Source of the DNA: Gammaproteobacteria bacterium
GTDB lineage: Bacteria; Pseudomonadota; Gammaproteobacteria; Steroidobacterales; Steroidobacteraceae
Length of the DNA stretch: 64,000 nt
Assembly: GCA_040002315.1 (NCBI GenBank)
Contig: JBDUEQ010000146.1
Location: 6,009-70,008 of the forward strand
Reading direction: 5' to 3'
The notes under the pieces are model-generated. The model did no database searches. It saw only the letters and a list, made by a program, of their open reading frames with translations, and was not told the DNA's origin. The stretch's first letter is position 1. The number at the start of each line of letters is the position of its first letter. The position numbers and the translations under genes were made by a program. Shown in pieces: positions 1-64,000 of this stretch.

Positions 1-325
1 CGCCTAGCTGGAAGAAGACTTTCGGAGAATCGGGCTGAATCGCTAGTGCGCGCCGATAGTCGCCGACAGCGGCGGTAAAATGGCCCAGGCCCATCTCGCT
101 CGTGGCGAGCGCCCGCCATGCGGCGGCGTTGTTGGGATGGTTGGCGGTAATTTCTCTGAGGGACTTTGCGGCGCCGGCGGCATTGCCGTTCTGTAGTTGC
201 GACACAGCGCTCTCAAGCGTGGGTGGTGCGGTGCTAGGTGCGGCATTTGCGGTAAGCGCACAGCTTAAGGCCAGTCCCCAAGAGTAGTTGGGCGCCAAGA
301 AGATTCCTAAGAGGGTTGGGCGCAT
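1..325 (-). CDS. TPR-repeat protein, N-terminal part (gene runs off the left window edge)
   Basis: Absent from the ORF track because it has no stop inside the window. Reverse-strand ATG at 325-323, and the frame stays open to position 1 (no in-frame tta/cta/tca on the + strand). Hand translation: MRPTLLGIFLAPNYSWGLALSCALTANAAPST...NAAAWRALATSEMGLGHFTAAVGDYRRALAIQPDSPKVFFQLG. It has a signal-like N-terminus followed by canonical TPR spacing. Confidence 0.6.
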   Translation of the reverse strand, partial: MRPTLLGIFLAPNYSWGLALSCALTANAAPSTAPPTLESAVSQLQNGNAAGAAKSLREITANHPNNAAAWRALATSEMGLGHFTAAVGDYRRALAIQPDSPKVFFQLG

Positions 326-540
326 CTTTGTCAATGCTACGGCCAATCCGGAGGCGGCGTGGTGTAGATCTTGCTCAAAATGCCCGGAATTCAATCTTTG
401 AGCACATCGAGGCTGCGGAGGCGCGGCGCAAGCAGGGATTTGGTGCGACACTGCTTGAGGCGGCAGAGAAAGAGGCTCGACGACGGGCTGTCGGAGCATA
501 CTTCTCGCGACGTTCAGCCATTGGTGTCGTAGATGAGTAG
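316..540 (+). pseudogene. possible GNAT acetyltransferase remnant
   Basis: The 74-aa ORF carries only an acetyl-CoA motif-A-like stretch (RRKQGFGATLLEAAEKEARRR). There is no N-terminal half and the C-terminus ends abruptly. It has a TTG start with no obvious SD. Confidence 0.2.
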
Positions 541-693
541 TTTTCGAGTAATTTTCGAGAGGGCGTGTCGAAATCCGCCGGCCGCGTTCGTCATAGAGGG
601 TAGAAGCATCCGGCCGCAGGTGCAGCAGCGCACTCAATCATTCGACAAAGACAAAAGTTCCTTCCCGAAAACGCAGATGAAAGGAAAAACTCA

Positions 694-1059
694 ATGAGCA
701 CGACTACTACCTATCTCGCCGTATTCCTCGGCAGCAAAACCGGCCCGCGCCGGGCGGCCTGGGACGCCCTGCCCGAAGCTGATCGCCGAGCGGCCGAACG
801 ACAAGGCATGGCGGCCTGGAAAGCGTGGGTCGAAAAGCACGCCGCCGTCATAGTTGCCATGGGCGGGCCACTGGGGAAAACCAAGAAGATCACGCAGCGT
901 GGAATTGACGACACGAGCAATAACATGGGCGCGTTTACGGTTGTGCGCGCAGAATCGCACGACGCCGCCGCCAAGCTTTTCGTGGATCATCCGCACTTCA
1001 TGATTTTTCCCGGGGACTGCGTCGAGATCATGCCGGTGCTGCCCATACCTGGGGCTTAA
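694..1059 (+). CDS. small hypothetical protein, YCII/DGPF-like dimeric alpha-beta-barrel candidate
   Basis: The ATG is preceded by aaaggaaaa. The C-terminal half (GAFTVVRAESHDAAAKLFVDHPHF...VEIMPVLP) resembles YCII-type proteins. No catalytic motif was recognised. Confidence 0.5.
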   Translation: MSTTTTYLAVFLGSKTGPRRAAWDALPEADRRAAERQGMAAWKAWVEKHAAVIVAMGGPLGKTKKITQRGIDDTSNNMGAFTVVRAESHDAAAKLFVDHPHFMIFPGDCVEIMPVLPIPGA

Positions 1060-1268
1060 CGGCCGCCGGCGCAGGACTCGAGCAGGACTATATGATAGCC
1101 GGGATTCCGACCGCATCATTCTTCGACAGAAGCTGTGCGAAGAGGAAGCTTCGGTTCACACTGATGGCGAGTTCCGGCGCTACGGCATTATTAGGCGAAT
1201 TGCGGGTTACGCGAACAAGTTATCTTTTCCTGCTAACCTCACGGCTAAAGGAACCTTTAGGGGGGGGC

Positions 1269-2750
1269 GTGCTCAAAGTTGCGCTTGGGATTGTTTTGAT
1301 AGTCTGTGCGATCTCGGCGCCTGCCGAAACCGCGCCACAGATTACGCCGCTGATCGTGACCAACGTCACCCTGATCGACGGAACCGGCGCGGCACCTCGA
1401 GCGCATGTGACCGTGCGGATCGACGACGGTCACATCGCCGCTATCGAAGGGTCGTCAGCGACGGCGCCTGGCAATGCCGGTGGCGAGGTGATCGACGGCA
1501 CCGGCCGCTTTCTTGTCCCGGGGTTCTTCGACAATAACGCGCATCTGACCGTTTATGGCCAACCGGCGCGACGCGATACGTCGGCAAAATATGGCGATCG
1601 TAATGAGGAGCTGGCGCTGGAATTCGCGCAGCGTACGCTGAAGGCCGGCATCACAACATTGGTGGACAGCTATGGCGTGTTGCCGCCGTCAATAGTCGTT
1701 CGCAATAAGATCAACCAAGGCGAGGCGGTGGGTTCGAGGTTGCTGCTGGCGGGCAACATCCTCGGGTGGGGCGGGCCGTTCTCCATCACGTTCTCGCTGA
1801 CCAAGGACTCGGACCTGTCGATGTTCCAGGAAAAATGGGACGACCTCCTGGCGCAGGGCATGGGCGAAGAGTTGGCGGACATGACCCCGGAGGAACTTCG
1901 GACTGCGATGAACGGTTACCTCGACAAGGGGGTCGATGTCATCAAGTACGGCGGCACCAGCCATTTCATGCGGCCTTCCTTGATAGGCTTTTCGCCGAGG
2001 CAGCAGGCAGTCATCGTCGCCGAAGCGCATAAGAGAGGCAAACCGGTACAGACGCACGCGACCAGTTCTGAGGGGTTGCGACTGGCCGTGGAAGCGGGGA
2101 TTGACCTGATTCAGCATCCTGAAATGATGAGTCGAGACCTGCCGGATGACCTCATCCGCTTGATTGTATCCAAAGGCGTGTTCTGCGGCATGCGGGCTAA
2201 CCTTATCACCGGGGCGGCATGGAATCATCATCGGTCGCAGCGCGCCGAAATGGAAGTGCGAATTGCGAAACTACCTGCGGCCACGACTGCAGCAGAGCAT
2301 TGGCGGCGGGATGACATGCTGCAAGAGACTCTAGACATTCAGCGTAGGAATGCGGTGCGGCTCATCGCGGCAGGTTGCAAGGTCACGCCGGCGACTGACA
2401 GCTATTTGGGCGACGCCCCGGAATTTCGCCGCGTGGTAAAGACCGATGAGCTCGAGCCAGGCAGCGGTACTGTGCTTGCTATCGAAGGATTGGTGGAGCT
2501 GGGCATGACTCCCATGAAAGCTTTGGTCGCGGCAACCGCCAATGGCGCAGGAGCGGCGCTGCGCTCGAAGGATCTGGGAACCGTCGAGAAAGGTAAAGTC
2601 GCGGATCTTGTTCTGCTTACCGCTGATCCTTTGGCGGATATACACAACATTGAGAAGATCGCTGCCGTCATTGCCCAAGGCCGAAAAGTTGATTTGGCGC
2701 GGCTGCCGGAACACCCCATTTTCTATAAAAAGCCAAACGCTCCGGAATGA
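1269..2750 (+). CDS. secreted amidohydrolase-superfamily protein (non-canonical metal motif)
   Basis: The GTG at 1269 follows aaggaac and gives a signal peptide VLKVALGIVLIVCAISAPAET. The family-typical N-terminus is present (VTNVTLIDGTG...IDGTGRFLVPGFFD), along with C-terminal TPATDSY and GKVADLVLL. The usual HxH reads NAH here. Confidence 0.8.
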   Translation: MLKVALGIVLIVCAISAPAETAPQITPLIVTNVTLIDGTGAAPRAHVTVRIDDGHIAAIEGSSATAPGNAGGEVIDGTGRFLVPGFFDNNAHLTVYGQPARRDTSAKYGDRNEELALEFAQRTLKAGITTLVDSYGVLPPSIVVRNKINQGEAVGSRLLLAGNILGWGGPFSITFSLTKDSDLSMFQEKWDDLLAQGMGEELADMTPEELRTAMNGYLDKGVDVIKYGGTSHFMRPSLIGFSPRQQAVIVAEAHKRGKPVQTHATSSEGLRLAVEAGIDLIQHPEMMSRDLPDDLIRLIVSKGVFCGMRANLITGAAWNHHRSQRAEMEVRIAKLPAATTAAEHWRRDDMLQETLDIQRRNAVRLIAAGCKVTPATDSYLGDAPEFRRVVKTDELEPGSGTVLAIEGLVELGMTPMKALVAATANGAGAALRSKDLGTVEKGKVADLVLLTADPLADIHNIEKIAAVIAQGRKVDLARLPEHPIFYKKPNAPE

Positions 2751-2798
2751 CGCGCCACTCCAGTGCGGCATCCGCCACGGTCTTGCTAGGTGGCCGCC

Positions 2799-3785
2799 CT
2801 ATACCCGACGCGACCGAGTCTGTCGGTAAGCGCGCGGCGATTGACCGTAGGCTTTGCGGAATACCTTGCCAAAGTTGCCGGAATCCGCGAATCCCCACTT
2901 GTATGCAATCTCGGTAATGGTTTGATGATCGAGTTGCAGATTGGATAGATCGGAGCGACAACGCTCCAAGCGCCGCGCTCTAATCCAGTCCGAGACCGTG
3001 CTGCCTATTTCTCCGAACAGCATGTGCAGGTAACGTACCGAGACGTGATTAGCGGCGGCGATTCGAGTCGGCGTCAGATTTGGGTCTGCTAGATTTTCGA
3101 TGATGTATTCGCGCAGGCGGCGCAACGTCGCGTGACGCATGTTCGGACGCTTGCGGCAGGGCACAGAGCCCAGGGCTCTCGCCAGAAGATCGAGCGTGGG
3201 GTTCACGATCTGCACCGCATCGTACTCGTGCATGTTCCACAGCGCGTGGCCCAACGCTCGCAAGTGATTGGCGAACAATCCGCCGATTCCATGCGTGCAA
3301 GACAGCGCTACGCCAACATAGTCCTCAGCGTTCGGCATGAGAGACCGCATGAGAGAGGCGGGGACCATGAAGGTCAGCTTCTCGAGTGGATCCAACAGCG
3401 TAAATTCGATCCGGCGCTGCGAATCCCACAACACATATTCACCCGCGCGCAGCGTGACGTCGCGATCGTGGAAGCGCAGATACTCGACACCGGAGACCAC
3501 GTACAGCACGTTGAAGAAGTGGCCGTCGGTGCGACCGATGTCACCGATCGTCCGAATGCCGCTCAACGGGTCGCTATTGCAGTGAATGAGCTTGCAGCTG
3601 CCGAAGTCGTACTGACGCACCGCAGCCTCGCAGGTCTGCTGGCTGCGCGAAGTGATCGACCACGGTAGAAAGTACTGGCTGAGCGTGTTCGCCCAGGCAT
3701 CGTAGCGCTGACTTGCAGGGAATTGTCCCGCCGACCAAGCCTTTACAGGTGCCCGTGAATCCCCCGGGAGCGGATATGCAAGCAT
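2799..3785 (-). CDS. AraC-family transcriptional regulator
   Basis: C-terminal double HTH: IAAANHVSVRYLHMLF...ITEIAYKWGFADSGNFGKVFRKAYGQSPRAYR. It is divergent from the TonB-receptor operon. Confidence 0.9.
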   Translation of the reverse strand: MLAYPLPGDSRAPVKAWSAGQFPASQRYDAWANTLSQYFLPWSITSRSQQTCEAAVRQYDFGSCKLIHCNSDPLSGIRTIGDIGRTDGHFFNVLYVVSGVEYLRFHDRDVTLRAGEYVLWDSQRRIEFTLLDPLEKLTFMVPASLMRSLMPNAEDYVGVALSCTHGIGGLFANHLRALGHALWNMHEYDAVQIVNPTLDLLARALGSVPCRKRPNMRHATLRRLREYIIENLADPNLTPTRIAAANHVSVRYLHMLFGEIGSTVSDWIRARRLERCRSDLSNLQLDHQTITEIAYKWGFADSGNFGKVFRKAYGQSPRAYRQTRSRRV

Positions 3786-3835
3786 GCCCTAAAGCTTCGC
3801 TATTGTTGTAATCACGCCTACGTAGACTACACCAG

Positions 3836-3948
3836 GTCGACTCCCCGTCAACCGTGAGTTCCCTCTGAGACGGGTCGACATGCGCCCGCTACCAGGATTG
3901 GCCCGAATGCGACGCCTAGGCTAGCCAATACAACCAATTGATCATTGG
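3836..3948. promoter_or_regulatory. divergent AraC / TonB-receptor control region with a bulged hairpin and a CCAAT-N5-ATTGG palindrome
   Basis: GTCGAC-TCC-CCGTC (3836-3849) pairs with GACGG-GTCGAC (3869-3879). gCCAATacaaCCAATtgatcATTGG spans 3924-3948, directly upstream of the receptor SD (gggggac) and the ATG at 3967. Confidence 0.3.
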
Positions 3949-3966
3949 CTCTGAAGGGGGACGACT

Positions 3967-6198
3967 ATGTTTAAGGCTGGCGTGAGCATGCTTTGCTGCG
4001 TTTTGGCAGTGGGCCTATTGGGTGGCGCGCCGGAAACCTGGGCTCAGGCGGCTGCCGAGGAGTCTTCCGTAGGCCTCGAACCCATCCTCGTAACGGCGGA
4101 ACGGCGTACCACCGATGTGCAAAGAACGGCCGCCGCGGTGACCGCATATTCCGACGAGGACCTGACAGAACGAACCATCGTCGGAATCGGCGACATGGCC
4201 AACGCGAATGCCAGCCTGTTGGTCAGCCTGTTTCAGGGCGAGGCGCAAATCTATATCCGAGGCATCGGCTACTCCTCGGTGATAGGCGGCTCAGACAGTT
4301 CGACCGCGTTTCATTCGGATGGTGTTTACATCTCCCGCAGTGCCGGCGCGGTGCCCGCGTTTCTCGACGTCGAGCGCGTTGAAGTGCTGCGCGGTCCGCA
4401 GGGCACCTTGTACGGCCGCAACGCCACCGGCGGGTCGGTGAACGTGATATCTAAAGGACCGACCAACGATTTTGAGGCGGAAGGCCGGCTCGATGTTGGG
4501 AACTATGATGCCTACCGGGTAATGGGCGCCATCGGTGGGCCGTTGAATGATCGCATCGGCGTGCGCATCGCCGTGGAGCACGATTCGCACAAGGGCTATA
4601 CCACGCTATACCGGCCGATTGTGGATCCCGCGGGATTAGGTTCCGTCAAGAGTGACGCCGAGGACCAGGATGCGTGGATGGCGCGCATCACTGTCACCGC
4701 AAGAATCCTCGACACCTTGAATGCCACCATCAAGGCCGACTACTACGAAGCGAATGACGATGGAGTGGTGTGGCATTACTTTGGGCCGGGCACGTCGACA
4801 GACCCTGTTTACCAGGCTCTGGTGCCGCCCTCCATTCGATCCGCACCCTATGCCCGCAGCTACGGCTCGGACATACAGGGTTTCAATAAGCCCTACAGCG
4901 AGGGTATCTCCGGAAAACTGGTGTGGAATATTGACGATTATGCCTTGAGCTCCCTGAGCGCCTACCGGAAGACCCGCCCCTACAACCGTGACGATCTCGA
5001 CGTGTCTCCGGTATTCGGCGTGGATCAATTGCGCGAGGAGGACCAGCACCAGTTCTCGCAGGAGTTTCAGCTCAGCTCACCCAACAGCGGATTTTTTCAA
5101 TGGATTTTGGGCGCGTACTACTTCGACGAAGCCAATCCTATTCGCAATGAATATTTTCTGCCCTTTACCAATGCGCTTTTCGGGCTGCCTAATACCCCGG
5201 ATTGCTGTCTTCTAAAGCTCAACGGTAAGACTACCACCCAAGCTTACGCGGGCTTTGGCGAGGGCACGATCTACTTTACCGAAAAGCTTCAACTCGTGGT
5301 GGGTGGCCGCTACAGCAGCGAGCTGCGCGGCGGCGGTAACGACGTAGTGTTCGTCAATGCGCCGGTAACGGCGTTCGACAACGTGGCGTCATTCGCAGAC
5401 ACGCGATTCAACTCGTTTACTCCCAAGTTGGGCCTGAACTATGAACTCAACGCTAACACCTTTCTGTATGCGTCGGCGTCGAAGGGATTCAAGTCCGGCG
5501 GCTTCAATCCGGGCAGCTACCAGAACGATCCCTACAAGCCGGAGCAGATCTGGGACTACGAGGCGGGTGTCAAGCTCACCCTGTTCGATCGCCGGCTGCG
5601 CCTGAACACGGCGGTATTTTATTACGATTACACCGATCTGCAGGTACAGGATGTACAGAACAACAACGTCATTATTCGAAATGCCGCCAAGGCCAAGGTC
5701 GAAGGCCTCGAACTCGAATCCTCGTGGCTCGCGACACAGGCATTTCGCATCGACGCCAACCTTACCTGGCTGGACGCCGAATTCACCGATGGCGCCTTGC
5801 TTGATCCTAAATACCCCGCACTCGGCGTACAGCAGCTGAGCGGCAAGAAGCTGCCGCGTGCGCCCGATTTGAAGGCGACGCTGGGCGCGCAGTATCAATT
5901 CGATTTGCGCGACCAGAGTGGTATCACCTTGCGCGTCGACTACGCCTGGCAGGACAGGATTTACTTCTCGGCCTTCAATGTGCAGGATTTGTCTGAGCGC
6001 AGCTACGGGTGGCTCAAGGGGCGGGCCACCTATACCGGAACCTCGGGCAAGTGGAATGTGGCGGCCTACATCGATAATGCCACCAATGAAGTCGTGGCCA
6101 CCAACAAAATCTTCAACGGCGACATCATCGGCTCCACGGTGCTCGGCAGTCTGGCGCCGCCCCGTACCTTCGGTGTCGAGTTCAATGTCCGTTATTGA
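3967..6198 (+). CDS. TonB-dependent receptor
   Basis: Signal peptide ...GGAPETWAQ. Plug motifs LEPILVTAERR and VEVLRGPQGTLYGRNATGGSVNV. Long beta-barrel body with a C-terminal aromatic residue (FGVEFNVRY). Confidence 0.9.
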   Translation: MFKAGVSMLCCVLAVGLLGGAPETWAQAAAEESSVGLEPILVTAERRTTDVQRTAAAVTAYSDEDLTERTIVGIGDMANANASLLVSLFQGEAQIYIRGIGYSSVIGGSDSSTAFHSDGVYISRSAGAVPAFLDVERVEVLRGPQGTLYGRNATGGSVNVISKGPTNDFEAEGRLDVGNYDAYRVMGAIGGPLNDRIGVRIAVEHDSHKGYTTLYRPIVDPAGLGSVKSDAEDQDAWMARITVTARILDTLNATIKADYYEANDDGVVWHYFGPGTSTDPVYQALVPPSIRSAPYARSYGSDIQGFNKPYSEGISGKLVWNIDDYALSSLSAYRKTRPYNRDDLDVSPVFGVDQLREEDQHQFSQEFQLSSPNSGFFQWILGAYYFDEANPIRNEYFLPFTNALFGLPNTPDCCLLKLNGKTTTQAYAGFGEGTIYFTEKLQLVVGGRYSSELRGGGNDVVFVNAPVTAFDNVASFADTRFNSFTPKLGLNYELNANTFLYASASKGFKSGGFNPGSYQNDPYKPEQIWDYEAGVKLTLFDRRLRLNTAVFYYDYTDLQVQDVQNNNVIIRNAAKAKVEGLELESSWLATQAFRIDANLTWLDAEFTDGALLDPKYPALGVQQLSGKKLPRAPDLKATLGAQYQFDLRDQSGITLRVDYAWQDRIYFSAFNVQDLSERSYGWLKGRATYTGTSGKWNVAAYIDNATNEVVATNKIFNGDIIGSTVLGSLAPPRTFGVEFNVRY

Positions 6199-6255
6199 AG
6201 TCGGCAGCACGCAACGGGCGAGCGCGTGACCAATAGAATCACAGGGAGACCGATC

Positions 6256-6660
6256 ATGACTGACCTCAACATACCGGAAGTAATGCGCGACGGTGCGGAC
6301 CTTGAGTGGGTGCCCGTCGTTGCGGGCATCGATTTGAAGCGTCTGTTTACCAGTCCCGAGACCGGCCGATGGACGGTATTGTTCCGCTGCCAACCGGGCA
6401 GTTTCATTCCGCGCCACAAGCACTTGGGCGCAGGAGAGTACTTCATGCTCAAGGGCCGCATGGACTATCGCATGGGAACCGCGCTTGCCGGCGTATACGG
6501 CTACGAGCCGATCGGCTCAGTGCACGACATGACCAGCTTTCCGGAATATACCGAATTGCTTTTCACCAACTTCGGTCCCGTGCTGTTCTTAAACGCCGAC
6601 GACAGTATCGCCTCGGTGCTCGACTATGAATTGGTAGACAAGCTGGCGACTGCGGCCTGA
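6256..6660 (+). CDS. cupin-domain protein (ChrR-like cupin / 2,4'-dihydroxyacetophenone dioxygenase-like family)
   Basis: The ATG at 6256 follows gggag. Cupin metal motif GSFIPRHKHLGAGEYFMLKG...GSVHD. The protein is about 134 aa. Confidence 0.65.
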   Translation: MTDLNIPEVMRDGADLEWVPVVAGIDLKRLFTSPETGRWTVLFRCQPGSFIPRHKHLGAGEYFMLKGRMDYRMGTALAGVYGYEPIGSVHDMTSFPEYTELLFTNFGPVLFLNADDSIASVLDYELVDKLATAA

Positions 6661-6669
6661 ATCCCAGCG

Positions 6670-8586
6670 ATGACAGCCTTCGCGGCCACCTATCAAGCCA
6701 GCATTGAGGACCCCGCCCGGTTTTGGGCTGAGGCGGCGAGCGCCGTCAGCTGGTATCAGGCACCCAAGGAGACCTTTAAACGCAAGGCTTGTGGTCTGGC
6801 GGAGTGGTTTCCGGACGCGACCTTAAACACCTGCTTCAACGCCCTCGATCGGCATGTAATGGCGGGGCGCGGCGATCAACCGGCATTGATCTACGATAGT
6901 CCGCTCACCGGCACAACAAGACGCTTTACCTACCGGGAACTGCAGCACGATGTTGCGCGATTCGCTGGTGTGCTGCGCGAGTTGGGTGTGTGCCGCGGCG
7001 ATCGCGTGGTCGTTTATCTGCCGATGATCCCCGAGGCCGTGGTCGCCATGCTGGCCTGTGCGCGCATCGGTGCGGTGCATTGCGTTGTGTTCGGCGGCTT
7101 TGCCGCACCCGAACTCGCCAAGCGCATCGATGATGCCAAGCCGCGCGTGGTGTTGAGCGCGTCCTGCGGCATCGAGCCCAAGGGCGTCGTGGCGTACAAG
7201 CCCCTGTTGGACGCCGCGCTTGAGAAGGCGGCACATCAGGTGACTAGCATCTTGATCTTGCAGCGGCGTGAGTTACGCGCTGAACTTCATCGTCCGCGCG
7301 ATCTTGATTGGCACGACGCGGTAGCCCGTGCGGCGCCGGCTGCCTGCGTGCCGGTCGGGGCGAGCGATCCTTTGTACATTCTCTATACCTCCGGCACTAC
7401 GGGGATTCCGAAGGGCGTGGTGCGCGATAACGGCGGCCACGCGGTGGCGTTGGCTTGGAGCCTACGCCATGTGTTTGGCATGGAGCCGGGCGAGATTTTC
7501 TGGGCTGCCTCGGATATCGGCTGGGTGGTAGGGCACAGCTACATCGTGTACGCCCCGCTCATCGCCGGCTGCACGACCATTCTCTACGAAGGCAAGCCGG
7601 TGGCAACACCGGATGCGGGCGCCTTTTGGCGAGTAATTCGCGAGCATCGGGTGCAGGTGCTATTTACATCGCCGACGGCACTGCGTGCCATCAAGCGCGA
7701 AGATCCGCAAGGGTTGCAGCTCCAATCCGGCGTGGGACGGCTGCGCGCCGTTTTCCTGGCCGGCGAACGCGCGGATCCTGACACGGTGCGCTGGGCGGAA
7801 GGCCATTGCCAAGTACCCGTAATCGACAATTGGTGGCAGACCGAACTGGGTTGGCCGGCATTAGCCACCTGCTTAGGGTTGGGCGAACGAGCGGTGCGGC
7901 ACGGAAGCGCGGGACACGCGGTGCCCGGCTATCAATTCGCGGTATTGAATTCCCAGAGCGAGCCTCAAGCGCCGTGTGTCGTCGGCGACATATGCATTCG
8001 ATTGCCGTTGCCGCCAGGATGCCTTGCGACCCTGTGGAAGAACGACGCAGGGCTCGCTGCGAGCTACCTTGCCGCCCATTCTGGATTCTATCTCACGGGT
8101 GATGCGGGTTTCATCGACGTCGAGGGCTTCGTGCATGTCATGAGCCGCGTCGATGACATTATCAACGTGGCAGGACATCGGCTCTCCAGCGGCGGCATCG
8201 AACAAGTCATGGCCGAACATGCCGACGTGGCCGAATGCGCGGTCATCGGTGCCGCCGATGCCATCAAGGGAATGGTGCCGGTGGGCTTGCTGGTACTGAA
8301 ATCCGGCGTAACGCGCGCTTCCGCGGACGTCATCGCAGAGGTCGCGCGCATGATCCGCGATGCGATAGGCGCCATCGCGGCCTGCAAGACTATCGTCATT
8401 GTGGAAAAGTTGCCAAAGACCCGCTCGGGCAAAATTCTGCGCTCCGTGATTCGCCGCATCGCCGACGGCGAATCCTTCGCTACTCCGGCCACCATCGAAG
8501 ATCCGCAGGCCCTCGACGGCGTGTCCGAGGCGCTGCGCGCAGTGGGCTACAACCAGACGGAGGTGAATCGTGCCAGCGGAACGTGA
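6670..8586 (+). CDS. AMP-forming acyl-CoA synthetase (acetyl/propionyl-CoA synthetase-like)
   Basis: ACS-type N-terminus (IEDPARFWAEAA...WYQ). AMP-binding core YTSGTTGIPKG. C-terminal motif LPKTRSGKILR. Confidence 0.85.
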   Translation: MTAFAATYQASIEDPARFWAEAASAVSWYQAPKETFKRKACGLAEWFPDATLNTCFNALDRHVMAGRGDQPALIYDSPLTGTTRRFTYRELQHDVARFAGVLRELGVCRGDRVVVYLPMIPEAVVAMLACARIGAVHCVVFGGFAAPELAKRIDDAKPRVVLSASCGIEPKGVVAYKPLLDAALEKAAHQVTSILILQRRELRAELHRPRDLDWHDAVARAAPAACVPVGASDPLYILYTSGTTGIPKGVVRDNGGHAVALAWSLRHVFGMEPGEIFWAASDIGWVVGHSYIVYAPLIAGCTTILYEGKPVATPDAGAFWRVIREHRVQVLFTSPTALRAIKREDPQGLQLQSGVGRLRAVFLAGERADPDTVRWAEGHCQVPVIDNWWQTELGWPALATCLGLGERAVRHGSAGHAVPGYQFAVLNSQSEPQAPCVVGDICIRLPLPPGCLATLWKNDAGLAASYLAAHSGFYLTGDAGFIDVEGFVHVMSRVDDIINVAGHRLSSGGIEQVMAEHADVAECAVIGAADAIKGMVPVGLLVLKSGVTRASADVIAEVARMIRDAIGAIAACKTIVIVEKLPKTRSGKILRSVIRRIADGESFATPATIEDPQALDGVSEALRAVGYNQTEVNRASGT

Positions 8587-9553
8587 CGTGCGACTTAGGA
8601 TGTATGAGCAAATGGTTACGAGCCGCTATTTCGAGGAGGCCATTAAGTTGGCATATCTTGAGGGCAAGCAGCCGCTGTTCAACATGGCTAAGGGACCTAT
8701 TCCTGGGGAAATGCATTTATCGAGCGGCCAGGAGCCTTGCGCGGTAGGGGTGTGCGCGCATCTGCGCCACGACGATTCCGTGACAGCGACGCATCGCGCG
8801 CATCACATCGCCATTGCCAAGGGTGTTGCGCTCAATGCCATGACTGCTGAGATTTTCGGCAAGCGCGATGGATTGTCCGGCGGGCGCGGCGGCCATATGC
8901 ATCTGTTCGACTCGGCCGTCAATTTCTGCTGCTCTGGGATCGTGGCGCAAGGCATGGGGCCGGCCGTGGGGGCAGCGCTGGCTGCGAAGCTTGCGGGCAG
9001 CGACGCGGTAGCGGTGAGCTTTATCGGCGAAGGCGCCGCCAATCAAGGTGCGTTTCACGAATCCCTAAATCTCGCCGCGGTATGGAAGGCGCCGGTGATA
9101 TTCGTCATCGAAGATAACGCCTGGGGCATCTCCGTGGCGAAGCGCACTTCCACGGCCATCGCGCGAAACTCCGATCGTGCGGCGGCCTACGGTATGCCGG
9201 GCCGCTTCGTCCCGGACAATGACATCGATGCCATTTACGACGCGGCGGGCGATGCAGTTCATCGAGCGCGCGCCGGCGGCGGACCGACCCTGATCGAGAT
9301 CGAGACCTGGCGCCTGGAGGGGCATTTCATGGGCGACGCGGAGGGCTATCGGCCTGGCGGCGAGGTAGCCGACCTGCAGGCGCGCGATCCTCTGATCGTG
9401 TACCGCCGGCGACTTGCCGATGCCGGAATATCCGTGGTGGAATTTGAGTCGATTGAACGCCGCGCCGGGCGCGCGGTTGCGGACGCACTGGAATTCGCGC
9501 GCAAGTCTGACTATCCCGCCGTCGAGTCCGCGTTCGAAACCGTCTTCAGCTGA
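8570..9553 (+). CDS. TPP-dependent 2-oxoacid/acetoin dehydrogenase E1 alpha subunit
   Basis: GTG start 6 nt after GGAGG, overlapping the synthetase end by 17 nt. TPP motif GEGAANQGAFHESLNLAAVWKAPVIFVIEDNAWGIS. Confidence 0.85.
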   Translation: MPAERDVRLRMYEQMVTSRYFEEAIKLAYLEGKQPLFNMAKGPIPGEMHLSSGQEPCAVGVCAHLRHDDSVTATHRAHHIAIAKGVALNAMTAEIFGKRDGLSGGRGGHMHLFDSAVNFCCSGIVAQGMGPAVGAALAAKLAGSDAVAVSFIGEGAANQGAFHESLNLAAVWKAPVIFVIEDNAWGISVAKRTSTAIARNSDRAAAYGMPGRFVPDNDIDAIYDAAGDAVHRARAGGGPTLIEIETWRLEGHFMGDAEGYRPGGEVADLQARDPLIVYRRRLADAGISVVEFESIERRAGRAVADALEFARKSDYPAVESAFETVFS

Positions 9554-9569
9554 AACTGGGAGAGAGTCA

Positions 9570-10619
9570 ATGACCGCCACCGCCACCGCCACCGCCACCG
9601 CGGCGCCCACGCGTCGCCTGACCATCGCGAAAGCCATGAGCGAGGCAATCGGGCTCTCGATGGATGCCGATCCCAAGGTTATCGTACTCGGCGAGGACAT
9701 CGGCGCGCTGGGCGGCGTGTTTGGCACGACGCAAGGCCTGCTCGAGCGCTTTGGTGCCGCGCGGGTGCGCGACACACCGATCTCCGAGACCGCGTTCATC
9801 GGCGCCGCGGTGGGTCTTGCCGCAGCGGGTATGCGTCCCATCGTCGAACTCATGTTCGTAGATTTCTTCGGTGTCTGTATGGATGCGATCTACAACCTGG
9901 CGGCGAAGCAGAGCTACTTTTCCGGCGGCCATGTGTGTTGCCCCATGGTGCTCATGACTTCCGTGGGCGGCGGCTATGGCGATGCCGGACAGCACTCTCA
10001 ATGCCTGTACGCGACCTTTGCACATCTTCCCGGATTAAAGGTCGTGATGCCGTCGAACGCGTACGACGCCAAGGGTTTGATGCTGAGCGCCATCGCGGAC
10101 GCGAATCCGGTGGTGTTCATGTTTCACAAGGCATTGCAGGGCATGGGATGGCTGGGCACCGTACCCGGCTCCATCGTTCATGTACCGTCAGAAATGTACA
10201 CGGTTCCGATCGGCCGGGCGGCGACGGTGCGACCCGGCCGCGACATCACGCTCGTAGGTTTAGGCCTCACGGTTCATCTGGCGCTGCAAGCGGCCACCAC
10301 ATTAGCCGCGCAGGGCATCGAGGCCGAAGTGATCGATTTGCGCAGCATTGCACCGCTGGATCGCGAGGCCATTGCTGCATCAGTGGCCAAGACCCGCCGG
10401 CTCATTGTCGTGGATGATGACTACCGCAGTTTTGGCGTGAGTGCCGAGGTCATCGCCGGCGCCTGCGAAGGCGACGTGGATTGGCTGTCCGCGCCGGCTC
10501 GAATTACCCATCCTGACGTGCCGATTCCGTATTCACCCGCCCTCGAGCATCCGCTGCTGCCGAGCGCCGCCAAGATCGTCGAAGCCTCTACGCGCTTATG
10601 CCACGACAAGGTCGAATGA
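9570..10619 (+). CDS. 2-oxoacid/acetoin dehydrogenase E1 beta subunit
   Basis: The ATG at 9570 follows gggagagag. Transketolase-like pyrimidine-binding region RVRDTPISETAFIGAAVGLAAAGMRPIVELMF. The N-terminus reads MTATATATATAAP. Confidence 0.85.
   Translation: MTATATATATAAPTRRLTIAKAMSEAIGLSMDADPKVIVLGEDIGALGGVFGTTQGLLERFGAARVRDTPISETAFIGAAVGLAAAGMRPIVELMFVDFFGVCMDAIYNLAAKQSYFSGGHVCCPMVLMTSVGGGYGDAGQHSQCLYATFAHLPGLKVVMPSNAYDAKGLMLSAIADANPVVFMFHKALQGMGWLGTVPGSIVHVPSEMYTVPIGRAATVRPGRDITLVGLGLTVHLALQAATTLAAQGIEAEVIDLRSIAPLDREAIAASVAKTRRLIVVDDDYRSFGVSAEVIAGACEGDVDWLSAPARITHPDVPIPYSPALEHPLLPSAAKIVEASTRLCHDKVE
9573..9602 (+). repeat. (ACCGCC)4 hexanucleotide tandem repeat at codons 2-10 of the E1 beta gene
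   Basis: There are four perfect ACCGCC units (9573-9596) plus a degenerate ACCGCG, encoding (Thr-Ala)n. Confidence 0.9.
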
Positions 10620-10849
10620 TGGACGTGATCATTCCCGTAGACCTGTGGGGCGAGGACGGCGACGCCGTTATCGCGACTTGGCTATTTCAAAGCGGAGAAT
10701 TGGTATCGCCAGGTGCCGTTCTCGCTGAGGTCATGTACGAAAAAGCCAGCATGGAAGTCACTTCGCCCGGAGCAGGACGGCTCACTATTCTCGTGGAAGC
10801 CGAGAGTCCGGTGCGGCAGGGGCAATTGATTGGGAGAATAGAGACCTGA
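10616..10849 (+). CDS. stand-alone lipoyl-attachment domain protein (no acyltransferase core)
   Basis: ATGA overlap with the E1 beta stop. The 77-aa protein has a lipoyl-lysine context AEVMYEKASMEVTSPGAGRL, close to the E2 motif ESDKASMEVPSP. The next gene is convergent, so no E2 catalytic domain follows. Confidence 0.75.
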   Translation: MMDVIIPVDLWGEDGDAVIATWLFQSGELVSPGAVLAEVMYEKASMEVTSPGAGRLTILVEAESPVRQGQLIGRIET

Positions 10850-10862
10850 AGGGTCTGGAATA

Positions 10863-12323
10863 TCACTGTGCATTCCAGGCCGACACTCTCGCCTTTGCCT
10901 CGTCGAGCAGCGCATCCAGTCTTGCACGGTCATACACCTGGCCACGCATGATCACTGTGTCGATGGCGCGCGTGGCGTTGATGTCCTCGAGTGGATTGCG
11001 GTTGAGCAACACGAGGTCTGCGGCCTTGCCCTCGGAGACGGAACCATAGCGGTCGAGTTTTCCAAACCAGGCTGGGCCGGCCCGGCTGGCCGCCGATAGA
11101 GCCTGCGCCGGGGTCAATCCTTTGTTGACGAAAAGGGTCAACTCCTCATGCAGACCAATTCCGGGGTAGTCGAAAGAATTCAGGAAACCCGCGTCTGTGC
11201 CCGCCATGATCGTCACGCCCGCTGACTGCAACATCGGCAGTACTGCAGCCACGCGCTCGAAATGCGCGTGGCGAGCGAGGATTTCGTTGGCGCTCGCCTT
11301 GTTGGCTCGTTCGATGCGCCATGCGTAGGTCTTACGCAGCTTGGGCCCGATATACGCAAGATACGGATCCTTGTCGTGCGTGTCGGTATCCAACCAATCG
11401 AGAATCCGGCCGCCATTGAGCGTCGGTGTGACAAAGACTCCCTTCTGCGCAAGGTTGCGGTAGGCGGCCATTGCAGTGCCCTGGTCAAATCCGACGTCAA
11501 TGCGGCGATTGGCTTCGGCCCGATCAATGCGACCCGCCGCGAAGTCCGCTGCGATGGCGGCTTCGTCCTTCACCCCTGCCTTGTAGGCGTAGTCCATGTG
11601 CTCTATCGAGCTGATGCCGGCCTCGACAGCTTGGCCCACGGTCAGCGCCATCGGGATGTGCCCGGAGGTACGTATGCCAAGGCTATGGGCACGCGATATG
11701 GCATACAGAAACAATGGTGGCGCGATTGTGCTGTCGGTGATCTTTATGAAATCCACCCGATCGCGCTGTAATCGACTGATGGCAGCGTCCACGTCGGCTT
11801 TGTTGCCCACCTCAAGGGTGCCCTTCCAGACGGGATGGATGCCTTCGATTTTGGCGCCCGAACTGAACAATTGCGGCCCCAGCAGTTCGCCCTCGAGAAT
11901 GTCGCGACGCCACGCAAGCACCTGGTCGGGCAAGTCACCTGAGCAGTCGCGGATGCTGGTGATTCCATACGCCACATACAGCGGCAGCAGCGCCTTGTTC
12001 TCTTCGATCAGGTCAGGGCCGCCCCCGAAGTGCACATGCATGTCCCATAAACCGGGAATCAGGTACCGGCCGTGCGCCTCGATTGTCCGGTCGGCCCGCC
12101 ATGTGCGTGCAATGGTGTCATCAGCGCCCACAGCAACGATGGTGTCTCTCCGGATAACTACCGCGCGATCGGCGAAGGTGCGCGCGTGCTCTACATCAAC
12201 GATGATCGCGTGGCGAATTATCACATTGCCCGTCGAACCGGCCGCAAATGCCGGCGAAGCCAGCCCGGCAATTAGGTAGAAGATCAGCGAGGGCAGGGAG
12301 TAGCGATTCCAGAACCAATGCAT
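10863..12323 (-). CDS. secreted amidohydrolase-family metal-dependent hydrolase
   Basis: The internal ATG at 12323 gives the signal peptide MHWFWNRYSLPSLIFYLIAGLASPAFA. Canonical HxH (GLWDMHVHFGG), SIEHMDY, MAGTDAG and GKAADLVLL are present. Confidence 0.85.
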   Translation of the reverse strand: MHWFWNRYSLPSLIFYLIAGLASPAFAAGSTGNVIIRHAIIVDVEHARTFADRAVVIRRDTIVAVGADDTIARTWRADRTIEAHGRYLIPGLWDMHVHFGGGPDLIEENKALLPLYVAYGITSIRDCSGDLPDQVLAWRRDILEGELLGPQLFSSGAKIEGIHPVWKGTLEVGNKADVDAAISRLQRDRVDFIKITDSTIAPPLFLYAISRAHSLGIRTSGHIPMALTVGQAVEAGISSIEHMDYAYKAGVKDEAAIAADFAAGRIDRAEANRRIDVGFDQGTAMAAYRNLAQKGVFVTPTLNGGRILDWLDTDTHDKDPYLAYIGPKLRKTYAWRIERANKASANEILARHAHFERVAAVLPMLQSAGVTIMAGTDAGFLNSFDYPGIGLHEELTLFVNKGLTPAQALSAASRAGPAWFGKLDRYGSVSEGKAADLVLLNRNPLEDINATRAIDTVIMRGQVYDRARLDALLDEAKARVSAWNAQ

Positions 12324-12547
12324 CAGCCATTGTAGCCGATCGGAGTAGGCAACATGCTCCTGCACCCGCATCAGCGCTACCGCCAGAAATCCGAACTGGA
12401 TCCTCAGAATCGGATATTCGTGAATCCCCGTAGAATTGCCCTGCGCGCATGGTCGGCGGTTCGTTTTGGTGCGCAATCCAGCGCATACTCGGTGCTCAAG
12501 GGCATTGCCGCACTTTTAATGAACAATATCCGACCGAAGAGGGAATC

Positions 12548-13030
12548 ATGAATAAATTACTGAAATTGCTGACCATCGGCACCATTTTCGCTTTCGGCGC
12601 GACCACGGCGGCATCAGCGGCCAACAGCGCGGACCCGATCATCGGCACTTGGACGCTCAATTTGGAAAAATCGAAGTTTCACGGGGACCGCGCGCCGAAA
12701 TCCATGACCAGAACTTATTCCGCAGCTGCCGGCGGCACAGAGATGAAGGTAGGCGGTGTCGCGTCCGGCGGGACTGCAGTATCGCAAAGTGCAATCTTGA
12801 CTTACGACAGCAAGGACATTGCCTTCATGGGATCGTCCGAATTCGATACGCTCTCGTTGAAGAAAGTGAATGGCGGCACCGTCAAGGCTCAGCTGAAGAA
12901 GGACGGAAAAATCGTCGGCACCACGACGCGCACGATTTCAGGAGGCGGCAAGGTGCTGACTCTATCTACGGCGATGAAGACCGCCAAGGGCGGCACGACT
13001 CACGACGTAGCGGTGTACGACAAACAGTGA
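12548..13030 (+). CDS. small secreted protein, lipocalin-like beta-rich hypothetical
   Basis: The ATG follows gagggaatc. Signal peptide MNKLLKLLTIGTIFAFGATTAASA. The mature part begins GTWTLNLEKSKF and is Gly/Thr/Lys-rich. Confidence 0.7.
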   Translation: MNKLLKLLTIGTIFAFGATTAASAANSADPIIGTWTLNLEKSKFHGDRAPKSMTRTYSAAAGGTEMKVGGVASGGTAVSQSAILTYDSKDIAFMGSSEFDTLSLKKVNGGTVKAQLKKDGKIVGTTTRTISGGGKVLTLSTAMKTAKGGTTHDVAVYDKQ

Positions 13031-13193
13031 CGTGAATAAAGCGCGTTGTATATTTTCATCGAGTGTCCGCTTCCCCTCAAACGCTCCGTAAACCTTGCCA
13101 TACTGACCATGCGATCGGGTCGTGCACTTCATTTCGATTCTACGGGGTACCAATAGCCACCTTGCGTCCTCCTCCGGGCAGAGATCGCTGTGG

Positions 13194-13225
13194 CCTGGTC
13201 GCGCCGCGGGGTGGGCGCGACCAGG
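13194..13225. terminator. perfect 12-bp GC hairpin between convergent genes (no U-tract)
   Basis: CCTGGTCGCGCC (13194-13205), loop GCGGGGTG, then GGCGCGACCAGG (13214-13225). It lies between the 13030 and 13251 gene ends. Confidence 0.5.
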
Positions 13226-13250
13226 AACTGGCTCAGCGGGCTCTAGGCGC

Positions 13251-16200
13251 TCAGAATTTTGCCGTAAACGCCACGAACAGCTGACGACCGAACATGTCGT
13301 AGGCGCTGTAGGTGTTTGCCGCGCCGCCCGGCGCTATATCCGTGTTGATAATCGGTGGATCCTTATCGAGCACGTTATTGGCCCCGGCGCGTATCTGCAA
13401 GATCTTGTTGACGTTCCATGTCGCTTCCAAGTCAATGTAGTTGAAGGAGGGGATTCTCGCGTTATAGAAATCGAATGCGCCAAAGGTCGCGAAATGCAGG
13501 GTCGGATCCCCGCTGTTGTTGTCTTGCGAAACCGAGCCGATGTATCGCCACGTGAGGGATGCCGAGACGTCCCAGGGTGTATCCCACGTCGTTCGGAAGA
13601 TGTGATGCCAGCGCGGATTGATGGTCTGGCAAGTAAAGCCAAACAGCGAGGCGCAATCATAGGTGTGCGCGCCCGGCAGCGGCTCGGACTCGTTATGCAG
13701 CAGGTAGGCGCCGTTGAGTGCAAACGACACGCCGCCGAAGCCCGGCGGCAGGTCAAGTTTGTAGTTCATCTGCACATCGATGCCGCTGTTCACCGCGGTG
13801 CCGAGGTTGTACAGTTTCTGGACGACAAAGCCGCCGCCCGCTACCGTGTTGCCGGTCAGGCTGCCGGTGCCGGGCTGACGCACGATCTGGCTGCAGTAAG
13901 TCGGATCCCCCGTGTTGGCGCAATTGGAGACAATTACCAGATACGGGATCGTGCCGACCTCATCTTTTACCTGGATGTGGAAGTAGTCGATGCTTCCGGT
14001 GAGATGCGCGATTTGGCTGGGCGCAAAGTTTACGCCGATGGTGTAGGTATCACCCTGTTCCGGCTTCAGACCCGCGTTGCCGCTCGTTTCCTGCGACAAC
14101 TGCGACGCCGTCCCCTGGGGAATCGAACCGCTGTTGTACTGCGCGGCGGTTACACCCGTGCGCTGACATTGCAGCAGCGAGAAGGAGATGGGCGGGGCAC
14201 AGGGGTCGTTACCTACCGCGGCAAGACCGACGATCGGCGGCGTGAAAAGTTCGGCAACGCTCGGGGCGCGAATCGCGCGATCAAATGAGGCGCGGAATCG
14301 ATAATCCGCAATTGGTGCGTATTGCACTTCAAATTTGTAAGTATTGGTGACTCCCGCGATTGAGTAGTCCGAGCGACGGTAGCCCGTATCGAACAACAGC
14401 TCTTTCGCGCCTGGCTTGTCTTGCACCAGCGGCGCCCGCAATTCGATGAATTCCTCCTTGACGGAGACGCTGGCATCGATCGGTGCCACGGCGCTGCCGA
14501 ATCCGGACAGCAAGCCGCTCTCCTCGGCGGAGTCGGGCTGCAGGAATTCGTGATCGTTCCGATGTTCGAATCCCACGTTGACGCCCACGCCTTCGGTCGC
14601 GAACGGGGAGGCAATGCCATAGTTGCCGAGCCTGCCCGTCACGTCCGCGTGTAGAGTGCGCAGCGTCGAGGCCCCCTGAGCCGTGCCTAATTGGTACAGG
14701 TAGTTGAGCTGCGCAGGTGTCACGCCGCCATCGGCAAAAATGTTATACGGGACGCATCCGCCGCCGCTGATGCATCTCGGATTGGCCGCCGTGCCGGTCA
14801 CCAGCAAAGCGTTGCCGATGCCCGCATAACTTAAGTATTTTTGATTGGAGTCGGAAAACGACGTGTAAAAGTATTGCCCATAGACGTCATAGCTCCAGGC
14901 ATCGGCGAAAGTACCCTTGCTGCCGACCACCGCGCGATAGTTCGTATGCTCGAAATCGATGAAGCGGTCGCCGCCCTCGAGGTTGCGGCGGCCGATTCTC
15001 ACCTGCGCGGTGGCCGAGCCTGGAGTTGCCGTATCAGCGGCAATCTGCGACGGAGTACACAGGATCCCTCGTTGCTGCGCAGTCAATAGCGGGTTGCTGC
15101 AATTGACGTAATAGTCGCCGGCGCCGGTCGGATCGAGCGGATTGCTGTCTTTGAACAGGGCAGCCGGTGCTACCTGTTGATGTGTCTTGTCGTCCATGAA
15201 AAAGAATTCGGTGTAGGGCTGAAAGTACTCCGTGATCGCTTGGTGCGCCATGAAGGCTGCGTTGTATCGGTCGTCCTCGCGGGTCATGAAGATAAATGGT
15301 TGCGAATTGTAGACCGCCGGAGGCGTGGTTGCGACGCTGCCATAAGGGACGAAGGCATGCCCGGACACGCTGTATACCGAGCCGGCGTTGGTACCACCTG
15401 TAGGTTGAAACCAGTTCGAATTCGATGACCCGTTGCACGAGACGCCATTGACGTTGCCGTCGTTGTCGAAGTTCGGAAACAACTGGCAGGCGCCGAAGTC
15501 CCGCTGGCTGCTCGCGACGGGGTCGGCGTGTCGATAACTCAAGTAGGCCGTCACATTGCCGTTGCCGTCCGCAAAATTCGTTCCCATCAGCAGGTCGAAG
15601 CTGCGGTTACGCCCGTCCTTGGCCGTGCCCGTGGGCGGTGCGTAGCCGAACTGCTGCACCAAACCCTGTGCGAAGGTGTTGTTGTTGTCGTGCCAGTTCT
15701 CTCCCAATTGCCCATCCACCTGGAAGCCTTGGAAGTTGCGCTTCATGATGAAGTTAACCACCCCCGCGATGGCATCTGAGCCGTAGGCGGCCGATGCGCC
15801 TCCGGTGACGACTTCGACGCGATCAACCAGTCCTGCTGGGATTTGGTCGAGGTCGGGCGCCGGCGAGGAGATGGCGGTATTCGGTGAACCCACGCCAAGC
15901 CGGCGGCCGTCGACGAGCACCAAGGTGCGGTTCGGACCGAGACCTCGCAAATCCGCGGTGGCGACGCCCCCCGCCGTGGTCAAGCCGCTCGTGCCGTTGC
16001 CGAGATCTTGGCCGAGGTCATTGTTAAAGTTCTGCGGCAATTGGTTGATGATGTCACTGATGTCGGTCTTGCCCGAAACCTGAATGGACTGCGAAGTGAT
16101 GACCTGGATGGGACTCGTGCTGACTTCGTTCGGCGCAGCGATTCGCGATCCCGTGACGATGATGGCCTCCAAAGGTTGAGAGTCCGCTTGCGCCGCAACC

Positions 16201-16658
16201 GCCTGCTGCGAGCCAGTGGGTACCGCCTGAGCCAGCAAATAGCTGTCGGCGGAAATACTCTTCAACTTCGGCGCAGCCGGTTCGGCCGTGAGAGCCTCGC
16301 TGCCGGTCGTTTGCAATGACACGCCGGCACCCTCCGAGAAGGAGGGTTCGCTCAACGGGACGACGGTCACCGTCTTTTCGTCCAGATAGCGGTATGTGAG
16401 GCCCGTGCCCGTGAGCAGCTGATCGAAGGCTTCATCAGCAGTAATGTCACCGTCTGCGCCCCGAGTCCGCACATCACGAACGGTGTTCGACAGGTAGAGA
16501 ACCTGCAATCCGCGGCTTTGCGCCAGTTGTTTGAGCGCCGGCCCGAGACCTTGCGCCACGATGTGAGTTGGCTTTCGCATTGAGGCAATCGCACTATCGG
16601 CCATGGATAAGCCGACGATGGATAGAGAGATGGCCGCCGCAACTACTGCAATACGCAT
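13251..16658 (-). CDS. TonB-dependent receptor with N-terminal STN signalling domain (FecA-type transducer, unusually large at ~1135 aa)
   Basis: Signal peptide MRIAVVAAAISLSIVGLSMADSAIA. STN-like segment (LGPALKQLAQSRGLQVLY...ADEAFDQLLTGTGLTYRYLDEKTVTVVP). Plug region (LEAIIVTGSRIAAP...). C-terminal FVAFTAKF. Confidence 0.85.
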   Translation of the reverse strand: MRIAVVAAAISLSIVGLSMADSAIASMRKPTHIVAQGLGPALKQLAQSRGLQVLYLSNTVRDVRTRGADGDITADEAFDQLLTGTGLTYRYLDEKTVTVVPLSEPSFSEGAGVSLQTTGSEALTAEPAAPKLKSISADSYLLAQAVPTGSQQAVAAQADSQPLEAIIVTGSRIAAPNEVSTSPIQVITSQSIQVSGKTDISDIINQLPQNFNNDLGQDLGNGTSGLTTAGGVATADLRGLGPNRTLVLVDGRRLGVGSPNTAISSPAPDLDQIPAGLVDRVEVVTGGASAAYGSDAIAGVVNFIMKRNFQGFQVDGQLGENWHDNNNTFAQGLVQQFGYAPPTGTAKDGRNRSFDLLMGTNFADGNGNVTAYLSYRHADPVASSQRDFGACQLFPNFDNDGNVNGVSCNGSSNSNWFQPTGGTNAGSVYSVSGHAFVPYGSVATTPPAVYNSQPFIFMTREDDRYNAAFMAHQAITEYFQPYTEFFFMDDKTHQQVAPAALFKDSNPLDPTGAGDYYVNCSNPLLTAQQRGILCTPSQIAADTATPGSATAQVRIGRRNLEGGDRFIDFEHTNYRAVVGSKGTFADAWSYDVYGQYFYTSFSDSNQKYLSYAGIGNALLVTGTAANPRCISGGGCVPYNIFADGGVTPAQLNYLYQLGTAQGASTLRTLHADVTGRLGNYGIASPFATEGVGVNVGFEHRNDHEFLQPDSAEESGLLSGFGSAVAPIDASVSVKEEFIELRAPLVQDKPGAKELLFDTGYRRSDYSIAGVTNTYKFEVQYAPIADYRFRASFDRAIRAPSVAELFTPPIVGLAAVGNDPCAPPISFSLLQCQRTGVTAAQYNSGSIPQGTASQLSQETSGNAGLKPEQGDTYTIGVNFAPSQIAHLTGSIDYFHIQVKDEVGTIPYLVIVSNCANTGDPTYCSQIVRQPGTGSLTGNTVAGGGFVVQKLYNLGTAVNSGIDVQMNYKLDLPPGFGGVSFALNGAYLLHNESEPLPGAHTYDCASLFGFTCQTINPRWHHIFRTTWDTPWDVSASLTWRYIGSVSQDNNSGDPTLHFATFGAFDFYNARIPSFNYIDLEATWNVNKILQIRAGANNVLDKDPPIINTDIAPGGAANTYSAYDMFGRQLFVAFTAKF

Positions 16659-16691
16659 AAACGCTCCCGTACCTCTTGAGAGGTTTTCGAT

Positions 16692-16750
16692 GTTGGCCGG
16701 CCAACAGGGCCGCCAGTCTTCATGACGGTAGAGCGTTGTCACATAAAAAG
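16692..16750 (-). promoter_or_regulatory. leader/promoter of the STN-receptor gene: perfect 14-bp palindrome and a candidate ECF-type promoter
   Basis: GTTGGCCGGCCAAC at 16692-16705 is perfectly self-complementary. On the coding strand, TTTAT-N15-CGTC (16747 down to 16724) resembles iron-starvation ECF promoters. Assignment is tentative. Confidence 0.25.
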
Positions 16751-16759
16751 TGGGTATGG

Positions 16760-17818
16760 CTAGTGTGAGTCGCGGCGGACGACGCGCACTTGGTTCTCCG
16801 TTTCGACGACCTCGATCGTGGTCTGGCTGCGAAGGAAATTGATTAGTGACGCAGGATCGGTCGACGAATAGATGCCGCTTATCTTGAGTTTCTGAAGTTC
16901 GGGATCGCCGATGGCCAACGGTCGCCGATTGTAGCGGTTGAATTCCTCTGCCACATCGCGCAGAGGCGTCTCTTCGAACATCAGGCGTCTCTGAACCCAG
17001 GCGGTGGCGACCATGGTGTCGGTCTTCATCGGCTTCGTCACAGTGTTCGGTAGAACGGTGAGCTGTTCGCCCGCAGATAAAAAGATCGGTACGGTGCCGG
17101 CTCTGCCTGATGCGTCATAGGTTTCAACGCGCCCTTCGACGACCGTCACGACCGTAGCAACATGTTTTCTGTAGACATCGAATTCTGTGCCGACTGCACG
17201 CACTTGAGCGTCGCCGGCACTAACCACAAATGGTCGATGCTTGTCCTTTGCGACACGAAACAGTGCCTGGCCTTCGAGCAGCGCGACGTCGCGTTGATGA
17301 TCCGTGAGGTGAACTCGAATGCTCGAGCGCGCATTGAGCTCAACAGTCGACCCGTCGGCAAGCTGGATGGTTCGCTGCTCGCCGATTCCAGTAACGTAAG
17401 CCCCGCTGAGATCGCTGCCCCAAAACCCAATGACGGCCAAAGCAAGGAGGCCGACCGCAGCCAAGGCCAGCATCGCGCGCCGACGCTGATGCCAGAATGG
17501 CTCGGGCTCAGAGCGTGGTGGGGCGCTCGAGGGAGGAGCGCCTGCTGGCGATAGCGCAATGACGTCGGCTTCGCTTCGCGCACGGGCGAGCAGGGAAGCG
17601 ATGTCGATCCTGGCTTCAGGATCTGATGTGGGGAGTTCGGCCCACACTCCGGATACTTCTAAATATGCTTGGATGTGTTCGGGCGAGCGCCGCAGCCACT
17701 CGATATAACGGAGGCGCGCTTCACCGTTTACGTCCCCGGCGCGGAACTCAATGAACCAGACTGATGCCTCTGCGACGATTGACGGATGGGTCTTCACGCT
17801 GGAGGCTCCGATCTTCAT
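16760..17818 (-). CDS. FecR-family anti-sigma factor / signal transducer
   Basis: N-terminal anti-sigma region (AEASVWFIEFRAGD...YIEWLRRSPEHIQAYLEV), a single TM segment (AMLALAAVGLLALAVIGFW) and a periplasmic FecR domain. The start lies 3 nt after the sigma gene stop. Confidence 0.9.
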   Translation of the reverse strand: MKIGASSVKTHPSIVAEASVWFIEFRAGDVNGEARLRYIEWLRRSPEHIQAYLEVSGVWAELPTSDPEARIDIASLLARARSEADVIALSPAGAPPSSAPPRSEPEPFWHQRRRAMLALAAVGLLALAVIGFWGSDLSGAYVTGIGEQRTIQLADGSTVELNARSSIRVHLTDHQRDVALLEGQALFRVAKDKHRPFVVSAGDAQVRAVGTEFDVYRKHVATVVTVVEGRVETYDASGRAGTVPIFLSAGEQLTVLPNTVTKPMKTDTMVATAWVQRRLMFEETPLRDVAEEFNRYNRRPLAIGDPELQKLKISGIYSSTDPASLINFLRSQTTIEVVETENQVRVVRRDSH

Positions 17819-17821
17819 TGC

Positions 17822-18343
17822 CTACTGGCTCTCTCGAACGCGCAAATTTTGACAGTGCTGGACCGCACGCGCCAGATACTTCTTGGCTGTTTCCCTCGAC
17901 ACGCCCAGTTCGTCTCCGACCTCCTGGACAGAATATCCCGCCACTCGATGCAGAACGAGGGCGGTCGCCACGCGCGTGGGGAGGTAGGCGAGGATCCGTT
18001 CGAGTTCGTCGAGCTGCTGGGCGTGAGCGACTTGATCAGGGGGGTCTTCGCTCGATGGCGCTTTGAGCTCTGAGAGGACTTCCGCAATATCAATTGATAC
18101 AGGCTCGCTCGATCGCCGCGCCGCATGCTGATGAATCACGTGACTTGCAATAGTAAAGAGGTAGGCTTCGGGACTGCGAATACTTTCGTACCCCTCGACG
18201 CGCAATAGACGCAGGAAAACCTCTTGCGCCAAGTCCGGCACGTCAGCAGCATTGCGCAACCTCACCGACAGAAATCGGCGCAGCCGATGTCCATACCGGG
18301 CGGCTATGCCGGCGACGAAGCCTCGATTGTCTGTTACGCCCAC
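17822..18343 (-). CDS. ECF (sigma-70 family, FecI-type) RNA polymerase sigma factor
   Basis: Region 2 DLAQEVFLRLL and region 4 HTH YSVQEVGDELGVSRETAKKYLARA. It sits immediately upstream of fecR-like and STN-receptor genes. Confidence 0.9.
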   Translation of the reverse strand: MGVTDNRGFVAGIAARYGHRLRRFLSVRLRNAADVPDLAQEVFLRLLRVEGYESIRSPEAYLFTIASHVIHQHAARRSSEPVSIDIAEVLSELKAPSSEDPPDQVAHAQQLDELERILAYLPTRVATALVLHRVAGYSVQEVGDELGVSRETAKKYLARAVQHCQNLRVRESQ

Positions 18344-18498
18344 GCCAATTCAATCCAGGTGAACCTACCCTTGGTATTAGAGCGCGTTGCGCTGGAAAGT
18401 GGGTATGCTCTTTGGACATTTCGATCTGCGCCGACGCAGGTCTCTCGATGGAAGATCCTGCCCCGTCATGCTTTGGCGCGATGGATCGAGTCGACTGG

Positions 18499-18517
18499 AA
18501 TCAATAAGTCATTGATT
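18499..18517. promoter_or_regulatory. AT-rich 9-1-9 palindrome upstream of the ECF sigma gene (Fur-box-like candidate)
   Basis: AATCAATAA-G-TCATTGATT has 8 of 9 symmetric positions. It lies in the only AT-rich patch of the 215-nt region upstream of the sigma start. Confidence 0.3.
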
Positions 18518-18558
18518 ACATTAAATTAGAGACGAATATGCGCGACGCCTATCTGTGC

Positions 18559-19482
18559 TCAGGCCGGCTTCTCGCCGCGCACCGTAGTGCGGTACAACTC
18601 GCGACGGTAGCCTTGGTAGTCGTTGTAAGCCTGGTGAACGCAAAGCCGGTTGTCCCAAAGCACAAGCATTTTCGGCTCCCAGCGTAGCCGGCAACCGAAC
18701 ACGGGTTGAGTGAGATGCCCGGTTAAGAATCGCATGATCGGTGCCGATTCCTCGGGCGCCATGCCCTCAATACCGATGCCATAGGAAGGGTCGACGTACA
18801 AGGCCTTCTCTCCGGTCACGGCGTGTGTGCGTACGATCGGGTGAACATTGCCCCTAATCTTGCGTAGCAGATCATCTGAGAGCTTGGCGGCATCACGCGT
18901 GGCAGCGAGACGGCCGATGGGGCTGTCGCTTACCTCAACTGCTTCCTGCGACGCCTTCAGCACATCGCGCAGCGAGAAATGTACCTTCAGGCCGTCGATC
19001 ATCCGGCGATAGGTCTCGCTCAGCATGGCATAGGCCAAGGCCGAGTTGGCCCAGGTGGTGTCACCGCCGAAAGGGGGAATCTCAACCGACCGTAGAGTCG
19101 TGATTGCCGGCGGCTCCGGCAGAAAAGGCGAGTCCGTATGCCAGCCTTCACCAAATACCATTCTGGAAGAATCAGCGGCCTCCTTGATCAGCGGATGTAC
19201 GTTTCGGTGTCCTGGTACGCCCTGGGTGTAGGCGTCCTCTGAGAAAGGACCAAATCGCAGGCTGAAGGCCTCGTGATCGTGGTGCGTGAGCGTCTGATTG
19301 CGCAGATAAATCATCTTGTGCCGGAACAGCGCGCGCGCGATCTCCGCGAACTGTGCATCAGTGACCTCAGCTGCCTGCGCGCCGCGTACTTCCGCCCCCA
19401 TGGCCGCAGACAAGGGCATCACACTGATGTGCTGGTATTTCGCCGGATGGTTGTCGAATTTGCCGGTGGGATGGAGCCGCAT
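18559..19482 (-). CDS. TauD/TfdA-family Fe(II)/2-oxoglutarate dioxygenase
   Basis: N-terminal ISVMPLSAAMGAEV, iron ligands in WHTDSPF, and a C-terminal LWDNRLCVHQA motif. Confidence 0.85.
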   Translation of the reverse strand: MRLHPTGKFDNHPAKYQHISVMPLSAAMGAEVRGAQAAEVTDAQFAEIARALFRHKMIYLRNQTLTHHDHEAFSLRFGPFSEDAYTQGVPGHRNVHPLIKEAADSSRMVFGEGWHTDSPFLPEPPAITTLRSVEIPPFGGDTTWANSALAYAMLSETYRRMIDGLKVHFSLRDVLKASQEAVEVSDSPIGRLAATRDAAKLSDDLLRKIRGNVHPIVRTHAVTGEKALYVDPSYGIGIEGMAPEESAPIMRFLTGHLTQPVFGCRLRWEPKMLVLWDNRLCVHQAYNDYQGYRRELYRTTVRGEKPA

Positions 19483-19497
19483 GGGTGTGAAAACTGC

Positions 19498-19875
19498 CTA
19501 CTGACGAGTATTCCTGGACAGGTAAGCGGCGAGCGTTTCAAGCTCCGCGTCGGTGATTTCCGTCTTTCGGAATTGTGGCATGACCGAGATCCCGTGGCGC
19601 ACCAACATCCTCACCATTGCCGGAGGCAGGTCGGTCCATTCGAGCAGCACGCCGGATTTGACTCCTTGGTACTTCACGGTCAATGCGTGCGTTCCGGGAT
19701 GCGTGATGCCGGGATCGTGGCACGGCGCGCACCATTTTCCGTAAACGACGCGCCCTTGTACCTGCGCAACGGTCAGTTCCCCTGCGAATGCTGGTGCCAA
19801 GAGAATGAGTCCGCAGACTGCCGCAATGGATGCCGCCTGCAGGCGCTTCGGCGTGGGTTGGGACCGCGGCCTCAT
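19498..19875 (-). CDS. monohaem cytochrome c (flavocytochrome small subunit candidate)
   Basis: ATGA overlap with the upstream flavoprotein stop (19875-19872). Signal peptide MRPRSQPTPKRLQAASIAAVCGLILLAPAFA. Haem motif CAPCH and a distal VMPQF Met. Confidence 0.85.
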   Translation of the reverse strand: MRPRSQPTPKRLQAASIAAVCGLILLAPAFAGELTVAQVQGRVVYGKWCAPCHDPGITHPGTHALTVKYQGVKSGVLLEWTDLPPAMVRMLVRHGISVMPQFRKTEITDAELETLAAYLSRNTRQ

Positions 19876-21524
19876 GACTGTGTGCCTCTTAAGTGCTTCG
19901 GCCAAATATCGTAGCGACCGGGCGACAGTACGCCGTTGGGATCGATCGCGTCCTTGAGTGTTTCGTGAAATCGCCGTAAGGCATGGTCATTGAAGGAATA
20001 AACATCCATCACTGCCTTCTGGAAAACCGGTGCGGTGCGATACTCACCCCAGCCATGTTGGCCTCCGATCTCGATCAATTTTTGGAAGCCTTCCCGATAG
20101 CGCTTGTTGGTGGCGGGATCCTCGGTTACTGGGGTCGCCAGAATAAAAATGAAAGAACGCTCCCAGAAGCAAGCTGGCAGCGTGAATGTTCCAAACAACG
20201 GCATACCCAGGTCCCGTGCAGCCTCGCTGAACACCCGGTTCGCCTCGATGATGGCCTCACCGGTGCGCGGAATGATGGGCGAGAACCACATATGGCCCTT
20301 CGATGGTGTCGGGTTCCAGGGAGTCCGCGCACCGATCGAAAACGCACGCAACGACGGGATGCCGAACTCCGGCTCGTGGTATTGCTCCGCTTTGGCAGGG
20401 TCGATTGGCAGCGACAGCCGGTCGACGATGCGAAATCTTGCGCCATCGATCTTCGCGAAATGCCGCTGCGCGGCCTGCCACTGAGCTTCGATCACTTCCA
20501 TCGGCCCGTGGAAACTCAGCCACAGCTCCCAATAGGCAATCCCCGCCTTGAGGCCATAGGCTTCGAGTTCACCGGAATAGCCGAGTTTCACCTCGCCCAG
20601 CAACTTCTTATGTTCCTCCGTCATCGTCGGCGGTCCATTTTCGAACAACAGCTGAATCTGGCCGATCGGCGGATAACCGTTGAGCGGGGAGGCGATGTCC
20701 GGGAACCCCGAGGTGATTCGCGCGTTCTCGAGATAGTTCAGCGTCTCGACGAGCGGTCCGAGATCCCGGTAGTGCGACAGCGAGACGGTGCATCGCAAAT
20801 ACGCCTCGGGCTGCGGCATCAGCCAAAACCCCATTTTGGTGACAATGCCGAAATTGGATTGAGAGAATATGCCGTCGATCCACGGCCCGCATCCCGATTT
20901 ATACTGTTGCCAGGTTTTGGCGTTCGGAATCGCGCCCATGCCCGTGCGCAACAACTCGCCGTTCGGCAGGACCACCTCCATGCCGCAATGAGAATCAAAG
21001 TGATTGCGATAGTTCGCCGATGTATAGCCGCCACCGCGGTCGATTGCGTTGCCCACGACACTACCCCAGCCGGGGTCAGGACAATCAATCCACACCTTTA
21101 GATTCCGTTGCCGGATGTGGTGATACAGGTCGAAATAGCTCACCCCCGGCTCGACCAAAGCGAATGCGTTTGCCTCGTTCACCTCCAGGATACGATTCAT
21201 GCGCTTGAGGTCGACCACGACGCATCCCGAGTAAGCGGGGGCGGAGCCGCCGTACCCGAGGTTCTTCCCGGTCGAAATAGCATACAGGGGGATGCGATAT
21301 CGGTTGGCGGTACGCACGATCTGTTGCACCTCCTCAGTCGAGGACGGTGCCACCGCAGCGGAAGCGACCCGCTCCTCGGCCTCATGCAGGAACGGCGAAT
21401 ACGCATCGCGATACAGATCCACATCCTCGTCGCTGGTGAACACCCACTGCTTGCCCACGGCTTGTTCGAACTCGGCGAGCGCGCTGGAAAATTCCTTCGG
21501 CTTTACTCCCGGCGGCAATTTCAC
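19872..21524 (-). CDS. FAD-linked oxidase of the vanillyl-alcohol oxidase / p-cresol methylhydroxylase family
   Basis: FAD_binding_4-type motif IPLYAISTGKNLGYGGSAP. The 550-aa length and the cytochrome c gene immediately downstream match the PchF/PchC arrangement. Confidence 0.8.
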   Translation of the reverse strand: MKLPPGVKPKEFSSALAEFEQAVGKQWVFTSDEDVDLYRDAYSPFLHEAEERVASAAVAPSSTEEVQQIVRTANRYRIPLYAISTGKNLGYGGSAPAYSGCVVVDLKRMNRILEVNEANAFALVEPGVSYFDLYHHIRQRNLKVWIDCPDPGWGSVVGNAIDRGGGYTSANYRNHFDSHCGMEVVLPNGELLRTGMGAIPNAKTWQQYKSGCGPWIDGIFSQSNFGIVTKMGFWLMPQPEAYLRCTVSLSHYRDLGPLVETLNYLENARITSGFPDIASPLNGYPPIGQIQLLFENGPPTMTEEHKKLLGEVKLGYSGELEAYGLKAGIAYWELWLSFHGPMEVIEAQWQAAQRHFAKIDGARFRIVDRLSLPIDPAKAEQYHEPEFGIPSLRAFSIGARTPWNPTPSKGHMWFSPIIPRTGEAIIEANRVFSEAARDLGMPLFGTFTLPACFWERSFIFILATPVTEDPATNKRYREGFQKLIEIGGQHGWGEYRTAPVFQKAVMDVYSFNDHALRRFHETLKDAIDPNGVLSPGRYDIWPKHLRGTQS

Positions 21525-21546
21525 CGATCCCTCTCCCCAATATTCG

Positions 21547-22155
21547 TCATGCAGAAATAACCCAAGAGACCAGGTCCGCCCCCGATGCGACGCTTGGATC
21601 TAAGAGATCATCCGATACCGGGCCGCTGGAGCACGGTCGATCTTTCGCACGCTCGCAGCTGCCAAGCAGCTCCATCACACGCTCGGGCCAATCCTGCCGG
21701 CGGTTGAGGGCGGCAAAAGTTCGGCTCAGCATGGGCTCGGTCGCCGTCACGCGATGGCTAAAACCGATGAGCGAGCGTCGGTGGTCGATGCGAATCACCA
21801 CGTGCCTCCAGTGGTCTTTGGCCATCTGCTCCAGACAGAACAGGCTGGAGGGCGTGGTCATGCCAGCGACTGAGCCGCGGCCCGCCGCCCATAGTGGACG
21901 CAGCATGTCGTGCCACAGGGGCGTGACGTCCCCTTCAAACGCAATGGTTTGGTGCCCAGACCGCCTCGCCGCCGCTGCGAAGGATCGGCACTCGGCGTAG
22001 CGAGAATCGAACACGATTTCATCCAACGCGATGGCCGGGCTGCGGCTGGCAGTGGCTGCGCCGGTCGCACCGGTGCCGGTCGCGGCGAAAACACCTTCGG
22101 CGTGACAGCATACTGCGGCGGCAGCGCTGCCCAGACAGAATGTGCGGCGGTCCAT
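21547..22155 (-). CDS. hypothetical protein with twin-arginine leader
   Basis: MDRRTFCLGSAAAAVCCHAEGVFA looks like a Tat leader. No family was recognised for the rest. It ends 22 nt upstream of the flavoprotein gene on the same strand. Confidence 0.6.
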   Translation of the reverse strand: MDRRTFCLGSAAAAVCCHAEGVFAATGTGATGAATASRSPAIALDEIVFDSRYAECRSFAAAARRSGHQTIAFEGDVTPLWHDMLRPLWAAGRGSVAGMTTPSSLFCLEQMAKDHWRHVVIRIDHRRSLIGFSHRVTATEPMLSRTFAALNRRQDWPERVMELLGSCERAKDRPCSSGPVSDDLLDPSVASGADLVSWVISA

Positions 22156-22232
22156 AACGCTCCGTTGCGACAGTTAACTGCACAAATATAAGCATTCTTG
22201 GCGTGCGGAACTCGCACGACAGTGAACTCAAT

Positions 22233-22751
22233 TCATCGGCAGTACCGCAGCCCATCGCCGCTGCTTCTCTTGGTAGGAAACTGCGGCGTTCGCGGGACTG
22301 GTCGACGGCAGCACGCGCGCCGCGATGAGTTGCATGGGAGTTGGCAGCTTGGCGAGTACTGAACGTCGGTAGATCGCTTCCGCTTTCCGGCCATTGAAAC
22401 AAATGAGCTGAATTTGCGTATAGCGGAATCGAGGCTCCCGAGGCGGACCGCGGACTCGCAAGCATCCCACAAGGCAATACTCGCATTTTTCAGCCCCTGG
22501 ACTCGATTCGGATAGGGTAGCGCTGGATCGAAACCGAGCAGCGACGCCATGATCAACACACGCGCCGAAGGTTGCGATATTGCGGCAAGGCCCAGGGAGG
22601 GCTCAGTATGCACGATCGCTGCATGGGCTGTTTGGCCGCCAAGGATCGGGACATAGCGGCGAAGACCCCGGGGACTCTGACCGACGACGATGGTGTCGGC
22701 GAGCTGTACTCGCGCGGTGAATGCATATTGGGGGTGGAGGTCTGTCAGCAT
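22233..22751 (-). pseudogene. probable frameshifted DUF3237-like gene
   Basis: The first ~40 aa (MLTDLHPQYAFTARVQLADTIVVGQSPRGLRRYVPILGG) match the DUF3237 N-terminus as I remember it, then similarity stops. RY-type and PRF-type fragments appear in the other two frames. The remaining ORF is Arg/Ser/Cys-rich junk. Confidence 0.4.
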
Positions 22752-22893
22752 TGGCAAATCTACTCTGGCGATTTCAACGTTTGGGAAGGACGCGGTGCAT
22801 GGCTCGAAGTCTGTAGTTTTTGTGATGCATTTTCAATGGCAAACTATTTCGCGCCCCGCGGCACATGCAATTCTGGGTTTGTGAGTCTGCGAA

Positions 22894-23283
22894 TCATGGG
22901 TGTTCGGCGAAGCGTCTGCGAGGAGTGAGAGCCGCAAGCACCGCCGCCACGATGAATAGAGCGGGCACATCTCCTAGCAGGTGGCCATGATTCTCAGATG
23001 CCTGCAGCGATTGGAAGGTCATGATGGCGCCATGTACTACGCTCGACCAAACCGTGAACCAGATCAGGCTGAGGTGCTCGAGTGGATTGCGTGCTGCAAG
23101 GATAAGGAATACGCCCAGCGTCGCGTAGATGCCGACTATCATCAACGGATAGTGGGAGTGTCCGGTGTGCCATGTCCATCCCGACGGCCAGACGACCATC
23201 AATAGATAGATTCCACCGATGAAGATTGCGCCGACCGCGATCAGTGCGATCCGTAGAAACCGAAGCTGTTGAATAGCGCTCAT
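22894..23283 (-). CDS. small integral membrane protein (about four TM helices), function unknown
   Basis: MSAIQQLRFLRIALIAVGAIFIGGIYLLMVVW..., with four hydrophobic spans and conserved His residues. It starts 4 nt after the methyltransferase stop. Confidence 0.65.
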   Translation of the reverse strand: MSAIQQLRFLRIALIAVGAIFIGGIYLLMVVWPSGWTWHTGHSHYPLMIVGIYATLGVFLILAARNPLEHLSLIWFTVWSSVVHGAIMTFQSLQASENHGHLLGDVPALFIVAAVLAALTPRRRFAEHP

Positions 23284-23287
23284 GTGT

Positions 23288-24118
23288 TCAGCGCCTGGTA
23301 ACGACAATCTCAAGATACTCGCTCGGAACGATCATGGTGCCGTCCGTTGCGCGATTGCACTTCCCGATCAGTGCCAGGAGATCTTGTTGCAGGGCCGCTT
23401 GCGACTGGGTATTGAGTGCGGCGAATGCCTTGAGCACCGGGCCGTAGTACCCACCGAAGACCTCCATCCAATGCTGGGGCGAGCGATAGCGGAACACGAA
23501 GTGACGTTGCACCGCCTCGACGGAAGCAGCATGCGGCTCGAACAATTCGGCGATTCGCGCGCGTACACCCCACAGTGCGGGGGACTTCGCGCCAGGCGGG
23601 GGAGGAAGATACTTTCCAATGGCTTTGAATAGCTGGCCTATGAAACCCTCCGGTGTCCAATTGGCAAGTCCGATCTTTCCACCGCGCTTGCATACGCGAA
23701 GCATCTCTGCGGCTGATCGCTCGTGATCGGGGGCAAACATGACGCCGAAGGTTGAGACGACCACATCGAAGGATTCATCCTCGAATGGCAGCGCCTCGGC
23801 ATCCGCCTCGCGGAATTCGATGTTCAGGCGCTCAGCCGCGGCACGCTCGCGGGCTCGATCGAGTAACGACGGCACGTAGTCAGTCGACACGACGCTGCAC
23901 CAGCGGCGGGCAGCCGCCAGGGAGACATTGCCGTTTCCGGCGGCGACGTCGAGTACCCGCTCGATGGAATGCAGATCGAGGGCCTCGCATAGGGATTCAC
24001 CAACGATCTGCAGTGTCGTTCCGACGACCGAGTAATCGCCCGACGACCAGGCGGCTTGCTGCTTGCGCTTCAGGCCTGAAAGGTCGACGGTTTCGTTGGG
24101 TTTGACGATTGCGGACAT
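23288..24118 (-). CDS. class I SAM-dependent methyltransferase
   Basis: The internal ATG at 24118 gives MSAIVKPNET.... SAM motif I VLDVAAGNGNVS. Motif II/III region FDVVVSTFGVMF...LRVCKRGGKIGLANW. Confidence 0.85.
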   Translation of the reverse strand: MSAIVKPNETVDLSGLKRKQQAAWSSGDYSVVGTTLQIVGESLCEALDLHSIERVLDVAAGNGNVSLAAARRWCSVVSTDYVPSLLDRARERAAAERLNIEFREADAEALPFEDESFDVVVSTFGVMFAPDHERSAAEMLRVCKRGGKIGLANWTPEGFIGQLFKAIGKYLPPPPGAKSPALWGVRARIAELFEPHAASVEAVQRHFVFRYRSPQHWMEVFGGYYGPVLKAFAALNTQSQAALQQDLLALIGKCNRATDGTMIVPSEYLEIVVTRR

Positions 24119-24199
24119 ATAGATTCTCCTAAGTAACCGTGGGGTAGCTAATTTCTGGGGACCATTTGAGTACAGGCTGAAGCGCGCGGGGTAACGCAA

Positions 24200-24240
24200 A
24201 CCGGGACAAATGGCGGGACAACGCTCGGCGCATTCCCGGT
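24200..24240. promoter_or_regulatory. repeat elements in the methyltransferase / STAND-regulator divergent intergenic region
   Basis: GGGACAA direct repeat at 24203-24209 and 24215-24221 (12-bp phase). It is nested in the inverted repeat ACCGGGA (24200-24206) / TCCCGGT (24234-24240). Confidence 0.25.
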
Positions 24241-24262
24241 AAACTTGCTGGTCTCGGCACGG

Positions 24263-27200
24263 ATGGGCGGTATGCAGGAATTGACGCAATCTTTTGGCTA
24301 TTGGTTGCGGCGTCGCCGAAAAGCGCTCGACCTTACCCAGGAAGCGCTCGCCGAATGCGTCAGTTGCTCGGGTTTCGCCATTAGGAAAATCGAAGCGGAT
24401 GAACGCAGGCCGTCGTTACCGCTTGCCCATCGGCTGGCCGATGCGCTCGCCGTCCCGGCGCAGGAGCGGCGCGCATTTCTCGACGCGGCGCGCGCTGTTC
24501 GATCCGCAACCCGCCTGCCGCCGGGCGGATCGCCGGTGAACTCGCCATCAAGCAACGCTGGCGAGGACCCTCCACGCGAAGCTGCGGTCTATGCAAAAAA
24601 CGAAGCGGCTCCCTTTGTGGGCCGTACCAAAGAGTATGACGTGCTAGCTGAGCTTGTCGCCAGCCTTGCTGGAGGCATCGGCAACACGGTGCTGATTGAA
24701 GGTGAGCCCGGTATCGGCAAGAGCCGGCTGATACGGGAGATCGTGCGTCATGCCGAGTCCCTTGGTTTGCCCATCATCGCGACCAATTGTTACCAGATCG
24801 AGAGGGCAATACCTTACCAGCCCGTCATCAATCTGGTCACGCGCGCGCTCAATCGCGCGTCATCCTCCGCGCTGAGCAAGCTGGCGCCGGTGTCGCTTGC
24901 CGAGCTTGCTGCACTGGTTCCCGCTGTGGCGCAGCGCTATCCGCAATTACCGGAGCTGTCGCGGGATTTTCCGGAAGCGCGCCAGGCTCGATTGTCTCAC
25001 GCGGTCGGGCAGCTATTTGAAGCAGCGGGAGACGGCCGCCCCTCCATTCTGGTGGTGGACGATATCCAGTGGGCGGATGAGGCGAGCGCAAGGGTGCTTC
25101 ATTACCTCGCTCGACAAGCCGCCCAACAACCTACGCTGATGATCTATGCGTACAGAGACGATGACCTCGCGAGCGACGAACGCCTTGCTCTACTAGTGGA
25201 GAGCCTGCATCGCGAACTCGGTGCACGGCGACTGCCGCTGTCTCGATTGCGCTTTGTCGACGCGAGCTCCTTAATCGGAGCATTCTACGATGCCAAGCGA
25301 GAGACACCGTGGCTCGCGGCCCGCCTCTTTCAGGAAACGGCAGGTAATCCATTCTTTCTTGTCTCGATACTCCAATCGTTGAGCGATGGTGAGACGCAGT
25401 TGGATGAGCGCAACGGCAAGGGTCCCGGCTTGCTGCCGGATGCCCTGCGAGCAGCGGTTCGTGTGCGCGTTGCCCACGTACCAAAACAAATTCGGCCCAC
25501 CCTCGAAATCGCAGCGGTTCTTGGCCGCCGATTTGACTTCGATACCCTGCGCGAGGCAACCAACGAACCCGAAGCGGACGCACTCGAGTCGGTTGAGACG
25601 TTGGTTAAGCGCGGATTCCTCAGGGAGGAAGCGGATGACGGCGTGTACGACTTCAGTCACGACAAGGTGCGCGAGGTGGTTTATCGAGACATCGGCAGTG
25701 CACGGCGTCGATTGCTGCATCGTTTGGTGGCGGAAGCTCTAGAACGCCGTGACGAAGGCGAATTGTATGAGCGCGAGGCGCGCTTGTCTGAGCACTATGA
25801 GCGAGCTCAAGAATGGTCAAGGGCGCTCAAGTACCTCATCCTTACGGGCGAGCGCTCGCTGGCACTGTTCGCCATGCGCGATGCGCTTCACTGGCTGGAT
25901 CGTGCGATCGCGCTATCCGAGACTCATCCTGAGGCCCTTGATGCACACCAGCGGCTCGCACTTTATGAACGTCGCGGCGCGGCGCGCGCCCTGGCAGGAC
26001 AGACCGACGGGGCGGTGGCCGATATGCGGCATGTCATCGACAGTGCGCGCACTGCCGGCGAAAGCGAGAAGGCACGCGATGCGTTGATTCAGCTCGGCAT
26101 GGCCTATCGGCGCGCCGACCTGTACGAGGCGGCGACGGCGTGTCTCACCGAGGCATTAGCGGAAACTCGAAAATTGCAAGACGAATATCAGGCCGCCGGC
26201 ATCCTTTATCACCTGGGTACAGTGGCTTGGAGCACCGGCTTGAACGGACAAGCAATTGCGGCTCATGAGGAGGCGGTTGCCATTTGCGAAAGGCTGGGTC
26301 TTGCTGACCTCAACGCAGTACAGGCCTATCACGGCCGCGGCGAAGCGTACTTTGCGAATGCACAGCCGACGCAGGCCATCGGGTGCTTCGTTCGATCGCT
26401 GCAACTCTCCCGCCAGATTGGCGACAAGGCCTATGAATCCGAGAATCTGATGATGATCGGGCACGCTTGCGTGGGCGGCAAGGGGCTCGGCGACTACGCT
26501 CGGGCGGTAAGAAATTTCGATGAAGCGTTGGAGATTGCCTATAACGCAGACCTACAGTGGCATATGGGACCGACTCTCCTTGGCCTCGACCACGTCCGTG
26601 CCTGTACGGGAAGCTATGGAGAAGCTTGGACGGGCATGCAGAAGACCGTTCGCTGGCTCGCAAGCCTCAAGCAAGTTCGCTATCAGCTTATTGCCTACGA
26701 CTATGTGGGTGAATTATTGCTCGATCTGCATTTGAATGAACAAGCAGTCGAGCAAATGGAGTGCGGCCTCTCACTCGCCCGAACCTCGGGCATCAATTTC
26801 TGGCGCGCTGCGATGGAGGCGCACCTCACGGTGGCGCAAATGCGGCTGGGCAGGAATACGGGCACTGCGGCGCTCGAGATGGCACTCGTGCGCACTCGCG
26901 GCGCCGCCGAGCGCTATCTCATGATCCCGTGCCTCGACGCTATGGCGGAGGTTGCGCTGGCATCGGGTACTCCACAGCGATGCCGGGAATTCGCCGGCGA
27001 ACTGCTGGTGCTGGCCGAATCGAACGACCTGCGCGAAGTCGAGGCTCGGGCCCGGCGCTGGCTCGGCGAGGCGTTACTCGCAGAAGCCGCCCACAAGGAG
27101 GCTCACGCCGAATTGTCGCGCGCCGCGGCGCTGGCGCAAGGTGTGGGGCGCGTGCGGCTGCAGTTGGACGTGGAGCGGGCGCTGGCTAGAGTATTTGTGT

Positions 27201-27313
27201 CGAGTGAGCGGCCGCAAGAGGCTCTTCTGCACCAGCGCAAGGCCGATGAAATTCGCGAAGCGATCGAAAGAAGTCTCGATTCGTCGGAGTTGGTCGCACA
27301 ACTCTCGTCATAG
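24263..27313 (+). CDS. STAND-type regulator: N-terminal XRE-family HTH + AAA_16 P-loop NTPase + TPR array
   Basis: HTH LRRRRKALDLTQEALAECVSCSGFAIRKIEADERRPS. Walker A GEPGIGKS, Walker B ILVVDDIQWAD, and the LAL-type GNPFFL motif. About 500 aa of TPR-like repeats follow. The start is ambiguous (TTG 24245, ATG 24263 or 24272). Confidence 0.8.
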   Translation: MGGMQELTQSFGYWLRRRRKALDLTQEALAECVSCSGFAIRKIEADERRPSLPLAHRLADALAVPAQERRAFLDAARAVRSATRLPPGGSPVNSPSSNAGEDPPREAAVYAKNEAAPFVGRTKEYDVLAELVASLAGGIGNTVLIEGEPGIGKSRLIREIVRHAESLGLPIIATNCYQIERAIPYQPVINLVTRALNRASSSALSKLAPVSLAELAALVPAVAQRYPQLPELSRDFPEARQARLSHAVGQLFEAAGDGRPSILVVDDIQWADEASARVLHYLARQAAQQPTLMIYAYRDDDLASDERLALLVESLHRELGARRLPLSRLRFVDASSLIGAFYDAKRETPWLAARLFQETAGNPFFLVSILQSLSDGETQLDERNGKGPGLLPDALRAAVRVRVAHVPKQIRPTLEIAAVLGRRFDFDTLREATNEPEADALESVETLVKRGFLREEADDGVYDFSHDKVREVVYRDIGSARRRLLHRLVAEALERRDEGELYEREARLSEHYERAQEWSRALKYLILTGERSLALFAMRDALHWLDRAIALSETHPEALDAHQRLALYERRGAARALAGQTDGAVADMRHVIDSARTAGESEKARDALIQLGMAYRRADLYEAATACLTEALAETRKLQDEYQAAGILYHLGTVAWSTGLNGQAIAAHEEAVAICERLGLADLNAVQAYHGRGEAYFANAQPTQAIGCFVRSLQLSRQIGDKAYESENLMMIGHACVGGKGLGDYARAVRNFDEALEIAYNADLQWHMGPTLLGLDHVRACTGSYGEAWTGMQKTVRWLASLKQVRYQLIAYDYVGELLLDLHLNEQAVEQMECGLSLARTSGINFWRAAMEAHLTVAQMRLGRNTGTAALEMALVRTRGAAERYLMIPCLDAMAEVALASGTPQRCREFAGELLVLAESNDLREVEARARRWLGEALLAEAAHKEAHAELSRAAALAQGVGRVRLQLDVERALARVFVSSERPQEALLHQRKADEIREAIERSLDSSELVAQLSS

Positions 27314-27400
27314 TCCGGGAAACAGGCGTTGGTTCGCAGCATTCGCTAGACATCTGCTGTTGCCGCAGGGTAGCTTCCATGCTGCTTGGCTGGAGTTGCC

Positions 27401-29047
27401 GTGAAATCGTATCTGTTGCCGTACCCCATGGCTGCCTGGGTGTTCTTCATGTCCGCAGCCGCGTTCGCTCAGCCTGTAACGGACAGTTTCTCCGAGGCCG
27501 ATAGGTTGCGGGGCAACTATGGCCCCCATCGCTCCAACAACGATCTGCTGTACTACCATTTGGATGTACGAGTCGATCCCGATAATCAGTACCTGAGCGG
27601 CAAGAATTCCATTCGATTCAAGATGCTCAAAGACGGGACGAGAATTCAGCTCGATCTCGTGCCGGCATTCAAGATTGAAAAAATACTCTGGGATCAGCCG
27701 AAGGGCGACCCTCAACCACTACATTTCGAGCGTGCGGCGGGACGTACCGTCTATGTTGATTTTCCCGGCACACTGCACCGCGGTGGCGTCTACACCATCG
27801 AGTTCTATTATTCAGGGCATCCTGTGGAAATGGGCCGATTTGGCGGATTTGCGTTCCGTAAAGATCCTATGGGGCGCAATCTGGTCAATACGGCCTGCGA
27901 GGAAGAGGGTGCCAGCGTTTGGTGGCCCAACAAGGATCAGTGGCGTGACGAAGTGGACAGCATGGACATCAGCGTCGAGGCTCCCAGCGACCTGGTCGAG
28001 GTATCCGGAGGGCGGTTTCAAGGCAAGCAAGACCTGCCCGATGGCTACACACGCTGGAATTGGCATGTTCAGTATCCCATCAACAACTACGACGTGTCAT
28101 TGAACATAGGCAAGTACGTGCATTTCGATGACCGGTACGGCGCTCTGACGCTCGACTACTACGTTTTCCCGGAAGATCTGGACAAGGCGAAGCGCCAATT
28201 CGTACAGGTCAAGGACATGCTTGGTGCGTTCACTCACTACTTCGGCGAGTATCCGTTTGCGAATGACGGTTACAAGCTCGTTGAGGCGCTGTATTCCGGA
28301 GTGGAGAATCAGACCGCCATCACCTACGGCAATCATTTCGAGAACGGCTATCTGGGAAAACCCACGGAAGGCATAGGAACTCGCTTCGATTTCATCATCG
28401 TGCACGAAAGCGCGCATGAATGGTTCGGCAACAGCATCACCGCGCAGGACCGCTCGGACATGTGGATCCACGAAGGATGGGCGAATTACAGTGAGGCGTT
28501 GTTCGTGGAGCAGATGTGGGGCAAGCAGGACGCCATCACCTACGTGAATACGGGAAAGGAGCGGGTGAAAAACCAGGTTCCGGTCATTTCCGAGGAGGGA
28601 GTATTCAGCACCCCGCCGCCGGACCAGTACAAGAAGGGCTCGTTATTTCTGAATACTCTGCGCAGCGTGGTCGACGACGATAGAGAATGGTTCTCGTTGC
28701 TTCGGGACTATTACCAACATTTCAAATATCAGACCATCATGACGACGGACATGGTCGCCTTCTTTAATCGTCATACTGGCAAACAACTGCAGCCGATCTT
28801 CGATGAATATCTACGGCATGCCGCCATCCCGACTCTTGAACTGCGTTTCAACGAGACCGCACACTCGATGTCGTACCGCTGGCTCGCGGACGAGAAGGGT
28901 TTTGCCATGCCGGTGCGGGTCGGTCGAAAGGACAAATGGCAAGTCATTCATCCCACCCAATCCTGGCGGACAATGACCACCGGCATCGGCAAAGATGATT
29001 TCGAAGTCGCGACGGATCTGTACTATATAAACGTCAGTAAGCACTAG
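27401..29047 (+). CDS. secreted M1-family zinc metallopeptidase (aminopeptidase N-like)
   Basis: The GTG at 27401 follows ggag. Signal peptide ...WVFFMSAAAFAQP. Gluzincin signature HESAHEWFGN-X-WIHEG (HEXXH-X18-E). Confidence 0.85.
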   Translation: MKSYLLPYPMAAWVFFMSAAAFAQPVTDSFSEADRLRGNYGPHRSNNDLLYYHLDVRVDPDNQYLSGKNSIRFKMLKDGTRIQLDLVPAFKIEKILWDQPKGDPQPLHFERAAGRTVYVDFPGTLHRGGVYTIEFYYSGHPVEMGRFGGFAFRKDPMGRNLVNTACEEEGASVWWPNKDQWRDEVDSMDISVEAPSDLVEVSGGRFQGKQDLPDGYTRWNWHVQYPINNYDVSLNIGKYVHFDDRYGALTLDYYVFPEDLDKAKRQFVQVKDMLGAFTHYFGEYPFANDGYKLVEALYSGVENQTAITYGNHFENGYLGKPTEGIGTRFDFIIVHESAHEWFGNSITAQDRSDMWIHEGWANYSEALFVEQMWGKQDAITYVNTGKERVKNQVPVISEEGVFSTPPPDQYKKGSLFLNTLRSVVDDDREWFSLLRDYYQHFKYQTIMTTDMVAFFNRHTGKQLQPIFDEYLRHAAIPTLELRFNETAHSMSYRWLADEKGFAMPVRVGRKDKWQVIHPTQSWRTMTTGIGKDDFEVATDLYYINVSKH

Positions 29048-29180
29048 ATGCTTTTAAGCATATTTCCGAGCATTATCCGGGTCTTATGCGAACTCCGGTG
29101 CTTCTCGATGCGGCGCTGTTTCCTGCAAGAGCGACTGGCGGCAGCTCGCGGCGCGGAAAATTCTTGCCGGGCTGGCTGCG

Positions 29181-30062
29181 TCACACCGTACATAGCCGGA
29201 AGGCCTCCGCGAGCGATACGAACGGATCGCTGCGCGTCGGTTCGAACTCGTGCGCGACATATCCCTGATAGTTGAGGTCAGCGATGGCGGCGGCGATGGC
29301 GGGGTAGTTGAGTTCCTGGGTGCCGTTGATCTCATGGCGGCCCGGGACGCCGCCGGTATGAAAATGTCCAATCCACTGGATGTTGTCGCGGATAGTCCGG
29401 ATCACATCGCCCTCCATGATCTGCATGTGATAGATGTCATACAACAACTTCACCCGCGGCGAATTGACTCCCTTCAGGACTGCAACCCCGAATGCGGTAT
29501 GATCTCCCTGGTAACCCGGGTGGTTCACTTTGCTGTTAAGCAGCTCCACGCAGATGGTGACACCCTGCTCGGTGGCGAGGGGCGCAATTTTTGCAAGGCC
29601 CGCGACGCAATTGGCGATCGCCGCCTGGTCGTCGATGCCCGGGACACGATTCCCAAACATGGCGATGACGTTCGGAACCTGTGCGCGCGCTGCGAGCGGG
29701 AGCACCGTTTCTAATTCGTTCAGCAGCATTGCGTGATGGGCGGGGTCGTTGAAACCCGTCTCGATGAATTTCTCCCGCCGGCTGGCATAGCTCATTGAGA
29801 CGGTGAGCCCTGCATCGCGCGCAACCGTCCACTCATCCGGGAACAACAGATCGATCGCCCGGAAGCCAATCGGTTTCACGCGGCGGCACAGATCGGGCAG
29901 CGGTATACGTGCGTACGGCCAGCGGCACAGCGATTGCTGGAGCCGCCCGTTGGACGAACCTGACGAGTCCGCCCGGACTTCGCCAGCAGCGAGAATGCCG
30001 GCAGCCCCCGCCAGCGCCCTGAATGTAGCGCGGCGGCTGATCGGGTGGTATTTGTCCGGCAT
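29181..30062 (-). CDS. Tat-exported xylose-isomerase-like TIM-barrel protein (hydroxypyruvate isomerase / sugar phosphate isomerase-epimerase family)
   Basis: Twin-arginine leader MPDKYHPISRRATFRALAGAAGILAAGEVRA. TIM-barrel family motifs ICVELLN...HPGYQ and IGHFHTGG.PGRHE. Confidence 0.8.
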   Translation of the reverse strand: MPDKYHPISRRATFRALAGAAGILAAGEVRADSSGSSNGRLQQSLCRWPYARIPLPDLCRRVKPIGFRAIDLLFPDEWTVARDAGLTVSMSYASRREKFIETGFNDPAHHAMLLNELETVLPLAARAQVPNVIAMFGNRVPGIDDQAAIANCVAGLAKIAPLATEQGVTICVELLNSKVNHPGYQGDHTAFGVAVLKGVNSPRVKLLYDIYHMQIMEGDVIRTIRDNIQWIGHFHTGGVPGRHEINGTQELNYPAIAAAIADLNYQGYVAHEFEPTRSDPFVSLAEAFRLCTV

Positions 30063-30082
30063 GCGCCTCGAGCTACTGTACT

Positions 30083-30982
30083 TCAGCTCATGGCGTGCAG
30101 ATAGGCGTACGCATGCCGAGCCGCCTGCACTTGGCTCATACGCGCGAACGGCCCTTCCTGTTCCACAAAGTAGTGTTGCAAGCCCGCCTTCGATGCTGCG
30201 GCGAATATCGGCTTGTAGTCGATGATGCCGTGTCCCAATTCGGCTCCGGCAGGTTCGGCCTCCTTACCGTCAACCTTACTGGGTGGCAGGAAGTCCTTGA
30301 CGTGAATCATAGGAAAACGATGGGGGTATTTCCTGAAATAGTCTGCGGGATTGCCGCCGCCCAGCACCATCCAGCCGCAGTCGATCTCGAACTTCACCAG
30401 TTCCGGGTCTGTTTCACGCAGCATGAGGTCGTAGCCGGTGGCGCCCCCGCCTTGGTCGTCCAATTCGCCGTGGTGATTGTGATAGGCGTACTGAAGTCCG
30501 GCCTGCTTGGCCTTCTCGCCTATTTTATTGGCGAGCTCGGCCGATCGCTTTGCTTCATCCAGAGTCATCGCCTGTGTTGGGTTGACAAGCGGTGGACGCA
30601 AACTACCGCGCAGGCTGCCGCTGGTGGCGTAATGTGCGCCCAGTGCGTGCGCATCATCGAAGGCTGCCCCCAAATTGGCAATGTCGAACTGCAGGTGCGC
30701 GCTGGGGCAGGCCAGGCCGTTCTCATCGAGCAGCTTGCGAAATTCCCTCGCCGACAGATTGCCGAAACCGGCCGTTTCTACCTCGCCGAAGCCAATCTCC
30801 TTGATGGCCTTCAAGGTGCCCTCTGGATTCTCTTTGATGCCCGCGTTGACCGCATAGAGCTGAATGCCTATGGGCTTGCCCATTGGATTGGAAAACGCGC
30901 GCGGCAACCAATTGGATGCACCCAGCGCCGCGCCCAATCCACCCGACCGGATGAGGAACTTTCTTCGGGACAATGATTTCAT
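30083..30982 (-). CDS. Tat-exported xylose-isomerase-like TIM-barrel protein
   Basis: The ATG at 30982 gives MKSLSRRKFLIRSGGLGAALGA. Family-typical YAYHNHHGEL and PMIHVKD motifs. Confidence 0.8.
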   Translation of the reverse strand: MKSLSRRKFLIRSGGLGAALGASNWLPRAFSNPMGKPIGIQLYAVNAGIKENPEGTLKAIKEIGFGEVETAGFGNLSAREFRKLLDENGLACPSAHLQFDIANLGAAFDDAHALGAHYATSGSLRGSLRPPLVNPTQAMTLDEAKRSAELANKIGEKAKQAGLQYAYHNHHGELDDQGGGATGYDLMLRETDPELVKFEIDCGWMVLGGGNPADYFRKYPHRFPMIHVKDFLPPSKVDGKEAEPAGAELGHGIIDYKPIFAAASKAGLQHYFVEQEGPFARMSQVQAARHAYAYLHAMS

Positions 30983-31006
30983 GTTTGCAGTCTCCACCAC
31001 AGATCA

Positions 31007-31035
31007 TAACGATATTACATTTTCGTAACCGATAT
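31007..31035. promoter_or_regulatory. TAAC(C)GATAT direct repeat in the divergent promoter of the GMC locus
   Basis: TAACGATAT at 31007-31015 and TAACCGATAT at 31026-31035. They lie about two helical turns apart in an AT-rich 89-nt intergenic region between starts 30982 (-) and 31072 (+). Confidence 0.25.
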
Positions 31036-31071
31036 ACACTAGCCTGATAACTTTGTGGGGTCCTGCCGGCA

Positions 31072-32754
31072 ATGCTGCAGTCTGCACACTATGACGCGAT
31101 TGTGGTCGGCTCCGGCATATCCGGCGGGTGGGCCGCGAAGGAGCTCACGGAGAAGGGGCTGCGTGTCCTGCTGCTCGAGCGGGGCCGCAACGTTGAGCAC
31201 ATCAAGGACTACGTCAACGCCACTAAAGCGCCTTGGGAGTATTTGCACCGAGGCGGCCGTACGTACGCCATGGAACAGGCTTACCCCGTGCTCAAGCGAG
31301 ACTATCCGCTCAATGAGAAGAACCTCGCCTTCTGGGTGAACGAGAAGGACTCGCCCTACACGGAAGTGAAACGATTCGACTGGTATCGAGGTTATCAGGT
31401 CGGTGGCCGTTCGCTCACCTGGGGGCGCCAGAGTTACCGCTGGAGCGATTTCGACTTCGAGGGCAATGCAAAGGATGGTATCGCGGTCGACTGGCCGATT
31501 CGTTATGGTGAGCTTGCGCATTGGTACGACCACGTTGAAAGGCACGCGGGAATCTCGGGCTCACGCGACGGGCTGGCTCAGCTTCCCGACGGGCAATATT
31601 TACCTGCAATGCCGCTCAATTGCGGTGAGGAGTTGGTCGCCAACCGGCTCAAGGGCAAGTTCGACGGTAAGCGTCAAATCATCGCGGGACGCACCGCGAA
31701 TGCCACCAAGGCGCTGGAAGGGCGCGCGCCTTGTCAGTATCGGAACGCATGTTGGCTAGGCTGCCCGTACGGAGCCTACTTCAGCACGCAGTCCTCGACG
31801 CTGCCGGCGGCGGCGAAGACCGGCAAGCTCACGCTCAAGCCTTGGTCGATCGTGACCGAGGTTCTCTACGACAAAGATCGCAAGCGCGCCAGTGGCGTAC
31901 GGGTGCTCGATGCCGTCACCGAGCAGTGGGCCGACTATACCGCGAAGTTGGTCTTTCTCTGTGCCTCCACGCTCAATTCAACGTGGCTGCTGCTGCGATC
32001 CGCAACGGACGTGTGGCCGGGGGGCCTCGGCAGCAGCTCAGGTGAACTCGGTCACAACCTCATGGACCATCATTTCCGCTGTGGCGCGGAGGGCAAACTC
32101 TCGGGCTTGGACGACAAGTACTACTACGGACGTCGTCCTACCGGCATCTACATTCCGCGGTATCGCAATTTGTTCGGCGACAAGCGGCAGTACCTGCGTG
32201 GGTTTGGCTACCAAGGCAGCGCCAGCCGCGAAGGATGGTCGCGCGCGGTCAAAGAACTGGGTGTGGGTGCAGCCTTCAAGGACGAGCTGACCTCGCCTGG
32301 ACCCTGGGTGTTTGGTGCCACGGGATTCGGCGAAATGCTTCCCAATCACGCCAACCACATTGGGCTTGACGCATCGAGGCAGGACAAGTGGGGACTGCCG
32401 GTGCTCAAAATTGATTGCGCCACCGGCGAGAACGAGCACTTGATGCGCAAGGATATGATGTCAGACATGGCGGAGATGCTCGAGCAAACGGGGGCGAAAA
32501 TGATCAGCACGTACAATGACGGATATTTTCCGGGCATGAGCATCCACGAGATGGGCACCGCGCGCATGGGGAAGTATCCCACGAGCTCTGTGCTGAACGC
32601 GCACAATCAGGTGTGGGATGCCCCGAACGTGTTCGTCACCGACGGAGCGTGCATGACGTCTTCAGCGTGTCAGAACCCTTCGCTCACATATATGGCGCTC
32701 ACTGCTAGAGCCGCGGATTATGCCGTGAATGAACTCAATCGACGCAACCTTTGA
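31072..32754 (+). CDS. GMC-family FAD flavoprotein oxidoreductase (no own signal peptide), copy 1
   Basis: Rossmann motif YDAIVVGSGISGGWAAKELTEKGLRVLLLERG. GMC C-terminal region (HEMGTARMG...NVFVTDGA). 560 aa. Confidence 0.85.
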   Translation: MLQSAHYDAIVVGSGISGGWAAKELTEKGLRVLLLERGRNVEHIKDYVNATKAPWEYLHRGGRTYAMEQAYPVLKRDYPLNEKNLAFWVNEKDSPYTEVKRFDWYRGYQVGGRSLTWGRQSYRWSDFDFEGNAKDGIAVDWPIRYGELAHWYDHVERHAGISGSRDGLAQLPDGQYLPAMPLNCGEELVANRLKGKFDGKRQIIAGRTANATKALEGRAPCQYRNACWLGCPYGAYFSTQSSTLPAAAKTGKLTLKPWSIVTEVLYDKDRKRASGVRVLDAVTEQWADYTAKLVFLCASTLNSTWLLLRSATDVWPGGLGSSSGELGHNLMDHHFRCGAEGKLSGLDDKYYYGRRPTGIYIPRYRNLFGDKRQYLRGFGYQGSASREGWSRAVKELGVGAAFKDELTSPGPWVFGATGFGEMLPNHANHIGLDASRQDKWGLPVLKIDCATGENEHLMRKDMMSDMAEMLEQTGAKMISTYNDGYFPGMSIHEMGTARMGKYPTSSVLNAHNQVWDAPNVFVTDGACMTSSACQNPSLTYMALTARAADYAVNELNRRNL

Positions 32755-32766
32755 GCTGTAGCGAAC

Positions 32767-33402
32767 ATGTCGTCCGAACCGGAACAAGTGCAGACGCTCA
32801 ATCGTCGAGAGGCAATTCGGCGGGTCAGCGCCATGCTGGGAGGCGTTGCATTGGTCGGCGGGAGCGGCCTGTTGACCGCCGTAGCTACTTCCGAGCAAGG
32901 CGCGCCGGGCGAATTCAGCATCAAACAAATCGCATTGCTGGACGAAATCGCCGAAACGATTCTTCCCGCCACCAAGACTCCGGGCGCGAAGGCCGCCAAG
33001 GCCGGTGCATTCATGGCGCTGATGGTCACCGATTGCTACGGTCCCGACGAGCAGAAGATATTCCGCGAAGGCATGGTTACAGTGGACCAGGCGATGCAGC
33101 AGGCAAACAAAGTGTCGTTCCTGCAGGCATCGTCGCAACAGCGCCTCGCCGTGCTCACCATTCTTGACCAAGAACAGAAGCGCATGATGGATGCGCGCGA
33201 AGCTGCAGATCATAACGCTGCAGCGCGGCATGACAAGCAACCGGCACACTACTTTCGCATGATGAAAGAACTCGCGCTGCTCGGCTACTTCACGTCCGAA
33301 ATCGGTTGCATGCTGGTATTGCGCTACATCGAGTCGCCGGGCCGCTTCGATCCGTGTATCCCATGCACGGCGGGCGAGCCGGCTTGGGCGTCGCATGCCT
33401 GA
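32767..33402 (+). CDS. gluconate 2-dehydrogenase subunit 3-family small subunit with Tat leader, copy 1
   Basis: Leader NRREAIRRVSAMLGGVALVGGSGLLTA. About 210 aa, immediately after GMC copy 1. The family is known as the Tat hitch-hiker subunit of FAD dehydrogenase complexes. Confidence 0.7.
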   Translation: MSSEPEQVQTLNRREAIRRVSAMLGGVALVGGSGLLTAVATSEQGAPGEFSIKQIALLDEIAETILPATKTPGAKAAKAGAFMALMVTDCYGPDEQKIFREGMVTVDQAMQQANKVSFLQASSQQRLAVLTILDQEQKRMMDAREAADHNAAARHDKQPAHYFRMMKELALLGYFTSEIGCMLVLRYIESPGRFDPCIPCTAGEPAWASHA

Positions 33403-34561
33403 GCTCGTCGGTAACAGCGCATCTGTTCTGCCCTTGCGCCGTCTTCGTGCTGGCATCGTTGGCGGCGGGCGCGGAGCGTTCATAGGGTCGATACACCGCA
33501 TAGCTGCCGAGCTCGACGGCCAGGCGCTGGTGGTGGCGGGTGCCATGTCCGCGGATCCGCAGATCGCCCGGGAAAGCGCCGCGGCCTGGTTTCTCGAGCG
33601 CGCCTACGACTCCTACACCGACATGGCCCTGGCGGAATGCGCCCTCGAGAACGGCATCGATTTCGTCATCATTGCAACCCCTAATCATCTGCACTACCCC
33701 GTTGCGAAGGCATTTCTCACAGCAGGGGTCCACGTCATCTGCGACAAACCACTCGCCTTCACGGTCGCCGAGGCAGAAGAACTGGTGCGACTTGTTGACG
33801 AAGGCGCGACGCTGTTTGCGCTCACGCACAACTACACGGGCTATCCGGCCGTGCGCCAGGGGCGCGCGATGGTTCGCGCTGGACAGTTGGGCGACATTCG
33901 CAAAGTCATGGTCGAATACACCCAGGACTGGCTGATGGAACCGTTGGAAAACCGGGGCAACAAGCAGGCGGAGTGGAGAACGGATCCTGCACGGTCAGGC
34001 CTTGGCGGCTGTGTGGGTGATATCGGGTCGCACGCCGAGAATCTGCTCGAGTATGTCACGGGTCTCGAGATCGAATCCTTATGCGCCGACTTGAGCAGTA
34101 TCGTCCCGGGCCGCCGCTTGGATGACGACGGCAATATACTGTTGCGGCTGCGTGGCGGAGCCAAGGGGACGCTGGTGTGCTCACAAATTGCCTGCGGGGA
34201 GGAGAACCGACTCTCCATTCGAGTATATGGATCCGAGGCGGGGCTGGAGTGGCATCAGCAGGAACCGAACACACTCATCTACAAGGCCGCCGGCAAGCCG
34301 TGGGCGCGGCTACGGACCGGCCAGAGCTACATGAGTGAGTCCGCCAGGGCTGCGACGCGAACGCCGGCTGGACATCCCGAGGGCTATCTCGAAGCCTTTG
34401 CGAACATCTACCGCGGCTTCATCGAGGACGTACGCCGGGTCGGGTCCGGTCAACCACCGCGGCGGGACTACCCCGGCGTTCGAGACGGCCTGCGCGGCTT
34501 GCGCTTCGTTGAACGCGCGGTGGCGAGTTCGCAGTCCGGTTCGGTTTGGCTCAAGTTGTAG
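33395..34561 (+). CDS. Gfo/Idh/MocA-family NAD(P)-dependent oxidoreductase (cytoplasmic)
   Basis: N-terminal Rossmann region LRAGIVGGGRGAFIG and an EKP-type motif as ICDKPLA. 8-nt overlap with the upstream gene. No signal peptide. Confidence 0.85.
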   Translation: MPELVGNSASVLPLRRLRAGIVGGGRGAFIGSIHRIAAELDGQALVVAGAMSADPQIARESAAAWFLERAYDSYTDMALAECALENGIDFVIIATPNHLHYPVAKAFLTAGVHVICDKPLAFTVAEAEELVRLVDEGATLFALTHNYTGYPAVRQGRAMVRAGQLGDIRKVMVEYTQDWLMEPLENRGNKQAEWRTDPARSGLGGCVGDIGSHAENLLEYVTGLEIESLCADLSSIVPGRRLDDDGNILLRLRGGAKGTLVCSQIACGEENRLSIRVYGSEAGLEWHQQEPNTLIYKAAGKPWARLRTGQSYMSESARAATRTPAGHPEGYLEAFANIYRGFIEDVRRVGSGQPPRRDYPGVRDGLRGLRFVERAVASSQSGSVWLKL

Positions 34562-34567
34562 GATCCT

Positions 34568-35797
34568 ATGACTCCCATCATTAGAATTCGTCTTTGCACC
34601 ATGATGTTCCTGGAGTTCTTCATCTGGGGCGGTTGGTTCGTGACCATGGGCAGTTACCTGGCGTCGAACCTTCACGCGACCGGAGCGCAGACCGCGCTCG
34701 CCTACTCCACCCAGTCATGGGGAGCCATCATCGCGCCATTCATCGTCGGGCTCATCGCGGATCGCTACTTCAACGCCGAACGGCTTTTGGGGGTCATCCA
34801 CATCGGCGGTGCCATACTGATGTACGTGTTGTTCTCGAGCCGGGATTTCGCTGGGTTCTATCCGTATCTGTTGGCGTACATGATTCTATACATGCCGAGC
34901 TTGGCACTCGTCAATTCAATTGCATTTCGACAGATGAATGATCCCTCCAAGCATTTTTCGAGCATCCGCGTCTGGGGCACGATCGGTTGGATCGTGGCGG
35001 GCCTGGTGATCAGCTATCTGTTCGCCTGGGATTCGAGCAAGGGAATGACGCAAGGCTTCCTCAAGAACACCTTTCTGATGTGTTCCATGGCCTCATTCGC
35101 GCTGGGGCTGTACAGCTTCACACTGCCGCAAACGCCGCCCGCGCCCAGACTCAAAAACGGCAGCGGGATAAGTGCCCTGCTGGGGTTCGATGCATTGGTG
35201 CTGTTGAAGCAACGGAACTTTGTCGTGTTCTTCGTGGCGTCGATATTGATCTGCATTCCGCTCGCGTTCTATTACCAGAACGCCAATCAGTTTCTTACCG
35301 AAATTCACGTCGCCAATGCCACCGGCAAGCAAACCATCGGCCAGATGTCCGAAGTGCTGTTCATGTTGCTGATCCCGTTGTTCCTGAACCGTTTTGGCAT
35401 GAAGACCACCCTGCTGCTCGGCATGTTGGCTTGGGCTCTTCGGTATATATTATTTGCGTTCGGCAACGCTCACGAGCTTGCATACATGTTGCTGCTCGGG
35501 ATCGCGCTGCATGGCGTGTGCTATGACTTCTTCTTTGTCTCCGGACAGATCTACACCGACTCCAAGGCGGGTCCACAGCACAAGAGTGCCGCGCAGGGCT
35601 TGATCACGTTGGCTACCTACGGCGTCGGCATGCTGATGGGGTTTTGGGCCGCCGGTCGCATCGACGATCTGTACTTCGCGGGCGCGGTGCACGACTGGAA
35701 AGCAATTTGGCTTTATCCGGCGGGATTTGCGGCCCTGGTGTTCGTGTTGTTCGCGTTGACCTTCCGCAATGAGACCATCGGGTCCGCCAAATCATGA
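34568..35797 (+). CDS. MFS permease of the nucleoside:H+ symporter (NupG/XapB/YegT) family
   Basis: The N-terminus [24 protein letters not shown]...[10 protein letters not shown] parallels E. coli NupG (FLQFCLWGSWLTTLGSYM...LLGIVADKW). 12 predicted TM helices. Confidence 0.85.
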
Positions 35798-37038
35798 CGC
35801 ACGTGACGGAATTCAAACCCCGCCCGATGAAGCTCAGCGTGCTCACGGCGGCGCTGCAGGAACTCACGCCGCGCGAGCGGCGTGAGGCAGACCCAGACCT
35901 CGCCGTCGAGGAGTGGCTGGAATTTGCGAGACAGATGGATTGTCCGCACATCGAGCTCTCGGCGGCGCTGCATCCCGGCGAGAGCGATGTGCCGGCGGCC
36001 GCGCTTCTCGATCCCGTGGCGAATACGCTGGACCTGCGCCAACCCTTTGACCGCAAGCGCGCCGCGCGCTTGCGGCAGGCAATGCAGGCGACCCGAGTCG
36101 GTCTGTCGGATCTAGCCTACTTCGACAACATGCTGGCCCCCGACGATTCCGTGCGGCGGGAGAAGCACGAACTGATGCTGAGGGTGTTCGACGCTGCGGT
36201 TCTGCTCGGCACGGACGCCGTGACCGGCTTCGTTGGCCGCAATCCGTTATTGGAAATGGACGCCAATTTAGCCATGTTCGAACAAGTGTTCGTGCCGCTG
36301 CTAAAGGCAGCCAAGGCTCGCGGGCTGACCTTTCGGGTCGAGCAATGTCCCATGCCGGGATGGAACATCACCGACAAGTGGCATAACAACATCGCCTATG
36401 CACCGGGTCCGTGGATTGCACTGCATCGGATCTGCGAGCGTCACGGCGTCGGCGATCAGTTCCGCATTCACTACGATCCCTCGCATGCGATCTTGATGGG
36501 ACAGGATTCACGTTCGGTGTTTCAATACTTGAAGGACGAAGGCTATAATTTTTTGATCAGCGGTTTTCACGTCAAGGGGCAGGTCATCGACTCGCGCGGC
36601 GTCTCCGGCTGGGGCTATGGCGGGCAGACCATGCAGCGCGGGGACTGGCGCGGCGGGAAGCCCTCCACCGATCCGCTTGAGCAACAGAACGCCTGGAAGA
36701 AGCAAACCGTGTTTTCGGAACACGAACTGCCGGGGACGGCGCGGCACGATCCGCTCGCGTACTTGCAGAATCGAACCGTGGATTGGCTGGACCATCAATT
36801 GGCGGCGCGCGAACTGCTGGACATCGCGCCTGATAAAACCTTCCTGGTCGTAGAACACGAATATCCCAAGGCCCGCATCCAGGACAAGGCACGCCTCAAG
36901 CCGATTCTGGCGGGCTCCATCGCCTTCACCCGCGCGATCGACGAAGCCGCCGCGGCGATGTACGCGCTGCAGCATGAGGTGCTCGCTTCTCAGGGCATCG
37001 CAGTGCAGGGTGTCGGGCGCGAGGCCTACCGGTCCTGA
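35794..37038 (+). CDS. xylose-isomerase-like TIM-barrel protein, signal-less (cytoplasmic), long form
   Basis: ATGA overlap with the permease stop. 414 aa, with family-like motifs [10 protein letters not shown] and IHYDPSH. No leader. Confidence 0.7.
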
Positions 37039-37054
37039 GCAAGACCGCAACGCC

Positions 37055-38854
37055 ATGCCCCTCGTAACTGCGGAAACCCAACAGAGCGACTACGACGTCA
37101 TCGTTGTGGGCTCTGGTGCCGCCGGTGGGCAGTCGGCGTATACGCTGAGCATGGACGGCGCCAAGGTCCTCATGCTCGAGGCCGGCCGCAATTACTCCGC
37201 AACCGAGTCGTCCATGTTCCGGACACCGGAACTCGCGCCTCTGCGTGCTGCCGACACACCGGACAAACCTTTCGGGTTCTACGACGCGACGGTGGATGGA
37301 GGCTGGAACGTTCCGGGGGAGCCCTATGTGCGGGCGAGTGAAGATGACGGGAGCCGCTTCGAATGGTGGCGCGCGCGCATGCTGGGCGGCCGCACCAATC
37401 ACTGGGGACGCATCTCACTGCGCAATGGTCCCTATGACTTCAAGCCGAAAACCCGAGATGGCTTGGGGTTCGATTGGCCCATCGGGTACGATGACGTCGC
37501 TCCGTACTACGACAAAGTCGAGTTGTTGATCGGCGTGTACGGCGGCAACGAGGGGCTCGAGAACACTCCGAATTCGCCGCCGGGTTGCCTGCTGCCGCCG
37601 CCCAAGCCCTTGGTCAGCGATCACTTGATAAGGCAGCGCGCGAAGAGGCTCGGGATTCCTGTAATACCCGGTCACCGCGCAGTGCTGACCCAGACGCTCG
37701 ATTACAAGAATTCACCGGCACGTCTGCATCCCGGCAATGCAAAGGCGCAGAGGATTCTGATGGCGGACATGCGCAGCCGCAGCCCTTGTCTGTGGGCCAC
37801 TCCTTGCGGGTCCGGCTGTGCCGTCCGCGCCAACTATCAGTCGACCACCGTCCATTTGCCGCCGGCTCTTAAGACCGGGAATCTCGACATCATCACCGAC
37901 GCGATGGTTTATGAGGTGACACTCGGCCGCGATGGCCGCGCCAACGGCGTCAATTTCATCGACCGGATCAGCGGCAAACAGCGGCACGCTGCCGCCAGGG
38001 TCGTGATTCTGGCCGCGAGCGCCTGCGAGTCGGTGCGTATTCTCCTTAACTCCAAGAGCGCGCAGTTCCCACAAGGCCTCGCGAATTCGAGCGGCAAGGT
38101 CGGGCAATATCTGATGGACACGGTGGGCTCTGCCGTCGGCGGTCAAGTCCCACTGCTCGAGAATCTGCCGCCGCTCAATGAGGACGCTGCCGACGGCGGT
38201 CAGATGTATGTCCCCTGGTGGTTGTACCGCGAGCAGCATGCAGGACAACTCGGATTCGCCCGCGGCTACCACATCGAATTCGGCGGCGGCAAGCGAATGC
38301 CCGGCGACGGCACGGGAGCCGGCCTCGAATGGCTCACCGGCGGCAGCTACGGGGCGAAATTCAAGCAGGACGTTCGACGCTATTACGGTTCATTCGTCTG
38401 GTTCAGCGGCCGCGGCGAGATGATCCCCAACGATCAGTCCTTCTGCGAGATCGATCGCAGCGTCAAGGACAAGTGGGGAATCCCCGTGCTGCGTTTTCAT
38501 TGGCAGTGGTCGGAGCACGAGCGGCGGCAAGCCGCCCATATGCAAAAAACCTTTGCGGGCATCATTGATGCCATGGGCGGGCGGACACAGCACCCGGTAC
38601 AGAGCGACGGCGCCAAGGCCATCGCGCCCGGAGGTTCCATCATTCACGAGGTCGGCGGCGCCCTCATGGGATCCGATGCCAAGAGTTCGGTCACGAATTC
38701 CTGGGGTCAGACCTGGGACGTGAGCAATCTATTCATCAACGACGGAGCGGTGTTCGCGTCGAACGCGGACAAGAATCCGACGCTCACCATCATGGCGTTG
38801 GCATGGCGCGCATCGGACCATATTCTCGAGCGCATGCGGCGCAAGGAGCTGTAA
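37055..38854 (+). CDS. GMC-family FAD flavoprotein oxidoreductase, copy 2
   Basis: The ATG at 37055 gives MPLVTAETQQSDYDVIVVGSGAAGGQSAYTLSMDGAKVLMLEAG. GMC C-terminus (IHEVGGALMG...NLFINDGAVF). Confidence 0.85.
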   Translation: MPLVTAETQQSDYDVIVVGSGAAGGQSAYTLSMDGAKVLMLEAGRNYSATESSMFRTPELAPLRAADTPDKPFGFYDATVDGGWNVPGEPYVRASEDDGSRFEWWRARMLGGRTNHWGRISLRNGPYDFKPKTRDGLGFDWPIGYDDVAPYYDKVELLIGVYGGNEGLENTPNSPPGCLLPPPKPLVSDHLIRQRAKRLGIPVIPGHRAVLTQTLDYKNSPARLHPGNAKAQRILMADMRSRSPCLWATPCGSGCAVRANYQSTTVHLPPALKTGNLDIITDAMVYEVTLGRDGRANGVNFIDRISGKQRHAAARVVILAASACESVRILLNSKSAQFPQGLANSSGKVGQYLMDTVGSAVGGQVPLLENLPPLNEDAADGGQMYVPWWLYREQHAGQLGFARGYHIEFGGGKRMPGDGTGAGLEWLTGGSYGAKFKQDVRRYYGSFVWFSGRGEMIPNDQSFCEIDRSVKDKWGIPVLRFHWQWSEHERRQAAHMQKTFAGIIDAMGGRTQHPVQSDGAKAIAPGGSIIHEVGGALMGSDAKSSVTNSWGQTWDVSNLFINDGAVFASNADKNPTLTIMALAWRASDHILERMRRKEL

Positions 38855-39471
38855 TGGATCGGCGCACGACCCTCAAGTGGGTGCTGGCCACGAGTACCGT
38901 CTGGACGCTTCGGCGACATCAAGGCGCGTGGGCCGACGCGGCACCGGCGGGACGAGGTTACGGCACCGATCCCAACCTTGCGGCGAACTACCATCCTGGC
39001 GAGCTGTGGCCGCTGGCGATGACCACCGTGCAGCGGCGGCTGGCGCGTATTTTGTCGGACATCATCATTCCGTCCGATGAGCGCTCGCCCAGTGCCTCGC
39101 AGGCCGGTGTGGTGGACTTCATCGATGAATGGGTAAGCGCGCCGTATTCAGACTTTCAACGAGATAGAGGTATCGTGTTAGGCGGCTTTACCTGGCTGGA
39201 CACCGAAGCCGCGCGCCGCTTCGGGAAGGAATTCATCGAACTCGACTCCGCGCGGCAACTTGGAATGTGTGACGACATCTGCGATGGATCGCGCGTCACG
39301 GACTCGCTGCGCGAGGCTGCCCGCTTCTTCGCACTGTACCGCGACTTGACCGCCGGCGGATTTTACTCGACTGCCATCGGCCGCAAAGACTTGGATTACA
39401 TCGGCAATGTACCTTTGGCTGGTTTTGATGGACCTCCGCCCGCGCTGCTCAAGTCGTTGGGCCTGCTATGA
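38854..39471 (+). CDS. gluconate 2-dehydrogenase subunit 3-family small subunit with Tat leader, copy 2
   Basis: TAATG stop/start overlap with GMC copy 2. Leader MDRRTTLKWVLATSTVWTLRRHQGAWA. Shared family core (IIPSDERSPSASQAGVVDFID). Confidence 0.7.
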   Translation: MDRRTTLKWVLATSTVWTLRRHQGAWADAAPAGRGYGTDPNLAANYHPGELWPLAMTTVQRRLARILSDIIIPSDERSPSASQAGVVDFIDEWVSAPYSDFQRDRGIVLGGFTWLDTEAARRFGKEFIELDSARQLGMCDDICDGSRVTDSLREAARFFALYRDLTAGGFYSTAIGRKDLDYIGNVPLAGFDGPPPALLKSLGLL

Positions 39472-39493
39472 ACACTTGTTTGAACGGTGAACT

Positions 39494-40189
39494 ATGAATG
39501 AGATGCGCTGCGCGGCCGCAATATTGGGTTTTGTGTGCGCGACATCGTTGTCCGCGGCGCCGGCGCCTGCGCCTGCGGACTTCGACTCGCCTTGGCGTCT
39601 TCTGGTGCAGGACCACGGCGCGCCCGAGTGGCGCGGCTGGAATACAACTGGATTCCCCGCCGGCTGGCATGTGGACGGCGGCGTGCTCTCCAAGGAAGGC
39701 GATGTCGAAGATCTGGTCACGAATCAGAGTTACGGAAATTTTGAGCTTGAGCTCGAATGGAAGATAGGCAAGGGCGGCAACAGCGGCGTTTTCTACCGCG
39801 GCACGCGCGAGTATGATCATATCTATTGGAGCGCTCCGGAATACCAGCTGCTCGATGACGCCAACGCCGGGGACGGCAAGAATCGCCTCACGTCTGCGGC
39901 CTCCGCGTACGCGCTCTATGCCGCGCCGGCCGGCGTAGTGTTGCCGTTTGATCATTGGAATAAAACTCGAATCATTGTCAACGGCTCGCACGTCGAGCAT
40001 TGGCTCAATGGCCGCAAGGTTGTGGACTATGAGCTCAGGAGCTCTGATTGGAGGAACAAGGTGGCTGCAAGCAAATTTTCGGCATACCCCAACTACGGCC
40101 TCGCGGCCGGTGGATTGATCGGCATCCAAGGAGATCACACGGGGGCACTGGCACTTCGTCACATCCGCATACGGGTACCGCCCCCATGA
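39494..40189 (+). CDS. DUF1080 (3-keto-disaccharide hydrolase family) secreted protein
   Basis: Sec leader ...CATSLSAAPAPA. Family motifs GWHVDGGVL, YGNFELELEWKIGKGGNSGVFYR and GLIGIQGDHTGALALRHIRI. Confidence 0.85.
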   Translation: MNEMRCAAAILGFVCATSLSAAPAPAPADFDSPWRLLVQDHGAPEWRGWNTTGFPAGWHVDGGVLSKEGDVEDLVTNQSYGNFELELEWKIGKGGNSGVFYRGTREYDHIYWSAPEYQLLDDANAGDGKNRLTSAASAYALYAAPAGVVLPFDHWNKTRIIVNGSHVEHWLNGRKVVDYELRSSDWRNKVAASKFSAYPNYGLAAGGLIGIQGDHTGALALRHIRIRVPPP

Positions 40190-40503
40190 CAGAGTCATCC
40201 GCAGCGAATTTGGAGCTGGCCCTGGTGCTGCCTCTCGGAGTGGTGGCGAATCAGCTGCTGCGGATAGAGGCGGATTTACGATTTCTGAACATGAAGGCGT
40301 TGCTCATTGCGAAGGAGCGCGAACGCGGCACCGTGGGCGCCCAGATATCGGTCCGCCTCGAACAGATCAATGAGGCGCTCGATCTGATCCGCCGCCTCAC
40401 GTCGGACATTGAAACAGACATGCTGCCGAAGTCCGCGACCGTTGCCGCTGCGTCATCAAAGGATCAGACATCCCGCAAACCGCTTCCCGAGCGCGACGAC
40501 TGA
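40186..40503 (+). CDS. hypothetical 105-aa protein, helical/coiled-coil-like
   Basis: ATGA overlap with the DUF1080 stop. MTESSAANLELALVLPLGVVANQLLRIEADLRFLNMKALLIAKERERG.... No family was recognised. Confidence 0.45.
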   Translation: MTESSAANLELALVLPLGVVANQLLRIEADLRFLNMKALLIAKERERGTVGAQISVRLEQINEALDLIRRLTSDIETDMLPKSATVAAASSKDQTSRKPLPERDD

Positions 40504-40548
40504 AAGCTACGACTGAAAGCGCGTCTCGGGCTGTGATGCGCCTGGCGG

Positions 40549-42738
40549 CTAGTGCACCGGACACAGGGACAGCCCCTGCTTGTTGTTGATACCTCCCGCG
40601 CAGGCCAGTTCCTGATTCAGTTGATTGACGAGCACGGCGTTCTTGCGCAAAGCGGACTCGAGCAATCCTGCGTGCTGCTGCGCTGTGCCCAATTCACCGC
40701 CTTCGACGGCTTCGGTCAGCCCGGGCAACTCGAGATGTGCATACGTATAGCGGCAGGCATACAGCAGGTGGCGATACCACGGGCGTCCTGGAATGCCTTC
40801 CGGATTGAGCCAGTTGCGCTCGATGTCCATCATTCCGCGATTGATCTGATCGGCGAGCAAGGGATCGATCTTACCCGAGGCGAGAGCGGCCCCAATCGTT
40901 TGAGTGAGCACTCGTCCGGCGTCTGCAAATTCATCGATCGCGGCGCGCAGCGAATTCAATTTCAGCCTGCCCACGTCGCTTTTCTTGGACAATGTATTGA
41001 GATACTCGCGAATGTGCGCGCCGTAGCTGCCGAAATCGTAGGGTAGGAAATCCGCGTTGGACAGCCGCAGCGCGAGGACGCCCCACAGCTGGGCCATCAG
41101 CCTGTGATAGTGGAATCCAGGATCGCCAAAATGGCTCATCCAGTAGAAATTGTCGTAGGCCGAATGGTAGACGCCATAAGGTCCCTCGAAGGTAAGGTCC
41201 AGTACCGGCACTCCGACGTGATCAAGCAGCGCCGCGTAATCGGAACCGCTGCCGATGCGCGTTTCGGTGAGGTTGAAATCGGTCACCGAGTCGTTCTCCT
41301 TGCGCTCTCGCAGATTCTTGGACCGGGACAGCTGCCACACCTGGTACAAGGATTTTCCCGACGGATCCACAGCGCTCTTGCTGGTCTCCACCATCAGCGG
41401 GGCCAGGGAGCCTACGCTGCTGCCCTGAAAGTCTGGCCCCGTGACCGCAATGTCGACATTGAGGTAGGCGACGGCCTTCTGCCGTAGCTCGTGCGCGAAC
41501 TGTTCGCTCCATTCGGCCGAGCCTGCGTAGCTTGTCTCTTCGCCATCCCAGCTGAGAAACACCATGGTGCGTTTGGGTCGAATGCCCTGCTTCAACAATT
41601 TCCCCAAGCCGCGGGTCATCTCGATCATTGAAGCGGTGCCGCTGCTGGGATCAGCCGCGCCGAACACCCAGGCATCGCGATGGTTGCCGGCCAGAACCCA
41701 TTCATCGGGATAGTCACTGCCGCGAATGCGTGCTTCCACCACGTAGTTCGGTTTGATGGACTCCGACATGTCGATCTTAAGATGCGCCCGAACCCGATCG
41801 CCGCCCAGATGATATTTGAATGGCAATCCGCCCTGCCAGTCGTCGGGTGCGAGCGGGCCATCCATGTTTTCGAGCAGTGGCTTAGCATCGTGCCACGAAA
41901 GCGGCAGCGCCATGATTTTGGGGACGGACGGGGAATCATGCGCAGGAATGCGCTTTGCTCCCGGCAAGGACGGCCAGCCCGGGGTCGTTGGATCTCCCGC
42001 CTGCCGAAAGTCGTATTCGATCGCGCCGCGCTGAAAATGAGTCTCCGGCCCGTACGGGCCTTTCGGGAATACCTTGCCCTGTTTGTAACCGTCTTCGGCG
42101 GGATCGCTGTAGATAAGTATCGCCGCGGCCCCTTCTCGCTCCGCTGTCAACGCCTTGAAGCCGCGATAGCTGTATGGGTTGGAATATCGCACCAGCACGA
42201 TTTTTCCCTTGACGTCGATGCCATTCTTACGCAGCAGCGCAAAGTCTTCGGGATTGCCGCTATGCGCATAGATCACCGGCGCGGTGATGTCTCCGGACTT
42301 GGACATGCCGATCCAGGCCGAGCTGATGTGCGGATTCTTGGTGTCGGGATCCTCGTCGTATGCCGCCTCGCGTAGGCTGGCACGGTAGTGCGTCGGCGCC
42401 ACCATTTCGAGCGAGGTCTCCTTTGGATCGGAGCTGAAGACATCGTAGCGGCGGATGACAACGTCCTCAAGACCCTGGTTCTTCCATTCGCGAGCGATGT
42501 AACGCGCCAGCTCATTATTGCGATCCGATCCCGCGACGTGCGGTTCCGCGGTGAAGATGCGCAGCTGGCGTCTCGCCTCCGCGGCGGTAGGGATTGCCTT
42601 GAACCGCGCTTCGACGGCGGTTTCCTGCGTGGTGGAGGCGGCAGTAAATCCAAGCAGGCTTTGTGGGTGAGCGGGATGGGCGAGGAGGGCGGCCAGGGTG
42701 ACGAGGCCTGATGCCCGGTTCAAGTTGACGAGCTTCAT
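40549..42738 (-). CDS. M28-family peptidase of the glutamate carboxypeptidase II / transferrin-receptor-like type (PA + M28 + TFR-dimer)
   Basis: Signal peptide present. Motifs parallel GCPII: LAGNHRDAWVFGAADPSSGTA, FLSWDGEETSYAGSAEW and YHSAYDNFYW. Confidence 0.85.
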   Translation of the reverse strand: MKLVNLNRASGLVTLAALLAHPAHPQSLLGFTAASTTQETAVEARFKAIPTAAEARRQLRIFTAEPHVAGSDRNNELARYIAREWKNQGLEDVVIRRYDVFSSDPKETSLEMVAPTHYRASLREAAYDEDPDTKNPHISSAWIGMSKSGDITAPVIYAHSGNPEDFALLRKNGIDVKGKIVLVRYSNPYSYRGFKALTAEREGAAAILIYSDPAEDGYKQGKVFPKGPYGPETHFQRGAIEYDFRQAGDPTTPGWPSLPGAKRIPAHDSPSVPKIMALPLSWHDAKPLLENMDGPLAPDDWQGGLPFKYHLGGDRVRAHLKIDMSESIKPNYVVEARIRGSDYPDEWVLAGNHRDAWVFGAADPSSGTASMIEMTRGLGKLLKQGIRPKRTMVFLSWDGEETSYAGSAEWSEQFAHELRQKAVAYLNVDIAVTGPDFQGSSVGSLAPLMVETSKSAVDPSGKSLYQVWQLSRSKNLRERKENDSVTDFNLTETRIGSGSDYAALLDHVGVPVLDLTFEGPYGVYHSAYDNFYWMSHFGDPGFHYHRLMAQLWGVLALRLSNADFLPYDFGSYGAHIREYLNTLSKKSDVGRLKLNSLRAAIDEFADAGRVLTQTIGAALASGKIDPLLADQINRGMMDIERNWLNPEGIPGRPWYRHLLYACRYTYAHLELPGLTEAVEGGELGTAQQHAGLLESALRKNAVLVNQLNQELACAGGINNKQGLSLCPVH

Positions 42739-42887
42739 CCTCCGAGTATGACAGAGGCCCTCATCGAGACAAACCCATTGACGGATACAAATCAGGCGCG
42801 CGATCCGTCAATTCGATATCGACGCCTCACTCGTCCGGTCCAGTGCGCCGTCTGGCATCATCTGCAAAAAATAATGTTTCTCAAAGG

Positions 42888-42947
42888 TTGACACGCTTTC
42901 TCTAATGGGGCCACTATTCTTTTATCGGGATAATAATTTCCTGATAA
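42888..42947. promoter_or_regulatory. AT-rich divergent control region between the M28 and S9 peptidase genes
   Basis: TTGACA at 42888-42893. Imperfect palindrome TTATCGGGA (42922-42930) / TTCCTGATAA (42938-42947) containing GATAA elements. The surrounding 120 nt are far more AT-rich than the window. Confidence 0.3.
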
Positions 42948-43039
42948 GAAAAATACCGTGCTGATGGGGTTCCTTGCACGGTCAGCCGCTCGGAACGGCA
43001 TAGGCCAGCGACGAGCTGTCAGAATTTGGGGGATGCAGC

Positions 43040-45166
43040 ATGAATCCGGTGGCAACTGTATCGATTGGCTGCGCAGCCATGCTCGTCGTTGCCATGGCGT
43101 GGCCGGGACCGGCAGCGGCGGCTGTTACCCCGGCATTCACCATCGAGCAGGTGATGAGCGCGCCGTTCCCTTCGTCGCTCGTCGCCGCACCGGCTCAGGG
43201 TCGATTCGCCTGGGTGTTCAATGAGCGGGGCAGCCGCAATGTGTGGATCGCCGACCCAGCGGCCAAGGGGAGCTATGACTCGCGTGCGATCACTGCCTAC
43301 GCCGGCGATGATGGCTTCGATCTGGGTGAACTCGCCTGGGACGCCAAGGGTGAAACGCTGATGTTTACACGCGGCGGTAGTCTGGAGGGCGGAGGGCCGG
43401 TGAACGTCACCAGCCAACCGACGGGCGCACCCCCTCAGCAGATCTGGGCTGTCACGGTGGGGCAACCCACCGTACGCAAGCTGGCCACGGGTCATTCGGC
43501 AGTGCCTGCTCCGAACGACGAGCGAGTGGCCTATCTCGTTGACGGACAGATTTGGGTGACTGCACTCGACGCCTCGGCCAAGCCGCGACAGCTGCTGCAC
43601 GATCGCGGGTTTGATTCGCAGTTGCACTGGTCGCCGGACGGCTCACGGCTGGCCTTCGTCAGCGGGCGCAAAGATCATAGTTTCATAGGCGTCTATGATT
43701 TCGGCCGGGACGCCATTACTTGGCTGACTCCCAGCGTCGATGGGGATGGGGCCATCGCTTGGGCTCCGGACGGCCTGAATATCGCATTCATTCGCGTGCC
43801 CACTCACCTGGCGCTGTCGGAATTCCAGCGCGAGGCGGAGCCGTGGGCGATCTGGCTGGCCGATGCGCGCACCGGTCGGGGCCGCGAAATCTGGAAGGCG
43901 CAGAAAGGCGCAGGCAGCAACTTCTCGCCCAGCCAGTCGGCCGACAATCTTCTCTGGGCGGATGGCGGTCGATTGATCTTCCCGTGGGAGCGCAGCGGCT
44001 GGCGCCATCTGTATTCCATTTCCACGCAAGGCGGCGAGCCGACGCAACTGACCCCGGGGCAGTTCGAGGTATTTCGCTTCGAGCTTAGCCGCGACCGGCG
44101 CCGCATCGTCTACTGCGCCAATCAGGACGACCTCGATCATCGGCATCTATGGAGCATTGCGCCTGCAGGCGGGCCACCGATACAGCTGACCCGCGGCGAC
44201 ACTATCGAAGATCTGGCGGTCATCGGCGGCGATTCAAGGAGCGTCGCTGCCTTGCACAGCGACGGCCGTCGACCGCTGCGGCCTGCAGTAGTGGCAGCAA
44301 AAGGACAAGTCCAGGATTTGGCGCCGGCGAGTCTGCCGCAGGAATTCCCCATCGACAAGCTCGTGGTTCCTGAACAAGTGGTGTTTCGCAGCCCTGACGG
44401 ACTCAGCATCCACGGTCAGCTGTTTGCAGCGCATCTGAAGAAGGGCGAGCGGCGGCCGGCCGTGTTGTTCTTTCACGGTGGACCGACCCGGCAAATGCTC
44501 TTGGGCTGGCATCCCCTGGATGCCTACAGCTATTCGTACGCAATGAATCAGTATCTGGCGGCGCAGGGCTATATCGTGCTGTCGGTGAATTATCGCGGCG
44601 GCATCGGCTACGGCACGGAATTTCGGCTGCCGGACAAATTTGCGTTTGCCGGAGCCAGCGAGCTCAACGACATCAAGGGCGCCGCCTACTACCTTCGGGA
44701 ACGCGCGGACGTTGACCCGAAGCGCATCGGCATTTGGGGACCCAGTTACGGCGGGCTGATGACCGCGCTCGGTTTGTCGCGTGCGTCCGATTTGCTGGCC
44801 GCCGGGGTCGACTATGCGGGCGTTTCGGACTGGAGTGGGCTCATGTCCTCGAACATGGAGCTGAGCGCCCCGGACGCCTCGCAGGAACAAATGCGTTTGG
44901 CATTTCAGTCGTCGGCATTGGCCAGCATGGATACCTGGCGCTCGCCGGTGTTGCTGATTCACGCCGACGATGATCGCAATGTTCCCTTCGCCCAGACAGT
45001 GGATCAGGTGCGCGCTCTGCGCCGACACGGCATCCCCTTCGAGCAAATTGTCATACCGGATGAGATTCACGACTTGCTGCTGTATCGCTCGTGGATCATG
45101 CTGTTCCACGCCACGGATGATTTCTTCGATCGCAAGCTTTACAACCTGTCCTCCCCAGCGCATTGA
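43040..45166 (+). CDS. S9-family serine peptidase (beta-propeller + prolyl oligopeptidase/DPP-type alpha/beta hydrolase)
   Basis: Signal peptide. TolB-like propeller repeats (WSPDGSRLAF, WAPDGLNIAF). Catalytic GIWGPSYGG, HADDDRNVP and DEIHDL. Confidence 0.85.
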   Translation: MNPVATVSIGCAAMLVVAMAWPGPAAAAVTPAFTIEQVMSAPFPSSLVAAPAQGRFAWVFNERGSRNVWIADPAAKGSYDSRAITAYAGDDGFDLGELAWDAKGETLMFTRGGSLEGGGPVNVTSQPTGAPPQQIWAVTVGQPTVRKLATGHSAVPAPNDERVAYLVDGQIWVTALDASAKPRQLLHDRGFDSQLHWSPDGSRLAFVSGRKDHSFIGVYDFGRDAITWLTPSVDGDGAIAWAPDGLNIAFIRVPTHLALSEFQREAEPWAIWLADARTGRGREIWKAQKGAGSNFSPSQSADNLLWADGGRLIFPWERSGWRHLYSISTQGGEPTQLTPGQFEVFRFELSRDRRRIVYCANQDDLDHRHLWSIAPAGGPPIQLTRGDTIEDLAVIGGDSRSVAALHSDGRRPLRPAVVAAKGQVQDLAPASLPQEFPIDKLVVPEQVVFRSPDGLSIHGQLFAAHLKKGERRPAVLFFHGGPTRQMLLGWHPLDAYSYSYAMNQYLAAQGYIVLSVNYRGGIGYGTEFRLPDKFAFAGASELNDIKGAAYYLRERADVDPKRIGIWGPSYGGLMTALGLSRASDLLAAGVDYAGVSDWSGLMSSNMELSAPDASQEQMRLAFQSSALASMDTWRSPVLLIHADDDRNVPFAQTVDQVRALRRHGIPFEQIVIPDEIHDLLLYRSWIMLFHATDDFFDRKLYNLSSPAH

Positions 45167-47052
45167 AAAGAATAATTCTTGCCGCTCTGTTATTGATGGG
45201 AGCGAGCTTCGCGGTAGGCGTGGCCGCGCCCGCGCACCATGAACTCACGCAAACGGACGCCGATGCCTGGCTCGATGGCTACATGCCGTATGCGCTGGCG
45301 CAAGCCAACATCGCCGGCGCGGTGGTGGTCATCGTCAAGGACGGTGAGGTGCTCACCCAACGCGGTTACGGCTATGCCGATGTTGCCGCCCGCCGTCGCG
45401 TCGATCCCGCTGTCACGATGTTTCGGCCGGGATCAATTTCGAAGCTGTTTACATGGACGGCGGTGATGCAGCTGGTGGAGCAGGGCAAGATCGATCTCGA
45501 CGTCGATATCAACCGCTACCTTGATTTCAATATTCCGCCGTTTCGGGGACAGCACATAACCATGCGCAATGTCATGACGCATCGATCGGGATTCGAAGAA
45601 GCGTTCAAAGGCGGAGTTACTTTCAGCGGTGCTGTACCGCCTTTGGGTGACGCGGTGAAGCGCCTGCTTCCGCCGCGGGTGTATATGCCGGGCACGACGC
45701 CGGCCTATTCCAATTACGCGGCAGCGACCGCAGGCTACATCGTGGAACGCGTCTCGGGCATGCCGTTCGACGACTATGTCGAGCGCAATATCTTTCAACC
45801 TCTCGGTATGACGCACACGACTTTCCGCCAGCCCCTGCCGCCGCTGCTTGCGCCATACATGGCACAGGGCTATCCGGACGCTTCGGTCGATGCCAAACCG
45901 TTTGAACTGATCTCGGTGCCACCCGCCGGATCCTTAAGCGCATCCGCGGCGGACATGGCCAAATTCATGATTGCGCATTTAAATCATGGCGCCGGCTTGA
46001 TGAAGCCGGAGACTTCGCTGCTGATGCAGACGTTCTACGAGGGTGCAGTGCCGGGCACGAACCGCATGGCACTCGGTTTCTACGAGCAGCGGATGAATGG
46101 CCTGAGTGCCATTGCCCATGGCGGCGATCTGAACTATTTTCATAGCGATCTGTGGCTGCTACCCGGTAAAAATGTCGGCCTATTCGTGTCAATGAACAGT
46201 GCCGGCACGGGCGGCGAAAACTTCGCCATACGGCTGGCGCTGTTCGAGCAGTTTGGGGACCGCTACTACCCGACGGCAAACGATGACCCGCCCAAGGAAC
46301 TGGCCTCCGCCAAGGAGCACGCCAAGCTGCTCGCCGGCAGCTATCTCAACAGCCGCGGCGAGTTTTCGAATTTCATCGATATCTTGAATTTGTTCGGCCA
46401 GGTGAAAATTGGCTTGGGCAAGGACGGCCGCCCGCAGATTCCGCCGATCTTCGGCGGCGCCGCGCGTCAGTGGATCGAGATTGCCCCATTCGTGTGGCAG
46501 GACGCCTACGGTCACCAGCGCATAGGCGCGAAGATGGAGGACGGCAAGGTCGCGCGCTGGAGCATGGACGTGGTTTCGCCATTCATGGTGTGGGACCGTA
46601 CGCCTTGGTATCGCGACGCTGCGTGGTTGATGCCTGTGCTGCTGCTGGCGTTCGTCGTGGTCGCGCTCACGGCCCTGTCTTGGCCGGCCGGCGCAATCAG
46701 CCGGCGCCGATACCATGCGACCCTTGCGCTGCAGGACGGCGACCGCAGCGCCTATCGTTGGGTTCGCGTCTTTTGCTGGCTGTTTCTCGCCACGACTGCC
46801 GGCTGGTCGGTGCTGTTCGTGTCGATTTCCGGCACGGAGGTGCTGGATTGGCTGATCCGGCCGTTGCAAGTCGCCGGCACGATCGTGAGCCTGGGTTTGG
46901 TCGGCAGCGCGCTTTGGAACTTGCAATTGGTCTTCAAGGGCCGTCGCGGCTGGTTTGCGCGAACTTGGAGTGTGCTGTTAAGTATTGCCGCCCTATGCAT
47001 TGTCGGCGGAATGCTCGACTTCCACCTGCTAACCTTCGGCAACCGTTATTGA
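45163..47052 (+). CDS. S12 / beta-lactamase-family serine hydrolase fused to a C-terminal four-helix membrane domain
   Basis: TTG start inside TTGA, overlapping the S9 stop. Signal peptide MKRIILAALLLMGASFAVGVAA. SxxK motif SISKLFT. The last ~150 aa contain four hydrophobic helices. Confidence 0.8.
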   Translation: MKRIILAALLLMGASFAVGVAAPAHHELTQTDADAWLDGYMPYALAQANIAGAVVVIVKDGEVLTQRGYGYADVAARRRVDPAVTMFRPGSISKLFTWTAVMQLVEQGKIDLDVDINRYLDFNIPPFRGQHITMRNVMTHRSGFEEAFKGGVTFSGAVPPLGDAVKRLLPPRVYMPGTTPAYSNYAAATAGYIVERVSGMPFDDYVERNIFQPLGMTHTTFRQPLPPLLAPYMAQGYPDASVDAKPFELISVPPAGSLSASAADMAKFMIAHLNHGAGLMKPETSLLMQTFYEGAVPGTNRMALGFYEQRMNGLSAIAHGGDLNYFHSDLWLLPGKNVGLFVSMNSAGTGGENFAIRLALFEQFGDRYYPTANDDPPKELASAKEHAKLLAGSYLNSRGEFSNFIDILNLFGQVKIGLGKDGRPQIPPIFGGAARQWIEIAPFVWQDAYGHQRIGAKMEDGKVARWSMDVVSPFMVWDRTPWYRDAAWLMPVLLLAFVVVALTALSWPAGAISRRRYHATLALQDGDRSAYRWVRVFCWLFLATTAGWSVLFVSISGTEVLDWLIRPLQVAGTIVSLGLVGSALWNLQLVFKGRRGWFARTWSVLLSIAALCIVGGMLDFHLLTFGNRY

Positions 47053-48200
47053 AGTTCGCAAGGACTGCATTGCCGACAACATCTTCCTCGTTTCAAAGAC
47101 TCGTGTTGCCCGGCTTTGCATTCAAGGCCGTCGTCATTGGCGGAGGTTATGCAACAGGTCGTGAGCTCGCGGCGTTCTTCCTGCCGAGCGGAGCGTGGGG
47201 CGGCCTGTACGGCATGCTGCTGTCCATGGCCATTTGGAGCGCGGTGTGTGTTGTCACATTTGTATTCGCCTTTCGAACCGGCAGCCGCGATTACCGCAGC
47301 TTTTTTCGCCATTTGCTAGGTCCACTATGGCCGGCCTTCGAGGTCGCCTATTTTCTGGCGGTAATGCTGATACTGGCCGTATTTGCGGCCTCCGCAGGCG
47401 CGATCGGCCATGCCATCTTTGGATGGCCGCAATTCTTGGGCGCTCTGTGTTTGGTGGTTTCGATTGCACTGGTCGCAACCTGGGGCAACGTGGCCGTCGA
47501 GCGTCTTTTTAAATACGTGTCGTTTTTTCTTTACGCCACCTATGCGTTGTTCGTCATCTTGTCGCTGACCCGCTTCGGCGACCGCACTTTGTCCGCATTC
47601 GCAGTACCCTCATCGGGCTTAGCGTGGATTACCGGAGGCGTGACCTACGCAGGTTACAACATCATCGGCGCCATCGTCATTTTGCCGGTGATCCGTCACA
47701 TGGTGAGCGCAAGAGATGCGGTCGTTGCCGGCACCTTGGCAGGTCCGTTGGCCATGATTCCCGCGATGCTGTTTTTCATTTGCATGATTGCCTACTATCC
47801 TGAGATCCAGGATCAGCCATTGCCTTCGGATTTCCTGCTGGGGAAATTAGGCCTGCCCGCGTTCCGGATGATATTCCAAACGATGATATTTGCAGCACTT
47901 CTCGAGAGCGGTACGGGATGCGTACATGCCATCAATGAGCGCGTCGCTCAAGCTTACCGAGGCAGTGCCAATCGCGTGCTGCCGATGCGCGCGCGATTGG
48001 GGATTACGCTGTCGGTTTTGACAGGCTCGGTGTTCGTCGCGGATCGCTTCGGCCTGGTGGCGCTCATTGCCGGGGGCTACCGCTGGCTGGCCTACGCGCT
48101 GCTGGCCATCTACGTCCTGCCGCTCATGACGCTCGGTTTGTGGCGCATCTTGTGCGGTGACCTTGCGCCGGCCCCCCCGGCTGCGCGTCCCAAGGCGTAA
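47049..48200 (+). CDS. YkvI-family polytopic membrane protein (putative transporter)
   Basis: VIGGGYATGRELAAFF matches the YkvI N-terminal motif (GAGFATGREIVEFF). About 11 TM helices. The best start is a TTG at 47049 in a second TTGA overlap, with alternatives TTG 47070 and GTG 47103. Confidence 0.7.
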   Translation: MKFARTALPTTSSSFQRLVLPGFAFKAVVIGGGYATGRELAAFFLPSGAWGGLYGMLLSMAIWSAVCVVTFVFAFRTGSRDYRSFFRHLLGPLWPAFEVAYFLAVMLILAVFAASAGAIGHAIFGWPQFLGALCLVVSIALVATWGNVAVERLFKYVSFFLYATYALFVILSLTRFGDRTLSAFAVPSSGLAWITGGVTYAGYNIIGAIVILPVIRHMVSARDAVVAGTLAGPLAMIPAMLFFICMIAYYPEIQDQPLPSDFLLGKLGLPAFRMIFQTMIFAALLESGTGCVHAINERVAQAYRGSANRVLPMRARLGITLSVLTGSVFVADRFGLVALIAGGYRWLAYALLAIYVLPLMTLGLWRILCGDLAPAPPAARPKA

Positions 48201-48286
48201 GTGCCCCACCAAAGTTTGCTGAAGCATTCGATTATCGTATACGATCTACGATTCGCGGAAATGCCGCGAGAAGCAGAGCCGGCACT

Positions 48287-49249
48287 ATGACATCACATCG
48301 GGCCACTAGGCCGCGCGCTCGACGCATCCGCGGGCTCGTTGCCTGCATCATCGTTGCTGCGGCGACGGTAGTTCGCGTGCCGGCACTCGCCGCTGCCGAA
48401 GCGCTGCATGTCACGCCGAATGCCAGCGAAATACTCGCATCGTCGGCGGCCTCGGATTGGCGGCCAATCGACCCCGAGAACACGCTATATCTGGAACTTC
48501 GCTCCGGACGCGTCGTCATTGAACTCGCGCCCCAATTTGCGCCGCTGCATGTCGCGAACCTCAAGACACTGGTTCGCGAGAAGTATTTCGATGGTCTGGC
48601 CATCGTTCGCGTTGCGGATGACTACCTGACTGAATGGGAGGATGCGACCGGTAAGCGCCCCACGCGCAGCGCTGCCAGCAGCTTGCCGTCCGAGTTTTCC
48701 GGCCGCATCGGCGCGGACCAGCCGTTTATGCGGCTTGCGGACGGCGATTTCTATGCGCCGGAGGCTGGTTTCTCCGAAGGGTATCCGGTGGCGCGCGACC
48801 CGAAGGCGGGCGAGCGGTGGTTGACTCACTGTTACGGCATGCTGGGGCTGGGCCGCGACACGGCCGCTACCAGCGGTTTCGGCGGCTCGCCGTTCGTGGT
48901 CCTTGGGGTGGCACGCAATCTCGATCGGAACGACACCCTGCTGGGCCACGTCGTCCAAGGCATTGAGCTTCTGTCGACGTTGCCGCGCGGCACAGGCCCG
49001 CTTGGCTTCTATTCGAAAGCTGAGCAGCGCATCCCGATTGTAGCCGTTCGGGTTGCCGCCGACGTTTCGGCGGCCGAGCGTTCCGAGGTGGAAGTGCTGC
49101 GAACCGATACGGCAACTTTTAGCCGCTACGTCGAGGCGCGACGAAATCCACCGGACGAATGGTATGTACAGCGTGCGGGACGGGTCGATGTATGCGCCGT
49201 ACGCGTTGCGTCACGGCCTCGAGTAGCTGCAGCGAGGGATTCAAAATGA
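48287..49249 (+). CDS. secreted cyclophilin-type peptidyl-prolyl cis-trans isomerase (long form)
   Basis: Arg-rich leader plus hydrophobic core. VVIELAPQFAPLHVANLKTLVREKYFDGLAIVRV matches the long bacterial cyclophilin-like PPIase family. Confidence 0.65.
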   Translation: MTSHRATRPRARRIRGLVACIIVAAATVVRVPALAAAEALHVTPNASEILASSAASDWRPIDPENTLYLELRSGRVVIELAPQFAPLHVANLKTLVREKYFDGLAIVRVADDYLTEWEDATGKRPTRSAASSLPSEFSGRIGADQPFMRLADGDFYAPEAGFSEGYPVARDPKAGERWLTHCYGMLGLGRDTAATSGFGGSPFVVLGVARNLDRNDTLLGHVVQGIELLSTLPRGTGPLGFYSKAEQRIPIVAVRVAADVSAAERSEVEVLRTDTATFSRYVEARRNPPDEWYVQRAGRVDVCAVRVASRPRVAAARDSK

Positions 49250-50628
49250 ACCGACGTGAGATGTTGTCGAATCTGGGCGCCGCCGGCGCCGTCATGGCAG
49301 GAGCGGCCGCCCTGCAATCGCAGGTCGCAAATGCGGCAGCGGGTTCCGATTCCAGCAAGCTGTTCCTACCTGCGGATCGCCTCGCACCAGCGACCGTGGA
49401 CCGTCTGCCGCTCAGCTGGAACAAGCGGAGAATGCGGCTGCTGCAGGCGCGGCTGGCCGCAGCCGGCTACGATGGAATCTTCCTCACGGATCAGTGGAAC
49501 ATCATCTATTTCACCGGCCTTTTCCACACGTCTACCGAGCGCATGATGCATGCCTTCATTCCGACTGCCGGCGATCATCCGATCTGGTTCTATCCGGCCC
49601 TCGACCGAGACTTGGTGAAGTCTTGGTGGTACGAAGACGGCGACATGTACTTCGACTGGCTCAATGTTGCCGGCTCCGCCCCGCAGGAAGGCAAGGTGAT
49701 CAGGGGTCCCACCCAGGACCTATGGCGCTGGGCGATCGAGGGCCTGAAGCGGCGTGGCTTCGCGGACAAGAAGCTGGCGGCCGACAAAGAGCTGGTCCCT
49801 TCCGCCCAAAAGACGGTTGTCGACGTGTTGCGCCGCCCGATGGGGTCGGCTGCCGACGACTGTCTGTATCTGCGGGAACGCAAGACGCCCGAGGAGCTGG
49901 CTCTGTGCCGCCGGGCATACGGATATTTCGATCGCATCCACGCCTTCGCGCGCGACCTGATCTTGGCGCGCGGTACGGATTTGACGGACTTTGAGGTCGG
50001 GGCTGCGGCGACGAAATTCGGCACCGAGTTGGTGATGAGCGATATCAAGCATGACGGCACTCCGCACACCGCGGTCGGCATCACGGTCGAGGTCAGTTGT
50101 CGCGCCGGCCGGACCACCGGATATCCGCACCCGAATCAATTTCTCTACAACAAAATCGAGCGCGGCCAAGCCTTGCAAGTCGAGGGCAGCGTCAAGATCG
50201 GCGGCTGCGGCGGCGAGCTGTATCGGCCCTATATGATCGCGCCGAGGACGTCGCACATGGAAAAGATCTGGACTGTGAATCGCGATTGCTGCTTGATGCA
50301 GAAAGATCTGTCGCGAAAAGGCACTGAGTGTGCCGAGGTCGCATTCCCGATCCACGAGTACCAGGTCAAGCAGGGAGTGCAGAAGTACGTCTATCACCGC
50401 CCCGCGCACGGCGAAGGCATGGAAGGCCATCAGCCCCCTTATCTCGCACTCGGCGACCATACCGTACTCGATACGGGAATGTGCTTCTCAGTCGAGCCGG
50501 GATTGTTCGATTCGGAGAGTGGAATCGGCTCGAATTTTTCCGATGTTTTCGTCGTGGAGCCCACCGGGCCGTCGCTGCAAATGTCGCGCCTGCCGTGGAG
50601 CCAGGATTGGATGTGGATCAAGATTTGA
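49246..50628 (+). CDS. Tat-exported M24-family Xaa-Pro peptidase (creatinase/prolidase fold)
   Basis: ATGA overlap with the PPIase stop. Leader MNRREMLSNLGAAGAVMAGAAALQSQVANA. Pita-bread ligand regions HRPAHGEGMEGH and FSVEPGLF. Confidence 0.8.
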   Translation: MNRREMLSNLGAAGAVMAGAAALQSQVANAAAGSDSSKLFLPADRLAPATVDRLPLSWNKRRMRLLQARLAAAGYDGIFLTDQWNIIYFTGLFHTSTERMMHAFIPTAGDHPIWFYPALDRDLVKSWWYEDGDMYFDWLNVAGSAPQEGKVIRGPTQDLWRWAIEGLKRRGFADKKLAADKELVPSAQKTVVDVLRRPMGSAADDCLYLRERKTPEELALCRRAYGYFDRIHAFARDLILARGTDLTDFEVGAAATKFGTELVMSDIKHDGTPHTAVGITVEVSCRAGRTTGYPHPNQFLYNKIERGQALQVEGSVKIGGCGGELYRPYMIAPRTSHMEKIWTVNRDCCLMQKDLSRKGTECAEVAFPIHEYQVKQGVQKYVYHRPAHGEGMEGHQPPYLALGDHTVLDTGMCFSVEPGLFDSESGIGSNFSDVFVVEPTGPSLQMSRLPWSQDWMWIKI

Positions 50629-50675
50629 ACAGCGCCCACTCACTGGCCAAATCCTGCAGGGTGTGGCGAATCGGA

Positions 50676-51203
50676 TCAAGTCACGCCGGTCGCATGCTTC
50701 TCTCGCTGCGGAAGCTGCCATTCCGGCCGGATAAAGTGGCAGGTGTAACCTCCCGGATAGTGCTCCAGGTAATCTTGGTGATCGGGCTCTGCCTCCCAGA
50801 AATCGCCGGCAGGAGCCAGCTCGGTCACCACCTTGCCGGGCCACAGCCCCGACGCCTCAACATCGGCGATAGTGTCCTCGGCAACCCGCTTCTGTTCTTC
50901 GCTGGTGTAGAAGATGGCCGAGCGATAGCTTAATCCTCGGTCATTACCCTGCCTGTTGAGCGTGGTGGGATCGTGGATCTGGAAAAAGAATTCGAGCAGT
51001 TTGCGGAAGGTGATCTTGCGCGGGTCAAATATGATTTCGATCGCTTCGGCGTGTGTGCCGTGATTGCGATAGGTGGCGTTTCGCACCTCGCCGCCCGAAT
51101 AGCCCACCCGAGTCGAAATGACGCCCGGGTAGCGGCGAAGCAGATCCTGTACGCCCCAAAAGCAGCCGCCTGCGAGAACCGCGCGTTCGGTTGATGCAGT
51201 CAT
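50676..51203 (-). CDS. msrA: peptide-methionine (S)-S-oxide reductase
   Basis: The ATG at 51203 gives [22 protein letters not shown], the MsrA active-site GCFWG motif. [12 protein letters not shown] and YHQDYL follow. Confidence 0.92.
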
Positions 51204-51405
51204 CTCGTTACTCCTCGTTCTACATGGCTTGCCGATAGATTGAACACTTGCGCCGTGAATGTCCACGGCGGGTTCAATTGGGCCGGAGCAGGCGAAATCA
51301 AGCGCGGGCGGCCCTTCTTATGGCAGATCCTGCAGCGCACCGAAGGCATCGGGTGAGCTCGCCCTTTGCAGCAGTACCCCCCGGGCTTGTCGGCAAACAC
51401 ACCGC

Positions 51406-51570
51406 TTACCACCGTTTGCGACACCCCGCTCGCTGGGCTCGATGCATTCTGCAGCAGCCCTGTGACCGCGTGGGTTCCGCCGATGACGCGGTGATTACAA
51501 GATCGTTGAGTCCGTCGCCATTCACGTCCGCAATCGCAATCATATTCGCACCGGCGAGGTACAAACTGAC
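51406..51570 (-). pseudogene. FG-GAP/VCBS-repeat gene remnant
   Basis: The reverse-strand ORF contains one clean FG-GAP-type repeat (FANPVSLYLAGANMIAIADVNGDGLNDLVI) followed by nonsense. There is no credible start and no continuation in any frame. Confidence 0.3.
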
Positions 51571-51715
51571 GGGGTTCGCGAATGCGCCGGGTGAAGTCTG
51601 GACAAACAGGGACACATCAATAGCGAATTCGCGGCTGCCCCGCTCGAAATGGCGCAGTAATCTGCGTGAAGTTACAATGCTGGCGCATCGGTAAATCGCC
51701 GCCAAGGAGAGTCTT

Positions 51716-52333
51716 GTGAACTTTTTTGCATCCGCCGCCGCGACCGCGGCCATGTTGAGCCTCGCCGCGGGGTCGGGCATTGCCGAGGAGGCACCATCTC
51801 CGGGTATTGCGCAAATCGCGCTCGCCACAGTTCCCGCAAAGAGCGGCGGCGCACGCCTGGCGGTAGAGTCGCCCGCCATTCCAAGCGGCGGCGACATTCC
51901 CTTCGAAAACACCCAGTACCGCGGCAATATATTTCCAGGCCTGTCATGGACCAAGGGGCCGCAAGGCACCCGTTCCTACGTCATCATCATGCAAGATCCC
52001 GACGCCATCCACGTCGGCATGCCCATTCTGCACTGGACCCTGTTCAACATCCCGATGAACATCACCAAGCTCGAGAAGGCGATGCAGGCGCCGCCCGAAG
52101 GCGCGAGCTATGGACCGAATATTCGTGGGATGGGTCAGGCGTATTTGGGGCCGCATACGCCGCCGGGTCCTAAGCACCATTATCACTTGCAGTTGTTCGC
52201 ACTCGACTCGACGCTGGTATCGGATGCCGGCGCCAGCTATGAGTCACTCACTGCGGCGATGAAGGGTCATGTATTGGCTTCGGGTGAGCTGGTGGGCCTG
52301 GCTCAGGCCGACCCCAACGCGCCGCCGAAGTAG
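51716..52333 (+). CDS. YbhB/YbcL-family PEBP (Raf-kinase-inhibitor-like) periplasmic protein
   Basis: GTG start and a signal peptide. Motifs YVIIMQDPDA, HWTLFNIP and PPGPKHHYHLQLFALD. Confidence 0.85.
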   Translation: MNFFASAAATAAMLSLAAGSGIAEEAPSPGIAQIALATVPAKSGGARLAVESPAIPSGGDIPFENTQYRGNIFPGLSWTKGPQGTRSYVIIMQDPDAIHVGMPILHWTLFNIPMNITKLEKAMQAPPEGASYGPNIRGMGQAYLGPHTPPGPKHHYHLQLFALDSTLVSDAGASYESLTAAMKGHVLASGELVGLAQADPNAPPK

Positions 52334-52381
52334 GGTGCGCCGTCCCGGTCGGCACTCCGCCTCGGTAAGCATGACGCGCCG

Positions 52382-53305
52382 TCAGCCATCGATCAAAGTT
52401 ATCGCCATCCGCATGGGTGCGAAGCTACCGGGCGCCACTATGAATGCGCCAGGCTTGGCTCGAAAGTCTGCAGAAAATCCTTCCGGATCGGCGATGCCAT
52501 GCCAGGGCTCGATGCAAATGAAATTTGCGCCCGGTTTGGTCCAGATACCGAGGTAGGGCATTTCCGGATAACTGATGCGAATTCGAGGTCCGTCGGCGGC
52601 GCCATAGATGACGGACCGGCTGCGGACTTGATCGAAGATGACCACGTCATCTTGGAAGAGGTCATCGCGAAGCGCCAGGCGTCGATTTGAGAGGGGTGTT
52701 GGCCGAGGCTGCGGCGTCAGCAGCCCGTCGGCGTTGAGGCGCCGCATCGGCGCGGGCTCGTCGTACGTAAACTCGATGTAATGGAATGCGCGATCTCGAT
52801 CGTAGGGCATCGGCCAACGAAACCCCGGATGGTAGCCGAAGCTTGCAGGCATCGGTTCATCGCCCGCATTCCTGATCCAGGTCGTGAGCAATAGCGTCGG
52901 GCCCTCGATCGAAAAGTGGACATCCAATTCGAAGCGAAAGGGGTAGATTTCGAGACTGGCGGCATCTGCCCTTAACTGGAAAGTCGCGGCGGAGGGGCTC
53001 GAATCGATGATATTGAAACGTTTGTCGCGCGCGAAGCCATGCCTGGAGAGGTGATAGATCTTGGAATCTAGGCGGTAGGCGCCGCCGGCGAGGGCACCCA
53101 CGATGGGGAAAAGCAGAGGTGCCCGCCCGGCCCAGACGCGTGGATCGCCGTCCCACAGCAAATCACGCCCCTCGCGATCGCGCAACGTAGACAGTTGTGC
53201 GCCCTGCGGGTTGACCTCGGCGGAAAGCTCACCGGAACTCAAATACACCCATTGATCACGCTGGTCTGACACGATTGGAAACCTCCGGCCTATAATTGCC
53301 TGCAT
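52382..53305 (-). CDS. aldose 1-epimerase-family (galactose mutarotase-like) protein
   Basis: GAQLSTLRDREGRDLLWDGDP.VWAGRAPLLFPIVG...SRHGFAR and GYHPGFRWP motifs. The start is chosen at the third Met (53305), and the ORF extends to 53320. Confidence 0.8.
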   Translation of the reverse strand: MQAIIGRRFPIVSDQRDQWVYLSSGELSAEVNPQGAQLSTLRDREGRDLLWDGDPRVWAGRAPLLFPIVGALAGGAYRLDSKIYHLSRHGFARDKRFNIIDSSPSAATFQLRADAASLEIYPFRFELDVHFSIEGPTLLLTTWIRNAGDEPMPASFGYHPGFRWPMPYDRDRAFHYIEFTYDEPAPMRRLNADGLLTPQPRPTPLSNRRLALRDDLFQDDVVIFDQVRSRSVIYGAADGPRIRISYPEMPYLGIWTKPGANFICIEPWHGIADPEGFSADFRAKPGAFIVAPGSFAPMRMAITLIDG

Positions 53306-53312
53306 AAATACC

Positions 53313-54515
53313 ATGGACATTGAGCACTTCGATCTCCGAGAGCTGCCGCGGTCATTCTATGATGACCCGTATCCTACCTATGCGGCTCTGCGTTCCGCGT
53401 CGCCGGTGCACCGCCTTCCCGATGGATCGCTGTTTCTCACCCGTTACGCGGATCTCGAGCACGTCTATCGCGACCCCACGACGTTCAGTTCCGATAAGAA
53501 AATAGAGTTCCGACCGAAGTTCGGCGATTCGCCGTTGTACGAACATCACACCAGCAGTCTCGTATTCAATGACCCGCCGCTGCACACCCGGGTGCGCAAG
53601 ATCATCGCGGGTGCGCTGACTCCGCGGGCCATCGCCGCTATGGAGCCGGGTCTCCACACCGTGGTCGATCGGCTGTTGGATCGAATCGAATCAACGGGCA
53701 GCCTCGATTTGATCACCGACTTCGCTGCCGTCATCCCGGTTGAGATCATCGGCAATCTTCTGGGCGTACCGCATGACGAACGTGGGCCGCTGCGCGGCTG
53801 GTCGCTCGCCATTCTCGGCGCGCTCGAACCGGCACCGACCCCCGCGATGCTTCATTTGGGGAACCAGGCGGTTCAAGACTTTCTCGTGTATCTCAAAAGG
53901 CTGGTCGCTGATCGTCGCCGTCATCTCGGTGAATCCGCGAATGACGTGCTGACGCGCCTGTTGGGTCAAGAACACGACGCCGCGCAACTCACCGAAACGC
54001 AAATGCTGCAGAATTGCATCTTCATACTCAATGCGGGTCATGAAACCACCACCAATCTCATCGGCAACGGGCTGCAACTGCTGATCGACTGGCCAGATCA
54101 GCGACAGGCTCTGCTCGAGAATCCGCAACTCATCAAAACCGCCATCGAAGAGTTTCTGCGCTTCGAGAGTTCCAATCAGCTTGGCAATCGGCGTACCACC
54201 GTCGCCACTCATCTTGCAGGGCACGACGTGCCGGCGGGGACGCAATTGAACCTCTGCATCGGCGCGGCGAATCGAGACCCGCAGCAATTCGAGAACCCTG
54301 ACCGCCTGGAGCTTGCGCGCACACCGAATCGCCATCTGGCATTTGGATCCGGCGCGCATCTTTGCATCGGAGTGAATCTGGCGCGCCTGGAGGGCAGGGT
54401 GGCCATAGCGCGTTTTCTCAACCGCTTTCCCCGATATAGACCAGCCGGCGCGCCGGTTCGCGGCGGACGGGCGCGTTTTCGCGGTTTTCTGTCCGTCCCG
54501 ATAGGGGTGGGTTGA
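53313..54515 (+). CDS. cytochrome P450
   Basis: Haem-thiolate loop FGSGAHLCIG, the EFLRFES (ExxR) motif and an I-helix ILNAGHETT. Confidence 0.9.
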   Translation: MDIEHFDLRELPRSFYDDPYPTYAALRSASPVHRLPDGSLFLTRYADLEHVYRDPTTFSSDKKIEFRPKFGDSPLYEHHTSSLVFNDPPLHTRVRKIIAGALTPRAIAAMEPGLHTVVDRLLDRIESTGSLDLITDFAAVIPVEIIGNLLGVPHDERGPLRGWSLAILGALEPAPTPAMLHLGNQAVQDFLVYLKRLVADRRRHLGESANDVLTRLLGQEHDAAQLTETQMLQNCIFILNAGHETTTNLIGNGLQLLIDWPDQRQALLENPQLIKTAIEEFLRFESSNQLGNRRTTVATHLAGHDVPAGTQLNLCIGAANRDPQQFENPDRLELARTPNRHLAFGSGAHLCIGVNLARLEGRVAIARFLNRFPRYRPAGAPVRGGRARFRGFLSVPIGVG

Positions 54516-54693
54516 CGGCTAGTCCGGCGTCGGCCCCGCAATAAGTTAATGGCGGGCGGTGGGGCGATCGCAGGTCTTTGCAGAAGAATTCTCGCCGCCA
54601 TCTCCGCGCTGCAGTATTCTGATGCTCTTATCGGTGATTCGCCCGAGAGCGGCTAAATAGCTTCGACAAAAAATTAAATAGGGGTATTCCGTC

Positions 54694-57600
54694 ATGCCAA
54701 GTTCCAAAGGATTGCTCGTCATTGGGGCGACGCCGCGCGAATGGACGCGTTGCCTGCAGGTTTTCGCCGTCACGGCGATAGCCATAGCGGTCGCGTTAAG
54801 TTCCTCCGACGCATCTGCGCAGCAGAGCGGGGCCGGCCGATTCAAGCACTACCCGCGCACCGGCCCGATTGTAGCGCATCGCCAGCCTCTATCGCTGCTG
54901 GCCAAAGAGCGCGTCAAAGTAGTGGTGACGATGAGCGATGAGTCGGTCGCCGAGGCTCGCGCACTCGCACCGGATCATGTCGTGAGCAGGGCAGATCACG
55001 ACGCGATTCAGTCGCGGGTGGCGCATCAGCATGCGTCGCTCGAGCCGGCGATTGCTTCGCGCGGCGGCCGCGTGCTGGCGCACTACCACGCCGCCATGAA
55101 TGGCATGAAGATCGAGATTGCGCGCGGCGAAATCGCCGGCCTGTCGAGCTTGCCCGGCGTCGTTCAAGTCGTTCCGGTACCGAGGTACGCGCTTAACAAC
55201 ACGGTCAGCGTGCCTTATATCGGTGCGCCGGCAGTCTGGCAGGGAACGCCCGCATTCAAGGGTGAGCACGTCAAGATTGCCGTCATTGATACCGGCATCG
55301 ACTACACACACGCGGACTTCGGCGGCCCCGGCACTGTAGATGCGTTCATGGCCGCCGCGGCTACCAGCGCGGCCCCCGCGGATCCGACGATGTTCGGGCC
55401 GAATGCGCCCAAGGTCAAAGGCGGTATCGATCTGGTGGGCGATGACTACGATGCAGACAACGCCGCCAGCGTACCCGCTCCGGATCCGAATCCGCTCGAC
55501 TGCATTGGCCACGGCAGTCATGTGTCGGGCACCGCCGCCGGCTTCGGTGTCGCGAATGACGGCAGCACCTATCACGGACCCTACAACGAGGCTGTCTACA
55601 GCACGGGGTTTGGCATCGGTCCCGGTGTCGCACCGCTCGCCGACCTCTACATGGTGCGCGTTTTCGGCTGTAGCGGCACGACGGATGTAGTCGCCGATGC
55701 CATCGAATGGGCCGTGCAAAATGATATGGACGTGATCAGCATGTCGCTGGGTGCGGCATACGGTCCTGCCTCCAGCTCGGATTCGATTGCCGCTGACAAT
55801 GCCGCGAAGGCCGGCATCATTGTGGTGGCTGCGGCGGGCAACGAAGGACCCGCGCCCTATGTCACCGGCGACCCGGGTTCCGCGACCCGTGCCATCAGTG
55901 TCGCGGCCATGAACGCGCGCCCCTTCCTCGCCAACGGCGTGCATATTGCGTTCTCTTCGGGCGGCGGTGCGAACGGCGTCGAAGCCAACAGCTTGCCGCT
56001 GCCGAACGGCTCTGTGCCGGCGGTGGTGTTGACCACGTCGCCCACGGCGCTCGGCCTAGGCTGCAACGCCACCGACTTTCCGGCGGGCGCAGCGGGCGCG
56101 CTGGTGATCTTGTCGCGCGGCACGTGCTCATTTGTCCAAAAGGCCACAAACGCCGAAGCCGCGGGTGCGGTAGCAGTCGGCGTCGTCAACAATGCTGCGG
56201 GCTTCTTCAGCCCCGCGATCGACGGCGTCACCATTCCTTTCATCGAGCTGCAGATCACCGACGCCGCGACGTTCTTAGCCGTGCCTGCGGGGGCTACCGC
56301 GTCCATAGTTCCGGCGAATGTACCCGACACGACATTCAAGCTGGCGGCCTCATTCAGCTCCGGCGGACCGCGCGATGAGGACGGAGCGCTCAAGCCGAAT
56401 GTCACCGCGCCCGGCGTCAACGTGTTCTCGGTCAACATCGGCAGCGGCAATGGCGGCACCTTCGAATCCGGCACCTCCATGGCGACTCCGCATGTCGCTG
56501 GTGTCGCGGCGCTCGCGGTGCAGGCGCACAGGGACTGGAAGCAGTCGAGTTTGCGCGCGGCGGTCGTCGAGACGGCATCGCCGACGGCACTTCCGGACTA
56601 TGCGCCGCGAATCGAAGGTTCGGGCTTGGTTCAAGCAGTGGGAGCCACCACCACGGATGTCACCGTGCATGGCGACGAGGACGGGAAGATGGGTCTCCTG
56701 TCTTTCGGCGTCGCCGAGCTGACCCGCGACTATCGCGACGAAAAGGACCTCGTCATTCGCAATCACGGACGTTTCCCCGCAGCGTTCACGGCCACCGCCA
56801 CCTCTCCGGGGGGCGTACCGCATACAGTCAGGCTGTCGAGTTCGACGGTGTCCGTCCATGGCCGCGACGAGACGACGCTACGCATGTCGCTCGCGGTTCC
56901 GGCTAAGACCGCCGGCGCCACGCACGACGCGAATGGCGTGGTGTTTACCGATGCTTCCGGCGTGATTACCTTGAATCCGATGTCGTCGGCGAACCACGGT
57001 GTCAGCCTCAATCTGCCGTACTATCTCGTGACTCGGGCGCGCTCCAATGTCGATGCCGATCTGCGCGACGGCAAGACGCAGAGCATTCGCCTGACGAATC
57101 GCAACGGCGTGATTGCCGGCAACGGCGACTTCTACGCCTGGGGACTTAAGAACCCCAAGACCGGGACCATCGATGCGGCCTACGAGCCCCGCGCCGTCGG
57201 CGTCCAGACCAACCCGATATCGGCCACCGACAGCGTTCTGGTGTTCGCCGTGAACACCTATGGCCGCTTCTCTAATCCCGCCGTGGGCGAGTACGACATC
57301 TATATTGACGTCAACGGCGACGGAGTCTATGACTTCATATTGTTCTCTGCGGATGTCGGAGCTGTTGAGCTCGGCGATGCGAACGGTCAGATCGGAACCT
57401 TCCTCGTCGATCTGGCGAGCGGTGCGTTGATCCCGGAATTTCCGGCGGATGCGCCGACAGACGGCTCTACGGTGCTGATGCCGGTGTTGGCTTCCGACTT
57501 GGGGATTTCACCAACCAATCCGCGTTTCACCTACACTGTGGATGCGTATGACAGTTCCGGAGCCGGGGAGTCCTTGGCGGGAACCGCCTCGTTCAATGCC

Positions 57601-57780
57601 TTTGCGCCGGCGATCTCGAACGCCATGTTCGTGTCGGTGCCGCCCAATACGAGCACGAATGTGCCTGTCACCGTCGATAAGGCTGAGCTTAGGAAGACTC
57701 CTGCGCTTGGTTTCATGGTCGTGACGGAAGACAACGTATCGGGAGGGAGCCAAGCCAATCTCTTGAAGTTGTATCACTGA
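54694..57780 (+). CDS. secreted S8-family subtilisin-like peptidase with I9 propeptide, PA insert and ~430-aa C-terminal extension
   Basis: Catalytic triad contexts IAVIDTGIDYTH, HGSHVSGTAAG and GTSMATPHVAGVAAL. PA-domain segment GALVILSRGTCSFVQKATNAEAAGA. Confidence 0.9.
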   Translation: MPSSKGLLVIGATPREWTRCLQVFAVTAIAIAVALSSSDASAQQSGAGRFKHYPRTGPIVAHRQPLSLLAKERVKVVVTMSDESVAEARALAPDHVVSRADHDAIQSRVAHQHASLEPAIASRGGRVLAHYHAAMNGMKIEIARGEIAGLSSLPGVVQVVPVPRYALNNTVSVPYIGAPAVWQGTPAFKGEHVKIAVIDTGIDYTHADFGGPGTVDAFMAAAATSAAPADPTMFGPNAPKVKGGIDLVGDDYDADNAASVPAPDPNPLDCIGHGSHVSGTAAGFGVANDGSTYHGPYNEAVYSTGFGIGPGVAPLADLYMVRVFGCSGTTDVVADAIEWAVQNDMDVISMSLGAAYGPASSSDSIAADNAAKAGIIVVAAAGNEGPAPYVTGDPGSATRAISVAAMNARPFLANGVHIAFSSGGGANGVEANSLPLPNGSVPAVVLTTSPTALGLGCNATDFPAGAAGALVILSRGTCSFVQKATNAEAAGAVAVGVVNNAAGFFSPAIDGVTIPFIELQITDAATFLAVPAGATASIVPANVPDTTFKLAASFSSGGPRDEDGALKPNVTAPGVNVFSVNIGSGNGGTFESGTSMATPHVAGVAALAVQAHRDWKQSSLRAAVVETASPTALPDYAPRIEGSGLVQAVGATTTDVTVHGDEDGKMGLLSFGVAELTRDYRDEKDLVIRNHGRFPAAFTATATSPGGVPHTVRLSSSTVSVHGRDETTLRMSLAVPAKTAGATHDANGVVFTDASGVITLNPMSSANHGVSLNLPYYLVTRARSNVDADLRDGKTQSIRLTNRNGVIAGNGDFYAWGLKNPKTGTIDAAYEPRAVGVQTNPISATDSVLVFAVNTYGRFSNPAVGEYDIYIDVNGDGVYDFILFSADVGAVELGDANGQIGTFLVDLASGALIPEFPADAPTDGSTVLMPVLASDLGISPTNPRFTYTVDAYDSSGAGESLAGTASFNAFAPAISNAMFVSVPPNTSTNVPVTVDKAELRKTPALGFMVVTEDNVSGGSQANLLKLYH

Positions 57781-57786
57781 AGAGTC

Positions 57787-57835
57787 GCGGCCGCGCCGGA
57801 AGCCGTGCAGAGTTCGGCGCGGCCGCTTTATTGTT
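57787..57835 (+). terminator. rho-independent terminator of the S8 peptidase gene
   Basis: GCGGCCGCGCCG (57787-57798) pairs with CGGCGCGGCCGC (57815-57826) around a 16-nt loop. TTTATTGTT follows, 7 nt after the stop codon. Confidence 0.8.
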
Positions 57836-58041
57836 GATTGGATGCACCCTCCCCGGGTGCCCCGTTCGTATTCCCTATTAAAACTCGTAATAGGAGAATG
57901 TGACGTAATTGGCATCCCGTTGCATAGATTGACGGCACCTGTAGCGCTCCGCAGAGTTGTCACGTTTTCCCTACATTAATCAGGTTGGCGCTTGGCTATA
58001 GGTAGTCACCAGCCCACACCTGATTGACTTGGGAGCTTGTG

Positions 58042-59994
58042 ATGCATGATTCGATTCGAGTTCTCGTGGTTGAGCATTCCGACACCGGCCGCTTTCTCGC
58101 GCAGCGCTTATTGGACGATTTCGATCTCGAGTTCACCTGGCAGTGCGTTGCCTCCGAGCCTGAATTGCGCGTCGTTGCGGAGGAGTTCGATCCCAACATC
58201 GTGCTCTGCGTCGATCAGACGGCGGCCAATGCATCGCATGCCTCGCTCGACATGCTGCGGCTGTTGTGTACGCGAAAACCGGTGATACTGATCTCGGAGA
58301 TCAGTGCCGCGAACGAACTGGGGGTGAGCAGGGCTGCCGAGCTGCGGCCGCAGACCCGCCTGCCGGCCGTATGGCCTCCGCAGATCGTCGAATCGCCGAC
58401 GGCCGCCGCCCAGCCTGCCGCATCCATACCGAAGTATCTGCCAGCGATTCTCGAGACGAGCTCGAACGTCGTGGTAATGAGCGACGCTCGCGGCTGGATT
58501 ACATATGCCAGTATCGGCGCCTGCCGACTGTTGCGCGACTCGTGCGATCAGTCGCTCGTGACTCTTCTGGGCACGACAAACGATCAGTGCGTCCGCACCC
58601 CTAGTTGGCTCGATCCCGCAGGCGATGTGCCATCGGGATATAGCGATCACAGACTGGCATTCATTGACGTATGGGAGCCTCTGCCTATCCAGGCTCACGT
58701 GAACGATCTCGTTGGTTGTTTAACCGCGCGCGCACGCGACGACAACAGCGCTCTCGCGCTCGTCGGCCTGAATCTGGATGGATTGCAACTGCTCAACGAA
58801 GCCTATGGATGCGGCATGGGCGACGAGGTGTTGAGTCATGTGAGGTCCGTACTACAGTCCGACATTACCGGGTGCGGCATGGCTGCCCGCGTCGGGCAGG
58901 ACGACTTTGTCGTCGTCCTGCCGCACCTTTCGCATGCTCCGGATGCTGCAATCGCCGTGCAAGGTATCCTGGAGTCGGTTTCGCAGCGCCGCCAGTTGGT
59001 CGAGGTGCAGGGCCGTGTCGACGACGGCACGGATCTGCAGTTGTTTCCGGCGAATGGATTTGAATCGCAGGGCGTGCTGCGCCCGGTATCCGGCATTGTC
59101 CAATCGGAATCGGTTCCTTGGCATGACGAGCAATTGCAGCCGGTCAGCGAGTATCGCTGCGCGTCGCTGTCGCAGCAGGCGCAGATGGATCTCGAGGACG
59201 CCATTCAGCGGCACGCGCTGAGTCTGCAGTATCAGCCGCAATACGAACTGCAAAGCGGCCGCGGCTGCGGGGTCGAAGTGCTGGCACGGTGGACTCGTTC
59301 CAACGGCGAGAGCATGGCGCCGGCGGTGTTCATTCCCTTGGCCGAACGTGGTGGCACGATTCGCATGCTGGGCGCCTGGGTGCTTGACTGCGCCTGCCAA
59401 ACGGCCGCCGGCTGGCGCGGCCGGGACGCGGAGGCCTTGACCGTTTCGGTCAATGTGTCGACCATGCAAATAGATGAACGGTTTTACGGCGTGCTGCTGG
59501 CAATTCTCAAATCTTCCGGCTTTCCTGCATGGCGGCTGGAGCTGGAAATCTCCGAAAGCGCCATCATTGCCAATACCAACCAGACGCTTCACTGCCTGCA
59601 GCAATGGAAGGAGTTAGGTGTCCGCATTGCCGTGAATCATTTTGGCATTGACTACTCGAGCCTGAGCTATCTAGCGAGATTGCGTGTGGACCGCCTAAAG
59701 CTGGACAAGTCCCTTGTCCACAATATGACGCTTAACAAGAAGGGCGAATGCGTCATGAATGCGCTCATTGCGCTCGGAGCGGAATTGGGCGTCGATGTCA
59801 TTGCCGAGGGCGTAGAAACCGAACCGCAATTTCAGATGCTGGCCGACTTGGGCTGCCCGCAGGCACAGGGATACCTGCTCGCTCGGCCAATGCTCGCCAC
59901 GCAGGCTCAGGTCGCGCTGCGCAAATCATGGGGCAATTTACCGCAGACGGCGCATCGAAACCGCGCCGTCGGTCCGCAAATGCAGGCCTCCTAG
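58042..59994 (+). CDS. REC-like + PAS + degenerate GGDEF + EAL signalling protein (putative c-di-GMP phosphodiesterase)
   Basis: The ATG follows gggag. REC-like IRVLVVEHSD...IVLCVDQ and PAS-like LETSSNVVVMSDARGWITYAS. The GGDEF site reads GQDDF. EAL residues are present (EVLARW, ELEISES, AVNHFG, KLDKSLV, AEGVETE, QGYLLARP). Confidence 0.85.
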   Translation: MHDSIRVLVVEHSDTGRFLAQRLLDDFDLEFTWQCVASEPELRVVAEEFDPNIVLCVDQTAANASHASLDMLRLLCTRKPVILISEISAANELGVSRAAELRPQTRLPAVWPPQIVESPTAAAQPAASIPKYLPAILETSSNVVVMSDARGWITYASIGACRLLRDSCDQSLVTLLGTTNDQCVRTPSWLDPAGDVPSGYSDHRLAFIDVWEPLPIQAHVNDLVGCLTARARDDNSALALVGLNLDGLQLLNEAYGCGMGDEVLSHVRSVLQSDITGCGMAARVGQDDFVVVLPHLSHAPDAAIAVQGILESVSQRRQLVEVQGRVDDGTDLQLFPANGFESQGVLRPVSGIVQSESVPWHDEQLQPVSEYRCASLSQQAQMDLEDAIQRHALSLQYQPQYELQSGRGCGVEVLARWTRSNGESMAPAVFIPLAERGGTIRMLGAWVLDCACQTAAGWRGRDAEALTVSVNVSTMQIDERFYGVLLAILKSSGFPAWRLELEISESAIIANTNQTLHCLQQWKELGVRIAVNHFGIDYSSLSYLARLRVDRLKLDKSLVHNMTLNKKGECVMNALIALGAELGVDVIAEGVETEPQFQMLADLGCPQAQGYLLARPMLATQAQVALRKSWGNLPQTAHRNRAVGPQMQAS

Positions 59995-61142
59995 CGGGAT
60001 CGCAACACGCGCAGCTTGCTTTGAAAATCTTCCATGTTGATGTAGGCGCCGCACATATGCCGGTGGCCCTTGAACGTGTGCCGCCCGTGCATGGTGCGCC
60101 AGTTATCGAAGAACAACACCGTTCCCGGCAGCAGCCGCATGGAGATCTCGTGCGCCGGATCGTTGATCAAGCGATGCCAGAGCGCCAATGCGCGATAGAA
60201 CTCGCTCATGCGGGGCGCGGGAAGAATGAACGGCGCTCGATCGTAGTTGTTGTAGGCGATTTGTTTCACGTCGCCGCGATCATCCAGCGCGATGATGGGA
60301 TGCTCGGCTTTCAGGTGGACGCCATCGCCTAAGTAATGTGCCGGCACCTTGATCTCGGTCAACACTTCGAAGGCTTTCGGGTCGCTGTTGCGGATGGTCT
60401 CCGCCACCTTGAAGCCATCTACCAGGGTACTGTCGCCTCCGGAGCCGTCGAATTGCAGGCAGCTGAACATCTGGAAACCCGGCGAATCATTGCTGTAGGT
60501 GCCGTCGGTGTGCGGACCGATGGCGACCGAGGTGTAGGCTGTGTCCTTGAACGCCATGTTGGCGGAGAACTCCCACATGCCCCCAAAAATGGTCTCGCGC
60601 ACGTAGCCCACACGCTTTACCAGGGCCTCAGTCCCGGCCATGGACGCCTCGGCGCCGGTGGTCAGGGCGAAGCCGAATTCCTCGACCAGGGAGAGCCAGC
60701 GCAGCAAGCCGGTATCCGAGCCCATGACTTCCTCGTGGCTCACGCTGGGGAAGTTCTTTCCAATCGTGTCTCGATCCCACAGCGTACGGTGCGGGGCGCG
60801 CGGCCGGCCTTCGTCCTGAGCGATATTCCAAAGGAACTGGGCGGGAAACACGCTGACGCTGTCGTCGTGCCGCCAGACGATTTGCAGCGTGTCGCCGCCG
60901 TCCTTGATCTCGATTCTCGCCGGCGTGATGTCCTGCGGTATCGAAAAGGTATCCACTTCCCGCTGCAGCGTGTCGGCGTTCAGACTGTGCTTGGCATGGC
61001 AGTGATCGCGCAGCCAAAACGGCGAGAAGCGCGCGGGCGCCGCCGTCGTGCTCCACGTCACTTCGACCTGAGCGTCGACGAGCTTGGCGGATTTCAGCAA
61101 CGCCGGGGGTTGGTTGACTTGCTTCGGTAGCGGCTGATTCAT
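59991..61142 (-). CDS. gamma-butyrobetaine hydroxylase-like Fe(II)/2OG dioxygenase (DUF971 + TauD fold)
   Basis: N-terminal DUF971-type segment (VEVTWSTTAAPARFSPFWLRDHC) and TauD-fold ligands (IGPHTDGTY). The C-terminus reads FDNWRTMHGR. Confidence 0.8.
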   Translation of the reverse strand: MNQPLPKQVNQPPALLKSAKLVDAQVEVTWSTTAAPARFSPFWLRDHCHAKHSLNADTLQREVDTFSIPQDITPARIEIKDGGDTLQIVWRHDDSVSVFPAQFLWNIAQDEGRPRAPHRTLWDRDTIGKNFPSVSHEEVMGSDTGLLRWLSLVEEFGFALTTGAEASMAGTEALVKRVGYVRETIFGGMWEFSANMAFKDTAYTSVAIGPHTDGTYSNDSPGFQMFSCLQFDGSGGDSTLVDGFKVAETIRNSDPKAFEVLTEIKVPAHYLGDGVHLKAEHPIIALDDRGDVKQIAYNNYDRAPFILPAPRMSEFYRALALWHRLINDPAHEISMRLLPGTVLFFDNWRTMHGRHTFKGHRHMCGAYINMEDFQSKLRVLRSR

Positions 61143-61354
61143 TTCGAGTGTCGCTTTTGTAAACGATGAGTTACTGAACGATCGTATAATAACAGAATAG
61201 AGCCGTCAATCGGCAGCGTAGTGCTGCGGGAAAAGGTGGGGAGGAGCGCGGCACGCGGGCGGTGCAATGGCGTCGAGGCAATGTCACGTCCCCCTTGCGA
61301 GGATGCCGAGTCCGCCGGGGTCAGGATCCGCCGGCGTGAGTATTGACCCACTGG

Positions 61355-62506
61355 CTATTGCGCCGGCGTGACCGTGGTTTGAGTGCCCGTCACTTCAATC
61401 TCGACCCGGCGATCGGGCTGCAGGCAGGCGATCAAGGCCGGCGTGCGCTTCTCGCCCCGACACTCCTCGGGCTTGGTGACCGGCGCCGACTCGCCATGGC
61501 CTACCGCCGAGATCTTGGCGGCATCGATGCCCTTCGAGTCGACCAGATAGGCCTTGACGGACTCGGCGCGCTGCTCAGAGAGCCGCTGGTTGTAGGCGTC
61601 CGAACCGAGACGGTCGGTATACCCTTCGACCGTGATCGTTCCGTACTTCGTGCCGATCAGTTCCACCGCGAATCGGTCGAGCGCAGCCCTGCCCTCGGGC
61701 CTCACAGTCGCCTTGTCAAATGAGAACAGTGAGTCGGCCGAGAAACTCACTCGCCGATGCTCGATCACGGGCGGGGGCGGTGGTGGCGGAGGGGGCGGTG
61801 GTAGCGGCGGCGGGGGCGGCGGTGGCACGTACGCCGGCGGCGGCGGCGGCGGAGCAACCCGGCCGAGCGGGAATATCAGGTTGATCGAAAACAGGTCGAC
61901 GTCGCCGCGATTGCCGAGGGAGTCGTGAATACGGAAGCGTTGAGCTTCGGCTCGCGCCAGGAAGTGGCGGCTGAACTCGAATTGCATGCCGCCGCCGAAG
62001 TCGTAGCCCAGTTTGCGCTCGCGGGTTTCAGGGTCGCTCAAAACGACCGCGCCGCTGCCGTGAGCGACGTATTTGGCCTCTGAGAATTGCGGTCCCGCCA
62101 ATGCAAACAAAGACAGCCGCGGGGTAAGGGGCAACAGGCCGACCAGGTTGAAATCGATCCCCTGCAGTTTGATTTCGCCGCTCAGTTTTCCCGGCGGCGC
62201 GGTGACCGACGTGAAGCTGAACTTGCCAAGGTTGAAATAGCCGCCCTCGAGCCCGAAGTACTTGTTGAATTGATAGCCGCCGAACGCCTCCCAGGCGAAG
62301 TGCATTTGATTGCGCGTGAATTGCGTCGTTGCGAGTCCTCCAGCAAGCAAGTCATCGGTGATCCTGTTTTCGTCGATATGCGCGCGCGACTGGCCGGCTG
62401 CGAAGCCTCCGTACCAGTAGGCATCGTCATCGGCGACGGCTACGGAGGCCAGCAATGAGCTGACGGCCGTCGCAATGGCCAAGTGCCGGAATTTCGTATT
62501 TTTCAT
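61355..62506 (-). CDS. OmpA-family outer-membrane protein: beta-barrel + polyproline spacer + OmpA peptidoglycan-binding domain
   Basis: The ATG at 62506 gives the signal peptide MKNTKFRHLAIATAVSSLLASVAVA. Barrel repeats (WYGGFAAGQS, GGYQFNKYFGLEGGYF). Spacer PPPPPPAYVPPPPPPPLPPPPPPPPPPPV. OmpA motif TVEGYTDRLGSDAYNQRLSEQRA. Confidence 0.9.
   Translation of the reverse strand: MKNTKFRHLAIATAVSSLLASVAVADDDAYWYGGFAAGQSRAHIDENRITDDLLAGGLATTQFTRNQMHFAWEAFGGYQFNKYFGLEGGYFNLGKFSFTSVTAPPGKLSGEIKLQGIDFNLVGLLPLTPRLSLFALAGPQFSEAKYVAHGSGAVVLSDPETRERKLGYDFGGGMQFEFSRHFLARAEAQRFRIHDSLGNRGDVDLFSINLIFPLGRVAPPPPPPAYVPPPPPPPLPPPPPPPPPPPVIEHRRVSFSADSLFSFDKATVRPEGRAALDRFAVELIGTKYGTITVEGYTDRLGSDAYNQRLSEQRAESVKAYLVDSKGIDAAKISAVGHGESAPVTKPEECRGEKRTPALIACLQPDRRVEIEVTGTQTTVTPAQ
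61768..61853. repeat. G-rich (coding-strand C-rich) low-complexity tract encoding the polyproline spacer
   Basis: The + strand reads gggcgggggcggtggtggcggagggggcggtggtagcggcggcgggggcggcggtggc...ggcggcggcggcggcgg, with multiple GGG/GGGGG runs. Confidence 0.9.
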
Positions 62507-62553
62507 AGCTTGATTCCACACGGGCTTCGGTACCTCGGTGATGACGACGTTGC

Positions 62554-64000
62554 TCATGGTGCGATGATCGTGGTGTTGACCATGGTCACGGAGGCGACGA
62601 GACTGAGTACTCGCCCGGTGAGCGTGGTCTGAATGGTTTGACCGGCAGTGGAGATGGTGACACCAGCCGAAGAGATAATGGTGCCGACCATGGCGCTGCC
62701 ATCTTCGACGCGTGCGGCTGCACCCACCTGCCAGAACACGTTCTTGGCCAGCGCGCCATTGACCAGCAGCACATGCCGCGGTGTCGCAGGGAGACCGACG
62801 GTCAGCGAGGAAGCCATCTGGAACACCCACTGCGCGTTGGGGTCCCCTTGCGCATCGAGCGTGAGGTCGCCGGAAGTGATGCCAAACGTGCCTGCGGCGG
62901 ACGTGTAGGTGGCGGGCGTCAGGGTCAGCCCGCCGAGTTCACCCGCACCCGGATCACTGCCCGGCGGCAGGGCTGCCAGATAGTTGTACGCGAGTTGGGC
63001 ATCCAACAGTGCCTGGGTCGCGGCCGCAGCAGTGGCGGCCGTTCCGGGTGCCGGCGGCGCGCAATCGATGCTGCCGTTGACCACTCCCACATTCAGCGGA
63101 GTCTGCGTGTACACGTTCAGCGCGTCGTGAAAGCCGGTGACCAGAGTACACGCGGCCGTGGTCGCCATATTGCCGTTGACCACGGTGTTGATGCCTTGGT
63201 TGGTGATTCCCGCACTTCCGCCGAAACTGCCGAAACCAGCTGCGGTTCCCAAATTGACGGGCTGGGTGCAGGCCGTGGTGCCTGTCGTAAACGTCCACAC
63301 GTGGTCGGCGGCGAGCGCATTCCCGGCGACGTCCTTGACGCCGGCGGCGCCGGATTTAACGGTGGCCGTGAATAGAGTGCTGGCGGCAAAGCCGGTGGGA
63401 GCCGTTACCGTGAATTGCGCTATGTGATTGAGTGCGTCGTAGCTGACGGTGCCCAACACCGCAATTCCCGCCGCGGTCACGCGAAAGGTCGTTGTATTGA
63501 TGGTCGCCGGATCCATCGCCTCGGTGAACGTGGCGCTGACGGTCTTGGTTCGACACACGATGGTGGCGCCGGCCAGCGGACTGACTAATGTAACGGTCGG
63601 CGGCGTGGTGTCGGTCGCCGCACCGCTGCTGAACGTCCATATATAGTTGCTGGCCGCAGGCAGGAGCGCGGGATCGCCCGCGAGTCCGTTGCCGGCTAAG
63701 TCGGCGGCGGCCGAGGTAATCGTCGCCGTGAACAGAGTGTTGGCCGCCAAAGCCGCCGTCGGGGTGAAGACGGCCGATCGGGCGCCCGCATGATAGGCCA
63801 CGGTCCCGGTTACCGGCGACCCGAGGGTGGTGTTGACCACGGTGAAGTTCGCGCCCTTGATAGTGGTCGGGTCCATGTCTTCGCTGAACACGGCGGACAC
63901 CAATGTGTTGGTCGCCACCGCCGTGGCGGTGTTGAGGGGAACGGTGAGCACCACCGTGGGACGAATGGTGTCGGCCAGCGCGCCGGTCGTAAAGGTCCAG
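62554..64000 (-). CDS. surface protein: tandem SbsA-type Ig-like repeats + C-terminal DUF3494 (ice-binding-like beta-solenoid) domain. 5' end lies outside the window.
   Basis: The ORF-track start at 63954 is an internal Val: hand translation of 63999-63955 continues the frame (WTFTTGALADTIRPT) with the same repeat pattern. Two ~110-aa repeats are delimited by WTF(S/T)(S/T)G. DUF3494 hallmarks: AAGFGSFGGSAGITNQG, TLDAQGDPNAQWVFQ and NVFWQVGAAA. Confidence 0.85.
   Translation of the reverse strand, partial: WTFTTGALADTIRPTVVLTVPLNTATAVATNTLVSAVFSEDMDPTTIKGANFTVVNTTLGSPVTGTVAYHAGARSAVFTPTAALAANTLFTATITSAAADLAGNGLAGDPALLPAASNYIWTFSSGAATDTTPPTVTLVSPLAGATIVCRTKTVSATFTEAMDPATINTTTFRVTAAGIAVLGTVSYDALNHIAQFTVTAPTGFAASTLFTATVKSGAAGVKDVAGNALAADHVWTFTTGTTACTQPVNLGTAAGFGSFGGSAGITNQGINTVVNGNMATTAACTLVTGFHDALNVYTQTPLNVGVVNGSIDCAPPAPGTAATAAAATQALLDAQLAYNYLAALPPGSDPGAGELGGLTLTPATYTSAAGTFGITSGDLTLDAQGDPNAQWVFQMASSLTVGLPATPRHVLLVNGALAKNVFWQVGAAARVEDGSAMVGTIISSAGVTISTAGQTIQTTLTGRVLSLVASVTMVNTTIIAP

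Follow-up and report, generated by a model that had tools for sequence, protein, structure and literature searches.

A gammaproteobacterial gene cluster with two predicted 3Fe-4S glycoside dehydrogenases and the probable enzymes of non-hydrolytic, C3-oxidative glycoside catabolism

A route for glycoside catabolism that begins with oxidation at C3 has recently been described in several bacteria. In A. tumefaciens, the operon of the glycoside 3-dehydrogenase GlycDH is described as encoding two TIM barrels and a single Gfo enzyme besides GlycDH and its Tat subunit (Bitter et al. 2023, PMC10628242). The GlycDH of Rhizobium sp. GIN611, expressed with its Tat small subunit, has been characterised as a glycoside 3-dehydrogenase, and AtOGE as a 3-keto-glycoside beta-eliminase (PMC10628242). 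The lacABC region of Caulobacter crescentus combines a lactose/glucoside 3-dehydrogenase with the DUF1080 protein CCNA_01705, a reductase, a transporter and two “epimerases”; fitness and genetic data showed that the dehydrogenase works together with DUF1080, the transporter, the TIM barrels and the reductase in lactose/glycoside use (PMC9007349, PMC8121099). In Bacteroides thetaiotaomicron and Alistipes, oxidation is carried out by a Gfo/Idh/MocA enzyme that is exported by Tat and holds its NAD tightly, the NAD being recycled by 3-keto-sugar (Nasseri et al., bioRxiv 10.1101/2024.03.25.586180). In this 3-keto pathway, DUF1080 proteins and TIM-barrel lyases cleave the bond (bioRxiv 10.1101/2024.03.25.586180).

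The window analysed here, a stretch of 64,000 nucleotides, comes from a soil gammaproteobacterium known as a MAG only. Positions 29181-40503 hold two divergent TIM-barrel genes with Tat signals and an adjoining string of nine co-directional ORFs, in the order GMC1, SS1, GFO, NupG-like permease, TIM3, GMC2, SS2, DUF1080 and orf11. The cluster is real and coherent, and it is a further example of the known C3-oxidation route rather than a new pathway. Judging from homology, the locus probably serves a respiratory-type, non-hydrolytic catabolism of glycosides through oxidation, beta-elimination, hydration and reduction.

The ORF coordinates and junctions of the initial annotation were reproduced, with an 8-nt overlap between SS1 and GFO (33395-33402), an ATGA between permease and TIM3 at 35794, a TAATG between GMC2 and SS2 at 38852-38856, an ATGA between DUF1080 and orf11 at 40186, and remaining gaps of 12, 6, 16 and 22 nt. 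Such tight packing is ordinary in bacterial operons. That annotation had counted ten co-directional genes, whereas we count nine ORFs, the ninth of which is unsupported: orf11 (40186..40503, + strand, 105 codons, overlapping the DUF1080 stop codon) is a doubtful gene that found no match in a Pfam search and has a counterpart in only one of 80 related loci (L002, 76% identity). All the protein families named initially were recovered by Pfam, and the flanking genes are for peptidases and an HTH-AAA-TPR protein, so that the limits first set for the locus are right. Both promoters presumably lie in the 89-nt divergent intergenic region (30983..31071), where no inverted repeat was found and a consensus promoter scan gave sites no commoner than in shuffled sequence.

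Several of these genes resemble those of the GlycDH operon. GMC1 (31072..32754, + strand, 560 aa), a signal-less FAD GMC dehydrogenase (Pfam GMC_oxred_N/C), is 63% identical over 553 aa, its full length, to the GlycDH of Rhizobium sp. GIN611, as given in PMC10628242 Table S6, and its assignment as a GlycDH orthologue and predicted glycoside 3-dehydrogenase is well supported. SS1 (32767..33402, + strand, 211 aa), a Gluconate_2-dh3 small subunit (Pfam 5e-33) with an RR leader, adjoins GMC1 in every related locus where GMC1 is found and is its predicted Tat “hitchhiker” carrier. The TIM barrel TIM2 (30083..30982, - strand, 299 aa; Pfam AP_endonuc_2 7e-17) matches the structures 8TCD/8TCS (1e-24) and AtOGE 8BVK (3e-20); its identity to AtOGE is 31%, the AYHNH and IHxKD motifs being aligned, and it is predicted to be a periplasmic 3-keto-beta-glycoside 1,2-lyase (beta-eliminase). 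GFO (33395..34561, + strand, 388 aa), a cytoplasmic Gfo/Idh/MocA NAD(P) oxidoreductase (Pfam GFO_IDH_MocA), shares 50% identity over 381 aa with the “Gfo Oxo” of the A. tumefaciens operon and matches PDB 3V5N at 2e-121; it is a predicted 3-keto-hexose reductase. The xylose-isomerase-like TIM1 (29181..30062, - strand, 293 aa; Pfam AP_endonuc_2 1e-27) resembles hydroxypyruvate isomerases and ketose 3-epimerases, with 3NGF and D-psicose 3-epimerases as its closest PDB entries, a match to the 3-keto-D-glucoside 4-epimerase 6WN6 at 1e-6 and NCBIfam matches that are partial and far under cut-off. At 24% identity to AtHYD (E 1e-4), it leaves AtHYD with no clear counterpart among the locus proteins; TIM1 is predicted to be a periplasmic accessory isomerase, epimerase or hydratase.

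The second dehydrogenase, GMC2 (37055..38854, + strand, 599 aa; Pfam GMC_oxred_N/C), is a signal-less FAD protein and a paralogue of GMC1 (31% identity), and only 31% identical to GlycDH. Its start is most likely 37055, as the listed alternative at 36974 would overlap TIM3. SS2 (38854..39471, + strand, 205 aa), which starts at 38854, is again a Gluconate_2-dh3 small subunit with an RR leader (Pfam 1e-20), adjacent to GMC2 in 76 of 80 loci (47/47 among those with full flanks), and is the predicted Tat carrier of GMC2. DUF1080 (39494..40189, + strand, 231 aa) belongs to the 3keto-disac_hyd family (PF06439, 6e-38), which includes BT2157, and matches 4JQT (2e-33) and 8TDA (2e-25). By analogy with the role described in bioRxiv 10.1101/2024.03.25.586180, it is predicted to act in the periplasm as a 3-keto-alpha-glycoside 1,2-lyase and 2-hydroxy-3-keto-glycal hydratase.

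The twin-arginine motifs noted earlier at the N-termini of SS1, SS2, TIM1 and TIM2, with none in either GMC protein, hold across orthologues. The leaders contain SRRATFRAL (TIM1), SRRKFLIRS (TIM2), NRREAIRRV (SS1) and MDRRTTLKW (SS2), and the RR motif is present in 14/16 orthologues of SS1, 8/8 of TIM1, 21/24 of TIM2 and, with a strict regex, 54/76 of SS2, compared to 0/15 for GMC1 and 3/81 for GMC2. TIM2 scores 16.6 with the NCBIfam model TAT_signal_seq (cut-off 16.7). From these motifs we infer Tat export of the four proteins. The DUF1080 protein has a Sec-type leader, and GFO, whose Rossmann motif begins at residue ~20, lacks a signal peptide.

Steroidobacterales, Xanthomonadales, Burkholderiales and Alteromonadales all have conserved versions of the gene neighbourhood. 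Two modules, TIM1-TIM2/GMC1-SS1 and GFO-NupG-TIM3-GMC2-SS2-DUF1080, are fused in this locus; they are apart in most relatives and therefore need not serve one substrate. A less probable reading is that two autonomous systems simply lie side by side, a GlycDH-type aryl-glycoside module (TIM1, TIM2, GMC1, SS1) and a GMC2 module made of the remaining genes, each with its own substrate class and no common intermediates. GMC1 accompanies GMC2 in just 14 of 80 related loci, the complete layout occurs only in three (L002, L003, L066), the modules are joined in other orders elsewhere (L001, L026, L064, L078), and each module type stands alone in isolates of Pseudoalteromonas (L082) and X. sacchari (L085). 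However, GMC1-SS1 shares one tight string with GFO, which it overlaps, and GFO is the closest homologue of the GlycDH-operon reductase; the GMC1 module here has no reductase or permease of its own and must therefore share them. Moreover, components of the pathway have been reported to be interchangeable (bioRxiv 10.1101/2024.03.25.586180).

In a different reading, the GMC pairs would be kin of the membrane-bound gluconate 2-, sorbitol, fructose and glucose dehydrogenases, and free sugars or polyols would be oxidised to keto-acids or ketoses that the TIM barrels and GFO then process. All three 3Fe-4S-binding cysteines of the Burkholderia FAD-glucose dehydrogenase are kept in GMC1 (C221-x5-C227-x3-C231, in 15/15 orthologues) and GMC2 (C245-x5-C251-x3-C255, in 82/82), and both look like 3Fe-4S dehydrogenases rather than oxidases. 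GMC2 also has H116 at the position of BcGDH His105 (81/82 orthologues), a residue that adjoins the FAD (PMC6719666). The closest solved structures are indeed FAD-glucose dehydrogenase and fructose dehydrogenase (for GMC2, 6A2U at 6e-45 and 7W2J at 7e-42, the alignments matching the Cys positions as well as His105 and His476/Asn519), and SS1 and SS2 fall in Pfam Gluconate_2-dh3. Nevertheless, we consider the free-sugar reading improbable. GMC1 is far nearer to glycoside 3-dehydrogenase, as stated above, than to GDH and FDH (~103 bits); GMC2 scores 216 bits with GlycDH (blastp) and 147-157 bits with GDH/FDH (phmmer), values only roughly comparable because they come from different programs. NCBIfam models of choline and other dehydrogenases stay far under their cut-offs. 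A gene for a cytochrome c subunit is absent from the cluster. Furthermore, DUF1080, whose characterised members act on 3-keto-glycosides, is found directly 3′ of GMC2-SS2 in 42/80 loci.

TIM3 (35794..37038, + strand, 414 aa; Pfam AP_endonuc_2 2e-14) is a signal-less TIM barrel for which the ATGA overlap at 35794 is uncertain, because many homologues start at a Met matching the alternative start at 35827. It has no close characterised relative and belongs to an uncharacterised subfamily, a small one (695 50%-cluster representatives at E<=1e-3). No sequence match was found in PDB or NCBIfam; Foldseek, with a weak model (pLDDT 62), returned generic TIM-barrel relatives only, including AtHYD 8RO4, to which hhalign gave a merely local match (69% probability). 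TIM3 is the most conserved protein of its module (mean identity 85%), E183 and H231 being invariant and E354/E356 near-invariant, and it is predicted to be a cytoplasmic metal-dependent isomerase or hydratase for an imported keto-sugar. TIM3 could also be the cytoplasmic C-C lyase of a locus dedicated to C-glycosides, where a GMC oxidises the aryl-C-glycoside and the permease imports the 3-keto-C-glycoside. Such a compound, a planar aglycone with a sugar, can be likened to a nucleoside. We give this reading little credence. GlycDH does oxidise the C-glucosides puerarin and nothofagin (PMC10628242), and DgpB-C (7DRD) is among the many Foldseek matches of this uncharacterised protein, but that match is no better than those of generic epimerases. 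None of the genes in the locus was recognisable as a counterpart of the beta subunit found in known C-glycoside deglycosidases, and the periplasmic lyases TIM2 and DUF1080 indicate O-glycoside cleavage. The initial link to the C-glycoside 3-oxidases CarA/PsG3Ox survives as a remote relationship only, the match covering the C-terminal ~130 residues at ~47 bits.

The NupG/XapB-family MFS permease (34568..35797, + strand, 409 aa), present in 22/47 related loci with full flanks, would normally suggest nucleosides by its family; our guess is that it imports the keto-sugar, possibly the keto-glycoside. A nucleoside uptake and oxidation system is very improbable despite the Nuc_H_symport match (1e-113), as the permease stays under the cut-off of NCBIfam TIGR00889 (371 vs 446 bits), genes for nucleosidase, phosphorylase or deaminase are absent from the locus, all other genes match 3-keto-glycoside pathway enzymes, and the same permease type is found in sugar-type clusters, the X. 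sacchari one containing a gene annotated “nucleoside permease”.

In the preferred reading of C3-oxidative glycoside catabolism, GMC1 and GMC2 would fold in the cytoplasm with FAD and probably also a 3Fe-4S cluster, each binding its own small subunit, whose Tat leader would carry the pair to the periplasm. There they would act on glycosides, oxidising the sugar at the non-reducing end at its C3-OH; the substrates of GMC1 are probably aryl O- and C-beta-glucosides and disaccharides, as for GlycDH. The 3Fe-4S cluster would hand the electrons on to a soluble acceptor in the periplasm and so to the respiratory chain. This acceptor, which the gene cluster itself does not encode, is most likely a c-type cytochrome whose gene lies elsewhere; a multi-haem cytochrome c ORF is present within 10 kb in just 2/81 related loci. 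The 3-keto group would acidify H2, allowing TIM2 (beta-anomers) and DUF1080 (alpha-anomers) to eliminate the aglycone, and the resulting 2-hydroxy-3-keto-glycal would be hydrated to 3-keto-hexose by DUF1080 and perhaps TIM1. The keto-sugar may then enter through the NupG-like permease, be isomerised, epimerised or hydrated by TIM3, and be reduced by cytoplasmic GFO with NAD(P)H to an ordinary hexose. Of the scheme first put forward, homology supports periplasmic oxidation and cleavage and cytoplasmic reduction, whereas import and isomerisation are steps that we infer.

The initial annotation had held the locus apart from characterised versions for its lack of glycoside hydrolase, cytochrome c, kinase and regulator, but the description of the A. 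tumefaciens operon lists none of these either (PMC10628242), and the missing hydrolase is moot because DUF1080 and TIM-barrel lyases cleave the bond. With the A. tumefaciens/Rhizobium sp. GIN611 operon, the locus shares the pairing of GMC and Tat small subunit, a TIM-barrel beta-eliminase (TIM2), the Gfo oxidoreductase proposed to reduce 3-keto-glucose (PMC10628242) and the common logic of oxidation, elimination, hydration and reduction; it adds a second GMC/small-subunit pair, DUF1080, the NupG-like permease and the distinct 414-aa TIM barrel, while AtHYD has no clear orthologue in the locus. The Caulobacter lacABC region, compared by gene families, clusters the same families around periplasmic oxidation (PMC9007349, PMC8121099), but with a cytochrome c subunit (LacB) that the window lacks. 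Bacteroides BT2156-2160 and Alistipes AL1-5 share the periplasmic TIM-barrel 3-keto-beta-glucoside lyase (8TCD/8TCS, similar to TIM2), the DUF1080 3-keto-alpha-glucoside lyase/hydratase (8TDA) and a cytosolic Gfo enzyme, whereas the oxidants here are predicted FAD/3Fe-4S GMC dehydrogenases able to feed respiration. Burkholderia FAD-GDH 6A2U and Gluconobacter FDH 7W2J have in common with the window the C-x5-C-x3-C ligands, the Tat “hitchhiker” subunit and the His/Asn catalytic pair, as well as, for GMC2, the His105 position; they differ in their multi-haem cytochrome c subunit, in a similarity of only ~103-157 bits and in substrate, which here would be a glycoside C3-OH, not glucose C1 or fructose C5. 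CarA/CarBC and PsG3Ox (7DVE, 7QF8) share the GMC superfamily and C3 oxidation before elimination, but CarA and PsG3Ox are oxidases that use O2 and have neither small subunits nor Fe-S motifs, unlike the GMC proteins of this locus, which also lacks a CarC/DgpC-like beta subunit. What this locus brings to the family of C3-oxidising systems is the presence of 3Fe-4S cysteines in both GMC proteins, the joining of modules that are usually separate, and TIM3, a protein without close characterised kin.

The initial annotation had proposed an oxidative glycoside-processing function for positions 29181-40503 of the window, and this call proves essentially right when the encoded proteins are set beside characterised enzymes. 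As references we used the glycoside 3-dehydrogenase GlycDH of Rhizobium sp. GIN611 and the A. tumefaciens GlycDH operon, whose sequences were copied out from Table S6 in Bitter et al. 2023 (PMC10628242). The GMC flavoprotein GMC1 (31072-32754, plus strand) is 63% identical to GlycDH (AEX01166.1) over its whole length (561 aligned columns, 723 bits), a value probably a little below the true identity, since the reference sequence was retyped out of an OCR'd supplement. GlycDH, which uses FAD and was expressed together with a “TAT-pathway signal protein”, converts O- and C-glucosides into 3-keto-glycosides (PMC10628242), and GMC1 is a predicted glycoside 3-dehydrogenase and GlycDH orthologue. The only Gfo/Idh/MocA oxidoreductase of the locus (GFO, 33395-34561, plus strand) shares 50% identity over its full length (E 1e-113) with the Gfo oxidoreductase encoded in the A. 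tumefaciens operon, for which preliminary evidence indicates reduction of 3-keto-glucose to glucose (PMC10628242); it carries no signal peptide and scores 42 bits with the NCBIfam model BT_2158_fam (cut-off 750). The TIM barrel TIM2 (30083-30982, minus strand) is 31% identical (E 2e-21) to AtOGE, the Mn-dependent O-glycoside beta-eliminase of the same operon (PDB 8BVK; PMC10628242), with the AYHNH and IHxKD motifs aligned. TIM2 matches PDB entries 8TCD/8TCS better still (1e-24), and the DUF1080 protein (39494-40189, plus strand; Pfam PF06439, 6e-38) matches 8TDA (2e-25). Judging by their molecule names, these entries would be the structures that Nasseri et al. report for AL1/BT1 and BT2157. 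TIM1 (29181-30062, minus strand) is weakly related to AtHYD, the TIM-barrel hydratase of the A. tumefaciens operon (24% identity, E 1e-4), and no clear AtHYD orthologue was found at the locus when TIM1 and a third barrel, TIM3, were compared with it. Given these component matches to characterised enzymes, the gene set of the window is that of a known pathway.

The second flavoprotein, GMC2 (37055-38854, plus strand), reaches just 31% identity to GlycDH (216 bits) and 31% to GMC1, and therefore belongs to a paralogous clade rather than being a GlycDH orthologue. The closest solved structures to both flavoproteins are the Burkholderia FAD-glucose dehydrogenase (BcGDH, 6A2U) and the Gluconobacter fructose dehydrogenase (7W2J), which GMC2 matches with 147-157 bits and GMC1 with about 103. 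The proposed affinity to C-glycoside 3-oxidases did not hold: 7DVE and 7QF8, like the pyranose oxidases, match the C-terminal domain only (<=47 bits), the two former at residues ~427-555 with about 47 bits. A C-x5-C-x3-C motif of GMC2 aligns with Cys212/218/222 of BcGDH, the ligands of its 3Fe-4S cluster, and an identical motif, detected by pattern match rather than alignment, occurs in GMC1; it is kept in all 15 GMC1 and all 82 GMC2 orthologues, and both proteins are predicted to hold such a cluster. H116 of GMC2, kept as His in 81 of the 82 orthologues, aligns with BcGDH His105, a residue beside FAD whose density is continuous with that of the cofactor in the structure (PMC6719666). The same position is Thr or Leu in GMC1 and GlycDH, so the mode of FAD attachment may differ between the two flavoproteins. 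The catalytic His/Asn pair of GMC2 also aligns with that of BcGDH, and these features, together with the cysteine motif and the histidine, point to dehydrogenases that pass electrons to an external acceptor, rather than to O2-using oxidases.

As for that acceptor, no ORF for a multi-haem cytochrome c (two or more CxxCH motifs) was found in the whole 64,000-nt window, and one occurs within 10 kb in only two of 81 related loci, each about 7 kb away. The presence of a monohaem cytochrome c in a GMC1-type cluster of Xanthomonas sacchari suggests that the usual acceptor would be a small soluble cytochrome, with its gene at another place in this genome. Upstream, some 9 kb from the cluster, there is a small monohaem c-type cytochrome ORF with a single CAPCH motif (19501-19986, minus strand; Pfam Cytochrome_CBB3, 5e-12), adjoining genes for a FAD_binding_4 oxidoreductase (19872-21524, minus strand) and a TauD-family dioxygenase (18559-19482, minus strand). 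This cytochrome could accept electrons from periplasmic flavodehydrogenases, but nothing ties it to the GMC genes.

The twin-arginine leaders described for the small subunits and two of the TIM barrels were recovered by motif search at the N-termini of SS1 (32767-33402) and SS2 (38854-39471), both on the plus strand, and of TIM1 and TIM2, and they are kept in orthologues. GMC1 and GMC2 open at once with the FAD-binding GxGxxG motif and have no such signal, GFO and TIM3 lack a leader, and the DUF1080 protein has a hydrophobic, Sec-like one. Judged from these motifs, the leader-bearing proteins would be exported through the Tat or Sec pathways. In both pairs a signal-less GMC protein is followed by a Gluconate_2-dh3 subunit with a twin-arginine leader, a pattern consistent with the “hitchhiker” export demonstrated for the Burkholderia FAD-glucose dehydrogenase (PMC6719666).

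All ORFs previously claimed for the locus are present, and Pfam confirms every family assignment with strong E-values. TIM1 and TIM2 are separated by a divergent spacer of 89 nt from a plus-strand string that runs through GMC1, SS1, GFO, a NupG-like MFS permease (34568-35797), TIM3 (35794-37038), GMC2, SS2, DUF1080 and orf11 (40186-40503). The successive spacings along this string are 12, -8, 6, -4, 16, -1, 22 and -4 nt, so the overlaps quoted in the initial annotation were correct; its genes are indeed co-directional, nine in number rather than ten. TIM3 may begin at 35827 instead of 35794, since many homologues start there. The last frame, of 105 codons, overlaps with its start the stop codon of DUF1080 (ATGA), has no family in Pfam and finds a counterpart in only one of the best 80 of at least 580 related loci, that of the closest genome (L002), with 76% identity against 85-92% for the neighbouring genes; a conserved gene here is therefore improbable. 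A scan for promoter and terminator consensus sequences returned sites no more frequent than in shuffled sequence, and neither an inverted repeat nor an operator turned up in the 89-nt divergent region, which is poorly conserved in the loci of the three closest genomes (L002, L003 and L066). The cluster is flanked by peptidase genes and by the gene of a HTH-AAA-TPR protein, so the boundaries first drawn were right.

The surroundings form a peptidase-rich region (27386-29047, 40549-47052 and 54694-57780) with an M1 aminopeptidase, M28/PA/TFR-dimer and S9 prolyl oligopeptidase members, a beta-lactamase-fold protein and a S8 subtilase bearing a PA domain. At 24245-27313 (plus strand) lies the gene of a large HTH_31-AAA_16-TPR (STAND-like) regulator, with the M1 peptidase gene between it and the cluster. 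A FecR-like anti-sigma protein (16760-17818) adjoins a TonB-dependent receptor that has a STN signalling domain at its N-terminus (13251-16742), both on the minus strand; this pair is a cell-surface-signalling transducer unrelated to the cluster.

On the basis of homology, the C3 hydroxyl of glycosides would be oxidised in the periplasm by the Tat-hitchhiking FAD dehydrogenases, the aglycone would be eliminated by TIM2 from beta-anomers and by DUF1080 from alpha-anomers, a hydration step would yield a 3-keto-hexose, and GFO would reduce the latter in the cytoplasm. More tentatively, electrons might leave through the 3Fe-4S cluster towards a soluble cytochrome c, the keto-sugar might be imported by the NupG-like permease, and TIM1 and TIM3 might have accessory roles.

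TIM3 has no sequence match in PDB or NCBIfam, and among 1.84 billion library proteins it matches only 695 representatives of 50%-identity clusters (E<=1e-3), which makes a small subfamily. Of the module's proteins it is the best conserved in Steroidobacterales (85% mean identity, 22 loci), with invariant E183 and H231 and almost invariant E354/E356 as putative metal ligands. Its AlphaFold model is weak (pLDDT 62), so TIM3 is placed at the superfamily level only; Foldseek with this model returns generic relatives (SCO6571, ketose 3-epimerases, AtHYD 8RO4 and DgpB-C), and hhalign gives a local match to AtHYD with 69% probability. As a guess, it would isomerise, epimerise or hydrate the imported keto-sugar in the cytoplasm. 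A bolder reading, which we consider rather unlikely, has TIM3 and the permease forming an undescribed cytoplasmic branch within the 3-keto-glycoside pathway, alongside GMC2/SS2 as a distinct flavodehydrogenase clade. TIM3 may then stand for a new class of enzyme (a lyase, hydratase or epimerase) whose substrate is an imported 3-keto-glycoside or keto-glycal, the permease may carry keto-sugars or aryl glycosides instead of nucleosides, and the GMC2/SS2 clade may combine a 3Fe-4S cluster with the His105 equivalent without a cytochrome c subunit of its own.

When GTDB representative genomes were scanned with GMC2, at least 580 relatives came up; the 80 best are 72-93% identical and belong to Steroidobacterales, Xanthomonadales and Burkholderiales. 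The neighbourhood is conserved: GMC2 and SS2 are adjacent in 76 of these 80 loci and in all 47 among them with full 10-kb flanks, where DUF1080 lies directly downstream in 30, GFO is present in 28, the NupG-like permease in 22, TIM3 in 18 and GMC1 in 10. GFO-NupG-TIM3-GMC2-SS2-DUF1080 stand in exactly this order in 17 of the best 80, three more (L022, L034 and L035) have the same gene set and, between GFO and NupG, a called TIM2-like ORF, and the complete twelve-ORF layout is confined to the three closest genomes. In L001, L026, L064 and L078 the GMC1 module is attached in different orders, and a Pseudoalteromonas chromid carries AraC-Gfo-TIM-MFS-DUF1080-GMC(51%)-SS-TIM. A cultured species, Xanthomonas sacchari (NZ_CP010410.1, 217010-232623), has a GMC1-type cluster with a 68% identical GMC protein. 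Besides the same families, this cluster contains a monohaem cytochrome c of 98 aa as well as a LacI regulator, two components that the initial annotation had listed as missing from the window. In 26 related loci, genes for TonB-dependent receptors are found close to the GMC2 module.

Since the modules recur separately or in other orders, the locus is a fusion of two recurrent modules. That they are two independent modules merely standing side by side is plausible as evolutionary history, and less so functionally, because SS1 of the GMC1 pair overlaps GFO and this pair has neither a reductase nor a permease of its own here. Systems built on free-sugar or polyol dehydrogenases, dedicated to C-glycosides, or serving nucleosides are disfavoured, each by homology and gene content. 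Levoglucosan degradation (NCBIfam LevoglcsnDh, 99 bits against a cut-off of 650) was also rejected, as were choline dehydrogenase, inositol catabolism and nucleoside catabolism, with NCBIfam scores far under the cut-offs; the gene content speaks against all of them.

The route of oxidation, elimination, hydration and reduction, recognised not long ago as an alternative to glycoside hydrolases, splits glycosides with alpha-, beta-, thio- and, in some cases, C-linkages, and this locus with its at least 580 relatives indicates that a version based on GMC flavoproteins and coupled to respiration is common among the Steroidobacterales, Xanthomonadales and Burkholderiales of soils. Its main use is in annotation, and no new principle is revealed: a “choline dehydrogenase-like flavoprotein” becomes a glycoside 3-dehydrogenase for GMC1, and for GMC2 by gene context only, a “sugar phosphate isomerase” becomes a 3-keto-glycoside lyase for TIM2, and a “nucleoside permease” is probably a keto-sugar importer. 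TIM3 and GMC2 are worthwhile targets for biochemistry.

Compared with known systems, the locus has homologues of the eliminase and the Gfo enzyme of the biochemically known A. tumefaciens operon, but no clear orthologue of its hydratase AtHYD. The claim that the absence of a hydrolase, cytochrome c, kinase and regulator sets it apart does not stand, as that operon, as described, lacks them too (PMC10628242). Such a cluster has also been described genetically in the Caulobacter lacABC region, where fitness data tie a LacABC-type dehydrogenase, a DUF1080 protein, a transporter, two “epimerases” and a reductase to lactose use (PMC9007349, PMC8121099). Mechanistically and structurally, the pathway is known from Bacteroides and Alistipes (BT2156-2160 and AL1-5), which share with the window the families of the periplasmic TIM-barrel 3-keto-beta-glucoside lyase and the DUF1080 lyase/hydratase; their oxidant is a Tat-exported Gfo/Idh/MocA enzyme, whereas oxidation here is assigned to GMC enzymes. 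LacABC/G3DH, FAD-GDH and FDH, which are flavoprotein-cytochrome c dehydrogenases of three subunits, have the 3Fe-4S cysteine motif in common with both GMC proteins, but are accompanied by an adjacent multi-haem cytochrome c subunit gene that the window lacks. CarABC and DgpABC combine a GMC protein of the pyranose-oxidase/C-glycoside-oxidase clade with a two-subunit TIM-barrel deglycosidase, neither of which was found here; the locus has no gene resembling their beta subunit, and the likeness of the weak TIM3 model to DgpB-C is one of generic fold. Both the pathway and the cluster type have thus already been described, and the points specific to this locus are its fused pair of dehydrogenase modules, the clade of GMC2, and TIM3, an uncharacterised protein.
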